A stretch of 63,994 nt of DNA, filler included, from Sanchytrium tribonematis (lineage: Eukaryota), in NCBI GenBank assembly GCA_018985235.1. It is 11 parts of 11 records of this genome, joined end to end, with 100 filler letters (N's around TTAATTAATTAA, not from the genome) between each part and the next. Parts side by side here need not be neighbours in the genome. Positions count along the whole stretch, not along the records: positions 1 to 5,896 come from JADGIG010000570.1; 10 more parts are not named here. One strand, 5' to 3'. Below are positions 1 through 63,994 of this stretch, piece by piece. The number at the start of each line of letters is the position of its first letter. Within the stretch, counting starts at the first letter, position 1. Position numbers and translations under genes: made by a program. The notes beneath the pieces are model-generated. The model worked only from the letters and a program-made list of their open reading frames with translations. It was not told the DNA's origin and did no database searches.

Positions 1-46
1 AATTGCCAACTATGAAAGCGATGAACTTGAAGAATAAATTTTACTT

Positions 47-1300
47 TTAGTCAACTCTAGTTTCCAAAAATCCCTTGATAGCAGCACCCATTGATGTTAG
101 ATCAAGTAAGAAGGTATCATGACCATAGATTGAATCAATCTCATAAAACGTCACATGATTATTGCCACTTTTTTTTAATTTGTCAGCAAGTTCTCGCTGT
201 TGTTCAATGGGAAACAAAATATCAGTTTTAACACCCATGATCAATATGGGCTGATTAACAAATTTCAAAGACTGGACTATATGGTCTGTCTCGCCGTATA
301 TGAATGTATCGTCACGTCTTTCTAAATAAGAAGGACAAAATTCTTGTAAAGGAGGAACGGAAGGATCTGGCCTTACAAGTCGTTCTCTTATGTATTCATT
401 TGGGTGATATATACTACTTATATCAAATAAATCCATTGATTTTGAAAGGTATAATAGAGAATTGGGGTCATACCCTTCACTGTATTTTTCGCCTTGATAA
501 TCCAAGTAAGTTTCTATTAAAAATTCGGGTTTATGCAAAGTCGGATTGGCACCTATTGATTCCAATTGACGCTTTCTTGCATATCTTTGTTCCCATTCTG
601 GCCCAGATCTATAACTGATGGTTGCCAGCATTCTGGCCAGTTTCATTCCATCTTTAGGAAATTCTGAATCGTAATAATTGCCATTATTCCATTTTTTATC
701 AGAAATCAGTATTTGTCTTTGAGCAGAGCGTAGACCTATGGCATATGGATGGGTTGCAGAACAAGACGATATCGATATGACCGAGGATACTTCGGGATAT
801 AAGGCAGCGAATGCCAAAGAGGCCATTCCACCTTTAGAAGAACCCACTACAGCATGTATTTGATTTTCTACACCTAGGTACTGAAGTAGTTGATATTGTG
901 CTCTGGCTTGATCAAATATTGTAACGACTGGAAAATCAAGTTTATACCTTTCTCCATTATCTTTAAAGGACATCGGACCGGTAGATCCAAAACATCCACC
1001 AATATAGTTTGCGCAAACAATATGAAATTTGTTAGTATCCAGGGGACGGTCAGGTCCAATAAATTTTTCCCACCACCCGATTTCTCGATTACCACCTAAG
1101 CCATCTTTCAAATTATTGTTTGAACAGGCATGCATTGATGCTGATAGCCCAGTAAATAGTAAAATGGTAGGGTTTGCAATTTTGCCCCAACTCTCGTATG
1201 CAATTCGCAGATCCTTAAACTTGTAATTTGTATCCGTGTAAAAGTTATTTCTGTGATGGTAAATGCTAAATTTGAGATTTCTTAAAATATTTTTATTCAT
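47..1300 (-). CDS. CYS2: Serine/homoserine O-acyltransferase (Cys2/Met2 family, alpha/beta hydrolase)
   Basis: Motifs LFTGLSASMHA, GWWEKFIGP, GGCFGSTGP, nucleophile VGSSKGGM, TDILFP and YGHDTFLLD. TGLSAS and SYRSGPEW are typical of the fungal Cys2 subfamily. Confidence 0.85.
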   Translation of the reverse strand: MNKNILRNLKFSIYHHRNNFYTDTNYKFKDLRIAYESWGKIANPTILLFTGLSASMHACSNNNLKDGLGGNREIGWWEKFIGPDRPLDTNKFHIVCANYIGGCFGSTGPMSFKDNGERYKLDFPVVTIFDQARAQYQLLQYLGVENQIHAVVGSSKGGMASLAFAALYPEVSSVISISSCSATHPYAIGLRSAQRQILISDKKWNNGNYYDSEFPKDGMKLARMLATISYRSGPEWEQRYARKRQLESIGANPTLHKPEFLIETYLDYQGEKYSEGYDPNSLLYLSKSMDLFDISSIYHPNEYIRERLVRPDPSVPPLQEFCPSYLERRDDTFIYGETDHIVQSLKFVNQPILIMGVKTDILFPIEQQRELADKLKKSGNNHVTFYEIDSIYGHDTFLLDLTSMGAAIKGFLETRVD

Positions 1301-1345
1301 AATGACCGATTGGAGAGTTTTGGAAAAGTTTTTGTAACGATAAAA

Positions 1346-2960
1346 ATGAGTTTACATCATTTAACACCGTTGCAAGTGATTCAAATGAGTATTACCCAAC
1401 CTCAAATTGATTCGATTAAACGATTGAATAAACCAGCTTCCAATTCAATCGCCTTGGAGGTTGGCTCACCCGGATATGCGCAAGAATTAATCAAGTATTG
1501 GGAGTCCATTCAAGGATCTCTGCCTGATAGATTGAAATTTGCAAAAGAACTTAAAAATGATGTCTTTAAAGGATATTCTATATTTACCGCGTTTGCAAAT
1601 TTAAGTTTAAACGCTGGCGAATCTCTCACTTCCGCCAAATCAATTCATGAGTTTTTGACCTATGCTAAGCTTAATGCCCAACCATTCACAGAAAGCATGT
1701 GCCTTATTGTACTACTAAAATTGTATAGGACACAGCCTATGTTAGGCTACTCTTTGCTGGAAAAATACTCGAAAAAAGACGAGTTGGAGTGGCAATTACC
1801 TACTTGCTTCACGACTTGTCCGTCAACTTTATCCGCACGATTTTATTACTATGGTTCCTGGTATCTTGGTACAGTTGGCCGTATATCATTAGCACTTAAA
1901 TGGATACAAGAAGGAATGCGTCTGGTTCCTATCCCAAGCGAACCTAAGATTGAGACTCCTGAGGATGGTAAAGATGCAAAAGGGGATAAATCGTCAGATT
2001 CTCCCAAAAAGAAAGAATCAAAACCTGACAAAAAAGTCGCCAAAACTGAGGCCGATTCAAAGAAGGAAAAAGGAGATGCTATGGATATCGATGCAGTTCC
2101 AGCTGAAAAGTCTCCCATTAAACCTCGCCCAACGTCCTTATTTAAAGTTGACAAAGAGGCTCATAAAAAAGGCCGTAATGGTTTCTTGCTGGCGTGTACC
2201 AAATTACTAATTTCCTGCCATTTATTAATGGGTGATATCCCAGAGAAAATTATTTTTAAACAAGTTCACGATAAATCTAATCCATTATTCTATTATAAGG
2301 AAATATGTAAAGCTATAAAATTTGGCGACATGCAGTCTTACTCTAGCACTTTGAAAAATAATATTGGACTATTTGAGGATGATTATACCTTTTCTTTCAT
2401 GCTTAGATTAAAACCGGCCGTAAGAAAGTCTGCTATTAAATCAATTATGAATGTTTATTCCTGCATAAGCCTCAAAGATATGGCAACCATGATTACCAAT
2501 ATGTCCTCCTCTTCCAAAGACGGTATTTTATTTTAATTAAGAAATGTTGGTAGATATAACTGAACATGAATTAGAGTATATGGTAGGAAAATGCATTGAA
2601 GAAGGAATCGTTTCAGGCTGTGTTGATCATACTAGTGGAGTGGTTTACTCTGGAATGAAAATTCCAGTTCCAAAATTAACTCCTGGACAAACACCGAATA
2701 GTGTAGTCGATGCTAGTGCTCCTACTGATTCTGCATTTGCTTCTTCCTTATTCGACCCTACCATTTCTTTCAAAAAAACTGTGGATCAATACCACGACCG
2801 TATCACTTATTGTCACCAAATTCATAATGCTGCTGTACAAGCTATGAAATATAAAGTAGAGAAAAATCCTTTAAAAGAGATGGAAGAAGCCAGAGAACAA
2901 GAAAGAGAGCTTTTCAAAGATATTGAAGAAGGCGAACTTGACGATGAAATGGATTTTTGA
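1346..2960 (+). CDS. RPN3: 26S proteasome lid subunit Rpn3; exons 1346-2522 and 2542-2960
   Basis: ARFYYYG, PCI domain (VYSCISLKDMA...LEYMVGKCIEEGIV), C-terminal QYHDRITYCHQIHNAAVQAMKY and acidic tail. A 19-nt intron joins two ORFs in frame. Confidence 0.85.
2523..2541 (+). other. 19-nt spliceosomal intron (RPN3)
   Basis: GTATTTTATTTTAATTAAG; removal gives GAC G|AA ATG. It ends in AAG, and an in-frame TAG acceptor at 2553 (31 nt) is an alternative. Confidence 0.7.
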
Positions 2961-2992
2961 TTCTAAAGTAAATAAATCTTGATCAAGGAGGC

Positions 2993-3763
2993 ATGACACA
3001 TCAATTTCTACCGTGGCATCCGAAATCTTTTTTTCGACACCTGAGTTCCATATTAGTTTTAGGCAGCGTTGGTGGACTATCAAAATTAGCTCTAAAGCGG
3101 CACAGCGTTGAAGTCATAAATTATAATTTACTAGAAAAATATGTCTTGAATCGAAAAAGGCCTGTAATCACTATTTCAAACCACTTAAGTACGTTAGATG
3201 ACCCACTATTATTTGGAATTTTGCCCTTGAGGTTTCTCTTTAGTCCCGAAAAAATGAGGTTTGTTCCTGGTGCGCAAGAACTGACTTTTGATATAAATTC
3301 TTGGTTTTTCAACAGCGGACAGCTCATACCAATTGAAAGAGGAAAAGGAATTTGGCAGAGGGGTGTTGATTGCTGCATTGATAAGATAGATTCTGATAAT
3401 GCTTGGATTCATTTGTATCCTGAAGGAAAAGTCAATCAAAATATTTCTAAATGTATTAGATTCAAATGGGGAATATCTAGAATAATTATGGAAAGCAAAA
3501 TTAAGCCTTTAATTGTACCATTTGCGCATTCAGGGATGCAGAGCTTGATGCCATTAGACAAGAATACCCGAGAAAATTTAAATACCATTCCGACTGCTGG
3601 TGGACGAATCAAAATTGCATTTGGAGAACCAATTGATATATCCCATATTTTGTCACAATGTAAAAATTCTAAAGACAAGAAAAGCAGAATCCTATTGACG
3701 TCATATATTCAAGATGAATTCGAAAAATTTCGTCAACTTCATGGAATGAATCTAGAATTGTAA
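2993..3763 (+). CDS. TAZ1: Tafazzin (lyso-phospholipid acyltransferase)
   Basis: ITISNHLSTLDDP, IERGKGIWQRGVD, WIHLYPEGKVNQ, RFKWGISRII. Confidence 0.93.
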   Translation: MTHQFLPWHPKSFFRHLSSILVLGSVGGLSKLALKRHSVEVINYNLLEKYVLNRKRPVITISNHLSTLDDPLLFGILPLRFLFSPEKMRFVPGAQELTFDINSWFFNSGQLIPIERGKGIWQRGVDCCIDKIDSDNAWIHLYPEGKVNQNISKCIRFKWGISRIIMESKIKPLIVPFAHSGMQSLMPLDKNTRENLNTIPTAGGRIKIAFGEPIDISHILSQCKNSKDKKSRILLTSYIQDEFEKFRQLHGMNLEL

Positions 3764-3808
3764 TTTATTTGAAAATTTGTTTTAGCTTAATAAACTATAA
3801 ACACGGAG

Positions 3809-4821
3809 ATGGCTTCAACATTGAATTTTCTACTTTCGGTATCGATTTTTTACTTAGATAAGTGGAATCTATGCTTGCTTTCTTAGTTGGGGTATTTTGC
3901 AAGAATCTCTAAGTACGAAATCATATGACGGCGCCAAATTTTCTCATTTTACGTTGCTTAATTTAATTCAAGCCATATTTGCGTGTTTTGTTGGAGCTTT
4001 GTATTCTAAGTTATATGGATTAAATCTAACCTTTTACAGGGACTACTTTATTGTAGCCCTATCATCTTCGTTGGCATCACCAATTGGATATATAAGCTTA
4101 AAATACATAAATTACCCGGTATTAGAATTTAACGTAGACTTTCTTGCTGGCCAAAAGTTGCAAGCTTCTTCCTTTGATGTTTGTTAGCAGAGTCTTCTTT
4201 CAGAGAAAATTTGCATTATATCAATATTTAAGTGTTGTTCTTATTTCTCTCGGTGTCTCTCTATTTATGTTTTTGCAGTCAAATAAGAAGAAAGATGATG
4301 TCAATAACTCTTGGTTTGGTGTAGGATTAGTTTTATTCAATTTATTTTTAGATGGATTTACAAATTCTAAGCAAGACAATTTATTTGTGAAGCATAAAGC
4401 CTTAACCTCCAAGCAGCTCATGTTTGGAATGAACGCCGCGTCTGCTGTTTGGATGCTATTGTATCTACTCTATGAAGGCGGCGAGCTCTATGACGGATTG
4501 CAACTACTTCAACAACATCCAAAAATTTTGGTCGATGTTTTATCTTTCTGTGTCGCAGGCGCAATCGGTCAAATTTTTATATTTCATACCCTTGAGAATT
4601 TTGGCAGCAGAACTCTGGTGACGGTCAATGTTACTAGAAAGATGTTTTCAATTTTGTTGTCTGTCTTTTGGTTTGCTCATGGAGTTAATCTTAGTCAATG
4701 GCTTGCTGTAGCACTAGTATTTGGTGGCATACTATTGGAATCTCTCATGAAGTCTAAAGCAGTGGAAGTACGCAAAGAAGAAAATGTAACTGTCATTTCA
4801 AAAGGCAAAAAGAGAGACTAA
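3809..4821 (+). CDS. HUT1: UAA-family nucleotide-sugar transporter (Hut1/SLC35B1); exons 3809-3838, 3858-4118, 4138-4821
   Basis: The spliced product restores GIYACFLSWGILQE and YINYP|TFLLAKSCKLLP; also LDGFTNSKQD and VTVNVTRKMFS. Confidence 0.9.
3839..3857 (+). other. 19-nt spliceosomal intron (HUT1 intron 1)
   Basis: GTATCGATTTTTTACTTAG; links ATG 3809 to the conserved frame (TCG|ATA). Confidence 0.85.
4119..4137 (+). other. 19-nt spliceosomal intron (HUT1 intron 2)
   Basis: GTATTAGAATTTAACGTAG; restores YP|TFLLAKSCK with canonical spacing. Confidence 0.95.
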
Positions 4822-4829
4822 AAATAAAT

Positions 4830-5306
4830 TTAATTTAAAAGATCATCCATAGTAATGTCTAGCTCTACCAAATCGTAATCAAAAGAGCTTTCAAGTTCTA
4901 GTGGAATAAATTTGGTTGCCAAAGCTCTATGGCTTGATTTTCTTTTTAAAATAGAGTCAAGCCTTAATATTCGCCAGTCATTGTGTTTTGATGATAATGC
5001 ACTTGCAACTTTCGAATTCAAACTGATGACATTTTTTTTCTGTGCAATAATTTTGTAAACTATTTGTGGGAACAAATTTCCAGCTAATCTCATGCGAAAA
5101 TAAATGATCTGTGACTTTGAGATTAAATCATATTCACTTTTCTTCAATATTTTTAATAGTAGTGATTTGGAATCCATTTTTTCCAACTGTCTTATGACAT
5201 CTCGCAAATATCTGTATTTAGAGTAAACTAGATATCCTAGTACACATGGATTAATGTCATTTGAGTTGGTATTGTAATGATGTAGCATACAAATCTTTTG
5301 AAACAA
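4830..5306 (-). CDS. Possible MFI/C11orf65-like protein (start uncertain)
   Basis: YRYLRDVI...FRMRLAGNLFPQIVYKI...NDWR resembles the RFRLGG..FPP.IYYKI motif of this family. Confidence 0.4.
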   Translation of the reverse strand: MFQKICMLHHYNTNSNDINPCVLGYLVYSKYRYLRDVIRQLEKMDSKSLLLKILKKSEYDLISKSQIIYFRMRLAGNLFPQIVYKIIAQKKNVISLNSKVASALSSKHNDWRILRLDSILKRKSSHRALATKFIPLELESSFDYDLVELDITMDDLLN

Positions 5307-5385
5307 ACTCTCACTAATGCCAATTATACATAGAAGTAATCATAGAGTAAACTTTTCCTAGTTTCAGATCGATTTCCATTTTCGA

Positions 5386-5763
5386 ATGGATAGAATTGAA
5401 ATGGTACAACTTAGAGCAGAAATAGAGAAGAAAAAGAGAAGAAAAGTAACTCAAAAAAAACTAGCTTCGAAACCTGATAAATTGGCATTAAAAGACGTTT
5501 CAAAAGAGTCTAATCAGGAAATTGCTAGATCTAAAGGCAAATTTTTTGATGCCAAAAGGGAAAATAGAGTTCTGGGAGCTGGACATATAAATCTAAGCCA
5601 TGACCAAGAAGAAAGGCAGGTTGAAATGAATGAGCTGGACGCTTTCAGACTTCAGACATTAAAAATGCAGAATGACAAGGAATTAAGACTACATAAGAGG
5701 GATTTAGAAAAACAAAAACGCCTAAATAAGATTAAACAAATTCAAAAAAATTTATCGGGTTAA
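5386..5763 (+). CDS. Charged coiled-coil protein of unknown function
   Basis: 125-aa K/E/R-rich ORF, divergent from the previous gene. Confidence 0.55.
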   Translation: MDRIEMVQLRAEIEKKKRRKVTQKKLASKPDKLALKDVSKESNQEIARSKGKFFDAKRENRVLGAGHINLSHDQEERQVEMNELDAFRLQTLKMQNDKELRLHKRDLEKQKRLNKIKQIQKNLSG

Positions 5764-5896
5764 AAGTGACTTCAAGATACTAATCTGGGTCGATTTTTCA
5801 GAGTAAGCCTAAATTAGTTGAAAAAACCTCGAAAAAATATCCGAATTCTTTTTGAATGATTCTTTCAAGAGCGGGTTGAGCTGTGACTCGTCTAAC

Positions 5897-5996
5897 NNNN
5901 NNNNNNNNNNNNNNNNNNNNNNNNNNNNNNNNNNNNNNNNTTAATTAATTAANNNNNNNNNNNNNNNNNNNNNNNNNNNNNNNNNNNNNNNNNNNN
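5897..5996. other. Artificial contig spacer (also 11873-11972, 17847-17946, 23800-23899, 29727-29826, 35654-35753, 41576-41675, 47489-47588, 53348-53447, 59187-59286)
   Basis: Identical 44N-TTAATTAATTAA-44N blocks with stops in all six frames. Contig lengths fall monotonically (5876, 5874, 5853, 5827, 5827, 5822, 5813, 5759, 5739). Confidence 0.98.
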
Positions 5997-6876
5997 GAGT
6001 GAATGGCAAAGTCTTATTTTTGAGAACTGCCCCGATAGTACTGACTCACTATTGGATATTTTGATCATTGATGAATTTTCAATGATTGATTTGGAACTAT
6101 TTGAAAAAATCTTAGAGATAATGAGGCACAAGACTTATAAAAATACAAAGCTGCTGCTTTTTGGAGACCCACAGCAGCTGCCACCAGTTTCTGGATATTG
6201 CTTTTATTCGTCAACAGCGTTCAAATTCTTTATACGACACGAGCTCACTGTAAATCAAAGAGCAAAAGAGGACACAGAACTAACGAGGGTAGTGTCAAAT
6301 TTTTATAACACAAAGATACCAGAAAAAGAAAGAATTAATAAGATTCTTAATTTCATTAATGACAGAGTAACAAACCAGTCTTATGAATTGGATGCTCCAT
6401 ATATATATGCAACTAACCGCGCATGTGAGCAGCATAACAATAATATGATAAATATGCTTAAAAATCCTATTAAAGAAATCAAATTTTACACATCAAATAA
6501 GTTTAATTCATATTTCGATCTGAAGAAGAATTCGGCCTTAAAAACCAAATTTAGATATCTGCCCATTTTGAGACTGTGTGAAGGCGCTCGTGTTTCTCTT
6601 TTGAAGAATCTAGATGTAAAATCTGGACTCGTGAATGGATCAATTGGAGTCGTCAAGGAAATTAATTTAAATACTAAAGGTTCATTTATCAAGGTTGCAT
6701 TTATATGTAAAAAGGGAACTCTTGTAATAACTCTAAAGCCAGCATATGAAGTATATGGGGGATATCGTCTGGATCAGTTTCCAATTATGCCTGCATATGC
6801 CCTCACAATACATAGAGTACAAGGAATGACTTTATCTCAGGTTATTGTAGGGAATTTAAAGCAATTTACAAAATAA
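5997..6876 (+). pseudogene. PIF1-family DNA helicase, 5' cut by the contig edge and lacking motif VI
   Basis: ILIIDEFSMI, LLFGDPQQLPPV, LTVNQRA, LLKNLDVKSGLVNGSIG, QFPIMPAYALTIHRVQGMTL, then a stop before the expected GQxYVALSR. Confidence 0.8.
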
Positions 6877-7574
6877 TAACATCACAGATGTCAGTGTTAC
6901 CAATGTCTTACAGCTTGGAACAAATTGCAGTTTGGCAAATAATCCAATGGCACCTGGAGTGTTTGGTAAAACATTTAAAAAACTATGCAATTTGAATGGC
7001 ATTTACGTAAGCAAGAATAGCACGTGTAGAATCATTACGCTTGATGAATTATTGCACCCAGTTAGATCAACTACGGAAAAGAACACTTTTATCCCAATGA
7101 CATCCATTTCTGCTCCACTTTCGAAGACGACAAGTCTGCCGATTTTATACTCTAGTGATACTGATTATAAAAGCGATCTAACTTCATTTCAATCTCCAAT
7201 TATCAAATCGGAGAATTCCTTTATTATTTTAAATGATACCTCAACAGACTCCCCCTCTAATACTGCTTTGTTTTTGATAACCCGTAATTCTATATCATTT
7301 AGGACCAATTCGAACCAGTACAGATACTAACATTCCTTTGCAAAAGATGTATTCTTCAGGAACATCTATTAAAAGTGATTTTACATCTACAGAAAAATTG
7401 AAAATAGAAGCTGGAAATTGGAAAATTGACTCGTTTAGGATCAACTTGTCGCTTTTAATGACACTTAGAGTCGCCATCAACGCTATGATTATTGGGATTG
7501 TTGCGAGTAAAACTCCCATTCGAAAATCTTCCAAAGAAGTCAGAAATCACAAAGTTACGGCGATGAGTCCCTAA
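6860..7574 (+). pseudogene. 3' part of an LRR-like / Ser-Thr stalk / TM surface protein gene with no 5' end; intron 7284-7302
   Basis: LQNNNITDVSV...CSLANNPM...CNLNGIY cap, S/T-rich stalk, then a hydrophobic segment (LLMTLRVAINAMIIGIVASKTP) and basic tail. The two frames are joined by a 19-nt intron. Confidence 0.55.
7284..7302 (+). other. 19-nt spliceosomal intron
   Basis: GTAATTCTATATCATTTAG; ACC C|GA CCA joins ORF 6932-7330 to ORF 7338-7574. Confidence 0.8.
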
Positions 7575-7587
7575 TAAACTTAAGAAT

Positions 7588-8925
7588 CTATTTCTTTTTA
7601 TTTGCTAATATATCATGATAGAACCGTGGAAAGTTGTTATCCATCAACATTTTAGAAACTTCCCGCGCTATTGGATTTAACAATCCTAATTCCAATCTTT
7701 CTTGTTCTAAAGCCAATTTGAATTCATCCCTTAAATCCATTGGTAAATTCAACTCATACGTGGCATTAGATCGAATAAAATCATTGTAAATGGTTTTCAA
7801 ATCATTTTCAATGGCGAAATCGGCTACCAAGTACTTTTTGAATTGGTCAAACATGGCTGAATTTTCAATTGTTTTTTGAAACTGAGATTGCATGTCCACG
7901 TATTCAGATTCACTTCTTTTGATTTCACGTTGCGTGATATTGTGTTTGTAGATTTCTATTAATCCATTGATGCCGGGGATTAATAGACAAGTGGTAGCTA
8001 AACTGAGTAACATCAAAATAATCCATAAATCACTTCCAAAGACGATTTCAAAAGATTGACCAGTCTCTGTATTTTTAATACTTAGATTGATGACATATAA
8101 AGCCATAAAGAATACAATCTCGAAGCTGACCCACATCATTTCTTTTTTAATCCCAAAATTCTCATTCACGTGTTGAACACTTAAAATGAACCAAGGTAAA
8201 ACGAGGATACCCATTGATGCGATGCCCATAATAGCAATATAATTGGTCATCGGACATGGTTCCACATCTCCCAAGTGGTCTTTATTAAGAGATATCGTGA
8301 TAATGAGCAGCAAACATTCAAAAATACAAACTACTAAAAATGACTTGACAACCCCAAAAAATGAGATTTGATTCTGTGCTCTTGCGAAATCTAATAGCTT
8401 ATTCTTGACATTCTTGAATGAGACTCGACTTGTGTCTGATTTAATCGAGTAAGTCTCGAATTTATCCATATTTTCATTCTTTGGAGCTAAAAAGGTCGCT
8501 ACATGTGTATTTATGAATCTAAGTAAATCATCTACTCGTGTATACGACCATACCAAAGTATCATCTCGATTGGACTTCTCAGATATAAAATATTTGGCCA
8601 AATGAGCTTTACAAATCAACACGACATGCGCACATCTCACAAAAAAGTAAACAAAGAATGTCGGTGCTGTTAAATGTAAAATAGTCACCCATTGCGTACA
8701 TGTGGTCTTGTAATCTGTTGTTTCTTCTGTCACTGGATCTTTTGACGCGTATCCCAGGTTTAATTGACTTATGTTCAATAAAATGATTAATGGAATGACC
8801 ATAAATAGCGTCGTAACGGGCAGTCTATTGCGTATAATGTTTGATCTTTGTGCTGATATGAATGTAATGATGCATATTAAACAGTAAAGATTCGAGAAAA
8901 CCAAACTCAAAGTCAAAATCAACAT
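7588..8925 (-). CDS. 7TM receptor fused to a C-terminal RGS domain (GprK/AtRGS1-like architecture)
   Basis: About 7 hydrophobic segments with IRNRLP and VNENFGIKKEM, then FDQFKKYLVADFAIEN...IYNDFIRSNATYELNLP...MLMDNNFPRF. Confidence 0.8.
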   Translation of the reverse strand: MLILTLSLVFSNLYCLICIITFISAQRSNIIRNRLPVTTLFMVIPLIILLNISQLNLGYASKDPVTEETTDYKTTCTQWVTILHLTAPTFFVYFFVRCAHVVLICKAHLAKYFISEKSNRDDTLVWSYTRVDDLLRFINTHVATFLAPKNENMDKFETYSIKSDTSRVSFKNVKNKLLDFARAQNQISFFGVVKSFLVVCIFECLLLIITISLNKDHLGDVEPCPMTNYIAIMGIASMGILVLPWFILSVQHVNENFGIKKEMMWVSFEIVFFMALYVINLSIKNTETGQSFEIVFGSDLWIILMLLSLATTCLLIPGINGLIEIYKHNITQREIKRSESEYVDMQSQFQKTIENSAMFDQFKKYLVADFAIENDLKTIYNDFIRSNATYELNLPMDLRDEFKLALEQERLELGLLNPIAREVSKMLMDNNFPRFYHDILANKKK

Positions 8926-8995
8926 GTGGCTTGATTGTTTGAGCCATTTCAAATTTCGAAACAAATGTGGCTTGTCTCCATTTCAAGAGCTAGAA

Positions 8996-9817
8996 ATGGT
9001 GCTTTTACGTGACAATCCGGACATCTATCTGACCATCTTCATCCTGTTTTACGCATTAGGATTCGCGTTGTTTATTGCATTCAGAAATTCCCTCATTATC
9101 AAAAATAGACAACCCAAATTGGTGATTTTCGAGAATATCACCATTTCAATCAATGGAATCTTCAATATTGTCATCTATTTCAAATCAGTAGAACGCGCAT
9201 TATCCTGTGAAACTTATCAATATCTCGCTAGCGTGTTTGGAAGTGTTTCTCTCTCTTTATTAGTGGTTAGAATGAGTTTTGTCTATCAATACTTGATGAA
9301 AGAATCTGATTTACGCTCTTATGATGGTTTATTAGTCATTTCCAAATGGTTTTGGACGAGACGCGGTACTTTAAAGAAATTAAATTTATGCGCTTTAATT
9401 TCTGGTATTTCCATTTGTAGTTTTATCAATACTGGAATGTTTGCATGGAATAACGGCAAAGCATGGGGCACTACGCCATTACCAAATTGTCTTCAAAGCA
9501 CCATTGTATTCGTCACAGCGTACAATATCCTCGTCCAAATTTTATTTTTAGCGTATTCTTTCCAATTCATCAAATTCAAAATTTATGATCAAATTCTCAT
9601 GTCTGTCGAATTAACCTGCTTCACAATCACCCTCTTTTTCGCCACAATCATTTATTTGTTAGTCACAGGCCGTATTAATGCAGATATGGTCATTATGCAA
9701 ACTTGGATTTGTTTATGCTATGGCTTATACTTTCCCATTTTTGTCATTATGAAGCATAAAAAGAAAATTAAACGACAATCTTCAAAAATGACATTGGTAG
9801 ACGACAAGGTCATTTAA
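8996..9817 (+). CDS. 7TM protein related to the neighbour but lacking RGS
   Basis: Hydrophobic helices. IIKNRQP and IYDQILMSVEL match IIRNRLP and VNENFGIKKEM of the adjacent gene. Confidence 0.65.
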   Translation: MVLLRDNPDIYLTIFILFYALGFALFIAFRNSLIIKNRQPKLVIFENITISINGIFNIVIYFKSVERALSCETYQYLASVFGSVSLSLLVVRMSFVYQYLMKESDLRSYDGLLVISKWFWTRRGTLKKLNLCALISGISICSFINTGMFAWNNGKAWGTTPLPNCLQSTIVFVTAYNILVQILFLAYSFQFIKFKIYDQILMSVELTCFTITLFFATIIYLLVTGRINADMVIMQTWICLCYGLYFPIFVIMKHKKKIKRQSSKMTLVDDKVI

Positions 9818-10098
9818 ATTCATTTAGGTTCATTTATTATGCAAACAATTTTATTGTGAAGAATGTTTTTTATTTATTGAAGCGTACGAGAAATATTTAA
9901 GCAAGAAAACCACTATCGAGTACATTTCAACCAATTTTATTGAAGTCAATTCAATTTATGAGTTGAATATTTCTTCAGATTTACGTAATTCGTTCTTGAA
10001 TTCTGTTGATAAAGATGTGTATTTGACTAAAATACATAAAGAAATGCAATTATTGGTGATTCAGAATATTATGCCATATTTGAAATAAATGATTGAAT

Positions 10099-11058
10099 TT
10101 ATTGGGCACAACTACCGGGGGCACTGTAGATTTCATTGCAGTTTTTTTTGTATTGCTCGTTGGAACCACAAATTCCAGGACTTTTAGGGTTTGAAATGAA
10201 ACAAAATGGAGTATCAATGCCACATTTTATACTTTGCTTGTTCCAAACACCGCATACGTTTTTACAAGTACCGTAGGTGCTGTATCCTGCTACGCAAGAC
10301 TGATCAGAAATAGTTTTTGAGCTACAAAAACCGATACTTTGTCCTTTCTGAATATAACAAAATGGAGCATCCGTACCACATTTTGAAACTTGACCATTTG
10401 CTGTTCCGCATTCATTTGCACATTTTCCTTTTGCACTGTATGTAGCACTGCATAACTCTTTTGATTTTTTTGCAGATGAGCAGGTACCAGTTGCTTGACC
10501 GTCTGAAAAGTAGCAATATGGATATCTTGAGTCACATACTTTTTCCGTTGTTCCATCGATTGATCCACAACTTAAATCAATGCATTCAGCGGCACTATAA
10601 TTGGGTTCGCAGCTAAATTGGTCTTTTTTTTCTTTAGAGCAAACACCGGTCATCAAACTGTTCAAGACACAATATGGCTTAAAGAATGGACAAAAGTAAA
10701 TGTCACCATTGTCAGGCATACCACAAGTCCCATCGATAACTGGTCCACATGTTCCTGGATAGCTGTAACTCACATCACAGCCCAATTCATTATTCCACTC
10801 GGTGCTACATACACCATTTATGCAAGATTTGCCATCTCCACAAAACTTGTGAACGCCATTGATATAGCCACAAGTGCCATCATCGTTACACAGTCCTGTT
10901 CCACTTGAGTATGGCTGACAATTGGTTTTAAAATCCTCCGATTTTCCACATACCCCACCAGCACTGCAATACTGGGTTTTTTGACACTGCGACAATCCAT
11001 TTTGCCACCCACACAATAAGTTTTTTGCGAATAATGTTTGAATCAAAATGTAAATCAT
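10099..11058 (-). CDS. Secreted cysteine-rich repeat protein (hevein/CBM18-like repeats)
   Basis: Short signal peptide, then about 6 repeats of CG....C....PYC......G.C.......C...YS..G.C. Confidence 0.7.
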   Translation of the reverse strand: MIYILIQTLFAKNLLCGWQNGLSQCQKTQYCSAGGVCGKSEDFKTNCQPYSSGTGLCNDDGTCGYINGVHKFCGDGKSCINGVCSTEWNNELGCDVSYSYPGTCGPVIDGTCGMPDNGDIYFCPFFKPYCVLNSLMTGVCSKEKKDQFSCEPNYSAAECIDLSCGSIDGTTEKVCDSRYPYCYFSDGQATGTCSSAKKSKELCSATYSAKGKCANECGTANGQVSKCGTDAPFCYIQKGQSIGFCSSKTISDQSCVAGYSTYGTCKNVCGVWNKQSIKCGIDTPFCFISNPKSPGICGSNEQYKKNCNEIYSAPGSCAQ

Positions 11059-11358
11059 TTTTATTTGACGGGGAGATGTCCGTATAAATAGTGATCCTTA
11101 GATTTGATGCCAAATTTGATTGGTGGCAAGCCCAGTGCACGTGCACTCTCTATGGTACTGTGTTATAAATATAAATTAAAAAAGTGTTTTGCACACAAAT
11201 CAAGCACATTGTGCAAATACTTTATATATGAGCAAAAGCCTTGCTGCAAAACTCTTGTGAGATTGACAGTGTGTCACCCCAAATTACTTGATTGCATCTG
11301 AACAGAAAAGACAATTGTGTCATGGCACTGCATGAATGTTCAAAATATTGTTAATCAT

Positions 11359-11700
11359 TTATTTAAAATAAGTGTATTTGAATATCCAATTACCAATCTT
11401 TAATGTGGTCCATTGATTAAAAAGTATTGGATGTAAACTGACGAATCCACCAATAGAATTACTTGATCCAGTAGTAGTAATTTCCCAATACATTTCATTT
11501 TCAATTTGTTTAACACAAAATTGAAATAATCGAAATTGATCAAATGAATTTCGGACTTTACAAGAATATTTTAAATTTGACAATTTTTGATGTCCTATGA
11601 AATGATCTATTAATTCATTCGAGTTACCATACTTGATGCGAAATTCTAACATAGAGTGCTTTACTATCATGCAAAAAACAAATGCTAAAAGAAAATTCAT
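11359..11700 (-). CDS. Small putative secreted protein
   Basis: MNFLLAFVFC hydrophobic start, 113 aa. Confidence 0.45.
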   Translation of the reverse strand: MNFLLAFVFCMIVKHSMLEFRIKYGNSNELIDHFIGHQKLSNLKYSCKVRNSFDQFRLFQFCVKQIENEMYWEITTTGSSNSIGGFVSLHPILFNQWTTLKIGNWIFKYTYFK

Positions 11701-12268
11701 AAGGAGATTTCAAGGGACATCAATTTTAATTATTTAGATTGGTGGGCAACACGTGTTTATTTATAGTTAGACCCATCCCAACAATTCCATATATCGCATG
11801 ACAAATACTTGAACCCAATCGGATTGATTCGTAATATCTCTCTTCATTTCCTCATAACTCGTTGAGAATTGTNNNNNNNNNNNNNNNNNNNNNNNNNNNN
11901 NNNNNNNNNNNNNNNNTTAATTAATTAANNNNNNNNNNNNNNNNNNNNNNNNNNNNNNNNNNNNNNNNNNNNCTCCTTCAAAGAGCGAGATTCAAGGGTT
12001 ATTGTTCAAATGAGTCAAATGATACCATTCAATGTCAATCTGTGAATATTGTGACTTGGGAGCAATTCTATATTGAAAGAATCTAGAAAATAAAGTCGTG
12101 TATTTTTATTGTTTTTTTAAAATCTGCCCAATCAGATCTTTTATCGTGAATTCGGATACGGCCTCTAACATTTCCTATTGACTCACTAGCGAATTATAGT
12201 TCTGCGGCTTTCCAATACTACTAGAGGAGAAAACTCGGAAACTCAAAAAATATTCACAACCATTTTAT

Positions 12269-12451
12269 TTAGTTATACAATTCGCACAATGTAAAATACC
12301 ATGAAGCAGAACATGTAGTTGGTGAACAAGTATATGTCACCCACGCATTGTTTACATAAAGGGTAGCAGACATGCTATATCCATATTGGTAATACCAATA
12401 ACATTGTCCGTAGGAGAGAGAAGATACAGTCAATGCCAACAATGGATTCAT
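12269..12451 (-). CDS. Small secreted Cys/Tyr-rich peptide
   Basis: MNPLLALTVSS signal-like start, 4 Cys, 60 aa. Confidence 0.45.
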   Translation of the reverse strand: MNPLLALTVSSLSYGQCYWYYQYGYSMSATLYVNNAWVTYTCSPTTCSASWYFTLCELYN

Positions 12452-12678
12452 ATGCCAATGAAGAATTGAATCCTTTTTAAATCAGCATGACAGGCTATGC
12501 AAGATTTCCCCAGTAAAAGCAAGAATAGCAAAGTCTCATTTTCAGCCTGATTGGTGCGAAAATTCATTTTATATTTAATTAAAAAACTTGGCAGCAACCC
12601 TTTTACTGGTTAATGTTCAATCGCGCCACTTGCAAATGAATTGCTAATGTTTAAAAGGTGAAGATTGGCATTTAGCAT

Positions 12679-13668
12679 ATGATGCTGATTTCTGTATTAT
12701 TTGCATTAAATTGTAATTATGGGACAGTTGGCAGTGATTCTACTTTTGGTATTTACATCACTCCCCAATTCTTTGATGCATACATGAATTTGACATTAAA
12801 AGTATTCACAGTTTGCAACGGTGCAACGAAAATGACCCCCATTCAATTGGTAAGTAGCAATTACATGGTGGCTCAATCTACAACTTGCAACGGACTTTCT
12901 TCCGTAATGATGTCTGTGGGTGTCTCCATGAAATTTACTTGTTCTCAAATCCCATCTAAAATATTTGCATTGGGCGGAGAAAATGCAAATAATATCTATG
13001 TGGGTCAAAATGATGATTTCAATCGATTGGATTGTGGTAAAGTGGCCACTATTGGGGAAAGATTAAGTTTGCCTTCTGCACAACTTGCTATTTTGAAGTC
13101 ACTTCCATCCAATTGTTGTGGGAAAGTGGGAGTCAAATGTACGAATGAAAAGACTGTCTCTTATATTGATTGGAGTGCTTATGCACTCAATGGATATTTG
13201 GATATGGCCATTTACATCAATTTGTTTTACACGGTTTCATTTAAATTTGGCATTTTAAAAGGATTTTTCATTAGTGGCAATATTGCATTCAGAGGATGGC
13301 AAAACAATCAATATTGTACCAATACAGGTGCTGGGAAAGTAGTTTGTTCTAGTGATACATTGGGAACCGCACAAACATTTCAAATTGCGCCTGTTTCTGT
13401 AAATAGTGTGTACACATTAAAAAGTACATTAAACAACAAATTTTGTACTGTAGGAACTGGTGGATTGGTATGCAACAAAGCATCTGCATCCAACAATGAA
13501 TATTTCAACATTATTTCATTGGGAAACAGTCCAGTGGATGGCAGACCTAAAATTGCCATTAAATCAAGATATACTGGACAATATTGTACAAATGAGTCAA
13601 CGGATACTATACAATGTAAATCTGACGATATTTTGACTTGGGAACAGTTTTATTATGAAACGATTTAG
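12679..13668 (+). CDS. Secreted protein with an LRR N-cap-like module and a C-terminal fascin-like beta-trefoil
   Basis: Signal peptide; NCCGKVGVKC...VSYIDWSAYALNG; three trefoil repeats (IAFRGWQNNQYC, YTLKSTLNNKFC, IAIKSRYTGQYC...WEQF). Confidence 0.7.
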   Translation: MMLISVLFALNCNYGTVGSDSTFGIYITPQFFDAYMNLTLKVFTVCNGATKMTPIQLVSSNYMVAQSTTCNGLSSVMMSVGVSMKFTCSQIPSKIFALGGENANNIYVGQNDDFNRLDCGKVATIGERLSLPSAQLAILKSLPSNCCGKVGVKCTNEKTVSYIDWSAYALNGYLDMAIYINLFYTVSFKFGILKGFFISGNIAFRGWQNNQYCTNTGAGKVVCSSDTLGTAQTFQIAPVSVNSVYTLKSTLNNKFCTVGTGGLVCNKASASNNEYFNIISLGNSPVDGRPKIAIKSRYTGQYCTNESTDTIQCKSDDILTWEQFYYETI

Positions 13669-13797
13669 TAAATTAAAATGTATTTTTAACTTCCGCCTTA
13701 AGACGAGTCAGTTGAGTTGATTATGCCCGATAATTTGTACTATACTGATCGAGATAACACGCTCTTTACAAAGTTGTGATCAAATGTGGCTTGAGAA

Positions 13798-14592
13798 ATG
13801 TCAGAACAAGAAATTTTTGAGTGGCATCAAGATGGATGGTTTAAAGGGAATATTTGTGCATTGGCGATTCTAACATTCTTTTTAACAGTCCCTGGTTACT
13901 TTGACAAGATGGGAGGTGGTCGATTTAGTGCAGCAACTGGATTATTCGCTTTATTGGCTTTAATCATTCGACCAGTGCGATCTATTTATGGTGGAGCTTG
14001 TGAAGGGATTTCTATAGCATATTGGTTGTGTATTTCTATCTTTACGGGTATTTATATCGCGTATATGGGTGCTAGATTCATGAAAAAGGAGAAAATTTAT
14101 ATTGGATTGGGCGTGTTGGTGAGCATCACGCAAGCAACAACCATAGCTGGACATCATTCTACATGCTCTGCTGATGGTGATTTACTAGCAGAATCTTTTG
14201 AGTCCTGGACGAGTTACGCGTTTGTCATCACTTTTGGAGTTTCCATTTTAATGATCATACATGCTATTCAGTTCTTCAAAGTCGGTGAAATGGCAGGGGA
14301 TGATAAGAGATTAAAGAAATTAGATGTCGTTAATAGAGTTGCATTGATTTTAAGTCCTATTTCTTTGCTGGTCAGCAGTTTGATCTCATTTGCAAATGCT
14401 GGTGCGCCATTCAAACAAGCTGCATCCAGTGAGATATTGATGGCATTTATTGCCATTTATTTGGCATCAGTGAGTCATATTACCATGTTTTTATATGATT
14501 CATTGAATAAATACATGAAAGCAGCTACTGAGAATGCATTGGCAACCATGACAAACAATGGACAAGTCTCTACTGCTGCTAAGACTGTATAA
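13798..14592 (+). CDS. Orphan 7TM-like membrane protein
   Basis: About 7 hydrophobic segments, with Cys at the start of TM3 and in the following outer loop. Confidence 0.6.
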   Translation: MSEQEIFEWHQDGWFKGNICALAILTFFLTVPGYFDKMGGGRFSAATGLFALLALIIRPVRSIYGGACEGISIAYWLCISIFTGIYIAYMGARFMKKEKIYIGLGVLVSITQATTIAGHHSTCSADGDLLAESFESWTSYAFVITFGVSILMIIHAIQFFKVGEMAGDDKRLKKLDVVNRVALILSPISLLVSSLISFANAGAPFKQAASSEILMAFIAIYLASVSHITMFLYDSLNKYMKAATENALATMTNNGQVSTAAKTV

Positions 14593-14603
14593 ATAAATAG
14601 ATT

Positions 14604-15287
14604 ATGGACAGTTACATTTTGAAAAATAGAGATTTTGCGATGCTTCCCCGTGAAATGCGATCTTCTGAATCTTCTTTGGATGGATGGATCGGATGGTATC
14701 TGCGTCAATTGGAATACGATTATTTAGTGGATGTAGATGAAGACTTTTACCTTGATAAATTCAATTTAACAGGTCTTCAAAATATTATGCATTTCCCCAT
14801 TTGCTACGAAATCTTATCGGATCACTCCGAGATACAGGAATATAGTGAAGATGCGCATTATATACTTGATAAATCCACACGTCATTTATACGGGATGATT
14901 CATGCCAGATATGTCTTGACAACCCCAGGAATGCGTAAAATAGCTTATAAAGTCAAAGCTGGTAATTATGGTTACTGTCCTAGATATAATTGCCCCAAAA
15001 CACCATTAATACCTGTTGGAACTAGTGATAAACCATATATTGGGACTGTTAAAGGATATTGCGCACATTGCCAAGATATTTATAGCTTAGAATCAACGCA
15101 ATTTGACGGTGCTTACTTTTCTACGACTCTCCCACATTTATTATTGCTTACATATCCCGAATTGATTCCAATTTCACCCATAAATCGATTTAAAATTGAA
15201 GAATTTGGAATTAAAAATGATTTTATTAAACAAAGAATCCAGCATCAAATCGCTACCAAAAGAGATGTGATTAATAAATTGAAATGA
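14604..15287 (+). CDS. CKB1: Casein kinase II regulatory (beta) subunit
   Basis: VDEDFYLDKFNLTGL, LYGMIHARYVLT, GYCPRYNC...YCAHCQDIY, FDGAYF. Confidence 0.92.
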   Translation: MDSYILKNRDFAMLPREMRSSESSLDGWIGWYLRQLEYDYLVDVDEDFYLDKFNLTGLQNIMHFPICYEILSDHSEIQEYSEDAHYILDKSTRHLYGMIHARYVLTTPGMRKIAYKVKAGNYGYCPRYNCPKTPLIPVGTSDKPYIGTVKGYCAHCQDIYSLESTQFDGAYFSTTLPHLLLLTYPELIPISPINRFKIEEFGIKNDFIKQRIQHQIATKRDVINKLK

Positions 15288-15348
15288 TGCCAACAAATCC
15301 ACGTGAGATCGCACATTTTGCGTGGCTTTTCTTTGAAACCCCCAAGAA

Positions 15349-16275
15349 ATGGTGACCCAAGCTATGCATTTCGAGAATATCCATGGTTTGACATACGGTA
15401 TCACCTTTATATTCTCACTATTTGGATTGTTTATCAATTTAGCAGCGTATTACATGTTCGATTGTAGTCACATTCAAATGATTTTATTTCTGGGTAATTT
15501 GGAAATGATCATCATCTCCATTTTGGGAGGGATGTATATAGAATTGCCAGGATCTATCATCACAATAGTCATATTAACATTATTCGTGATTTACGTCTCT
15601 GGCATAGCTTGTTATCCCGTTATTCGATATTATAGACTGCTCACAAATTTCAAAAAGAAATTAATCATTTTTTATCCCATCATGTTTATCAGCTTCTATT
15701 TCCGTGGTCTTATTTATTTAGAATTCATTTCAATGAATCAATCCTCACTTGCCTCATTCTATTTAGTGGCCATTTCTGCACCAATTCCAATTATCATGAA
15801 TTTTTACTGCATGTATAAAATTGGTCACGCATTTGATAAATCCACTATAAAATGGACCGATAAACACACTAGACTATTATTTGTATCTAATTATCTTGTA
15901 TTATTTGCTGGCACGCTCCAATTACTCTCTTTTGCTTTTTGTTTGGCGGGTTATTTGAATATTCTTTTGATTGTATTTTTATCATTTATTGGACTGGTAT
16001 TTGACACCAGTGAGTTTCTTTTATTAAGCAACAAGTATTCGATGCCATCTACTGTCATTATTGAATCTGATCCCATTTCTAATTTATCAAATATTCCTGA
16101 AATGGCACAATTATCCATCACACATCCACTGACGAGTGTTTATTTCTCATCATCTAATCGATTGACACCCCACTCACATAGATCTATGACAACAGACTCA
16201 CAATGGTCACAGTCTATTTTATCCAATCAAAACAGTCAAATTGTGACACGCCCAGTCACACCCAAATTGACATAA
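15349..16275 (+). CDS. Orphan 7TM-like membrane protein with Ser/Thr-rich tail
   Basis: Hydrophobic helices followed by a polar C-terminus. Confidence 0.6.
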   Translation: MVTQAMHFENIHGLTYGITFIFSLFGLFINLAAYYMFDCSHIQMILFLGNLEMIIISILGGMYIELPGSIITIVILTLFVIYVSGIACYPVIRYYRLLTNFKKKLIIFYPIMFISFYFRGLIYLEFISMNQSSLASFYLVAISAPIPIIMNFYCMYKIGHAFDKSTIKWTDKHTRLLFVSNYLVLFAGTLQLLSFAFCLAGYLNILLIVFLSFIGLVFDTSEFLLLSNKYSMPSTVIIESDPISNLSNIPEMAQLSITHPLTSVYFSSSNRLTPHSHRSMTTDSQWSQSILSNQNSQIVTRPVTPKLT

Positions 16276-16309
16276 GTGAATCAACGTGTCTAGATGGTGT
16301 CACTTTAAA

Positions 16310-16591
16310 ATGATCATTTATTTACTTGCATATGCCGTGGTGCGAGATCCCGAAGAAGTAGTGGACATTTTACAAGAAGTAGGACATTCTATAAATTCAG
16401 TTTTACATCACAATGAGCATGAGATAGAACATGCCATACACCATGAATCCGAATCTATTCCAGAACTATACAAGCACAAAAATGAAAAGAATCAAGATAA
16501 ATTAATTGAATATCTCCAATCTGGCCAATTTGCCACGTCATTTGTCTTCATTTGCCATTTACGCCATTCTCAGCCATATCCAAGTCGATAG
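16310..16591 (+). CDS. Small His/Glu-rich putative secreted protein
   Basis: MIIYLLAYAVV start; HHNEHEIEHAIHHE. Confidence 0.4.
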   Translation: MIIYLLAYAVVRDPEEVVDILQEVGHSINSVLHHNEHEIEHAIHHESESIPELYKHKNEKNQDKLIEYLQSGQFATSFVFICHLRHSQPYPSR

Positions 16592-16612
16592 AAATCAATA
16601 AACTGCTTTTTA

Positions 16613-17846
16613 TTATACATTTTCATCTAATGCAAACATGACATCAAATTTATCATCCATTTCTTCTTCATGAATATCATGAATCGCCTGTTCCATTTGT
16701 TTCATAAAATCTAAATAAATGCGAATTACATGAATGATACGGACTAGTAGCAAATGGAGAATTAGGCAATGGACTCCAAGGTGATTCTGGTGGACTTCCA
16801 TTGACTAAAATAGACTGATTCATAGAATGTGACAAATCTCTATGATTTTGATTAAAATTGGAGTGTGGCAATTTTAATTGAGGAAGAGAGTGGGATGTGG
16901 GTGGTGAGTTTTGAATAGTGTTGTGCTGCATTGAACTAGATATCCCAGTTGTCGTAAATGTGGGAGTTGCATGAATTGGAGATTTTAACCAATTTGGAGT
17001 TACTGATAAGTAATCATCATCTCCTGGTCCACCGGGTCCACTAGAATGATTAGAATACTCATTTCTATTATTTGAATCATTTCTGGTGTGACTGTGGCTG
17101 TTTTGACCACCGTGACTGAAGAAACACGAATCTCCATAGTGGCAATTTCCTTTGAGGTAGAATTGACAAGGTGGTGGTTGATATTGGTGAGATACCATGG
17201 AAGAATGAATCAATCTACATTCATTTGGTGGCAATGAACACAACCCATATGTCCATTCTTGACATACAAATTGAGGAGGCACCTGAATGGATCGTGGGTG
17301 GATTTGGAAGTGATGTTGGAATGTAATGAGTGCAGATTGCACATTGGAGTTGCCAGAATTGTGGGATGTTGTGATTCTGACAGATGGCGTGTTTTTAATA
17401 ATATTCAATAAATTGGAGTCTACTTGCAATTTGGTGCAGAAAGTCTTGTTGTAAAGTTGCACTAGATGAATGAATGGGATTGGGTGATTTGGATGACATA
17501 AATGAGTGACGTGGGAAGTGAATGAGTCTGGATTTAAATCGGGTTTTAATTTCTTATGTTTTTCAGCCAAAGACACATAAGCATTGGAAATAGACCCACC
17601 ATTTGTATTTCCATTCGTTGAAGCATTTTGTAGCAACTCAATTCTAAAGATCCATGTGAATTCATTCATCCAATCCAATAATACATTTGGATTTGGAAAA
17701 TATTGAACAAATTCATTATCACTAAAGACATGCTGATACATGTGAAATAGATCATTGATGTGGACAAAGACATATGGGGATTGACAGATTTCCATTAATC
17801 GCATTAAACACTGGTACTTTTTACCTTTAATTAAATGGTTGAAACG
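16613..17846 (-). CDS. CCCH zinc-finger protein (5' partial); intron 16711-16729
   Basis: CQEWTYGLC...CRLIH and CQFYLKGNCHYGDSCFFSH. The frame is open to the contig edge, and splicing yields the acidic tail MEQAIHDIHEEEMDDKFDVMFALDENV. Confidence 0.8.
16711..16729 (-). other. 19-nt spliceosomal intron (CCCH gene)
   Basis: Minus strand GTAATTCGCATTTATTTAG; TCA T|AT TTT ATG. Confidence 0.75.
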
Positions 17847-17946
17847 NNNNNNNNNNNNNNNNNNNNNNNNNNNNNNNNNNNNNNNNNNNNTTAATTAATT
17901 AANNNNNNNNNNNNNNNNNNNNNNNNNNNNNNNNNNNNNNNNNNNN

Positions 17947-18579
17947 AACTCTGCTCCAATCTGAATCTCGAAGTGTTCTAATTGAATCTGAGGGAACGAC
18001 TTTTATATTTGGACTAATATTATATTGCTTTGGGATAACAGCGAGATCATCTGATTCAGATATTCTAGAATTGCTACGGTCAATAAATCCATTCTCAATG
18101 AAAGATTTGAAATTATATTGATTGACCATACAGCTAGATTCGTATGGAACAATTATTATTGGCCGAACTACTTGCCTAGATTCATTGCGCAAAGCTTTTT
18201 CAACAGCCTCGAGTAGAGAGCCAAACTGAAGATTGGAAGTACCCATGTAAAACATCGGATCTACAGCTTGAGAGTAAGGCGTATCCCAATCTGGTCTTTT
18301 TCCTTTCTTTGATGCAAACATTTTCAACAATTCTATTCTATCAACTGCACTCACAACCTCCACATTGTGCTCTGTAGCTTTTAGTAAATATTTGGGATAA
18401 TCTAGATCGCGGTAAATGAAAGCAATGTAGATATCTTTTAGGCTATTTGTGCTATAAACTACGTTTTTCATGTCCAGCTGACTTCCATTATAAGAAATAT
18501 ATTCGGCATCATCGATCGCTACTACATCACCGTTTTTACTTAGTAATTGGCCGTTTTGTATATGCGGCAACCAGCTCAT
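17947..18579 (-). CDS. CDC73: Paf1 complex subunit Cdc73 (3' truncated by contig end)
   Basis: YPKYL...VVSAVDRIELL N-domain; RPIIIVP...NFKSFIENGF...DWSRV C-domain. Confidence 0.8.
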
Positions 18580-18759
18580 TAGTGTTTCACGGATGCTTCG
18601 GCTTTTGGCAAATAATAAATTTTATTTCAAGCACATTAGAAATTTATCATTAGCAGCGTGTCGTTTAATTCCACCCCAATCGAAGCACAATACATCGTGA
18701 TTGACGCGTTCAAACAAATTCTGAAACAGCTCAATTAAGCCACTTTACATCTATTTCAA

Positions 18760-20356
18760 ATGTACAGAACGGCAATGCGAGAAGCTAAAAATGTGGTGAA
18801 AGGATATACAGATATTCAAGTCAAATTGAGAGAAGCAACCAGCAATGATCCATGGGGTCCCTCAACAACTCAACTACAGGAAATTGCAGACTGTAGTTAT
18901 AACCCACAATTATTATTACAAATGCTTGATATAATTAACAAAAGACTAAATGACCATGGAAAAAATTGGAGACACGTTTTTAAGACCTTGGTAGTATTGG
19001 ATTATTTACTACATGCTGGGGCTGAAGAATCTATACGATTCGTAAACGAACACGTTTATTTGATCAAAACGCTCGTCGAATTTCAATATATAGATGAAGA
19101 TGGAAGAGATCAAGGTAAGTGTATAAGAGACAAAGCAAGTGATATTATTTCTCTTCTCAACGACAAAGATAGACTACAACGTGAAAGACAGCAAAGGAAT
19201 GCCTTGAGTAGCAAACTCTCAACCTCGCCAAATTCTAGACCCTCGGTGGGTGGTGATGAATATGAGCAAGATCTTCAACGAGCTTTGGAACTTAGTAAAC
19301 AGGAGTTTAATAAGGAACAAAAATATAGAGAACATGCTAGTACACAACAACATTATGAACATTCGCACGTTTCCTATAGTCCTCAGTCACCTGTAAAGTC
19401 CCAAGCCCCAGCAATTGATCTTTTGACAAATGATGATTTCGATCCAAACACATCTGTCAACAACAATGCACAATATGATCCATTTGAACTCGAAACCACA
19501 AATTATGTTGCAGCGCCATCAAGTCAGCAACAATTAGATCCTTTTGCCTCTAGTCAACCGCAGCAATTATTCGATGCTCGTCAAACTTACACCAATCCAA
19601 CTAACAACTTTATGATGCAGCCGCAGGCCACAAACTACAGTGCGAATTCGAATCCTTTTGGACAAAATACAAGTTCAAATTACCAGCAATCCCTAGTATT
19701 TGATAGTCAAACATCTTCAAATCCATTTTCGCAATCTACCAACTATCAGCAACCGATTCAAACGAACCCATTTGGGCAATATGGGACACAGCCAATTACA
19801 ACTGGAAATTCAAACCCTTTTGGAGGTAGTCAGGTGGGACAAAGTCAACTTTCCCAAAATTCAAATCCATTTGGAAATTCAAGCCAAGTTGGTTCTAACC
19901 CATTTGGCCAACAGCAAATTAATCCATATATCGGAAACAATTATGCGTCTTCTACTTTTCAAAGAGGTGGCGGTGGATTAGTTTTGGAACCAACTCCTCT
20001 GGCAAACGTGAACCAGAACGATTTGCCTGCTATGATCCCAAGTCTGACTGGGCTTCCTGCACAAAAAGCTCCAAATTACCAGGCACAAAGTCCACCACAA
20101 GCTGGTCTTGTCAATTTAGATAATATCTTCGACAATAAACCTCCAAAACAATTTGGTAAACAGTCAAGTCCTAGCAGCATTGGCTCTATGTCCACTGGAA
20201 TGAGCAATAACAGACCTCAAAATTCCAATGGTAATTTCTATTAAAATAGTTCCTCGAAATGCTCAAAACCCATTTCAGACAGTTCAGCAACAATATCCTG
20301 GACTTCCGATGAATCAGCAAATGAACCTTCAGCAGCAAAATAGAAATTTTATGTGA
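18760..20356 (+). CDS. ENT1: Epsin (ENTH + UIM + NPF repeats); exons 18760-20230 and 20250-20356
   Basis: LREATSNDPWGP, GKNWRHVFKTL, UIM EQDLQRALELSKQE, many NPF motifs; the spliced tail adds QNPF. Confidence 0.92.
20231..20249 (+). other. 19-nt spliceosomal intron (epsin)
   Basis: GTAATTTCTATTAAAATAG; AAT G|TT CCT continues a Q/N-rich tail containing NPF. Confidence 0.8.
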
Positions 20357-20383
20357 GGAAATAAACAAATTATATCCGATGTT

Positions 20384-21635
20384 TTATTTATATTCAATCG
20401 CAATATCATCATATGAGTCTTCTTGAAATAAATTCAATTTGTTGCCATTTGCTAGCACAAGTAAATTATAAAAGCATTTCGCTGCTGCGTGCTTATAGTC
20501 TTTCTTAAATAGATTGACTACATTGCTAAACATTTGCGGTTTCTCATTCAACAGCTTTCTATATTATTTACGAATACTTATCAAAGTCGATTTTTTTTGT
20601 CAAGCGATTTGCCATTTCCATCTCGCTACTCAATAATCGACTTATTTTTGAAGGTGTCTTTTGCTTGCTAGTAGAGTCCGATGCTAGGGCTGGAACACTG
20701 ATTTCACCTGCAACTGACAATGACGAACTTAACGCCCGTCCAATTTCTTGACTTTCGTGAGAAAAGCTCTGAAAACCCTCAGGAACCAAAGGATAATCAT
20801 CGACACTACCAGTATTTCTTCCTGTCTCAATTTCCATGTTAAATTTTGCTATAAATGGAGTACAAGATTTAACAATTAAACTTTGAAATTCGAACCACTG
20901 AAAAATTTCAGGCTTAATTATACCATCAATTTCCTTGTCGTAAAATTTTCGAAATGATGCTACACCAGCCTTTCTTCTACTAGAGTTGCTCCTTTTTCTG
21001 GGCACTGCTTTTTTTGATTCAACTTCGATGTCGGGCAAAGTTGGAATTGAGTGGTTTAAATTTAATGGTGTCGGATGGCTGGGCATGTCCAAGTCGATGT
21101 TGAAGGTTCCTCCTAATCCATAGCCAAGATCATTTGAAGAATGTTCTACACCCAAGTCCAAATCCCCGGCCGTCGACAGGGATAATCCTTTAATGCTTTC
21201 CAAATCAAATTGATCAGCTGGTAGGTGTAGAGATTCTGGTCCCATTAAATGACTTTCAGTCTCCCAACTCAATTCTTGCTCTTGAAATTCTATTTCCAAA
21301 CTGTTAATTTGGTTGAAATCAATTTCAACCTTATTTTTACTATGAATCTGCTTCCTTTTGTGTAGCGTTTGCATTCTTGAAATCACCTGTTGAACATCTC
21401 CTGAATAAAAATCGTACTGCTGTTTGTATATTCTGGCAATGCCCAATAACAAGTGACTACTGAGTCTTAAAGCTAGTGGTTCTGAAGGATTGATCAAGAA
21501 CTCCACTTGTGCACCAATATCCACATTGTTAATCACCTTTTTAGACAATTTTTTAGTTTTGCTTCCCAAAGTGGAAGCAATCCAGCAAATACTCAAGCCA
21601 TTGTTCTTGGTCAAGAAATCGACAGAATAAAACAT
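20384..21635 (-). CDS. REC8: Rad21/Rec8 kleisin, Rec8-like; exons 21635-20578 and 20558-20384
   Basis: MFYSVDFLT...WIASTLG...LALRLSSHLLLGIARIYKQQ; splicing restores the winged-helix end AAAKCFYNLLVLA...QEDSYDDIAI. Confidence 0.8.
20559..20577 (-). other. 19-nt spliceosomal intron (REC8)
   Basis: Minus strand GTATTCGTAAATAATATAG; GAT AA|A AAG. Confidence 0.9.
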
Positions 21636-21693
21636 TTACGGTTTCGGATTAATTTTTGTACCACACATAAAATGAGGAGAAATTGAGAAGGAT

Positions 21694-23619
21694 TTATTCC
21701 CTTGCAATGAGGCCTTGACCACGCTCCACTTGGAAAATATCCGCATTCGGTGAAACTAATACTGGCTCTTTTCTATCAGGGCTTAAAGCACTCCAAATCT
21801 GCTGCACTAGTTTCTTAATCGTAGGATCTAATTGATCATTTTTCCATAGTAATTCATAAATAATTGGACATTTGGCAGTTTGCAAGACTTTAGACCAGTC
21901 TTTAAACAAGATTAAATTCTTTTTATGGTAAATTAACAATAAGACCTGAGAAACAAAAGGAGTAGGTGAATTTTCATACAATAGCTGCAATGCTTGCATG
22001 TCCTGTTCTAAAGGATCTTGATTTTCCATCAAGGCTGCTAAAATCTTGAACTCTGGATGCTCTAAATTGTTAAGCAAATTGATATCCTTAAATCGACAAG
22101 CAACTAATAGATGTCTTTGCAGTGGTTCAAACAACGAAAATCTTATTAATGATGCTCGTAATAATTCATCTGAGACTTCAAAAAGTCCAATATCGTCAAA
22201 ATACGCTATAGCGGCCTCAATTTCCTGTTTTTCCAGGCTTGTTTGAATAAGAGCAATCTGATCCAGCACGTTATCGTTTTTAAGGATGACGTATTGAAAT
22301 GCCAATGTAGCAATATTTTCAAGCATATTACAGCGATGTGAGGACGAGTCCAACAACCCTAGGAAATACTCACAGACAATCAATTCCAATTGGCAAATTT
22401 CACTTGGTAGGTTCAACATAATTTCATAAGCAGTCTCGTAATTCTTTTGAAACATGCAAAGACGCCCATAAATTTGCCTTGTATTAACAGAATCATCGTA
22501 AGCCAAGAGCCGGTCACCATAATAATCAATTGACCATTGGTCCTTGAAAAATTTGGCGAAAAAAATGGAATTGATGTTAGATTCCGTATAAGGTACTTGA
22601 GAAGTAGGCGAGCAGCTCAATTTGAATGCAAACTCAGAAGAAAGAGATCGAATCACGTTGCACAAATCTAAGTAAGCATTTTCGATATTCGATTGCTCTG
22701 ATTGCTTCGACAATATAAATTTAAGCATTTTTTTGTACTTATTGATAATTCCCAAAGTTTCTAACTTATCTTTGAATTTCGAAAAGTCGCCATTTTCAAC
22801 AATTCTTTCAGATTTCCCAAACATCAGAGTGTGAATTTTGTGGCTTTCACTAACCAGATTTTCTAAAAGTGACTTAACAACTTGTCCGTATTCGTATTTG
22901 GGCAAGTACAAAAAAGAGTTATCAATTTCACCAATACTGGGAGCCATGTGGTTTGCATTGAATATGTTTTCTGTAGAATACAAGTGGAGATATAGCCTAG
23001 TGTTTCCTTTTGAGAAATAAATTTCCTTTGAAAATTTTTCATTGTATTTACAACCCCATTGGAATTCAAAGCAATTTTCATTAACTTTGATTTGAGTCAC
23101 TCTATTGAAAGCAAAAACATCTTTTATAAATAATGTAGGAACGCTGATGTATGAAGTATTATACTCTCTGTGATTAAGTTTTTCGAAAAGCAGGTTGGCG
23201 TCCTCCAATGTTATTTCTTTCGATACAATTTCATCAGAAAATTCATTTTTTTGCTTCCCAATCGCAGGACATTCTTTACCGTCAGAAATGAAAACATGTC
23301 TTTGGAAAATTTCTAAACTCTGAATATTTATACTACTCTTAATATTATCAATTCTAAAAGTAAAATGGTTGAGGACATCAATGGACATTGTAAACTTCTC
23401 ACAAATGTAATAAGGCGAGGCACAAATTTCAATAAGCATGTCATCCTTAGTAACTGTTATCAACTCACCCCAAATTTTCTCAATTTGCAATGTTAGGGTA
23501 TCATTGAGTGTATGTGTCTCCTGGTTTAGCGTAATTTTGACATTTTCGGAGCATTTAAAGACTACCTGCATTTTTATGTCTTCAAACGACCAAAACATTA
23601 ATTTGGTGCAATTCTGCAT
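21694..23619 (-). CDS. Helical/TPR-like protein, probably a highly divergent CFAP70 (TTC18)
   Basis: NGDFSKFKDKL...AYLDLCNVIRSL...DYYGDRLLAY...IYGRLCMFQKNYETAYE recalls CFAP70 SGKY..FKEQL / YYQERL / DYG.FCL motifs. Confidence 0.4.
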   Translation of the reverse strand: MQNCTKLMFWSFEDIKMQVVFKCSENVKITLNQETHTLNDTLTLQIEKIWGELITVTKDDMLIEICASPYYICEKFTMSIDVLNHFTFRIDNIKSSINIQSLEIFQRHVFISDGKECPAIGKQKNEFSDEIVSKEITLEDANLLFEKLNHREYNTSYISVPTLFIKDVFAFNRVTQIKVNENCFEFQWGCKYNEKFSKEIYFSKGNTRLYLHLYSTENIFNANHMAPSIGEIDNSFLYLPKYEYGQVVKSLLENLVSESHKIHTLMFGKSERIVENGDFSKFKDKLETLGIINKYKKMLKFILSKQSEQSNIENAYLDLCNVIRSLSSEFAFKLSCSPTSQVPYTESNINSIFFAKFFKDQWSIDYYGDRLLAYDDSVNTRQIYGRLCMFQKNYETAYEIMLNLPSEICQLELIVCEYFLGLLDSSSHRCNMLENIATLAFQYVILKNDNVLDQIALIQTSLEKQEIEAAIAYFDDIGLFEVSDELLRASLIRFSLFEPLQRHLLVACRFKDINLLNNLEHPEFKILAALMENQDPLEQDMQALQLLYENSPTPFVSQVLLLIYHKKNLILFKDWSKVLQTAKCPIIYELLWKNDQLDPTIKKLVQQIWSALSPDRKEPVLVSPNADIFQVERGQGLIARE

Positions 23620-23731
23620 TAATCCGCTGCAAGTCTGTCGGCAATTTTACTCGTTTTCAAATTAGAGTGTCATTTATGAAAACCAAAAGATTATTCCAAA
23701 AGATGAGATCTCCTGATTTTCACTCTTGAAA

Positions 23732-23799
23732 ATGTCAAATCCATATCTTGCTCATAGAGAGAAGAAAGACAAAGAGAAATTGAAAGAAGATGTTTTTGA
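23732..23799 (+). CDS. N-terminal fragment, possibly DEAH helicase Prp43
   Basis: MSNPYLAHREKKDKEK runs into the spacer. NPYLAH occurs at fungal Prp43 N-termini, but only 22 codons are visible. Confidence 0.3.
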
Positions 23800-23899
23800 N
23801 NNNNNNNNNNNNNNNNNNNNNNNNNNNNNNNNNNNNNNNNNNNTTAATTAATTAANNNNNNNNNNNNNNNNNNNNNNNNNNNNNNNNNNNNNNNNNNNN

Positions 23900-24233
23900 G
23901 TCCCTATTTTCTAGTGATTGGAAAGTTGGCATACTTGGACTAAGTAACTTAAACTATACCTATAAGCAAAAAAATCTTGACAATTTTTTCGGAATCAAGC
24001 GAAAGGCGGCTACCCTGGTAATTCAAAGTCAAAATCTAACAAAGAAAACAAAGCAATCGTCCATTATTAGTCATTTTGGACTAAATCATATCAAAACAAC
24101 AGTTTTGTGCAAGCACAATGAACCTTGTGATTTAAAACAGGTTATTAAAAAAGGCATTAACAAGGGAAGGTGTTTTTACACCTGCAAGAGACCATTTAAA
24201 GAAAGGTGTGAATTTTTCAAATGGCAAAAATAA
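23900..24233 (+). CDS. APN2: C-terminus of AP endonuclease Apn2/APE2 (PIP box + GRF zinc finger); missed by the ORF track
   Basis: Open frame from 23901: QKNLDNFF...CKHNEPC...KKGINKGRCFYTCKRPFKERCEFFKW, stop at 24231-24233. Confidence 0.8.
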
Positions 24234-24307
24234 CTTTATGAATAGATCTTATTATCAAAATAAATTCGACTTTTTGAGTTGTCGGCTATCAGGCACCCCT
24301 GAAAACA

Positions 24308-24850
24308 ATGAAAAAGCCTTCGAATAAAAAAATGCTGGAGGCTCATGCAGATGTTTATTCGCTATTGCTTAGGTTAGACTATATTGAAAAGGAATTTATT
24401 AGAGATGCAATAAGTCAAGAAGAATATGATATTTGGTGTCCCAAACTAATTTCTCAATTTCGCACCGCTATTAATTTAATAGATCTCAATATTGACCAAT
24501 TTTACGATAATTACAATCTTAATTTCTCGGCTGCTAAGCACCGGCTCTCAGAAGGAGTGGCATCTCAATTACCAGCTTCATCCTCAAAAATGGTGGCTGA
24601 GGTTGTTCAGTCTTTCATCACACTAATGGATGCTTGCAAATTGGGCATGAACAGTATCGACCAGCTTGGACCTTTACTTCAAGATGTTTTAGCTGGTTGT
24701 AAAAAATTAGATCGAAAATACCCCAAATTAGTGGAATGGAATTCAAATTTATCCACTAAAAAAGCCAGTGATACCCTAGATGAGGAACAAATAAGGCAAT
24801 TTGTATACGATCTTGAAAATTCTTATTCCCTTTTTGTACAGCAACTTTAA
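24308..24850 (+). CDS. VPS28: ESCRT-I subunit Vps28
   Basis: ADVYSLL..LDYIEKEFIRD, AEVVQSFITLMDACKL, EQIRQFVYDLENSY. Confidence 0.92.
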   Translation: MKKPSNKKMLEAHADVYSLLLRLDYIEKEFIRDAISQEEYDIWCPKLISQFRTAINLIDLNIDQFYDNYNLNFSAAKHRLSEGVASQLPASSSKMVAEVVQSFITLMDACKLGMNSIDQLGPLLQDVLAGCKKLDRKYPKLVEWNSNLSTKKASDTLDEEQIRQFVYDLENSYSLFVQQL

Positions 24851-24886
24851 AATTGCAATAGTAAGTAAATTTGAAACAAATTTTTG

Positions 24887-25075
24887 ATGAGTCAGGATGC
24901 ATCTTTCACTTATGTGATTACATTGGACCAGATAGTTGGTTACCTTGTGGGAATTCTGTTGCTTCTGTTAATTATCGGAGTGATAACGTATTACATAATA
25001 AGGTTAAAAAAGAAGAAATCAAAGAAACAAGAAATTGAAGCGAAAAAGAAGCTAAAATCAAAAGAAATAAATTAA
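24887..25075 (+). CDS. Small single-pass membrane protein with Lys-rich tail
   Basis: IVGYLVGILLLLLIIGVITYYII followed by RLKKKKSKK. Confidence 0.5.
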   Translation: MSQDASFTYVITLDQIVGYLVGILLLLLIIGVITYYIIRLKKKKSKKQEIEAKKKLKSKEIN

Positions 25076-25078
25076 TCC

Positions 25079-26611
25079 TTATCTACCGAGCTCAAACCCA
25101 AATGACTGAGAGCCACCACGCGTAGGTGTCTCGTTACAAACACTGGCTTCATACTGGTCTGAGTAATCAGATATGACAGGTTTGTTGCGAATTGGTGAGT
25201 GTTGCACGTCAGGTTGTGGACGGAACGACAACTTTGACTCCAATTCAATAAGTTTCGCCTGGTGCATCCATCCAGCTTGATCTTTCGCTACATTGAAAAT
25301 GTTTTTGGCAAAAGCAATCTCTGAAGCCAAAATAGCGTGATCAACTAATTCTACTAGCAAAGAGAATTCTAAAGAAGAAGAATCCTCAAGAAAAGCTTTT
25401 TTTAAAATTTCGTATACTTTCAAGTTACCGAGACCAAAAGCTTTTGCAGATTGGTACAACGCCAACGTGTTCTCACCGGTAGGAGAGAGTTTCCAAGCTG
25501 ACAGAGTAGATTGGTACCACATTTGCGGATTTTCAAGCTTTTCGTAACAGTCCCCCATTGATTTATAGATATATGGATCATCTTGATTAATCTTGGCACA
25601 TTCACTATAATAACGAATTGCTTGGTCAAAAAGTCCCATTGATAAATTTGTATCGGCCAAAGAAGCCCATCCACGAACGTCTAGTCTATTTAATTTCACA
25701 ACATTCAAGTAACAATTAACAGCTTTTTTATAATTTCCAAACTGAAAATACTCATGACCAAGCAGAAGATTAGCCAAAACAGTAGGTTGATAGCCGAGAG
25801 ATTTTTGAAATAATTCAATAGACTTTAGATTCATATCCTTCAGAGAATAATAAATAGCTTGGGTAATAAGAGTCCCGAAATGTAAAGGATCTTCCAATGA
25901 AAGTTGCATAGAGAGCATTTGAATTCCATCTACATCATCCTTTTTAGATAATTCGTTGCATAAATAGTGGGAAAAGTCTGACAAATACTTGCTATTTAAA
26001 ATTTGCTCTCTATCATCTAATCTATCCACTTTATTGTAAATAAATTCTAGTAAAATTAAAATGGTATCAGTGAAATCTATTTTAAATTCTTGAAGAGCAG
26101 CCAATATCGCCTCAATATTCAAAATTTTTAAATTTCTTGTCACACCTGCATAACCAACAGCTATAGGATAAAATTTATGGCTTTTTAAAATTTCGAGATC
26201 TGATATATCCTCAATAAGTGATATGAAGAGGACCCAATACTCCCAGCAATAAGTTATGTTGCTTTTCTTTAAATCTTTTAATATTTGGATGTCCCTGCTA
26301 ATATCACAGTACAATAGTCTTAAAAAATCGCAGTCGCGTTCAATAATTTCATTTTTTAAATAGTTAGTTATTAATTTCTTTGGGTATTTAGAAAATATTT
26401 TACATTTTATTGTCAAATATGATTCCACTGCATTACTTGGATCATAATTTGCAACAGTTGCGTAGTCATTAGTTTGGATTAAATTTTGAAGGTATATTGT
26501 TGAAAATTTTAGATCTCTGTTTATTTCTGAAATGCTGTTTAGTTCCTGTGTAATAATTGACGACTCTAAAGTGAGATCAAACGACATAGCAACCACGTCT
26601 GGTATTTTCAT
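25079..26611 (-). CDS. CDC23: APC/C TPR subunit Cdc23/Apc8 (divergent)
   Basis: LSDFSHYL, YYSL....KSIELFQKSL, LLLGHEYFQ...AVNCY...NRLDVRGWASL, DPYIYKSMGDCYEKL. Confidence 0.75.
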   Translation of the reverse strand: MKIPDVVAMSFDLTLESSIITQELNSISEINRDLKFSTIYLQNLIQTNDYATVANYDPSNAVESYLTIKCKIFSKYPKKLITNYLKNEIIERDCDFLRLLYCDISRDIQILKDLKKSNITYCWEYWVLFISLIEDISDLEILKSHKFYPIAVGYAGVTRNLKILNIEAILAALQEFKIDFTDTILILLEFIYNKVDRLDDREQILNSKYLSDFSHYLCNELSKKDDVDGIQMLSMQLSLEDPLHFGTLITQAIYYSLKDMNLKSIELFQKSLGYQPTVLANLLLGHEYFQFGNYKKAVNCYLNVVKLNRLDVRGWASLADTNLSMGLFDQAIRYYSECAKINQDDPYIYKSMGDCYEKLENPQMWYQSTLSAWKLSPTGENTLALYQSAKAFGLGNLKVYEILKKAFLEDSSSLEFSLLVELVDHAILASEIAFAKNIFNVAKDQAGWMHQAKLIELESKLSFRPQPDVQHSPIRNKPVISDYSDQYEASVCNETPTRGGSQSFGFELGR

Positions 26612-26761
26612 TTGTTTTGTGTAATCCCCGTTATGATTTAAATGAATATCTTCTAGATGCTAAAGTATAATGCATTTATGATGTAGCATCTTAAACATAG
26701 GCCCTAGCATCAGGTTATTGACAATTATAGACCAATTAATCTCTTTTTTGAAACAAACCAA

Positions 26762-28022
26762 AATGATATTTTCTAATCAAAACGGTTCACTCTTGTTTCC
26801 ATCAATGCAAAAGCTACCAAAATCAATTGTTCATCACCAATACCATTTGCACGATTGCAAGCTATATTTTAAAGAACAATTGGTATTCTCGTTACCAGAA
26901 AATTTAGATTGCTATTTAATTAATGACGATCATATTATTTTACATTCGAAAGATTTAATCTATGTATACTCAATGGACAAACATCCAAAGCTTCTGAATA
27001 CATATAAAACCAGTAATCCTCATATAATTGCAGTAAATCGTGAATATCTCGCTTGTTGCGGCTACCTGACCGGACAAATATACCTGATACATCTGGAAAC
27101 GAATCAAATACACATGTTACAAGCTCATACACATGACATCAGTTACATAATACTATCAAAAAAATACCTTGCAACTTGTTCTATTCAAGGAACCATAATA
27201 AGAATATTCGACTTAGATACTAGAGAAGTTTTCCAAGAGTATAGAAGAGGCTTGGAGCGTGCAACTATATTATGCATGTCTTTCAGCGATGATGATAAGC
27301 TTTTATCTCTTATTAGTGACAAATATACCATTCATGTTTTTGTCTTGACAGATACTAAAAATACCGATTTTCAATTAAATTTTGACTCGGTAGATATGTC
27401 AATGCATTCTTTAAGCGTCGAAGACGACGATGACATGATCAGTGTAGAATTTTCTAATTCAAGCCAATATTCGACTTCAGCACCGTCTGGGTCTTATTTA
27501 CAAAAATCCACAAGACGAAAAATGAGAGGACTATCAAGATTTTTGTCGACACTAGATTATGAGTATAGCGATTATTCTATCAAGCTTCCGAAGAATTTAA
27601 TATCTAGACTAGAAGCCAACAAAGATAAATTGGGTTATGTTCAACCAGATTATGGAGGCAAAAAGACAAGACTTTATTGTGAATTTAAAACTTTATTTAG
27701 CAATGCACAATTGGTTGTTTATACTTTTCTAGGAGATATAATTCATTATGGATTCAAAACACAGCAGTTTGACTCAGGAGAAAATCACAGTGAATCGTCT
27801 TTCCAAAGCGACAATAGCACAATTGAAGAAATAGTTGATATTACAGAAGATTACGGCAAGAACATGATTCGGCTAGATTGGCACATTGTACATCTACCTG
27901 GAATTGATATGGCTATGCCAACTTTTGAAATGGATTTAGAAGAATTCACATTCCAGTCTAAGACAGAATCCAAAGCCGAAAAATCGAAACACTCGTCAGA
28001 TGACGATTTCGTCTTCACTTGA
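26762..28022 (+). CDS. PROPPIN WD40 protein (Atg18/Hsv2 family); true start may be 26657 via a small intron
   Basis: LQAHTHDI...LATCSIQGTIIRIF...QEYRRG...SDKYTIHVF, a variant of the FRRG lipid-binding motif. Confidence 0.85.
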
Positions 28023-28261
28023 CTGTTGATCACACATTAAAGGAAATAAATTAATTTGATCATGATTTTTGAACGGGTACCTCCGTCCATCAAGTTCATT
28101 TGTATTGTTTCGTCGGCAAGCCTATCTGATTGGTATTTGTGGCAAAAACGTCTCTTGCAAATTTCTAATTGATTGGGTATCTTTTCCCTATTGGTTTTAT
28201 CTATTAAAAACGTCGCGACTCTAATCACATAAATAGGTGCCTTCCCCATAACTTTACCATT

Positions 28262-28876
28262 ATGCCACAATTCGAATCAATACCACGATTTCAAAATTCT
28301 CATGACATTACTCACTTAACAAACAGCATGGATCAACAAGTTGACAATTTGATTCAAATTTTGAGAGAAAACGTTAACAACGATGTCGGCAATAGAAATC
28401 CGTTTGAGAAGTTTCTCAATCCCATAGTTGAAGAACTACCTATTAAGCGAAAGGAGTTAAGTCCATTACAAACTAAGAATTTATTACTTCCTAGTGACGA
28501 AAATTTAAGTCCTAAATCACCCAAATCATATACAACAGTTCATAGCAGCAACGGAGTTCATTATTCTTGCTTGGTATGCGATGTGCAATTCAGGCATAAA
28601 CCGGATGTGATCAGGCATAGCAAAAACGTACATAGCAATCGAGAAGCTTGCAAATTTTGCGGCAAATTGCTAAAAACTACTGGAAGAAGTGATGCCAAGC
28701 GGAAGCACTTGGAAAATTGTTCTGGATTTTTGAAGAAACTCCCAAATGATATTTCCAAAGAAAAGATCAACAAGGTAGTTCGAGCCATTGTTGGGGACAA
28801 AAGAAGAAAACACCAACCATTAAGTCCAGTTGATGACGACTGTCATGATTTAGTCGCCAGCTTATTATGTCAATAA
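28262..28876 (+). CDS. C2H2/C2HC zinc-finger transcription factor
   Basis: CLVCDVQFRHKPDVIRHSKNVH and CKFCGK...RSDAKRKHLENC. Confidence 0.75.
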   Translation: MPQFESIPRFQNSHDITHLTNSMDQQVDNLIQILRENVNNDVGNRNPFEKFLNPIVEELPIKRKELSPLQTKNLLLPSDENLSPKSPKSYTTVHSSNGVHYSCLVCDVQFRHKPDVIRHSKNVHSNREACKFCGKLLKTTGRSDAKRKHLENCSGFLKKLPNDISKEKINKVVRAIVGDKRRKHQPLSPVDDDCHDLVASLLCQ

Positions 28877-28885
28877 ATTTACTTT

Positions 28886-29521
28886 CTATTTCTTGAAGCA
28901 TTGTAAATTGTATATACATTCTCGAATTAATTGTTCTACTACATGGATTCTCTCAAGAACTTGCTTCATTGGTGGATGCTCAATTTCTAATTCAATGCAA
29001 CCTTCAATTTCTGGCAAATGTTTATTAGTATTTGGTATGATTCGTTTGAATATTTTATATACGTCTTGGTATTCTTCAAGCGAATAATTGTAGTCAATTG
29101 TTTTCCTAAAATGATAAATGTATATAATTAGCCTATTTTCATTAAGATTGATATCGATAATATGATCTTTTTCCACAAATGAACCTTGCTTAATAAATGA
29201 ATGCGCAAAGCTTAGGCTAGGGTCTCTAAAATATAACTGCTGTCTCGTCCTACGGATCATCCTACTCATTTTGTCTATTTGCTCAAGTGCTGTAATAAAA
29301 TGTCCAACATCAAGAGATTCGCTTGCCATGATTATATATTCTCCGGACAGCACCAAATTATTTGTTATTGCCAAGTACCCGCTTATTTGCTCAGTAGAAA
29401 TGGCAAGCTTTACAGGTTGTGAAAAATACTTTAAAATTATTTGCAATTGTTGTAAGATCTCTTTTTGAGCTGTGGATAGCGTTTGCAGATACCATTCTTG
29501 CTCCGGCCCGAGATTTGTCAT
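28886..29521 (-). CDS. Possible RAVE subunit 2 / Rogdi-like protein
   Basis: EQEWYL N-terminus, LAIST..ISGYL, ALEQI, helical C-terminus; resemblance only. Confidence 0.4.
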   Translation of the reverse strand: MTNLGPEQEWYLQTLSTAQKEILQQLQIILKYFSQPVKLAISTEQISGYLAITNNLVLSGEYIIMASESLDVGHFITALEQIDKMSRMIRRTRQQLYFRDPSLSFAHSFIKQGSFVEKDHIIDINLNENRLIIYIYHFRKTIDYNYSLEEYQDVYKIFKRIIPNTNKHLPEIEGCIELEIEHPPMKQVLERIHVVEQLIRECIYNLQCFKK

Positions 29522-29826
29522 ATCTCCTTGTTATGTCGATTTTCAAATTTTTTACGATTAGTCGATATGCAGACAGGGCAAGTTTTGTTCAATTAAAAAT
29601 GCTGAAAACAAGCTGGTGTATGGAAATGATGGAGGAGTTTCCCAAGGTACTTCAAGAATTAGAGTCTTCTCAAAGTACTATCGAAGGCTTGAATTTGGTT
29701 GGCTCAAAATATTTCTGTACAGGAGCNNNNNNNNNNNNNNNNNNNNNNNNNNNNNNNNNNNNNNNNNNNNTTAATTAATTAANNNNNNNNNNNNNNNNNN
29801 NNNNNNNNNNNNNNNNNNNNNNNNNN

Positions 29827-31426
29827 ACCACCCAATAGCAATGTCATCAAATGTGGAGAAGTCAGAAGATATACAGATAATAATGTCGTTTATCAAATTA
29901 AACAATCTATTACACATTTTAAAGAAGGTCAATTCTCTTTAATCAACTATAAAAAGGATGGTGAGCCGTTTATCAATCTAGTCTCCCTCATTCCAATCAC
30001 ATTAAATGATAAAATCAGATATATAGTTGGTTTTCAAGTCAATTTAATCGATCAACCTTATTTAATCATGAATAAGATGAAAAATGGTAGTTATATCTTA
30101 AATTACCAATTAGATGATCCACAAATCATCAAACCATCTCCAAATACCAACAAATCATCCAATCCATCCAATTCTCCTGATTTAGATTTCATGACTGAAA
30201 TGATGCAACAACCCACTCCTCCTATTAGCAATCCATCTCATCCATCTGGTACTCAGTCTGGTACTCAATCTGGCACTCAGTCTGGTACGCTGTCTAATCC
30301 ATCAATCACTCAATCAAATGGCTCGCAGTCAAATCACTCCAAATCCAATTCCAGTCAATCTACAGACACCAATGCCATATTATTCCATGAATTACTATTA
30401 AATCAATTAAATATCCTCATAATTACCATCCGTGGTCATGTATTACACATGTCTGATGCATTTAAAGAATTAATCCACCATCCCAAACATATTCATAAAA
30501 TGACAAATTTATGCCATCCTGGTGATTGGGTACACATGTCTAGAGCATTAAAAGATGTCCCAAATCATCCCAATGATGTTTTACAATTCACATGTCGATT
30601 TAATAATGCAAATAAACAAAATACCACCAATTATTCATGGTATTCATTAACTGGTAAATTAATTACAACAGAGAAACCAAAAGGCAAAAGAATGATTGTA
30701 TTTACATGTGAATTAATGAATATGCCACAATTAAATTTATTAAATATTAATCAATTTGGTGGCATCCATTATCATTGGGGCATGATGAGTCATAATGGCA
30801 TTTTATTAATGTTTAAAGCATATCAGAGTACATTAAATGCATTTGTGGGTATGGATATTCAATATAAATCATTATTGGATTTGGTACACACGGATGATTA
30901 TTTGGATATTCAAGAATCTTTATTACAGTGTAGTCATGGTAAAATTATTAGATTAATGCATCGTATGAGACATGCAGATGGTCATTATATGACTGTAGAG
31001 AGTATCTTCTTTCCTGGTGGGCAACCACAACCACTGCATCATGTGGGAGTAACAAATCAAAATAATAATCAAACTATGAATGATACTCAATCTACACACT
31101 CTGTAGCACATTCTGTAGCACATTCTGTGACATCTAATACTTCTTTTAACCATTTAAATGCATGTCATCGGATATTTATTAGAATGAACAAATTAAGTGA
31201 TTTTGAATTAAATGATTTATTAATTGAGAATCATTCTAGTGATTATTTACAAGATATTATGAAATATGGGGGACAATTGAGTTTAAATAGACCACGCGTG
31301 CAATTATTTACACATTCTAATTCATATGGGGTGAATTTGATGGAATGTTTACAGGGGAATTGGCAATATGAATTACATAAAGAAATGGGATTTAATAGAG
31401 AAATTAAAGAGAAATATGGGATATAG
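29827..31426 (+). CDS. wc-1: White collar-1 type blue-light photoreceptor (LOV + PAS + PAS), 5' partial, no GATA finger
   Basis: The frame is open from 29828: GEVRRYTDNNVVY...QFSLINYKKDGEPFINLVSLIPI...YIVGFQVNL (LOV). Also LCHPGD and LVHTDD PAS motifs and a C-terminal NWQYELH. Confidence 0.88.
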
Positions 31427-31463
31427 ACTATATAATAAAATTGATTTTATTTAATTTATATCA

Positions 31464-32186
31464 TTAGCGAATAATATCTAAACTACACTTGACTTTTGAA
31501 TATGCATATGGAAATATGAATGGCTTCATTTGCAAATTGCCATTTTCATCATAGGTGACGAAACCACATTTTGAACCATAGCATACCTTGTATTCTGTAT
31601 CACTGACATATTCACCAATATATGGACCGGTAATCTGATTCAAAGAATAAATATTGGTTGACAAACTTTTAAAATGACTACCATGTTGTAAAGGGGCTCG
31701 ACTGTTTAATGATCTATGAATCATATGCATGAAGGTGTAATGCACCCCACAAGACAATCCGAATGCAAATGGCTTTCTAGAATAGCATACATATTTGCCT
31801 AATTCAAATCTAGATGCATAAATGGATTCAATTTCAGAGGCAACTTCTTCAGCATTTTCAACACCTTTTTGAACAGCGACCCATGGCATTTTCTTGTGTG
31901 GAAAAATCCAAGCAGATGCATCAAATTTTCTGACTAATTTACCTTTTTTTGGCACAATAGTAGGTTTTGTCACATGAAGCAGGAATGGGTGCTGCTGTGG
32001 ATCATCGTCTTTTGTATAAGAAAGTGAATAGCCGTCTATATCCACTGGCTCTGCTTCTACACTCAACACTTTATGAATTTGGGTGTTTTGGGATTTACAG
32101 TATAGATTTATGGAAGACAAGTCATTTTGTACATAGTCGTCATTTTGTAAGCTTGCAAATGCACTGGAGTAGAAGGCAAACAACAT
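31464..32186 (-). CDS. Putative secreted protein of unknown function
   Basis: MLFAFYSSAFAS signal-like start, 240 aa. Confidence 0.55.
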   Translation of the reverse strand: MLFAFYSSAFASLQNDDYVQNDLSSINLYCKSQNTQIHKVLSVEAEPVDIDGYSLSYTKDDDPQQHPFLLHVTKPTIVPKKGKLVRKFDASAWIFPHKKMPWVAVQKGVENAEEVASEIESIYASRFELGKYVCYSRKPFAFGLSCGVHYTFMHMIHRSLNSRAPLQHGSHFKSLSTNIYSLNQITGPYIGEYVSDTEYKVCYGSKCGFVTYDENGNLQMKPFIFPYAYSKVKCSLDIIR

Positions 32187-32877
32187 GCAGATGTGGGAGA
32201 AGACTCTTTAAATACCCCAAAATGACCCCTTTAAAACGGAATCAACTTGCTGTATCATTTAGCAGCGAATCAACTGTCAAAAAATATATTTTGAGTAACC
32301 ATGTGATGCCACATGATACTCCTGAAAGAACATGGGATCACGAGTCCCCCCCCCCAACAATTTCACATTTGAATGATCGTCGTCAATGAGATCAAATGTT
32401 GTGATAATTTATTGATTAATCATGTTTCCAATGTCCAGCGAATAAATGTTTAACAGCTGCAAATCGAACACATATGGGCTCTTGACAATTAAACAATAAA
32501 ACTGTGCCAACATAAACATCTCTTACTATTATTGGCACATTATTTAAATCTGATTTGACACCACCATTCTTGAATAGATATTGCTGAACAGATCTTGTCG
32601 TGGCACCAGGACCTGTCAGATTCACAATCGATATATCCAGGATATATAGTTTCTAATCCAACAATCATGCGAATTGAGGGTGAATCCGGTTTTTTTATTT
32701 GGTGCATATAAATAGTAAATCACTAATATAAATAAAAGACTAGACCATAATTGAAACATTATTTGGAGAATGTTGTACAACAAGGTAGATTATATACGAA
32801 AAAGATTGATTGTAAAATACTGATTGGTGCTTATTAATTTATTTCTTATTCTTTGACCCAAGTGGACATGAGTAAGC

Positions 32878-33422
32878 ATGACGGTCTAGACTAAAAAAGT
32901 CAAAAGTCAAGTCAAGTCTGTCTCGACTTAAGGCAGACTCATAAATTTTCGACTTGACTTAACTTGACTTAGTCGCTAGCTGGAGTCAATTTAAAATAGA
33001 CTTATAAATTGATTATATTTTACTGAAAATTCCCAAAAATTCCCAATTTTTAATTCTTATTCGTTGTAGATGTATGGTATTTGTATTAGGGTATTTAATT
33101 TTAATAAGTTGAAGCTAAAAGACACCCTAGTTTCTAATTTAAAATTTTCACAAGTTCAAAATTTTTAAAGTTTTTTCATTAAATTGTTTAAAAAATGGTT
33201 TTATTGTCACTCTTATTCACAACGGATAGCTTTTAGGTCATTCTGACAATGATATTGCTAAAAATAACCAATAAAAGATCAATATTAACCAATAAAAGTC
33301 GTCAAAAAATTCGACTTAAAAATGTCTCAGTTAGCGACTTAAGTCAAGTCAAGTCAGACTCGACTTAAGGCAGATTATTTATTTTTCGACTTGACTCGAC
33401 TTGACTTAGTCTAAACCGTCAT
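32878..33422. mobile_element. Non-autonomous DNA transposon (MITE-like), about 545 bp
   Basis: 17-bp TIR with 1 mismatch (ATGACGGTCTAGACTAA / TTAGTCTAAACCGTCAT), subterminal AAGTC/GACTT pentamer arrays, AT-rich non-coding core; no clear TSD. Confidence 0.8.
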
Positions 33423-33878
33423 CTATAGGTGTTTTCTATCGAGTATCGATTTATGCCTGATATCAATGCAGAAACAGATGCAAATATTTTAGCAAATCGA
33501 ATTGGATCATGCAAATTGTAAAAATGTCCTGCTCGAGGCATCTGATCTGTTACTAGTGGCATTGACATGGATAATGAAAGAAGAAAGTACATATTGATGG
33601 GGGGGGGGTGATCGGATCCTATAAATGGGTACAAATGGTTACAGTGTGACATTGCAGCAAATATGATTCGTGATTAATTGGTTACTTAATGTGACAAATT
33701 TATTCAAATTTAACTTCTACGGTAGCCTCATGTATGTTCTTATTATCTCTTAATTGCGTTGCTTGAATATAACAAAATCCCTTAATTCCATCTACCACTT
33801 TCATTTCATGCGTGTAACATATCAAGCTACTATTTATTTTCATCTGAATCTACAAAAAATATCACTGTTTTATCAAAA

Positions 33879-34400
33879 CTACCACAATCCACTAAATATC
33901 GACATGTTGTCTTGAATTCCAATCTCACTAGTCACTTTAAATTGATGCTCATATTTCCAATCAGTATTCCCAAATCCGACTTTAAATCGATATCCAAATA
34001 ACTTTTTCATAGATCCTTTTTGAATGACTTGTTCAAATTGACTCTCTGGACATTTCACTTGTGTTGTTAATTGACTAGCACTATGCCATTTCACTTGATT
34101 TGATGTTGCAATAATATGAATAGAATTTCCAATGCCATATTCACGATCATTTTGTGGTGAAATGACATTTAAAAAAGGTTCTTTGTTTCCAAATGCTTTT
34201 TTGAGTCCAATGATGGCACCAGCACCTATAAGTCCACTAGCAACTGCAGCTGCTTTTTCACGACCTGATAAATGTGCTGCAAATTGATCACTCTGACTTT
34301 CCACTTCTGCTGTCACTGGTGTCACTAGTGTCGCTATTGAAAATTTCATTGCTCCCTCTGTCAATTCGGTACTTGCAAATACAGTCAACAATGTAATCAT
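33879..34400 (-). CDS. Putative secreted protein of unknown function
   Basis: MITLLTVFAS start; Ig-like segment FLNVISPQNDREYGIGNSIHI. Confidence 0.5.
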   Translation of the reverse strand: MITLLTVFASTELTEGAMKFSIATLVTPVTAEVESQSDQFAAHLSGREKAAAVASGLIGAGAIIGLKKAFGNKEPFLNVISPQNDREYGIGNSIHIIATSNQVKWHSASQLTTQVKCPESQFEQVIQKGSMKKLFGYRFKVGFGNTDWKYEHQFKVTSEIGIQDNMSIFSGLW

Positions 34401-34485
34401 GTCTCTCAAAATGACATTGTATCAATGTATACCTTCCCACGCTACACAACCAATTACAAGAAATCACAAATTGTTTCAATATTTA

Positions 34486-35653
34486 TTACAATTCAAATCG
34501 TTGATTCAAATCCATTTGATGCCCAGTACTCATTTGTGGAATCTGTTGATATTTCCCTTGTAATAATCCACGCGTTCCTTGTAATATTTGTAATAAAGTT
34601 GGATTTGGATTTCCTTTTAAAACACTCATAAATGCCCAACTCATTGCACCCGTATTCTGTCCTTTAATAGATGTATCTGCAGAATATTGTTTATCTTTAC
34701 ACCCACTCAACATAATAATTGTCGCATCTGAAGTATGTTTTTTAACATTCTCAGAATCCTTACCAGCTGCATGATACTGTGCCATTTTCGCACCACTGAC
34801 TAATGAACTCATTGCATTATTGATTCTACCTCTTTTAAATGCCATATAGCCACTCATTAATTCTTTACCTGCATTTGCCATGCCTTTGATTTGAGTGCGT
34901 TCTTTTAATTTCCCACTTGGTAAATACGTAAATGGCAAATCTAATGCAGTCCCAGAATGACAAGAATCAAAAATCACTGTTAATTTGACACCTTTAGGGA
35001 GTGGTCTCACTAATATTTCATGCATTTCATCATCTATAATTTGACCATTTCTTTTATAATCTACTGGACATATCGTCTCATCATAACCATCATCCTCATC
35101 TCCATTTTTATCAGCTACTTTCCCACCATGTCCAGAATAATGAAAAAATAAAGAATCACCTGGTTTTGCATTAGAAACAAGCCATTTCATACCATGCAAC
35201 ATATTTTGACGAGTAGGAATGTATTTTGGATTAGATTGATCATCTGTCAGTATTAACATGTTGGATGGATTGAATTTGTAGATTTGGAGTAAAAATTGCT
35301 TGATATTGGTGACATCTTGAATACATCCTTTTAATTGGCCTTGCTGTTTGAAATAATTGATGCCAATTAATAATGCCTTTTTATTGCCTGATACACGCAC
35401 ATTATCTGTAAATGCGGTGTGTTGGTGGACTGTGGCAGCTGGTGGGATAGAAGGATTGGATTGTTGAGGGGGATATTGTGGCGGATATTGCTGATGAACG
35501 GGTTGTTGGGGTGGATACGGTTGCTGAGCAGGTTGCTGAACAGGTTGCTGTATGGGATATCCTTGTTGTTGTTGTTGATAGGGTTGAGGGGGATACGCAT
35601 TATAGGGTTGTTGCGCAGGATATGGTTGTTGAGGTGGATAATTCTGTTGTGGA
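34486..35653 (-). CDS. MCA1: Type I metacaspase with Q/P/Y-rich prodomain (5' partial)
   Basis: KKALLIGINY, FHYSGHG, IFDSCHSGT, SGCKDKQYSAD; the frame continues upstream as PQQNYPPQQPY... to the contig edge. Confidence 0.95.
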
Positions 35654-35753
35654 NNNNNNNNNNNNNNNNNNNNNNNNNNNNNNNNNNNNNNNNNNNNTTA
35701 ATTAATTAANNNNNNNNNNNNNNNNNNNNNNNNNNNNNNNNNNNNNNNNNNNN

Positions 35754-36592
35754 TGAATTTGACAAGTCAAAAAAGAAAATGATATTTTTAGATCTTGATG
35801 GCACAATTATACCTGTTGAGAAAACATTGCAGTCTACTGAGGTTGGGCTTTTAAATTCTTTGGCATCAAAAAGAAATAGCAAAAGTTTCACTAGTCTTGA
35901 TGAACTTCAACGATATAAAGAGCCGCAAATTAACATCGAATCGGTGTTAAAAAAGCTTTCACAGGACCCAAATAACATCATTTATGTCATTTCAAGTAAA
36001 AGAAGAGAAGCCTTGGACTCCCGATTTGGAGGAATCACTAATATCGGCATGGCAGCAGAAAATGGATGTTTTATTAAACACCCAAATTCTGAATGGGAAA
36101 ATAAAGCATCAGATGATCTTGAATGGAGAGATCAAGTCTTAGACCTACTAGAATATTATACAGAGGTACTCTTTTTTAATTTAGAGGACCCCAGGTTCAT
36201 ATATAGAAATCAAAAGTGTAAGTTTGGTATGGAATTATAGTTTGGCAGACAATGCATTTGGTTCTTGGCAAGCCGCTGAGCTAAAAAATCATATCAATGA
36301 GTCAGTGAGTGTCAAAGATCCTATATATTGTATTGCTGGATATAAAAATATAGCTGTGATGCCTAAGAATATCGACAAGGCAACCGCAATTAAAGCTGCA
36401 ATTCAACACTGTGGTACGGCTGATTTTTACATGGCTATCGGGGATGATTCTGCTGATGAACCTATGTTTGATTATATTCAACAGCTTGAGGGCAAACACA
36501 AATATGCTGTGACTGTTGGAAGGAAAGCCTCTAATAGTTCTTATTTTGCTACAAATGTTGATGAGGTGCTGAAACTATTGAGCGGCTTATAA
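35754..36592 (+). CDS. TPS2: Trehalose-6-phosphate phosphatase domain (Tps2-like, 5' partial); intron 36166-36184
   Basis: FLDLDGT, AAENGCFI, spliced EYYTE|RTPGSYIE, AIGDDSADE. Confidence 0.85.
36166..36184 (+). other. 19-nt spliceosomal intron (TPS2)
   Basis: GTACTCTTTTTTAATTTAG; restores the conserved YYTERTPGS motif. Confidence 0.95.
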
Positions 36593-36625
36593 TTTAGATT
36601 CTAATGAAATAAACTTGTTTTTTGC

Positions 36626-37081
36626 ATGAAACCATTCTTTAAAAAAAGCTACATTTTTAAATTCGATTTTGCGTCTGAACAAATAATTTGCTATGACTTG
36701 TTGATAGACGGAACCCTGAAATACTATAAAAAGAGAATAATTGATATGAAATGCGAATCACAATATTTGTCCATGACAATGGATAATTCATTTCCGCTAA
36801 ACAATTTTTGGCAAAATCAAGATTATCATTTGCATTGCTTGGTCGTAAACATAGGGAATCCTTTGACCATATATTGCTATAATTATCCTCTTCTCGAGCT
36901 GCACTATCCTGCTGATACTTGTAAGCCTTTTTTGACTCAAAAAATATATTTGCTGACTTTTACAGTATTTTATAGAAAAGGTCAATTGAAAAAGATAGAA
37001 GAGCCTTTGAAAGACGATCACCACTATCAATTATTAGTAGGAAAAGCATCCGAGTTTATCAAGCTGTCAAATTTACAATAA
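36626..37081 (+). CDS. Hypothetical protein
   Basis: 151-aa ORF exactly filling the gap between TPS2 and POL1. Confidence 0.45.
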   Translation: MKPFFKKSYIFKFDFASEQIICYDLLIDGTLKYYKKRIIDMKCESQYLSMTMDNSFPLNNFWQNQDYHLHCLVVNIGNPLTIYCYNYPLLELHYPADTCKPFLTQKIYLLTFTVFYRKGQLKKIEEPLKDDHHYQLLVGKASEFIKLSNLQ

Positions 37082-37082
37082 T

Positions 37083-40000
37083 TTACTTGAATCCAGCTTT
37101 AGCGAATAGTTGTCCTAAAGGAATTTCATTGCAATTACTAGATTGGATCATGAAATTGACTTGTTTTGTTATCAATGTGCAACAGCGGTCATACTTGTTT
37201 AAATATCTGATCATTGTTTCCCGTTTCGAAATTTCTAATTTATGGTACAGCTTTTTCAGCTCAGAAGCATCAAATGCTCTTTTTAATTGCACAAGGGTCA
37301 TGTGAATTGAATTACTATGTGTTACATAAGACTGGTGATTTAGTAAGAAAAATCTACCACGAGGTCCGCTATCGGTTTTCCTAGAGTAATATTCTTTCAC
37401 CATTGCTCTGATGTAACTCAATACTAGATTATATACTTTGGATTCATCTAACTCCTGCTTACATTTGTTACAAATAAAGCCAAGTGGATTTTCTTTCGCG
37501 CTACTTAGGAAATAAGTAACTTGATATGTGTTGTAGCATTGGCATGTAATTGGTATTTGCTTAAACTCCATATTAACATAAAGATCCAATTGTTCCGAGT
37601 AATTCATTTGTTGGTTCCCTTTATAATCCATTCCAAATATAGAAGCAATATGATGAATATCTAAATCCTCAATTGGATAAACTAACCTCTGAATAGGTGG
37701 AAAGAGCTGCTGATTTATGTACCATTCTGTATCTAAGTAAATATGAAATACCAACAACAAGAGTAGAGTCATTTTTTAAATCATCTGGATGAAATGACCT
37801 TGAGCTAAAACTTCCGCTTCCGACACAAACAACAAATGGAATGATATCTCCAACATGCACTGGAATGTTTTTAGATTGCATTTTCAGAGCGACCTGAACA
37901 TGAGGTTGATTTTTGGCATCGTCATATTTGGCAGGATCTTTGGTTAAACTTTTGTGAATAACAAATTCGTCGATCTCGATGTTACCGTTCTTTAAATTCT
38001 CGACTAAAATCCTCAAATGCTCAAAAATGTTATTGACAACTTCCTCGCGTGTGTCCTCGCTCATCAATTGCTTCAAAATAAAATGACTTGTGTCTCTTGA
38101 TAATTTACACCAATCTCTACGAACCATATCAAGACCTTTGACTTCCTCTTTGAACGAGATTTCGCTTCCATGTTCTTCAGCAATCAAAGCGGCATATTTT
38201 TTCTTTTTCAATAGCAACAGTTTTTTTAGATAGCCATCCATTCCTATTTCTAACTCTTTATACCTCATATTAACGCGCTTTCTAAAATCGTCACCAATTT
38301 CTTTTGCCTTTTGTAAATCATCTAGTCTGGTATGAATCATAATTGAGTCCGTGTCGCCATACACGACTTGAAGACCCATTTCAGTAGCTAATTCGACAGT
38401 ATTTTGCAACGATTGTCTTCCCTGATGAGTAATTAACATAGCGAGTGGTTTGGCGTAAAATCTACTGTTGGTAAATCCTAGACAACCGTACATGGAATTG
38501 GCAGTCAATTTCAAAGCTTTTTGTTGAATATCCAATTGTTGGTATTCTTGTTTGGACGCATTTTTCATCTTTTTCTTGACACTTTTTCTTTGTTCAACCA
38601 AATCTCCAAGCAGCTTCGGCAATATTCCTTGTTCTCGAGCTTCTGGGATCTCTGGCAAGTCTTCTTGATTTCTCTCAACAGTTGTAAAGCATATATTATA
38701 TTCTTGAATAATAGAGGGATAAAGTGAATTAAAGTCAAGAAGTAAAACATAGCTGTCATAAAATCCTACCACTGGTTCTAAAACTAGACCACCGGCATAT
38801 TGAGGTTTTCCTCTCTTCTTTTTCTCACCTGTAGATTTATACTGATATTTGTCTGGAACAATGTATTTTAAAGAATGAAATGTATGAAGTAGCAAGTATT
38901 CATTTCTTTCACTTCTAGCACCTGTAATTGTTCTGGACCAAGTATTTCCAGCTAAATTCGTGAGCTGCTTTGTTAACGGCAACACCTGCAACTTCATCAT
39001 TAAAGCAACAGCACTCATTGCATGATGGCAGCCCGTCTCCAACAAGAATATGAGTAAGTCACTGGAGCTGAAGTAATCTGCCATTCTTTCATGATTAATT
39101 TCTGGGATTTTTTGGTCCAAGATATTTTCAACCAATGCGTGAAGTTGAAAACTTCTCTGTTGCGGTAAGAGGTCTTTCGAGACGATAAATGTATCACAGA
39201 TCAATCTTCCACAGCAAACACCTCTTTCATTATGGCTCACTGTATTGATATTAGAGTTAATTTTGGGAAATTGTTTTCTTCGTAGCCTTCCTAATTTAGA
39301 CCACATATCGAGATTAAAGTGCTTCATTCTAGATAAAAACACGTTTAAATGATAACTTGTAAATGTATGACCAAATAAAACATCGGGATTGTATCGGGTT
39401 AGCAGACTTAAAAATTGTGCCAAAATTGTCTTTTCACTCTTGTGAATGTGGAATTTTAATCCCTTTGACATCATTTTTTGTTCTAGATCAAATGGAAGTG
39501 TCAAGGTTTGTGGCTGCCGTGTCATTGTAGTCTTTACGTAATTAAAATTATTATTTTGATCATGAATGTCCACGTCTAGATAAACCACAACACTTAGTCC
39601 TACAATTTCATTTTGGTTGGTTTTGTGATTCATTAATGTATCCATATGAATACTCATATACGTCAACTTTGGGAGGATAGGACTATCAAATACTTGAATG
39701 ACTTTAGGGTCCTCTACAATAAATTCTTTATCACACCAGGAGAAAGGACTTTCAGAATTTCCAAAAGTTTTAACTTTAAGCCAACATGGGCCCATAATCT
39801 TCCGCTTGATGATGAAATGCTCAAGGGCAGAGGTTTTAGTTCCGAATATTTTATAAAAGGTTTGACCTTGACTATCTGCAGGGAGTTCAGGGAAGTCGTA
39901 GCTGTATGTCACTTTCAAATATTCAGACTCCTGCGGTACATCTGGCAGTTCAAATGCATATTTTCTGGTGACTTCTTTCGCTTGAAGTTCCTTGATGTTG

Positions 40001-41010
40001 AATTTTTTTCTGTATTCATTGAACTCTAAAAATACATCCTGCATTGTAACCAAATCATCAGTTTCTTCCATATCTTCATCCATTTTGTATTGTCTGGGTA
40101 AAACAAAAATATTTCTCTCTATATTTTTCACTCGTATGCAGCAAGGCACGTACTTTGATTTTTCGTCACTAAAGACTTTACCAAACAAAAAGACTACTCC
40201 ATGAGACTCGAATGCATCGATATAATAAAATGCAAGCTCTTCTTGATCCTCCAAAGTCACTTTTTCTTCTTCCTTTTCGATGGCTTCTGACTCTTTCGTT
40301 TCAATTCCGGTTTCCACAAAAGAGACAGATTGTTGTTGCATTTTAATCATTTCATCAAAGTCGACTGTTTTTGAAAGATCTAGTTTTTTTAAGGGTTCGA
40401 TTGGCATTACTTTGCGTTGTTCCAATGAGGTATCTATTGCCATGTTATCTGAAGGTTGAAAATCGACTGACGCAGGCGCTGCGAAAGAGTCATTAAATTC
40501 CAAATCCCTTTGAAAAGAATTGTCAAAAATATTATCATCAGGTTTAAAGGGCTCGCTGAAAGAGACGCGATGTTTTTTACCTCGACCTTTTTTCTCCAGA
40601 GCACTTTTTCGCTTGGTCTTTGGAGGCGGCTTAAAATCCAGACCAGCTAAAACTGCATCTAAATGAGCATCCGCTTCTGCATTGTCTTTTATAACTTTTG
40701 CTGGGACCTGCTTTTTCATATTTGCAAATGCTTGCTGTATTGTATTTTTCTTTTTTCTCTCTTTAACCTCATCATCCTCATCATCCTCATCATCTTCATA
40801 GTTCTGATAAGTGTCCTGTCCATAATCAATATAACCTCTCCCTTGATCATTTACAACAAAGTCATCGTCATATACTTCAGGCTCTTCTAAATAGTCGTCT
40901 TTCACGTCGCCGGCCTCATAATCAAAAATAGTATTTCTATTCTTGAGCTTTTCAAACTTTTGCCGTAAATTTTCTTTGTTGTTCCCACGAGAGCGAGATT
41001 TACGATCCAT
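37083..41010 (-). CDS. POL1: DNA polymerase alpha catalytic subunit; exons 41010-37752 and 37732-37083
   Basis: [51 protein letters not shown]; spliced [15 protein letters not shown]. Confidence 0.97.
37733..37751 (-). other. 19-nt spliceosomal intron (POL1)
   Basis: Minus strand GTATTTCATATTTACTTAG; GTT G|AT ACA. Confidence 0.93.
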
Positions 41011-42066
41011 AAGTTTCAGCCAAGAAAAAATAATTTGTTGTGCTTCTATGGAAAATAAGAACATGAGCAGTTATTAGATTCTGGTTTATTTTCACATTTT
41101 GAGTGACATCTTTTCGTCATAAATTAGAATTTGGAAAAGGGAAACAATTCAAAACTAAATTAATCAATTTTACCTTGAAAATATAGAATCTTGTTCGTTA
41201 AAACATGATTTTCTAAATCGAACTCGACTGATATTTATGATATAAAATAAGTAGTTCCAATGGGAATGAATCCTAGCAATCAAATTATAAAATAACATCG
41301 AAGCACCAACCCTTACAACTTCATTAAGAAAACTGAGCTCAATGCCTAAGATCTTGAATTATAGCAAAAGCTGCATTCAATCTATTTGTGTCATCTGCTT
41401 TTGAGAAGCCATCTATTAAGATAAATTCTGAGAATACTTTTCCGCGTATTTCAGAGATTTCAACTTCATCTTTTAGCATTTTCTTGAGCAATATTTCTGC
41501 TCTCATTAAATCCCACTCTTGTTTTGATCTGAAATTCGAACCATGATAATCTTTTTCTGCAAAACTTGATACCGTNNNNNNNNNNNNNNNNNNNNNNNNN
41601 NNNNNNNNNNNNNNNNNNNTTAATTAATTAANNNNNNNNNNNNNNNNNNNNNNNNNNNNNNNNNNNNNNNNNNNNCGCTCATTTCAAGGCCATTTCACTG
41701 CAGATACTTTGCTACTTTTATTTGCACTCAAATCACAAATCCCCGACACCTTGGCCACACCTCTTAGTGGTCGTAATAATCCACGCGAGACTAGATATGA
41801 GATCCTATTAGTCAATTGCATGTATTTCATATACCCATTATAAAAGAATCCCTAAAAGTATCAGGGAAAAAATTGGAATGAAAGGAAGAAAGAAATTTTA
41901 TTAATGGGGTCTACAATTGCCAACGACAATACTCAACCTCAATGCATTAATTATTGCAAATTATAATTCTATTTAAATGTATGATTCTTGTTATTAATAA
42001 TTAGTTTGTTGCTGATTCAAATTATTAACTAGAAATTCCCGTATTAGATTTTTTTGATTGACAATT

Positions 42067-42903
42067 TCAAATGGATTGCCGATCTTGAGGTAGTGATAGT
42101 GAGATAGTCTTATTTGTAAGAATATGATTCAAATTTAGTGCATTTTTTTCCATTTTTTTGATTTTTACCATTTTGTCATTTTTAGATCTTAGTTTACGAA
42201 GTTCAATTAGATCCGGTCGACTTGAACATCTACGTTCATGATTTCGAATTTGAAGATTGGAATTGTGTCCCAATTCATGCCTACCACAATACCTACAACA
42301 TCCTATTGGTCTTGGTTGTCTTTGAACAAAATCCTCATTCCAAGGAATGTCTTTTATAGTCAAAGCAACATGAATTCTGTAGTTTAATGTCTTATAACTA
42401 CTTCCAGCATGCCCCAGGTCGCCACGAAATATCATTACAGAGCCTACGTCCAAATTGATAGTTTTATATTTACCATTTTTAATAATTTGGAGTGTTGTAT
42501 TAGGGCAAAGAGCTATCAAAAGTCCGCCTTGAAGGTGTCTGTGTCTTTCATACGCCTGGTTCAGTTCAAAATCAAGAAAATCTTGATGCATTTCCTGTTC
42601 GACCCCTCCAGGCAATGATTTTAAAACTACATATTTACGATCAATCCATGGAATGTCCACAAATTCAATATGTCTTTTTACTTTTATAAAAACGGGCTCG
42701 AAGGCGGCATCTAATTCTCGTGTTATAAGTGCTTGGAATCTATTAGGATCTAATTCTGTGGAATAGGTTGTTTTGAAAATCATTTGATACTTTAGAGTGT
42801 CTAATTTGGATAATATATGTATTATATCCATTTGCGATAGGAAATTCGGAATTTGATAATAATAATTTTGATAGAATTTTTGATGCCAATCAAACTTTTT
42901 CAT
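42067..42903 (-). CDS. 2OG-Fe(II) oxygenase-like (PhyH-type DSBH) protein with a C-terminal C2HC zinc finger
   Basis: HxD (QEMHQDF), distal His (IFRGDLGHAG), 2OG-binding Arg (NYRIH); CRYC...RNHERRC; basic tail. Confidence 0.75.
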   Translation of the reverse strand: MKKFDWHQKFYQNYYYQIPNFLSQMDIIHILSKLDTLKYQMIFKTTYSTELDPNRFQALITRELDAAFEPVFIKVKRHIEFVDIPWIDRKYVVLKSLPGGVEQEMHQDFLDFELNQAYERHRHLQGGLLIALCPNTTLQIIKNGKYKTINLDVGSVMIFRGDLGHAGSSYKTLNYRIHVALTIKDIPWNEDFVQRQPRPIGCCRYCGRHELGHNSNLQIRNHERRCSSRPDLIELRKLRSKNDKMVKIKKMEKNALNLNHILTNKTISLSLPQDRQSI

Positions 42904-43077
42904 GCTGAATAATTTTCTTTGGAAAATGATGAATATCACACGTGTAAATTTCGAAACATATATCCGATTAATAATTTGTTCGTTCTCTTTGAAGTTATTT
43001 ATTTTTCTATAGTCATTTAATAAATTGCAATATTAAATCAATGCTTTTTTCCAATAAAGAATAATTCCATTATTTAC

Positions 43078-43587
43078 TCAATCATCTTCCATCACCGACA
43101 ACAAAAAATCTAAATCCGATACTACCACGTCATTTGCAAGTTCTGATTGGGGAGACTTTAGAGAAATTCTTTGTGTGCTTCTTGAAATGTTTCTTGGGGA
43201 GGATCTTGATAAAGTGGTCTGGTTTTCTAATGCAGCGCTAGGTGGCATAGCGGGTGCACTGCTAGGATATGAATTTTCATGATTAATCGCTCTATTACTC
43301 GTGAGTCGATTGTTTCTCATTAATCTATATTGATTAAAATCACGTTCGATATTTCTTAGTATTTTGTGTTGTCGCAGTTTGTATAATTCTTCCTTGTATT
43401 TTCGGCGCAATCTAATTTCCATACATTCAATTACCAATGCCCTTAATGGAGCATTGAATGTTCTAGAATTTAGAATCCCTATAGGAGATATATTCATACG
43501 AATAGCTAAATTGCAGATCTGCCTGGCTATCCGGCGCGCATTGGCGTATGACAGTTCATTATTTTGTAAGTTTCTATGATGTGACAT
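43078..43587 (-). CDS. Basic hypothetical protein
   Basis: 169-aa R/N-rich ORF; TATATAA lies about 45 bp upstream on the minus strand. Confidence 0.5.
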   Translation of the reverse strand: MSHHRNLQNNELSYANARRIARQICNLAIRMNISPIGILNSRTFNAPLRALVIECMEIRLRRKYKEELYKLRQHKILRNIERDFNQYRLMRNNRLTSNRAINHENSYPSSAPAMPPSAALENQTTLSRSSPRNISRSTQRISLKSPQSELANDVVVSDLDFLLSVMEDD

Positions 43588-44327
43588 AGAGAAGTTATGT
43601 GAATCTATCCTATTCTATGGGGAGGTACCTCTTATATAAATTTGTTTTGAGCTACACGTGTGCTACGTAACATTGACATGTGCACATCGTATTCAAAAGA
43701 CGTCCATCTGCTCAAATCAAAAAATGTATATTAAACGGATAGCCCATACGTGTACCGCCCGGAAATTCCTTATTTGCTTTCAAATAAAAAAAAATATTTT
43801 TTGGAAAAATAAAAATTCATTTTCAAAAATTCAAATCAATCCCCGTGTTAGCAAGTGAAGTACGACATGACAACTCACAATTTGCCGCCACATCCGCTAT
43901 CAAGCGAAGAAAATGAAAACCGAGAAAGCAATCAGATGGACAAATCTAAGCCTCTAAAGCCTGCGAGCTATGCCACTTTGCAAGAAGCGCCTGTGAAAAA
44001 CGTAAATTGTGAACTTACATACGTGGTATTTTCAAATGGAAAAAGTGCAATTCGACACTCAATTGTTTCTATGATACATGAGCTTATGCATCCAGTATTT
44101 ATCGACTACCGTGTTAAACAGAGAGAAATGACTAAGGTTAAGAAATAATATTTAGGTCAAATAAAACAAAATATTCTCGCATTAGCTGTATTACAAGTTG
44201 AGCCACCGTGTAGAGTAAATTTCACGTTTAGCTTCACTGTTGCTTCATAGTCATCACATTGTTAAGACATTTCCATTTGACTAACGTGGTTAAATTCACG
44301 AGAACACCATATTGTTTACCCCAGTTT

Positions 44328-44361
44328 TAAAAGCGTGATCTGAAACGAGATCACGCTTTTA
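44328..44361. repeat. Perfect 14-bp inverted repeat with a 6-nt loop
   Basis: TAAAAGCGTGATCT-GAAACG-AGATCACGCTTTTA. Confidence 0.9.
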
Positions 44362-44610
44362 TCTGTCATTCAAATTTATACATATACAGTTTTTGTTTTG
44401 TAAATCAAATAGCAGGATATTAATATGCACTACTTTTATGATTTCCAAAATTACCCGATGAGATAGCATTCAAGTGGTTTTTATTGTAGTTTGAATGCCT
44501 TTGATATTGAAACCAATAAATTTATTAACTGTTTTGTAGATTTCTTAAAATCTTTTGAAATTAAGTTGTCAAAAGTATTTCTTTTTTGGACCCCCTTTGG
44601 CCCCTAAATA

Positions 44611-45888
44611 ATGATTTCTTTTGATCGTAAATCTGCATTGGAGAAACTCAATTATCAATCAGAGACACATAGTGACAATCATTTCAAACCATTTGATATT
44701 TCTATTCTTTTGGAAAGGCTATATGACTCGAAACCTTCTTTTTATCAGGAATATTATTATAAACTTCCAAATGATCGGAGACAAATTGGGTATCTGAAAG
44801 AAATGGCGAGTTTATTGATGTTGAAAGTGAGTGACACTTCAAAAACTTCCATGAAATATAAATGTCGTGGTTATAAATACTGCGAAACTTGTAATATTTT
44901 TGTGAAAGACTCAAAGAAAAGCTGCAAACAACATGACTCCCGGAAAACCAAATGTCCTGCAAAGTATTACGAGTTATTAAGCGAGACCGTGGGTGTTATT
45001 TGGTATATTCCACATAATCATTTATCAACTACATTGAAACTAAAATCTATTATATTAAACAAACCAGAAATAGTGACTGTCGTGGATGATATTTTAACAA
45101 AATGTCTACTTGATTTGGTTTCTAAAGATGCCTCCAGGAAATTTAATCATCTAGAACACTGTTTATTCCAATTCAAGCCTAGCTTTCAATTAGAAACACA
45201 TATTAACTCATTTTTTACTGTTTCTATAAATGAAAAGCGCACTAGTAAATTTGACGAAAAGCTTTTAAAGTCAAATTTGCTAAATGAACTGGAAGAACAC
45301 ACTTGGGATACATCATATATGGCAAATCAGATTGAAGATGAATTTATTAATCCGAAAAGTACTATTTTTTTAGATTATTATGGGACATTATTTGATCATT
45401 ACTCTAATGTATTAAAAGGTAGTGACGTAAAAATTGTATCTGACTACAGCCGTGGCAAACAATATCACAAGCTAGTATTCACCAAACAAATTGATTCCGG
45501 CAAAGAAATTAATGGGATGAAAGGAGTCATGGTCCAACTAGACGGTTACACTGAAGAGAAACAAAGAGCTAGAGGAATGGATTTTTCATATATTGACATT
45601 GACATGGAAAATGAAAAAGTATTAACACATCTCTTAGTTGGACCTTGTAGATTTACAAATCATTGCTGTAACGAAAATCATTGTAATGTTGAATTCGAAA
45701 GTTATTACCATTTAAGAAGAAATAGAAGAAACGACCCGCTGAAAGTTCCAATATTCAAGACAACCAAATCAGTTAATGAAGGGGACGAAGTATTTTACTA
45801 TTATGGAGATGAGCCATTTGAGTCACATAATTGCTCTTGTGGATTTTGCAGCTCTCCAAAAAGACGCAAATTAAACCAAGAAAAGTAA
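44611..45888 (+). CDS. SET-domain lysine methyltransferase with an N-terminal GCM/WRKY-like Zn domain
   Basis: GPCRFTNHCC...GDEVFYYYG plus post-SET CSCGFC; N-terminal CRGYKYCETC...CKQH...CPAKY...HNH; NLS-like PKRRK. Confidence 0.8.
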   Translation: MISFDRKSALEKLNYQSETHSDNHFKPFDISILLERLYDSKPSFYQEYYYKLPNDRRQIGYLKEMASLLMLKVSDTSKTSMKYKCRGYKYCETCNIFVKDSKKSCKQHDSRKTKCPAKYYELLSETVGVIWYIPHNHLSTTLKLKSIILNKPEIVTVVDDILTKCLLDLVSKDASRKFNHLEHCLFQFKPSFQLETHINSFFTVSINEKRTSKFDEKLLKSNLLNELEEHTWDTSYMANQIEDEFINPKSTIFLDYYGTLFDHYSNVLKGSDVKIVSDYSRGKQYHKLVFTKQIDSGKEINGMKGVMVQLDGYTEEKQRARGMDFSYIDIDMENEKVLTHLLVGPCRFTNHCCNENHCNVEFESYYHLRRNRRNDPLKVPIFKTTKSVNEGDEVFYYYGDEPFESHNCSCGFCSSPKRRKLNQEK

Positions 45889-46034
45889 ATCGTTACATAT
45901 ATTATTCTTCTAATTTTGATTGGTAAATTAAACTGTGGGTGAATGGCCCAATACGCAGTCAACAGGGTCTTTTTAGTCCCAGACAAAACGCCGAAAATTT
46001 GAAAGATCGGAGATTCTCCTTGAAATTCTCTAAA

Positions 46035-47090
46035 ATGCAAACTGTTTTATCCCATTGCGCTCTTCATTACATCAATTTAGAACTCACTGTAAGACAATTA
46101 AAATCCATTAAACCCAGTCAAAACATTCAATCTCTCAAATACAACAATTTAAATTTAACCGTCAAATATTTCCCTGTTGAAAAATCATATTTCAAATGGA
46201 CTGATTTGACAAATATTCACACAATTATTGAATCAAATCCATCTGATCCACGAAGTAACGCGTTTGCATCGATTCAGCATGAGCATGGCATGAAAACTAC
46301 CATGTTGAAATTTAATGTAATTCCTTTTTATTATATTTCAAATTTGAATGGATATTTTGTCATGGTTGAAAAAGAAATCCAGGATGTAACGACCATTGCT
46401 CAATTTTGTAATGATTACAGATTCAACGCACTATTTGACGGATGTAAAATGAAGATATTAACAAATTTAGATACAATTATAAAAATTTTAAAAAATTACC
46501 ATTCTCTGGAAGAAGAAGACTTTGATTTTAAGGAATACATGGATTTGATGAGCACGAATGAAGTTTTTCTGCTGGATCATCATTTAAATTTGGTGTTCAA
46601 TCCAAAAGCCAGTCAAGTTTTAAAATATATCTACTTTTGGAAAACCAAAGATTTACTTAAAAATAACAGCGGGGCAATTTTGGAGGATTATTCGCGTTGC
46701 TTTCGCCCAGAAAATAGTGAGTCGTTGTTTGACACAGAAAAAAACAAAAGTATTCTGAGGAAATACATTATAGAAATAGAAACGTATAAAATATTCAGTG
46801 TTTCAGGAGTTTCTCAGACATCACACTTGATGAATTGTGAATTGCATCATATTAAAGAAAAAGCTGATTTAGACAAAAAAATTAGAAAATTGGAATTTGA
46901 CATCGGATTTGAGGCAAAGTTTAACAAATATTATTTTGAGATCTGCAGAAAAGAAAAGGGAAAATTGGAGGATAAAAATAAAGAACTAGATTCAAAGATA
47001 CAACAATTAGAAAAGGAGGATTCAAAAAAGAAAAGAAAAGCAGAAGAACATCATGACGCTTTTAAAAAATACAAACGAGTTAAACAATAA
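46035..47090 (+). CDS. Hypothetical protein with C-terminal coiled coil and NLS-like motif
   Basis: 351 aa from ATG 46035; IAQFCNDYRFNALF; SKKKRK. Confidence 0.6.
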   Translation: MQTVLSHCALHYINLELTVRQLKSIKPSQNIQSLKYNNLNLTVKYFPVEKSYFKWTDLTNIHTIIESNPSDPRSNAFASIQHEHGMKTTMLKFNVIPFYYISNLNGYFVMVEKEIQDVTTIAQFCNDYRFNALFDGCKMKILTNLDTIIKILKNYHSLEEEDFDFKEYMDLMSTNEVFLLDHHLNLVFNPKASQVLKYIYFWKTKDLLKNNSGAILEDYSRCFRPENSESLFDTEKNKSILRKYIIEIETYKIFSVSGVSQTSHLMNCELHHIKEKADLDKKIRKLEFDIGFEAKFNKYYFEICRKEKGKLEDKNKELDSKIQQLEKEDSKKKRKAEEHHDAFKKYKRVKQ

Positions 47091-47220
47091 AGTTACATTA
47101 TTTCTTGATATAAAATTCATCTCCATCTTTAACATCCAAAGAAGCACCAATTTTGAACCCAATTCCCATATGGAATCTTTTAATCAGCAATATCAACGTG
47201 GTTTTACTATTATTGGTGAC

Positions 47221-47417
47221 TTACTAAACAAATACTACACATTCTGATGTACTGATTAGATTTCGGGAGAATATTGTCCTTTGTATAAATGGAGATTCTA
47301 CTTTGAGTTCTTTGCTTCTTGAGCTTCTCTGGGTGGTACCTTAGCAAACAAACACTACACATTCTGATGTACTGATTAGATTTCGGGAGAATATTGTCCT
47401 TTGTAAAAATGGAGATT
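47221..47417. repeat. Two near-identical 77-bp direct repeats with a 120-bp period
   Basis: 47221-47297 vs 47341-47417, core ACTACACATTCTGATGTACTGATTAGATTTCGGGAGAATATTGTCCTTTGTA. Confidence 0.92.
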
Positions 47418-47817
47418 TCAATTGAAAAAATCATGCATTCTGTAAAGCCAGAAAAGAGAAATAGCTGCCAGTAACTGCTAGTCATATGNNNNNNNNNNNN
47501 NNNNNNNNNNNNNNNNNNNNNNNNNNNNNNNNTTAATTAATTAANNNNNNNNNNNNNNNNNNNNNNNNNNNNNNNNNNNNNNNNNNNNCGTCAAGGTAGG
47601 GTAAAACAATCTAACTTAAGAGATGCAGCATGGTATAATTTTCCGCTAGATCGTTCCAATCATATCTACTTACAAGACTAAAACAAATAAATAGTTACCC
47701 AACATCTACTTAAAAAATAATTTTCTTGGTAAGGCTGAAATCTAGCCCAACTTTACTGTACTGATCTACTTTTTGGATGACTCCTTCCAATATCGCTAGA
47801 AGATAAGTAATTATTTA

Positions 47818-48294
47818 TTACTGTTGCTGTTGACTTTGATTACGTAATTTAAGAGCAATGTATTCACTCTTACGAATTGGGCGGCCACCGTGAATTTTTT
47901 TGACGTGGGTGTTTAAGTGCGAAACTTGCCCATAGCCTTTTTCACAATGGAAACATTGATAGCATCTATTAACAAGACTAGATTGCGTTCTCGTACGTTT
48001 TCCTTTACATGAGCGAGGAACAAATTGACGATTTTGCTGCTGCCAAACACTAGTTAAAAGTTCCGATTTTACATGTGGTGGAGGCATTAATGGATGGCTA
48101 GACACCAATTTGAGTCTACTGTCTGCCAAATTGGGCAACGGAAAATCTTTTTGTAGCACCATTAAATCGTGCAATGGCATTGTGGTTGGAGGTGAATTGG
48201 ATGGTGTCTTGTTCATAATTTTCTTTACTTTTTGTAGCAGAATTGCACTATCCGAGTACAGTTTATAGTCTACAAGTCCGGTATTGTTGTTCAT
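47818..48294 (-). CDS. Single C2H2 zinc-finger transcription factor (Con7-like)
   Basis: YQCFHCEKGYGQVSHLNTHVKKIHG...KSEYIALK. Confidence 0.7.
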   Translation of the reverse strand: MNNNTGLVDYKLYSDSAILLQKVKKIMNKTPSNSPPTTMPLHDLMVLQKDFPLPNLADSRLKLVSSHPLMPPPHVKSELLTSVWQQQNRQFVPRSCKGKRTRTQSSLVNRCYQCFHCEKGYGQVSHLNTHVKKIHGGRPIRKSEYIALKLRNQSQQQQ

Positions 48295-48644
48295 AATTAT
48301 TTTTCGATTGCGTCAAATCTAATGCCCCATGGCGAACCGTCTAGTAAGGCTATTGGCGATAAATCTCCTTGCGTGACTGGAATATGTCGGAAAAAGTGTT
48401 AATTTAATGAATAAGATTAATTTAACAGCCCATCTCAACCCGCTTGATTGTAAATTCTTTCTGCTTTTATAAAGCTTGATTTTTTTCCTCATCCAAAATT
48501 TAGACGTGTCCCGCCTCGGAACATCTAATTTTCAGGGTCAGCACACTTCCCATTTTGGCAACATGTGCAAAATTTCTGGTCACCACCATTTTTATCCGCA
48601 CGAGAAACTAATATATAAGTCCTTATAATATATTGACTGTTTAT

Positions 48645-50445
48645 TTATTGCGGATAATTATCCACATACTCTTTCAAAAGCCTTCCGTATTCCAAATAGT
48701 CTAATTCTTCCACTGTATTAGCAGTGATCTTTTTCCTAGACTCGCCGTTGTAACTGTCCATTCTGATAACGCATTTCAATTTAAACTGCCGCTGGTGCGT
48801 TAATGATTGAATGTATGCATCTCTATCTGTATCTGGCATATCTTTGATCTTCTCGTTCATTTGTGAAGCAGTCATGCCGAATATAGTAGCTGCTTGATCG
48901 TAAAAATTAACTTTTTGCTGCCCCGTACAATCCATCACAGTTAAGTTTGCAGTATATCTATAAGTCGGATCCTCGTAACTTGCATCACATTTTTCACATC
49001 TCCAATGATCTCCATTTTCAATAATTTTCTTTTTACATGTTGGACAGCCAGCATAGTACAAGTTCCGAGAAGCTGCCAATCCTATTGTGCCAACACAAGT
49101 AAACCAGAATCCCTAAATAAATTGCAACTACTTTTTCACTTTCAATAGGCATACCCATTGCGATTTGAACCCATAAAAAGTCATCTCTCTTCTTTCTTTT
49201 TGCATAAGGTGTACCATCTTCTGCAACTCCTGCACCCACACTATCTTTTTCAAATGCAATAAAGTTTCCATCTTTACCCTCACTTTCATACCATTCCCTC
49301 ATATCTTTTACTTTTTGATCAGTCATATCATTAATATTGATGGCTGTAGAGAATCCAGCACCTAATGATCTTCCGTTGAAATCGCTTACTTTTGCATTTT
49401 TGATTGCTACAACCATGGTTTCATCTAAACTTGGAGGTTGAAAATTTTCTGCTTTGTCTTTCCATAAAGTCAAAGACACTTGCATATTTGAAGGATCTAC
49501 CAAGTGAACATCTCTTTTTGCAATGTCTTCACCAGAAGATTTCACATTTATCATCGAAACATCAGAGCAATTATATACAACCGCGACTAAATCGACCATA
49601 TCGCCTTTTTGTTTGTTGTTGAGAGATGAGATATTGTCAATAAAATTGTATTTGGCTTTTGGGATATTCTCATCTGTTTCGTCGACTAGTTTAATGTCAG
49701 TATCTTTTGTAAATGTAATTTCGTAAGAATGGCTGGTTTTGTTGTATCTTTGGTCAGCTGGCTTAGCTCTGAATTTGCTAATGATATAAACTTTACCTTC
49801 TTCAAGCATAGGAGAAAGACGGTCAGCGTCATCATTAAATCCTGTTGCTTTAATGTCACCTGTTTTGTCCACGAAAACAACAGAAAATAACTTTCCATTT
49901 CCATTCTTAAACATTCTCATCTCAGACTTTTCAGTGCACCTTGCTTTCATAATCATGGTTTGACTGTATGCGTTAATGGAGCTAACTGGTAAAACATGCG
50001 TATTCTTTGAAAATGGACTTGAAGGCAATGCCGATGAACTCAACATGGTTGGTTTCTTTGGAGTTGATTGTTTCTTTGGCATAGCATCTATAGCTTGTTG
50101 AATTTCTTCACCAGAACAGTAAATGCGTTCAGGAAATTTATGTGGTAAAAATTCAACGTTTGTAAGTAAATAGATTGTTTTTGTTCCACTAGAGCTTTTT
50201 GTATAATTATTGACTTTAATTAGACCAAAGGTGTGATTCTCATGGTCTTTCGCATTGACTTTCTCGTCTGTAACCATACAAACTGAATTTTCATTTCCAT
50301 CACTCAACATCAATTTCAATGCACCATTTGAAATAGCGGACTTTGCAATTTGCAAATATTTTGGTTCCGGTGTTCCTTTAGATAACTTTTCGATTCCAAA
50401 TGGAGTCATTTTACTCATAAATTCTGGCTTACTTAACATTGTCAT
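48645..50445 (-). CDS. RFA1: Replication protein A 70-kDa subunit; intron 49113-49131
   Basis: GKLFSVVFVDKTGDIKATGF, KRDVHLVD, KVSDFNGRSL; spliced SEK|GFWFTCVGTI...YYAGCPTCKKK...WRCEKC. Confidence 0.95.
49113..49131 (-). other. 19-nt spliceosomal intron (RFA1)
   Basis: Minus strand GTAGTTGCAATTTATTTAG; GAA AAA|GGA TTC. Confidence 0.92.
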
Positions 50446-51021
50446 TACTCCAATGTTTTGAAAAATTTGAGATTGACTTACCAACAATTGCTATCATAAA
50501 TAAATGAAAGATGCATCTGAATTGCGAATTGGGGTGCAAGCTTCATCTGAATCCAATAAATCCATTTAAGTAAATTGGAGGACTTGCAAATACCATGATT
50601 TTATTGACCAGCAAAATCTTTGTGTGCAACATCTCAAGGTCACCAATTGAGACCCCAGAAAGCCCAAGGCGCTCAAATTTTCAAAGGAATTCAGAACAGA
50701 ATGATTGGAAAATAAATGCTGTGCAAGAATTTGATTGGTAACCAGATATTTTTATAATGTAAGGATCACATCTCTCACGAAATGAAAAATCATCTCACAC
50801 GAGTAAGCGATCCCTCATTCAAACTCAGCTCTGCCAACATCCCACTAATTTCACGAAAAGATGCAATGTATCGACTAAATCCAAAACTGATGCAAAAAGA
50901 AAACAAAGCCAAGTCAGTTATCAGCAACGTTGATATGCTCTTCTAATTGTGGATTTTAAAAATAAAACTCGAATTTATTACTGTTCTATCAAATCTAGAA
51001 TTCTACAGCTTGTGTACTAAA

Positions 51022-53347
51022 TTAAATCAAAATTACCTTGCAATGCTCAAGCATCTCCACACCCAAATCTTTGTAACCCTGCTGAAGTAATATTAAAACG
51101 ACATCTTCTGCGCAATTCTTTCCATGGCTCATTAGTATTTTCAGTATATAAAGTGGAATAGGTTGTTGAACATTAATGCAAGCAGATACAAATGACTTGA
51201 CATCAGAAACAACCAATAATCTCACAACATCGGTATATTTTCGCAAGCATCCATCAAATTCAATCAATGCACCTGGCTGACTAGAATGCAAAACAGCTAA
51301 TTTATCTAATTTAAATGCACTTTTGATATCTTGCTTTGATATACAAAACTCAACTAATTTTTTAGTCGTAATAGGTCCATTATTTTCAAGTAAAAACTGT
51401 ATAGACAACAGCTCTACAAATATATCATGTTCTAACTTTTTGAGCGCATTTGTGTCATGCTTTTCTCCTGTAACAATTAAAATAGATTTGTAAATTAAAA
51501 GTGCTTGAGATCTTCCTGTATGTGCTTGCACGGTATCTTTGCAAGGCTTTCTGAGAAACCCTTTTAATACTTCAATGCATTTAGAATACTCTAAATTCGT
51601 TAATAAACATCGCAAAAGCACATTCAAGACGGTCCACTCAGGATTTGCGTGGTACAGGCTTAAACAGACTTTCAACATTCTTTCATTTACACTAAATTCG
51701 TGAATCATGTCTAGATTGTTTGTTTCAATCATAGTTGTCAAGATATTTTTGTAATAATAATCTTCATCGACATTATTTAAAATTTTCTCACAATAATTAA
51801 AATCTGTTTGTTTTCCCAATTCAAAATATTCCAACAAGATTGGGTTATCAGGAATCAACTTGCAATTCTGTTCAGACTGGACTAGACGTATATAAACAGG
51901 AACTAGAGCATGTAAAACGTATTCTTTTTCATATTTCATGACGCATTTGATGTAATTTAGTAAAACGACAGAGGAACAAGTCACGAATAAAGTGCCGTGT
52001 TCTTGGTGTGTCTTGTTAATGGGTGTTTGTGATAATAATTGCAGCACCTTTGTATCACTAAATCCACCTCTCATTGGGGTATTTTGACTCATGGAACTAT
52101 CTGGCTGCAAGTAAGATGCGCAATTGACCAGATGAGCCGGATTTACGTTAAATATACCATTCAAGAATTGATAACATGGTAAATTGGGTAGAGCAATTAA
52201 TATTTCAAAATCTTTTGGATTCTGGGAAGTTTTAAACATTTCATATAATAAAGTACTTACAGACAAGTGCAGATTTTCTAAATCTATTTGGTTAATTAAT
52301 TCGGCATCTTTAATAGCATTATGACGCAGCAACCATTCTATAATTACACTCACAAATGACAAATTCAAAACTTGGTTTAATTCCTCAGTCAACAGAATAT
52401 CATTGTAATTATGGAGTACTAGTAATGTTTTACAGCAAACACCAAGCACGATAAATGCACTAAAATTGATTTCGTGCAATCTGTGGATATTATATCTCGC
52501 TAATAATGGACAATTTTCTTTCCTCGTCTTTTCAGAATACAATTCGATTAAAACTTTAATCAAGGCTCTAATCAAAGGTAAACACTCTAAACAATCATGA
52601 TCTGCAATCAATAAATGTGGGCTGGGTATCAAACACTGCTTAATATGAGTTGGATTAGAGAATAACAACGAGTTGGATATTGTGTCGAGTTGCCAATTGA
52701 TATTTGTAAAATTATAAAGATTTAAAAATTTGGTGAGAATAGACTCATCAACAGATAGATTCATGCTTTGCAAATATAAATCTGCTTCGTGGGATTTTCT
52801 CAGCATCGTTTCAATTAAATGAGGAGATCTGACTACCAAAACATCTTGCTGACAATAAACAAATACTTCACTGTTATGGACAGCCACAGCAACGGGTAAA
52901 CGGAATGCAGCTGTTTTTAGTTTAAATTGATTCAAAATTACTTGCTGTTCTTCTTTAGTCAATTCTAGAATTTGAGCATTTAGATCGTTTCCCATTAAAT
53001 TAGTATTTAAAATTCTATTTAGAATAAATCGGGGCGAGTTGTATTCCAGAACATCATCAATTGTTTTAGGTTGTCTTTTAAGCAATTTATCGCCATTTGG
53101 TAAGCTCACAGGCGATAATTCTGTGTTTGCGCTTTTGAACTTGAAATACTGCAGACACAGTTGGTCATCTCGGACACCAACTAGTACAAAAAATGTTTTT
53201 TCATATAATTGAAGCAAAGCAACTTCTTTCAAATGCATATTGCTTCTCATAAATCCAAATTCTTTACAGTCTGTTGTATAATACAAGACGCTTGAGTCCC
53301 AAACCACCAATAATAATCTCTGGTTCGAGCACAATAATCCAGCCATG
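51022..53347 (-). CDS. Large beta-propeller/helical protein, possibly nucleoporin Nup120/160 (5' may be partial)
   Basis: 774-aa ORF with a beta-rich start and helical remainder; C-terminal PIPLYILKIL...VVLILLQQGY weakly resembles Nup160. Confidence 0.35.
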
Positions 53348-53447
53348 NNNNNNNNNNNNNNNNNNNNNNNNNNNNNNNNNNNNNNNNNNNNTTAATTAAT
53401 TAANNNNNNNNNNNNNNNNNNNNNNNNNNNNNNNNNNNNNNNNNNNN

Positions 53448-55110
53448 TTTTGATATGTTTTCATAACTAGATGCTTTGCTAAGCGCAGCATCAATTAATT
53501 CTTTGGCATAATTGACGGACTCTTGATTTCCCTTAAGCTCACATTTGTAATTATCAGATTCATTAGCACCTTTTTCTAAAATGATATCACACGCAGAAGT
53601 TCTTTTAATTTCTTTGATGGTGACGCCTTTTTTACCAATGACGTGTCCGACGATCGAAGCTGGTATTTCAAATGATTGCCGAGTAAATTCTTGAGGTTGC
53701 TGAGATTTAAATGTTCTTGGAGGTCGTTGACCATATAAATTTTGATGATATCCACTATTTAATGCTGAGAGTAGCATTTCCTTGGCAAATTCGCATTTGG
53801 ATCTATCGCCAATAATTACAACGACTCTTGAACCATTAATTGCTGGTCTTAACGCTACGTCACAACCAGATTCTGTAATAATTGAGTCAAGTGTTTTTCC
53901 GTTTTTGCCCAAAACCAATGAAGAATCTCTTTCGTCAATAATATGCTCAATTTTAAACTAAGTGAGTGAAAATTACAATATCATTATTTCTAGGCTTTTT
54001 GTAGTTGCGATCGTTCTCAGCGTCATTGTAAGTTCTTTTTCTGGTGTACTCAGAAAACGATGGTCTAGCAGGGGACGGTCTCAAAGGAACTCTTCCACCT
54101 TGTGGAGCCCAAGATCTTTCCGGATCGCGTTGAACATTTCCTTGTTCAAAGACGGTTATAGCATCATTAATAAGTTCTTTTGCATACTCAATATTTTCCA
54201 AGGAACCGGTTATATTGACAATTTGTTTTTCCCTGCCTTCAGCTTGATCGATGCTTACATTGCAATTACTTTTGTGACAAATATCTTGAATTATACAACC
54301 TTTAAATCCAATAATTGCACCAACATGTACATCACTAACATAAATTTTCTTTGTAATCATGTCCGCGGAGGCCATCGAAGCGGCTAGAGGCACAGCAACT
54401 TGTCTCAGTTCCCTCCTGTCACGAGTGTCTCTGTTTTGAAATGAATCAATAACATCTTGTACCTCTTTTTGCGCAATTTCAATTGCAGCAGGGGAACCAG
54501 ATATTTCAACTCTTTTAATATCTCCAGGGTTTTCTTCATTAACGACGATTCGCGGTCTAGGATTGCCACATTTGGCAATGATATCCTTAATTTTGGCTCC
54601 TTTATATCCGATTAAAAACCCCACGGCTTCTTTTGGAATGTTCAATTCAACTTTGGAAGCATACTGTTCATTGGACTTTCTTAATATCATACCTTGAACC
54701 ATATCATATGCCATAGCCACACAGGGTTCACTTTTGCTTTTAAAGAGAATGTTACATTCACTGCTTCCATATTCTGGTTCTTTAATCTCTATATCTTGAC
54801 ACCCAGATTCTAATCTAATTAATCGTAGAGTTTTTCCATTTTGACCCAAAACAAAGCCATAAAACGATTTATCAACCACTAATTCTTTCTCAAATATTTC
54901 ATTGCCATCATTAAGATTTCTTATTTGTTTAGCCATTCCATATATTTGATTTTCATCATCATTTTCAGATAAAACAATTTTTGGACGTTGTCCATCAACA
55001 AATTTCAATTTGCCTTGAAATTTAGATTTCAGTTCATCCAAATTTTCAACCACTTTTCTAACATGGACAGTTGGTAAATATAGAGCATACTCTTTTGAAG
55101 AAGTCATCAT
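53448..55110 (-). CDS. Multi-KH-domain RNA-binding protein (FUBP/KSRP-like, 3' partial); intron 53958-53976
   Basis: Five GxxG loops: VLGQNG, LIGYKG, IIGFKG, VLGKNG, VIGKKG. Confidence 0.88.
53958..53976 (-). other. 19-nt spliceosomal intron (KH gene)
   Basis: Minus strand GTAATTTTCACTCACTTAG; GAT ATT|TTT AAA joins the two KH ORFs. Confidence 0.9.
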
Positions 55111-55203
55111 TGAATTTATGTTTTGAATTTGACTCCTTTTAGCCGTCGAATTTCATTTTGTGTAAGTGAACGTGTCGTACACGCTGTGATACAATTAATG
55201 TGT

Positions 55204-55419
55204 TTATTCAATTTCTATTTGAGGTAAAATGACACAGATGTTGCTTCCATTGAGTAATATATCACCTATGGGGGTTGTATCTTTGGCGTCTTCTAATATA
55301 CAATTAACGAATTCATCAAAACTTTTTAATATTCCAGTTACTTCATAGTTGTTTCTCATGATAATTTTAATTCTTTTGTTGATGGCACGATCAAGTAGTT
55401 CGAGAGGAGCCGTGGACAT
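55204..55419 (-). CDS. LSM5: U6 snRNA-associated Sm-like protein Lsm5
   Basis: PLELLDR...FDEFVNCILED...ILLNGSNICVILP. Confidence 0.85.
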   Translation of the reverse strand: MSTAPLELLDRAINKRIKIIMRNNYEVTGILKSFDEFVNCILEDAKDTTPIGDILLNGSNICVILPQIEIE

Positions 55420-55453
55420 TGGTTTCACAAGGAGAGTTTAATTTTTTTGATTC

Positions 55454-56149
55454 ATGAAAGAAAGACTTTTGCCGAAGAAAAGTGATCATCGACAAAGAGC
55501 CCATTCAAACCCATTCTCAGATTTTGATATAGATGTACCTACCAAACCTTCAGATGTCGTTTGGGACTTAAATGGGAAACCAGATTTTATTGATATTGGT
55601 TGTGGATTTGGTGGATTGACTATAGACATTGCGAGGGACTACCCAGAAAAAAGAATTGTGGCAATGGAAATTAGACAAAAAGTAAGTGAATTTGTCATTT
55701 TAAAAATTAAAGGACTGCGACAACAAGAATCACCTCATTATCAAAATTGTCAAGCAATGAGAATGAATTGCATGAAGTTTTTGCCTAATCTATTTGAAAA
55801 ACAGTCTCTTGAAAAGATTTTCATTCTCTTTGCGGATCCGCATTTCAAGAAAAAAAAATTCAAACACAGGATAATTACAGAAACCTTATTATCTGAATAT
55901 GCCTACATCCTAAAAGAACACGGAATACTCTATACAGCCACAGATGTTGAAGCTCTACATGCTTGGAACGTGAAGCATCTTGACTCTCACTCTCTTTTTG
56001 AAAAATTGACGGATGAAGAAATGGACAACGATCCAATGAAAAAATACATATTAGAATCCACTGAAGAAGGTAAGAAGGTAGCTAGAAATGGTGGCTCCAA
56101 GTATTTTGCTTTTTATAGAAGAATTAGAGACCCTTTTTATTCTAAATAA
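55454..56149 (+). CDS. TRM8: tRNA (guanine-N7)-methyltransferase
   Basis: RQRAHSNPFSD, DIGCGFGG, MEIR, DPHFKK, TEEGKKVARN. Confidence 0.96.
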   Translation: MKERLLPKKSDHRQRAHSNPFSDFDIDVPTKPSDVVWDLNGKPDFIDIGCGFGGLTIDIARDYPEKRIVAMEIRQKVSEFVILKIKGLRQQESPHYQNCQAMRMNCMKFLPNLFEKQSLEKIFILFADPHFKKKKFKHRIITETLLSEYAYILKEHGILYTATDVEALHAWNVKHLDSHSLFEKLTDEEMDNDPMKKYILESTEEGKKVARNGGSKYFAFYRRIRDPFYSK

Positions 56150-56180
56150 ATATGGAAGGTCAAATTTTGTTAATTTACAA

Positions 56181-56723
56181 ATGCCCAAAAAAAAGGTCGA
56201 CCACAAGCCAACAGATGCTCTTCTTTGGACTAAGGCATTAAGAATCTTTGTAGTAAACAATGATGAACTGCTTTCAGTATTTGATGCCGAGGCTCTTCTA
56301 TCCAAACTAGAATATCTTGAATTATTTCTCATTAATTGCGGTCCAATCGATCAGATTCACGAACTGACAAATTTAAAAAAACGAACGATATTAAGTGGAG
56401 TTTTGTCGATATTATTGTTGGTGATTGTTAAACTTGTTCGCAATAATCCATCCTTTTTAATAAGTTTGTATGGATTTCAAGCCGCAAGTAAATTGACCGC
56501 CTTGGAGTATGATCCTAAAGAAAACAATGGATTGCTGCTAATTTATTGGATCTTATTTGCATCATTGGAGCTAATGCCACTTTCCTCAAATTTGCTCTCT
56601 TTTAGGAATATTATCAAATCTATATCGTACAATGTATTCAGAGATAATTTCAAGAGAAAGCTGGTATGGAAATGGCTGCACAAGTCTAGAATTGAGGCAA
56701 CAATGGACCACAATGTTCAATAA
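56181..56723 (+). CDS. Membrane protein with a Yop1/REEP (TB2/DP1)-like segment
   Basis: LISLYGFQAASKLTALE...LLIYWILFASLEL. Confidence 0.45.
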   Translation: MPKKKVDHKPTDALLWTKALRIFVVNNDELLSVFDAEALLSKLEYLELFLINCGPIDQIHELTNLKKRTILSGVLSILLLVIVKLVRNNPSFLISLYGFQAASKLTALEYDPKENNGLLLIYWILFASLELMPLSSNLLSFRNIIKSISYNVFRDNFKRKLVWKWLHKSRIEATMDHNVQ

Positions 56724-56724
56724 T

Positions 56725-57438
56725 CTAATAAATAGAATCTGCAATAAGATCCGCCATTTCTCCTACAGTAGCACCGCTTTTGACATCCAAAGGAAAAAAA
56801 TTTGGTCGATGTTTGTATATAACACCTCCCGATGTAGACACGACTTTGATATAAGGAGGATTGGTCACTCTTTGCAATTCTCTCTTCGTAAATAATAAGC
56901 AATTCGACCAATCAGAATTGCTTAAATGGGAAACTTTGCTCTCAGACACAATGAAATGGAATGACCGATCTCCACTTTGAAAAGGCATAGTAGCTACTCT
57001 TTTCAATATAGTGTCTTTGACCTTATATAGCAAATCATCACTATAGCCAAAATAACAATCGATACAGTGCTGTGATATTCCCAGTAGCTTACCATCGGTG
57101 CAAAATGCTGTGAACTCCTCTTGAGGTTGAAATTCAACAAATTTTTGCAAGGTAATCGTAAAATTTTGATCATCTAATTGATTTTGTAATTTGGTGGAGG
57201 ATTGCAAAAGATCCCAGACTTCGCTCACCTTTGTACACTGCATGTTATAAACAAGAAAGGGGCAATCAGATGGCACAATTCCATTGATTCGCGGCACCAC
57301 AGCCTTTAATATCGTAATTGCACTTTCAATGTCTCGAAACAATTTGGTATTTTCGTCAAGCTCTGTAATTATTTGTCCAACATGGCGCAATTGCTCTTTT
57401 GTGCAAAAAACTGATATTTCGGGGATATCTGGTTTCAT
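56725..57438 (-). CDS. CDC123: Cdc123 (D123) ATP-grasp eIF2 assembly factor, divergent
   Basis: VVPRINGIVPSDC, MQCTKVSEVWDLLQSS, EEFTAFCTDGKLLGISQ, LLFTKREL. Confidence 0.7.
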   Translation of the reverse strand: MKPDIPEISVFCTKEQLRHVGQIITELDENTKLFRDIESAITILKAVVPRINGIVPSDCPFLVYNMQCTKVSEVWDLLQSSTKLQNQLDDQNFTITLQKFVEFQPQEEFTAFCTDGKLLGISQHCIDCYFGYSDDLLYKVKDTILKRVATMPFQSGDRSFHFIVSESKVSHLSNSDWSNCLLFTKRELQRVTNPPYIKVVSTSGGVIYKHRPNFFPLDVKSGATVGEMADLIADSIY

Positions 57439-57917
57439 AGCTCCATCCTCTTTATTTCTTCGCACAATGATATTAAACAAGGATGACTGTGTAAATCTGC
57501 CCCAAATTAGAAGTGACAATTTATTTTAAGATTACATTAGTATCTTGTCTCTAAAACTAGCATCTAATTGTGAATCCAACAACTCAGCCAAACACTTTCT
57601 TTCTTCCTCTTGGACTTTAACTAATAAATTCTTGAGTAACGAATTACGATGAATATCATCTTTGCAACGGCTTATTTTTCCAAATGTCAGCATTTGAATA
57701 TAGCAGATCTGCATTTTACCATTCAGTTTATTAGTGTCCATCTCAAAGTGAAGATGAAATTAAAACGAGTTTTGAGTTGAAGCCCCTTTGTCGGCTTTTT
57801 GTATAGATCTCTGTCGTACAATTGCGCACTAAAAGCAAATGTGATCAAGAATTAGACGATGTGCTTGTTTGTACATTTCTGCATAGTTGGTTTGAAATTC
57901 ATACGGAGATTTCACAA

Positions 57918-59186
57918 ATGTCATATTCTGTGTCACACTTGGGACTTGATGAAGGATGGATTGTTCAGAAATATGGAGGTACTTCCGTGGGATCTTCAGA
58001 CAGAATACAGACAATAGCAGGGATAGTTAAAAAGCAATTGGACAGTAGTCAAGTCGCAATTGTTTGTTCAGCCATGTCGCCAGTTGACAAGAAGAAAGGA
58101 ACGACATCACTCTTACTCAAAGCATTGAATTTATTGGTTGAGCAAGGTGACTATAAGTCTTGTATCGAAGAGATAAGGAATTATCACATTGCTGAGGCCA
58201 AGAAAGGTTTGAAAGAAGATTTATTACAAGAAGGCCTAGAAAACCTAATTCAGAGACCTTCAAAACACGTGAAAGGCTCCACGATTAATCAACAATTTTA
58301 TGATAACGTAATGAAGCAAATGGCTAAGGTAGTCTTGACAAAATGTAATGAAAAGGGATTTCCTGGTGTCAAAATTGTGCCTGTGGTAACTGGATATTTC
58401 GGATTTGTACCTGGATCGCTTTTAAATGCAATTGGGCGTGGTTATAGTGATCTTTGCGCTGCCCTTCTTTCTGCCGGGTTGCTAGCTGAAGAGCTTCAAA
58501 TCTGGAAAGAAGTCGATGGCATTTTTACTGCAGATCCTAGAAAAGTAAAATCTGCTATTCTTGTTCCTGAAATCAGTCCTGACGAGGCAGCAGAATTAAC
58601 CTATTATGGCTCCGAAGTTATTCACCCTTTCACAATGGACCAAGCCATTCGAAATGCTATACCCATTAGAATTAAAAATACTTTTAATCCTAATGGAATT
58701 GGAACTGTGATTGTACCTGAAGGATCGCCCAAGTCACCTGTCAACCATTCAAGAAAAGGTCCAACCGCTGTCACCATCAAGGATAATATTATCATGGTCA
58801 ATATACAATCAAATCAAAAGAGTAGCGCTCACGGATTTCTCAGTCGCATATTTCACGTATTAGATTCGCATCAAATTACTGTTGACTTGATTTCGACTTC
58901 TCAAGTTCACGTTACTTTAGCCATTCCAGAAGATTCGCAAATGAACCTTCATGGCCTCATTGACGAGCTAGAAGTGCTTGGACGGGTTTCTGTCAGCCAT
59001 AAACAATGTATATTATCAATTGTCGGAAAACAAATGAGAAGATCTCTTGGAGTTGCCGGGCTTATGTTTACAAGATTGGCTGAGGCTGGAGCAAATATTG
59101 AAATGATATCTCAAGGAGCTTCAGAAATAAACATTTCATGCGTAGTACATGAGGCGGACTCATTCAAGGCACTTGAAGCTGCCCAT
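57918..59186 (+). CDS. HOM3: Aspartokinase with ACT domains (3' cut by contig end; internal segment missing)
   Basis: VQKYGGTSVG, GRGYSDL, WKEVDGIFTADPRKV, ELTYYGSEVIHP, NIEMISQGASEINIS. Confidence 0.93.
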
Positions 59187-59286
59187 NNNNNNNNNNNNNN
59201 NNNNNNNNNNNNNNNNNNNNNNNNNNNNNNTTAATTAATTAANNNNNNNNNNNNNNNNNNNNNNNNNNNNNNNNNNNNNNNNNNNN

Positions 59287-60403
59287 CACATAAGTTCTCG
59301 TAAATGCTTTGGGAAGAAAGACATTTAAGGCACTTTGATAATATTTTAGAAATTTTGGAAGAATTTCTTATGGTCAAACCGTGAATCAACCCGCCACAAT
59401 AATCAATGTAGTCCAAAACTAACCAAAAATCATCTGAATCAATGGAAAGATCGATAGCTTTAGAAAACTGATATCTGCGTAAAGCTTTGTGAACAATTGT
59501 AGAATTTTGATTAATTGCAATACAATCTCGACTGAATCGAGCCTTGAATTGAATACTATTTTCAGCTTGTAAATGTTTAATATTTAATCGATTAGGATAT
59601 TTTCTAACCATACCATTAACGAGTCCTACTGTCACGCATTTGCTTTCAGTAACAATGTCCAAAATTGGAGACACAGTCTTAAATGACGACTGTAATTTAA
59701 GATCCTTGTCAAAGCATTTTATAGATTGATCAAGAGAAGATGCTACAATACACTCATCCTGCAATCGCAATTGAGTAATCGACTTCGTATTTTTTGACAC
59801 ACAATATTTCTGTATAACTTTTTTATCTTGAAGAAACCGCACATCCCACAACTTTAAACAATAAGAATTGCAAGTATACATATTAAAATCGTCTATTATA
59901 CACTGATTCCAATCGGTACCACATTGAGTCTCAAATATTAAGTTTTTGTTTAAATCCAAAATTGATAACCTAGAAGCACCAGAGACTGTCAGCCATTGTC
60001 CTTGCCGCGAAATCTTGTTAATAGATTCATTCTCAAATTTGACCTGCCATTTAGTCTCCCCAAACAAATTGGAATAATCAATGGTGGATTGCCTTGCCAC
60101 AAATAAATCCTGCTTAGAAATTGAAAGACCACAAATTTTGTTGTGGAAATTAAATGATTTAATTCTTTTGTTTGAGTTGTATAAAAATACACCACCATCA
60201 GAGGTTCCCATAGTAGTGATAGAATTGGAGCCGTTTTCATAAAAATCATGAACAATACTTTGAACGCTTATTTTTTTTAAATTTGCCAATGAGAACGAAG
60301 AAAGCAAATTGAATGATGCTCCATTACTGACTAACAGTTGATCGTCATGTTTGGAGATACAGGTCACGGAATTTGGTGTTTGAATTGTGCAGATCTTCGG
60401 CAT
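59287..60403 (-). CDS. UTP15: WD40 SSU processome protein Utp15 (3' partial)
   Basis: WD repeats (LKLWDVR, ASSLDQSIKCFD) followed by the Utp15 C-domain ALRRYQFSKAID. Confidence 0.7.
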
Positions 60404-60444
60404 GGAGGTTTAAAGGAGTTTTCTTTTTTATCAAGATAAGAATT

Positions 60445-61584
60445 TTATTCGGTAAAATTGCGAAAGCAATCAGCTATTTGCTTAAAAATCGGCAAATCAA
60501 TGGGGTCTAACGGAAACCATTGCCATAACATTTCCACTGTCTGCCTTTCATTGTCTTCTATTGATCTTCTTTGCTTTTTCAAAGAAACTCTGGCGAACCA
60601 TAGCTGCTCTTGCTCCACAATTTTACAAAACTGATCTACGATTATAGGTGCAGTCATAGATAAAGCGCCGTGCTTCATTTGACTAATTAAACGAATTGTC
60701 AACGATACTGGTAGCTTGGAATATTGAAAACAGTAGAGATACATGGCGGACTGTATAGTGGCGTACCAAATCAAATCTTTATCTTTAGTTTCTAGAAAAG
60801 AAATCATTAATATGTAGGCTCTCTCAAGAAACGAAAAATCTAGACTGGAACGAATTAAAAAGCCACAAAGATACCAAATTGATCTGGTACGAATCAACAC
60901 ATTATTTCCATTTAGCCATTCTTGTCCCAAAACAGCCAAAAATTCATCTCTGTGAACTGAATTGCTTACGTACCATAAATAAATCATATTAAGTGCGTGG
61001 CTTTGAGTCGGTAATACACAGGATCTATACAATTCAATCCATTGACCCGAATCGTTTTTCTTCATTTCTTCGATTAATATAACTAACATATAATTCAATT
61101 TGTTCGAAACACTCTCATTCTCAAAACAAACCATTTTTTCGACGTCGTTATTTTCATCCAGTTGCCAAATATGATCAAGTTCCACAGCAAATCTTAGGAG
61201 CTCCTCTGATATATAAAGATTTAAAGATTCCAAACATACAAGCTGTCCAACATAACACTTGATTTCTTCAAGTGACATGGAATAATACAACCCAACTTTA
61301 AAAAATTGCACAGATAAAGGGCAAAATCGTAAGAGTTTTGATACAATTGACACACAGCAAGCCTTCTTCATAATTTTGTTATAATGTTGCATTACTTGTT
61401 TAACGAATATACAATTATGGATACACAACTCTAATATAAAATCCTCGCACTCATTTAAAGGGTAGTTAGACAAAATGAAATCGACGCACCCATAATAACT
61501 TTGATCCAGCCGGTTAATCATCACAAAAAGTGAATCTAAGGGATGCTGTTGTTGAAGCAGACTCAATAATTGATTGGGTCTCAT
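60445..61584 (-). CDS. RRN3: RNA polymerase I initiation factor Rrn3
   Basis: VLPTQS, YLCGFLIRS, YATIQSAMYLYCF, WFPLDPIDLP. Confidence 0.8.
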   Translation of the reverse strand: MRPNQLLSLLQQQHPLDSLFVMINRLDQSYYGCVDFILSNYPLNECEDFILELCIHNCIFVKQVMQHYNKIMKKACCVSIVSKLLRFCPLSVQFFKVGLYYSMSLEEIKCYVGQLVCLESLNLYISEELLRFAVELDHIWQLDENNDVEKMVCFENESVSNKLNYMLVILIEEMKKNDSGQWIELYRSCVLPTQSHALNMIYLWYVSNSVHRDEFLAVLGQEWLNGNNVLIRTRSIWYLCGFLIRSSLDFSFLERAYILMISFLETKDKDLIWYATIQSAMYLYCFQYSKLPVSLTIRLISQMKHGALSMTAPIIVDQFCKIVEQEQLWFARVSLKKQRRSIEDNERQTVEMLWQWFPLDPIDLPIFKQIADCFRNFTE

Positions 61585-61746
61585 TAGGGGTAATCTCACA
61601 AAAAGAATTTTTTAAATTTGCAAAAATTTGATGTTTCCTCAACAGTAATCGTCGCTTTCAGATTCGAAATAAATCCGCTCAAATTTAAGCTTCTTTAAAC
61701 TTCTCATTCTTGAAAGGGGAAAAAGCAACACTTTTTTCTACTTCAA

Positions 61747-62082
61747 ATGTGGTCAAGATTCAAACAATTTGGAAAACCAGCAGCAGCTCTATATAGCATT
61801 TATTCGACAGTAGATCTTGGAATTATGTTTATTGTTATCAACAACAGCTCCTTCTCTATTAAATTGCAGGATAAATTGAAGTATTATGGATATGATGTAA
61901 AACATTCCAGCGCTTTTGTTACTGATTTTTTCGTCGCATACTCGCTTCACAAAATTCTGCTTCCATTCCGTATGGGTCTAACACTTAGTACTATTCGACC
62001 ATTCATACGTCTATGTAACAAAAATGGTTATTTTCTAGATTCTAAACATCTGCTAAAATCAAAACTCAAAAAGCCAAATTAG
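61747..62082 (+). CDS. FAM210/DUF1279-family protein
   Basis: KQFGKPAAALY...FFVAYSLHKILLPFRMGLT. Confidence 0.75.
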   Translation: MWSRFKQFGKPAAALYSIYSTVDLGIMFIVINNSSFSIKLQDKLKYYGYDVKHSSAFVTDFFVAYSLHKILLPFRMGLTLSTIRPFIRLCNKNGYFLDSKHLLKSKLKKPN

Positions 62083-62099
62083 TAAAAATGTGCACTGAA

Positions 62100-62912
62100 C
62101 TACGGTTTATTTGCAGACTCTGACTTCTTCTTTCCTCCAACGATTTTTTTAATGACTGTATTATACCAAAGATGAAGCATAAATACAATTCTTAAGGCGA
62201 GGCCAGATATAGAGTCCATTAATGGAAATACGCTTACAAGAAAAACATTTGAGATTCCAATCACTATAAGCAGGAAAGAACCAATAGCTAGTACACTAAT
62301 AACTTTCATGGTCTCTCTTTTCTTGAAATTTGCGGTTTCATTTCCGGCACTTCCTTGATATTTAGAAGCTTGGCTATTGAATTTTAAAATTAGAATCACG
62401 GAAGTTATGGAAATTCCAATGGAATTTACCAAATACAAAAAGTAAAATCCGACATGAAGTAGTAATCCCAATAAGCTAACACCAACTCCAAAAAGTAAAA
62501 AGTTAGACACTAATGCCAGTGCAACATAAATAAGAACAATGAATGAATATAATGATTTCTCGACCCAGTTTGGAATATTTGCGACTTGTTTAAAGACTCG
62601 CAAACGATAAGCTAGCAAAATGTTGTTGATAAAGGTCGAGGTATCTTGGCATAGAATACCGACTGACCAAACTAATGAAGTAGAAGCAATTAACCAATTC
62701 ATCGCATACAACGGCATAGAAATTATCAATAGTAAATCACCAAAACTCGAGAACATAAATTGGAGCACTGCAAATGCATTAAACTTATTATAGTTGGAAG
62801 TTTTCCAGGTCAAAGTAGAATATGTTAAAGAACTAACACTTACAATCCAGTTTAAAATTAAAATTGCCAAAAATATAGGACCCTCCTCGATTACCTGGCT
62901 AGCCTCGGACAT
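62100..62912 (-). CDS. Orphan 7TM-like membrane protein
   Basis: About 7 hydrophobic helices and a basic tail. Confidence 0.6.
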   Translation of the reverse strand: MSEASQVIEEGPIFLAILILNWIVSVSSLTYSTLTWKTSNYNKFNAFAVLQFMFSSFGDLLLIISMPLYAMNWLIASTSLVWSVGILCQDTSTFINNILLAYRLRVFKQVANIPNWVEKSLYSFIVLIYVALALVSNFLLFGVGVSLLGLLLHVGFYFLYLVNSIGISITSVILILKFNSQASKYQGSAGNETANFKKRETMKVISVLAIGSFLLIVIGISNVFLVSVFPLMDSISGLALRIVFMLHLWYNTVIKKIVGGKKKSESANKP

Positions 62913-62985
62913 TGGCTTTCATTTTCAGAACTCACAGTTTCTTTTACATGGCGAAATCGCTGAACAAAGAAATTTGTTTCAATAG

Positions 62986-63994
62986 ATGGGATCAAACAAT
63001 TTTCTAATGACCCTGACTTTTAATGCAATGAGTGATTCTGACTCTGAACTGGATAACGATAATACTAAAAATGTAGATTTGCACGTCTTACATGATAAGC
63101 GTAGTGATCTGGATACAGTTTCTCAATTCTCGAGTTTAAAAATTGCAAAACCTTTGTTAAAGAAAATTTTAGACGTATATTCTAAAGATCTTACAGAAAC
63201 TCAAGTAAAAGTAATTCCCTCCATATTGGGCAACTTCGAAAGAGATGTTATTGTTAGGGCAAAGACAGGAACCGGAAAATCTTTATCGTTTTTAATGCCT
63301 ATTGTTCAAAAGTATGCTTTTGAAAATATACTGGACGTAGAAAATGTCAGAAAAGATATGGGTCTCAAATCATGCATTTTGGTACCTACAAGGGAACTTG
63401 GTATTCAAATTTACGAAGAACTGGTTACTCTACTAAACATTCCGGCAAATTCTTTGCTTGAACATTCTTGCAAAATGAACAGAATGGTCGTTGGTCTTTT
63501 AATTGGAGGGGATCGAAAAAAATCTGAAAAAGCAAGAATACGAAAAGGATTGAACATTATAGTTGCAACTCCTGGCCGGTTACTTGACCATCTAAAGACT
63601 ACCAATAACCTCGACTTGAGCAAATTAGAGTGTCTCGTGTGTGATGAAGCCGATAGACTAATGGAACTTGGATTTGAAAAAACTATTTATAACATATTTG
63701 ACCTCATTATGGAGCATAAATCAAAATCTGCTGTTGACTCTAACTGGAGAACTTGGTTATTTTCAGCAACGATGCCTGAGATGGTAGAACGACTGGTGAA
63801 TATCAATTTTGCAAATCCTATAAGAATCACCTGCTCTGGCGAATATGAAGCACCTGCCCAACTGAGTCAGGCATATTGCATTTGTCCTGCAAGCCTAAGG
63901 TTTATTCTTCTGTTGTCAATATCTGAAAATATTTTGTCTGAGAAGCCTAGAATTGGTTGGATGTCGGAATTATCCGGTGCATCTGATGGGTCCG
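62986..63994 (+). CDS. DBP7: DEAD-box RNA helicase Dbp7/DDX31 (3' partial; missed by the ORF track)
   Basis: AKTGTGKS, PTREL, GGDRKKSEKARIRKG, TPGRLLDHL, DEADRL, SAT. Confidence 0.9.
   Translation, partial: MGSNNFLMTLTFNAMSDSDSELDNDNTKNVDLHVLHDKRSDLDTVSQFSSLKIAKPLLKKILDVYSKDLTETQVKVIPSILGNFERDVIVRAKTGTGKSLSFLMPIVQKYAFENILDVENVRKDMGLKSCILVPTRELGIQIYEELVTLLNIPANSLLEHSCKMNRMVVGLLIGGDRKKSEKARIRKGLNIIVATPGRLLDHLKTTNNLDLSKLECLVCDEADRLMELGFEKTIYNIFDLIMEHKSKSAVDSNWRTWLFSATMPEMVERLVNINFANPIRITCSGEYEAPAQLSQAYCICPASLRFILLLSISENILSEKPRIGWMSELSGASDGS

What the first reader, a model, noticed from the sequence alone, without database searches (positions are those of the whole stretch)
3839..4137. Invariant T-n-A branch signal at -8/-6, predicting a 14-nt lariat loop (Stentor-like geometry)
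Seen in sequence: aligning the 11 introns, all start GTA, all have T at position 12 and A at position 14, and 10 of 11 end TAG. Positions 4-11 are variable and AT-rich. There is no extended GTAAGT donor, full CTAAC box or polypyrimidine tract, although some retain TAAC/TCAC/TTAC. Established: heterotrich ciliate tiny introns also have a conserved A six nt from the 3' end. Inference: the branch point and 3' site are fused at a fixed distance, with convergence between a fungus and ciliates. U1 and U2 could hardly bind simultaneously, which predicts a remodelled U1/U2AF/SF3b set. Coordinates give the two HUT1 examples.
Basis: partly seen in the sequence, partly recalled or inferred. Interest (0 to 1): 0.8.

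Follow-up and report, generated by a model that had tools for sequence, protein, structure and literature searches.

The report
Nineteen-base introns in a sanchytrid fungus
Genes of an alga-parasite-type fungus (a sanchytrid) are interrupted by inserts only 19 bases long that are likely spliced out as introns, with a predicted branch adenine always six bases from the end; I found no paper describing them, and they are shorter than the typical fungal or animal introns in the papers I read.

Summary
The window (11 joined contigs) comes from a sanchytrid fungus (groups with Amoeboradix gromovi). Twelve 19-nt GT..AG inserts break genes; 12 of 12 have T at -8 and A at -6. Homology alone fixes five. 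Three sanchytrid RPA1 orthologues read through the same intron (19, 19, 22 nt) and force A at -6, Y at -5 and T at +5. A 20-nt candidate also keeps A at -6, so the signal follows the 3' end. Corrections: T-n-A is the ordinary degenerate branch point (yUnAy); one intron starts GTC; +5 is a conserved T (11 of 12), not variable; the -6 geometry is already known in a fungus (Yarrowia). The predicted remodelled U1/U2AF/SF3b set is not supported so far: Amoeboradix keeps U1-70K, U2AF, SF1 and SF3B1, and Stentor keeps normal U1/U2. Slu7, Prp18, U1C and Prp28 had no hit in an incomplete table. No RNA was available, so splicing and branch use are inferred. New: near-uniform 19-nt introns in Fungi, missed by the intron-blind published annotation. 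This scan noted longer tiny introns before (Rozella, Neolecta), none in sanchytrids.

The parts
3809..3838 (+). HUT1 (UDP-galactose/UAA transporter) exon 1, 10 codons from the ATG
   Evidence: spliced gene is 324 aa and aligns end to end with fungal HUT1
3839..3857 (+). HUT1 intron 1, 19 nt, phase 0, predicted branch A at 3852
   Evidence: best of 6 GT/GC..AG deletions by HMM score, 91.5 against 88.4 for a 46-nt GC option that removes nearly all of exon 1
3858..4118 (+). HUT1 exon 2
   Evidence: alignment to fungal HUT1
4119..4137 (+). HUT1 intron 2, 19 nt, phase 0, predicted branch A at 4132
   Evidence: best of all 1199 frame-restoring deletions of 1-61 nt (388.0 bits; best 1-nt deletion 376.0; next GT/GC..AG 355.6)
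4138..4821 (+). HUT1 exon 3
   Evidence: Pfam UAA 99-309; 75% identical to A. gromovi protein P0002
2523..2541 (+). Rpn3/PSMD3 intron, 19 nt, phase 1, ends AAG, in-frame stop inside
   Evidence: both flanks match Rpn3 in different frames; homology demands the frame shift but does not separate 19 from a 31-nt option
7284..7302 (+). 19-nt intron in a gene of unknown family, phase 1
   Evidence: branch-blind coding model ranks it first of 2 options; no homology support
9809..9827 (+). 19-nt intron starting GTC in a membrane protein with C-terminal RGS domain, phase 0
   Evidence: coding model; weak Pfam RGS on the downstream exon, E 0.008; stop 2 codons into the read-through
16711..16729 (-). 19-nt intron near the 3' end of a CCCH zinc-finger gene, phase 1
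   Evidence: coding model finds 19- and 34-nt options with the same acceptor; boundary chosen by pattern
20231..20249 (+). [quoted passage not shown]
   Evidence: adds a 35-aa Q/P/N-rich last exon; weakest of the twelve, picked by pattern and open frame
20559..20577 (-). Rad21/Rec8 intron, 19 nt, phase 2
   Evidence: Pfam Rad21 N domain upstream and Rad21 C domain downstream in another frame; only 13- and 19-nt options, same acceptor
36166..36184 (+). trehalose-phosphatase domain intron, 19 nt, phase 0
   Evidence: Pfam Trehalose_PPase positions 20-101 end at the donor and 102-233 start at the acceptor
37733..37751 (-). DNA polymerase alpha intron, 19 nt, phase 1
   Evidence: best of 14 GT/GC..AG options, 196.0 against 187.9 bits; a Batrachochytrium gene model breaks at the same codon
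49113..49131 (-). RPA1 intron, 19 nt, phase 0
   Evidence: HMM alone ties 19 and 16 nt (513.6, 512.9); three intronless sanchytrid paralogues align without a gap only with 19; same intron in three orthologues
53958..53976 (-). 19-nt intron in a multi-KH-domain gene, phase 0
   Evidence: coding model ranks it first of 3 options; KH domains on both sides
51017..51036 (-). candidate 20-nt intron at the 3' end of a 774-aa ORF; A still at -6
   Evidence: highest score in the window for a matrix trained on the other twelve; downstream exon only 12 codons, no homology test
5809..5827 (-). candidate 19-nt intron starting GTT, in a gene cut by the contig end
   Evidence: held-out matrix score 13.1, CTAAT at the branch position; a second allele differs at two adjacent middle positions only

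Best explanation
These 19-base GT..AG inserts in genes of a sanchytrid fungus are likely ordinary major-type (U2) spliceosomal introns shrunk to a near-uniform minimum, in which the invariant T-n-A at -8/-6 is predicted to be the canonical branch point, giving a 14-nt lariat loop and a 5-nt tail. Shown: the inserts, their removal restoring conserved proteins, the consensus GTA-n-T ... Y-T-n-A-Y-W-T-A-G, and the A staying at -6 when length is 20 or 22. Inferred: U2 snRNA pairs with positions 9-15 and bulges A14; the first AG after the branch (always 3 nt on) is the acceptor, so no polypyrimidine tract or scanning is needed; length is bounded below by the smallest loop the active site can close and pushed down by deletion bias. 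Because U1 (+1..+6) and U2 (+9..+15) footprints lie 2 nt apart, they would act one after the other rather than together, with a largely conventional core spliceosome, as argued for Stentor. The changes I would expect are at the margins: loss or weakening of the second-step factors Slu7/Prp18, which set a minimum branch-to-acceptor distance in yeast, and a changed reading of the 5' site, where +5 is U instead of G.
For: Enrichment only at 19 nt (11 against 1.6). Five borders fixed by homology without using the branch motif: HUT1 twice, RPA1, POL1, trehalose phosphatase. T-8/A-6 in 12 of 12, Y-5 in 11 of 12, no shared TnA at another position. Read-through tails of three RPA1 orthologues (P0127 = A. 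gromovi, P0125, P0126) force by codon structure GT, T at +5, A at -6, Y at -5 and TAG in 3 of 3, at 19, 19 and 22 nt. In contigs of DNA run X1 the HUT1, Rpn3 and RPA1 inserts are unchanged, and 9 of 9 differences in the downstream exons fall on third codon positions of the spliced frame, 8 silent. A. gromovi annotation lists Prp8, U2AF35/65, SF1, SF3B1, SF3B3, SF3A3, Prp5, U1-70K, Luc7, Prp40, Prp17, Prp16/22-type helicases, Cwc25, Isy1 and the lariat debranching enzyme Dbr1 (PMC8371127 supplement file 4); no hit for Slu7 or Prp18 by three kinds of label. Slu7/Prp18 are dispensable at short branch-acceptor distance and Prp18 acts as a minimum-distance ruler (PMC10711555; PMC10158995). Same -6 geometry in Stentor and Yarrowia.
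Against: No transcript or lariat evidence; splicing and branch use rest on homology and analogy. Only 12 introns in the window plus 3 inferred from protein tails, and T at -8 is not determined in those 3. Seven of the twelve lack a homology-fixed border: Rpn3 (19 or 31), Rad21 (13 or 19), CCCH (19 or 34), orf7284, RGS, KH and epsin. The match to TACTAAC is weak (2-5 of 7), so U2 pairing would be poor unless U2 or SF1 has adapted. The absences of Slu7/Prp18 come from a table that annotates only 3,757 of 7,220 intron-blind ORFs of another species and were searched with identifiers I recalled; U1C, Prp39, Prp28 and Yju2 also had no hit, which could equally mean a reduced U1 pathway or just missed annotation. 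No snRNA gene lies in the window.
Confidence: 0.8

Rival explanations
1. The introns are as described, but the 5' site is read by a remodelled or bypassed U1 pathway: U1 (and/or the U6 ACAGAGA box) carries a compensating change that pairs with +5 U, or U1 is vestigial and the tri-snRNP finds the 5' site directly after U2 binds. This is the first reader's inference in a narrower form and is compatible with the best explanation's intron anatomy.
For: +5 is T in 11 of 12 window introns and 3 of 3 orthologous introns, a positive preference rather than loss of G; U1C, Prp39 and Prp28 had no hit in the A. gromovi table; precedents: coevolved U1 in Entamoeba (bioRxiv 2022.06.08.495308 abstract), no U1 snRNA found in E. 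cuniculi or among Mikrocytos snRNAs.
Against: U1-70K, Luc7, Prp40 and a U1A/U2B''-type protein are annotated; Stentor's commonest intron also has U at +5 yet its U1 5' end and U6 ACAGAGA are unchanged; U2AF and SF3b subunits are present.
Confidence: 0.35
2. T-n-A is not the branch point but part of an extended 3' splice-site word read by U2AF (as with the nematode UUUCAG), or a product of AT bias; branching occurs elsewhere or at variable A's.
For: The introns are 83% A+T inside (130 of 156 bases); the whole 3' block from -9 to -1 is conserved; nucleomorph introns of the same size show no discernible branch A (PMC6009652).
Against: A-6 alone is 12 of 12 at p 5e-7 against interior composition; T two bases before the A and Y after it is the branch consensus; no other A position is shared; SF1 and Dbr1 are annotated in A. 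gromovi.
Confidence: 0.08
3. The branch A is placed by a ruler from the 5' end (always position 14), and its distance to the 3' end is fixed only because length is fixed.
For: In all twelve 19-nt introns the two readings cannot be told apart; an earlier unchecked note of this scan proposed a 5' ruler for Rozella.
Against: The 20-nt candidate has the motif at position 15 and the 22-nt orthologous intron has A at position 17, both -6; these are only two cases, one unverified.
Confidence: 0.06
4. The inserts are not spliceosomal introns: frameshifted pseudogenes, assembly errors, or Ire1-type short introns.
For: No RNA evidence of removal.
Against: They sit in essential genes (POL1, RPA1, Rpn3, Rad21); the best-fitting deletion in HUT1 is 19 nt, not 1 nt; a second allele or strain carries them unchanged with silent changes downstream; the RPA1 one is shared with other species; none of 13 tested has a CNG|CNG border or any predicted hairpin.
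Confidence: 0.03

Closest known systems
Tiny introns of heterotrich ciliates (Stentor coeruleus; PMC9505925, parts 1-3 of 6 read)
   Same: GUA start, AU-rich, near-uniform length, putative branch A six from the end with a 5-nt tail, U at +5 in the commonest intron, most genes intronless (18% of Stentor genes carry introns)
   Different: 15-16 nt with a 10-11-nt loop against 19 nt with a 14-nt loop; sanchytrid introns keep a recognisable yUnAy; unrelated lineage
Fixed branch-acceptor introns of Yarrowia lipolytica, Trichomonas, Giardia (PMC2483917, passages) and Entamoeba invadens (bioRxiv 2022.06.08.495308, abstract and section 12)
   Same: branch anchored at a set distance from the AG, no polypyrimidine tract; in Yarrowia the distance (2 nt) puts the branch A at -6, as here, in a fungus; E. 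invadens shows a TNA at a fixed position
   Different: those introns are long (Yarrowia median 204 nt) with a strong ACTAAC; here the branch word is degenerate and the whole intron is 19 nt
Chlorarachniophyte nucleomorph introns (Bigelowiella natans; PMC6009652, passages)
   Same: 18-21 nt, GT..AG
   Different: no discernible branch A and 3.1 introns per gene there; here an invariant T-n-A and about 0.2 intron per gene in a main nuclear genome
Mikrocytid 16-17-nt introns (PMC10245619, section 7 and passages)
   Same: parasite, uniform length, conserved sequence
   Different: rhizarian; spliceosome cut to 17-19 proteins without U1 found, whereas A. gromovi lists many more components including U1-70K
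Short introns of other opisthokonts: myxobolid myxozoans (median 22-27 nt; PMC13644364, parts 1-2 of 3), E. cuniculi (median 32 nt; PMC2483917 table), Rozella (about 30 nt; PMC6349667 passage)
   Same: ultrashort U2-type introns in parasites
   Different: longer and more variable; in myxobolids the putative branch A's move away from the AG as length grows, here the A stays at -6

Membership tests
Major (U2-type) spliceosomal intron | GT..AG borders | tested here: met
   12 of 12
Major (U2-type) spliceosomal intron | removal restores a conserved reading frame | tested here: met
   HUT1 x2, RPA1, POL1, trehalose phosphatase exactly; Rpn3 and Rad21 at the level of the frame shift
Major (U2-type) spliceosomal intron | branch-point word (U two bases before the branch A, pyrimidine after) | tested here: met
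   T-8, A-6 in 12 of 12; Y-5 in 11 of 12
Major (U2-type) spliceosomal intron | removed from transcripts through a lariat at that A | not testable with these tools
   no RNA run listed
Major (U2-type) spliceosomal intron | host encodes U1, U2, U4, U5, U6 snRNAs and core proteins | tested here: inconclusive
   no snRNA in the window, no whole genome held; proteins seen only in the relative's annotation table; an Lsm gene lies in the window
Heterotrich-type tiny intron | length 15-16 nt | tested here: not met
   19 nt; no excess at 15 or 16
Heterotrich-type tiny intron | conserved A six nt from the 3' end, 5-nt tail | tested here: met
   against PMC9505925
Heterotrich-type tiny intron | ciliate host (common descent) | tested here: not met
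   POL1 tree groups the window with A. gromovi, SH-aLRT 100
Yarrowia/Trichomonas-type fixed branch-acceptor intron | branch at a fixed distance from the AG, no polypyrimidine tract | tested here: met
   12 of 12 at -6; also at 20 and 22 nt
Yarrowia/Trichomonas-type fixed branch-acceptor intron | strong, nearly invariant ACTAAC branch sequence | tested here: not met
   2-5 of 7 matches to TACTAAC, none complete
Chlorarachniophyte nucleomorph intron | 18-21 nt length | tested here: met
Chlorarachniophyte nucleomorph intron | no discernible branch A; intron-dense nucleomorph genome | tested here: not met
   invariant A-6; 0.19 intron per kb in a fungal nuclear genome
Ire1-spliced (HAC1/XBP1-type) intron | CNG|CNG hairpin loops at both borders (motif recalled) | tested here: not met
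   0 of 13 tested, none folds (HUT1 intron 1 was not in that script)

The most novel reading that the evidence does not exclude
Sanchytrids run the shortest intron system in fungi and animals, a phylum-wide 19-nt class (roughly two thousand per genome) with a GUAnUU donor and fused yUnAy-AG acceptor, served by a spliceosome that has dropped Slu7/Prp18 and rewired 5'-site reading (changed U1/U6, or U1C/Prp28 lost), so that a fungal spliceosome closes a 14-nt lariat without a conventional U1-U2 prespliceosome.
Probability: 0.3. Interest if true: 0.8.

Novelty: new variant of a known kind. Interest (0 to 1): 0.62.

Why it matters
It adds an independent origin of near-minimal, near-uniform introns, inside Fungi, close to the best-studied spliceosomes; with Stentor (10-11-nt loop) it brackets how small a lariat can be and which factors must change. 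The combination here (19 nt, defined branch at -6, conserved +5 U, low intron density) gives direct predictions for U1, U6, Slu7 and Prp18 that public sanchytrid genomes can test at once. It also matters practically: the published sanchytrid proteomes were called with TransDecoder on genomic contigs, and 11 of about 60 genes in this window are split by such introns; A. gromovi HUT1 and one RPA1 are deposited truncated and its SF1 appears as two adjacent ORFs, so gene counts and some gene-loss claims for this phylum may need redoing.

Tried and rejected
No whole genome is held for the window, so no genome-wide logo or snRNA search was possible. Run search: one DNA holder, no RNA holder listed; this says nothing about expression. 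Two scans of metagenome contigs (HUT1 exon 3; sanchytrid RPA1 alignment) found no relative, so no intron DNA from relatives was seen. The search of 50% representatives with the RPA1 junction region returned no sanchytrid orthologue beyond those already held. Rfam and ARAGORN found no snRNA or tRNA in the window. A branch-blind coding model gave 28 junction clusters: 9 hold one of my 19-nt introns; it missed both HUT1 introns and epsin; the rest I set aside as joins of neighbouring complete genes (CK2 beta, Trm8), cuts through intact Pfam domains (GRF finger), in-frame 3n deletions with no support, or low-scoring non-coding joins; in-frame 18- or 21-nt introns without a stop cannot be excluded by this method. 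Pattern matches rejected as coding: 55215-55233 (end of the LSM domain) and 45790-45808 (SET domain). The overall excess of GT-N15-AG (374 against 302) is larger than 12-14 introns explain and stays unexplained. The ESM Atlas gave only a weak HPS3-like lead for the 774-aa protein carrying the 20-nt candidate. The POL1 tree is the quick version; the careful search did not finish, and it shows the sister pair, not the position of sanchytrids among fungi. Literature: searches for sanchytri+intron (9 papers), Amoeboradix+splicing (6), Sanchytriomycota+genome annotation (2), tiny introns+fungi+19 nt, tiny introns+branch+spliceosom (22), microsporidia+shortest introns (0) and early-diverging fungi+intron length (3) showed no description of sanchytrid introns; of those hits I opened only PMC8371127 and PMC10459994 among the sanchytrid papers. 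Subscription papers are not searched, and two supplements of PMC8371127 (the main supplementary PDF and one table) were too large to read and could mention introns.

Full report
Source. The window is 11 contigs of 4.7-5.9 kb joined by N spacers, about 34% G+C, densely packed with eukaryotic genes. HUT1 exon 3 is 75% identical to a protein of Amoeboradix gromovi and 70-74% to three unnamed ENA proteins, while the next named hits (Paraphysoderma, Basidiobolus, chytrids) are at 45-51%. In a quick IQ-TREE tree of 28 DNA polymerase alpha rows the window and A. gromovi form a pair on a long common branch, SH-aLRT 100. The organism is therefore a sanchytrid (Sanchytriomycota); I did not determine the species. 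Published sanchytrid genomes have similar G+C, about 35% (PMC8371127, passages).

The observation. Both HUT1 inserts lie where stated and are 19 nt. The pattern GTA-N8-TnA-nn-TAG occurs 11 times at 19 nt against 1.6 expected, and at background for the other 33 lengths tried, the largest being 7 against 2.3 at 32 nt. All 12 have T at -8 and A at -6. To avoid circularity I tested borders without the branch motif. For HUT1 intron 2 the 19-nt GT..AG is the best of 1199 frame-restoring deletions; for HUT1 intron 1 it is the best of 6 GT/GC..AG options; for POL1 the best of 14. For RPA1 the HMM ties 19 and 16 nt, but three intronless sanchytrid paralogues align gap-free only with 19. For the trehalose phosphatase, Pfam positions 101 and 102 fall exactly on the two borders. 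Rpn3 and Rad21 need the frame shift by homology but allow a second length (31 and 13 nt). A coding model trained contig-out and blind to the branch motif recovers 9 of the 12 among 28 clusters. Against the introns' own middle composition, T-8 with A-6 has p 6e-11 for all 12 and 4e-10 for the 11 picked by homology or coding; for the five exactly fixed ones about 5e-5.

Independent checks. Contigs of one public DNA run cover both regions laid; the HUT1, Rpn3 and RPA1 inserts show no difference and no deletion, and all 9 differences in exons downstream of those inserts are at third codon positions of the spliced frame, 8 silent. Whether that run is independent of the window's assembly I cannot say. 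More telling, intron-blind gene calls of three RPA1 orthologues (P0127 from A. gromovi, unnamed P0125 and P0126) run into the same intron. Their read-through residues give 19, 19 and 22 nt and, by codon structure and assuming an AG end, force GT, T at +5, A at -6, Y at -5 and T at -3 in 3 of 3; position -8 is not determined. So the intron class is shared across sanchytrids. A matrix trained on the twelve gives its top score in the window to a held-out 20-nt site at the end of a long ORF, again with T-8/A-6; it is a candidate only.

What the signal is. The consensus is GTA-n-T-(T) ... (T)-T-n-A-Y-(T)-T-A-G: +5 T 11 of 12, +6 T 8 of 12, -9 T 9 of 12, -5 Y 11 of 12, -4 T 9 of 12, -3 T 11 of 12. 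U two before an A followed by a pyrimidine is the canonical branch word in degenerate form (established knowledge; WCTRAYN in PMC2483917; the TNA core in Entamoeba invadens). No other position shares a TnA (at most 4 of 12). In all 12 the acceptor is the first AG after that A. Since the A stays at -6 at 20 and 22 nt, it is tied to the 3' end. Branching there would give a 14-nt loop and a 5-nt tail (inference).

How it likely works. Shown: anatomy and conservation. Inferred: U2 pairs with positions 9-15, the AG three bases past the branch docks without scanning, and length sits at the smallest loop that can be closed. But this need not mean a rebuilt U1/U2AF/SF3b: Stentor, with 15-16-nt introns, keeps all five snRNAs, the usual U1 5' end, U2 GUAGUA, U6 ACAGAGA, U1A, U1C, U1-70K and nearly all U2 proteins, and differs mainly in parts of branching factors (PMC9505925). 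In the A. gromovi eggNOG table (supplement file 4 of PMC8371127; the A. gromovi sheet lies within the held text, the second sheet is cut) I found U1-70K, a U1A/U2B'' protein, Luc7, Prp40, U2AF35, U2AF65, SF1, SF3B1, SF3B3, SF3A3, Prp5, Prp8, Prp17, Prp16/22-type helicases, Cwc25, Isy1 and Dbr1, and no hit for Slu7, Prp18, U1C, Prp39, Prp28 or Yju2. Those blanks are weak: 3,757 of 7,220 ORFs are annotated, the ORFs are intron-blind, and my search labels were recalled. Still, Slu7 and Prp18 are the factors that yeast does not need at short branch-acceptor distance, and Prp18 enforces a minimum of about 10 nt, with 7 nt the shortest seen without it (PMC10711555, passages; PMC10158995, passages); here the same measure is 5 nt. 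Their loss is thus my preferred accompanying change (about even odds), and the +5 U leaves a changed U1 or U6 open (about one in three).

Comparison with what is known. The -6 branch with 5-nt tail is that of Stentor and of the yeast Yarrowia lipolytica, where BP-AG is 2 nt, so neither the geometry nor its occurrence in a fungus is new. The length matches chlorarachniophyte nucleomorph introns, which lack a visible branch A. Mikrocytids have 16-17 nt. Among opisthokonts the shortest values I saw are medians of 22 nt in myxobolids, 32 nt in E. cuniculi and about 30 nt in Rozella. It works like a Stentor or Yarrowia 3' end; it is a member of the U2-type class by sequence, not of the heterotrich family.

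Novelty. The sanchytrid genome paper has 0 occurrences of 'splic' in its main text, one of 'intron' (a reference), and called ORFs with TransDecoder on contigs; a second sanchytrid paper mentions introns only in a reference. Seven searches found no description of these introns, within the limits of the library. Earlier notes of this scan concern Rozella (25-32 nt) and Neolecta (about 37 nt); 'sanchytrid', 'Amoeboradix' and 'Sanchytrium' occur in none, and there are no notes on this genome. Density here is 0.19 intron per kb, in 11 of roughly 60 genes (my count); scaled to an 11-Mb genome that would be about two thousand, if these short contigs are typical.

Papers seen: PMC9505925 parts 1-3 of 6; PMC13644364 parts 1-2 of 3; PMC10245619 passages and section 7; PMC2483917, PMC8371127, PMC10459994, PMC10711555, PMC10158995, PMC6009652, PMC6349667, PMC8476143, PMC3629993 passages; PMC8371127 supplement file 4 by term search; bioRxiv 2022.06.08.495308 abstract and section 12; PMC10581693 abstract only (not used).

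Verdict. Real and well above chance; a new variant of a known kind. The branch signal is ordinary, the lineage and the 19-nt class with +5 U appear undescribed, and the spliceosome claim remains open. Interest 0.62.

Noticed in passing
window, the 12 introns: Ten of 12 lie at or beyond the middle of the coding sequence (sign test p 0.02), the reverse of the 5' bias reported for Stentor and yeasts; small first exons are harder to see, though the matrix scan found no further strong 19-nt site in a 5' coding position.
   Followed up: partly
window 37733-37751 (-) against P0276, P0273, P0170: A Batrachochytrium POL1 gene model breaks at the same codon, suggesting an ancestral intron that shrank; A. 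gromovi POL1 has no break there but a 5-residue gap just before it, possibly an imprecise intron loss.
   Followed up: partly
window 48645-50445 (-); P0123-P0128: Sanchytrids appear to carry two RPA1 paralogues, one with the tiny intron and one without; A. gromovi has both. The intron-bearing orthologues start about 150 residues later than the window's ORF, which may hide a further intron.
   Followed up: partly
PMC8371127 supplement file 4, rows 1135-1136: A. gromovi SF1/BBP is annotated as two consecutive ORFs on one contig, as expected of an unrecognised intron.
   Followed up: no
window 41155-41173 (-): A 19-nt GTA..TAG with T-8/A-6 but A at +5 lies about 140 nt upstream of the POL1 start, outside any long ORF; it may be a 5' UTR intron or chance.
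   Followed up: partly
whole window: GT-N15-AG occurs 374 times against 302 expected, an excess larger than the known introns explain.
   Followed up: partly
window 2723-2834, 50943-51061, 52699-52837: Run X1 shows paired alternative contigs here, as from a diploid or mixed population; one pair spans the 20-nt candidate, with its single indel outside the intron.
   Followed up: no
window 7591-8982 (-) and 8888-10085 (+): Two divergent membrane proteins with C-terminal RGS domains whose ORFs start back to back; only one has an intron.
   Followed up: no
window 51025-53346 (-): A 774-aa protein without a Pfam hit; the ESM Atlas gives a weak HPS3/BLOC-2-like lead.
   Followed up: partly
window 32400-33850: About 1.4 kb without an ORF of 100 codons in an otherwise dense genome; no Rfam match.
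   Followed up: no
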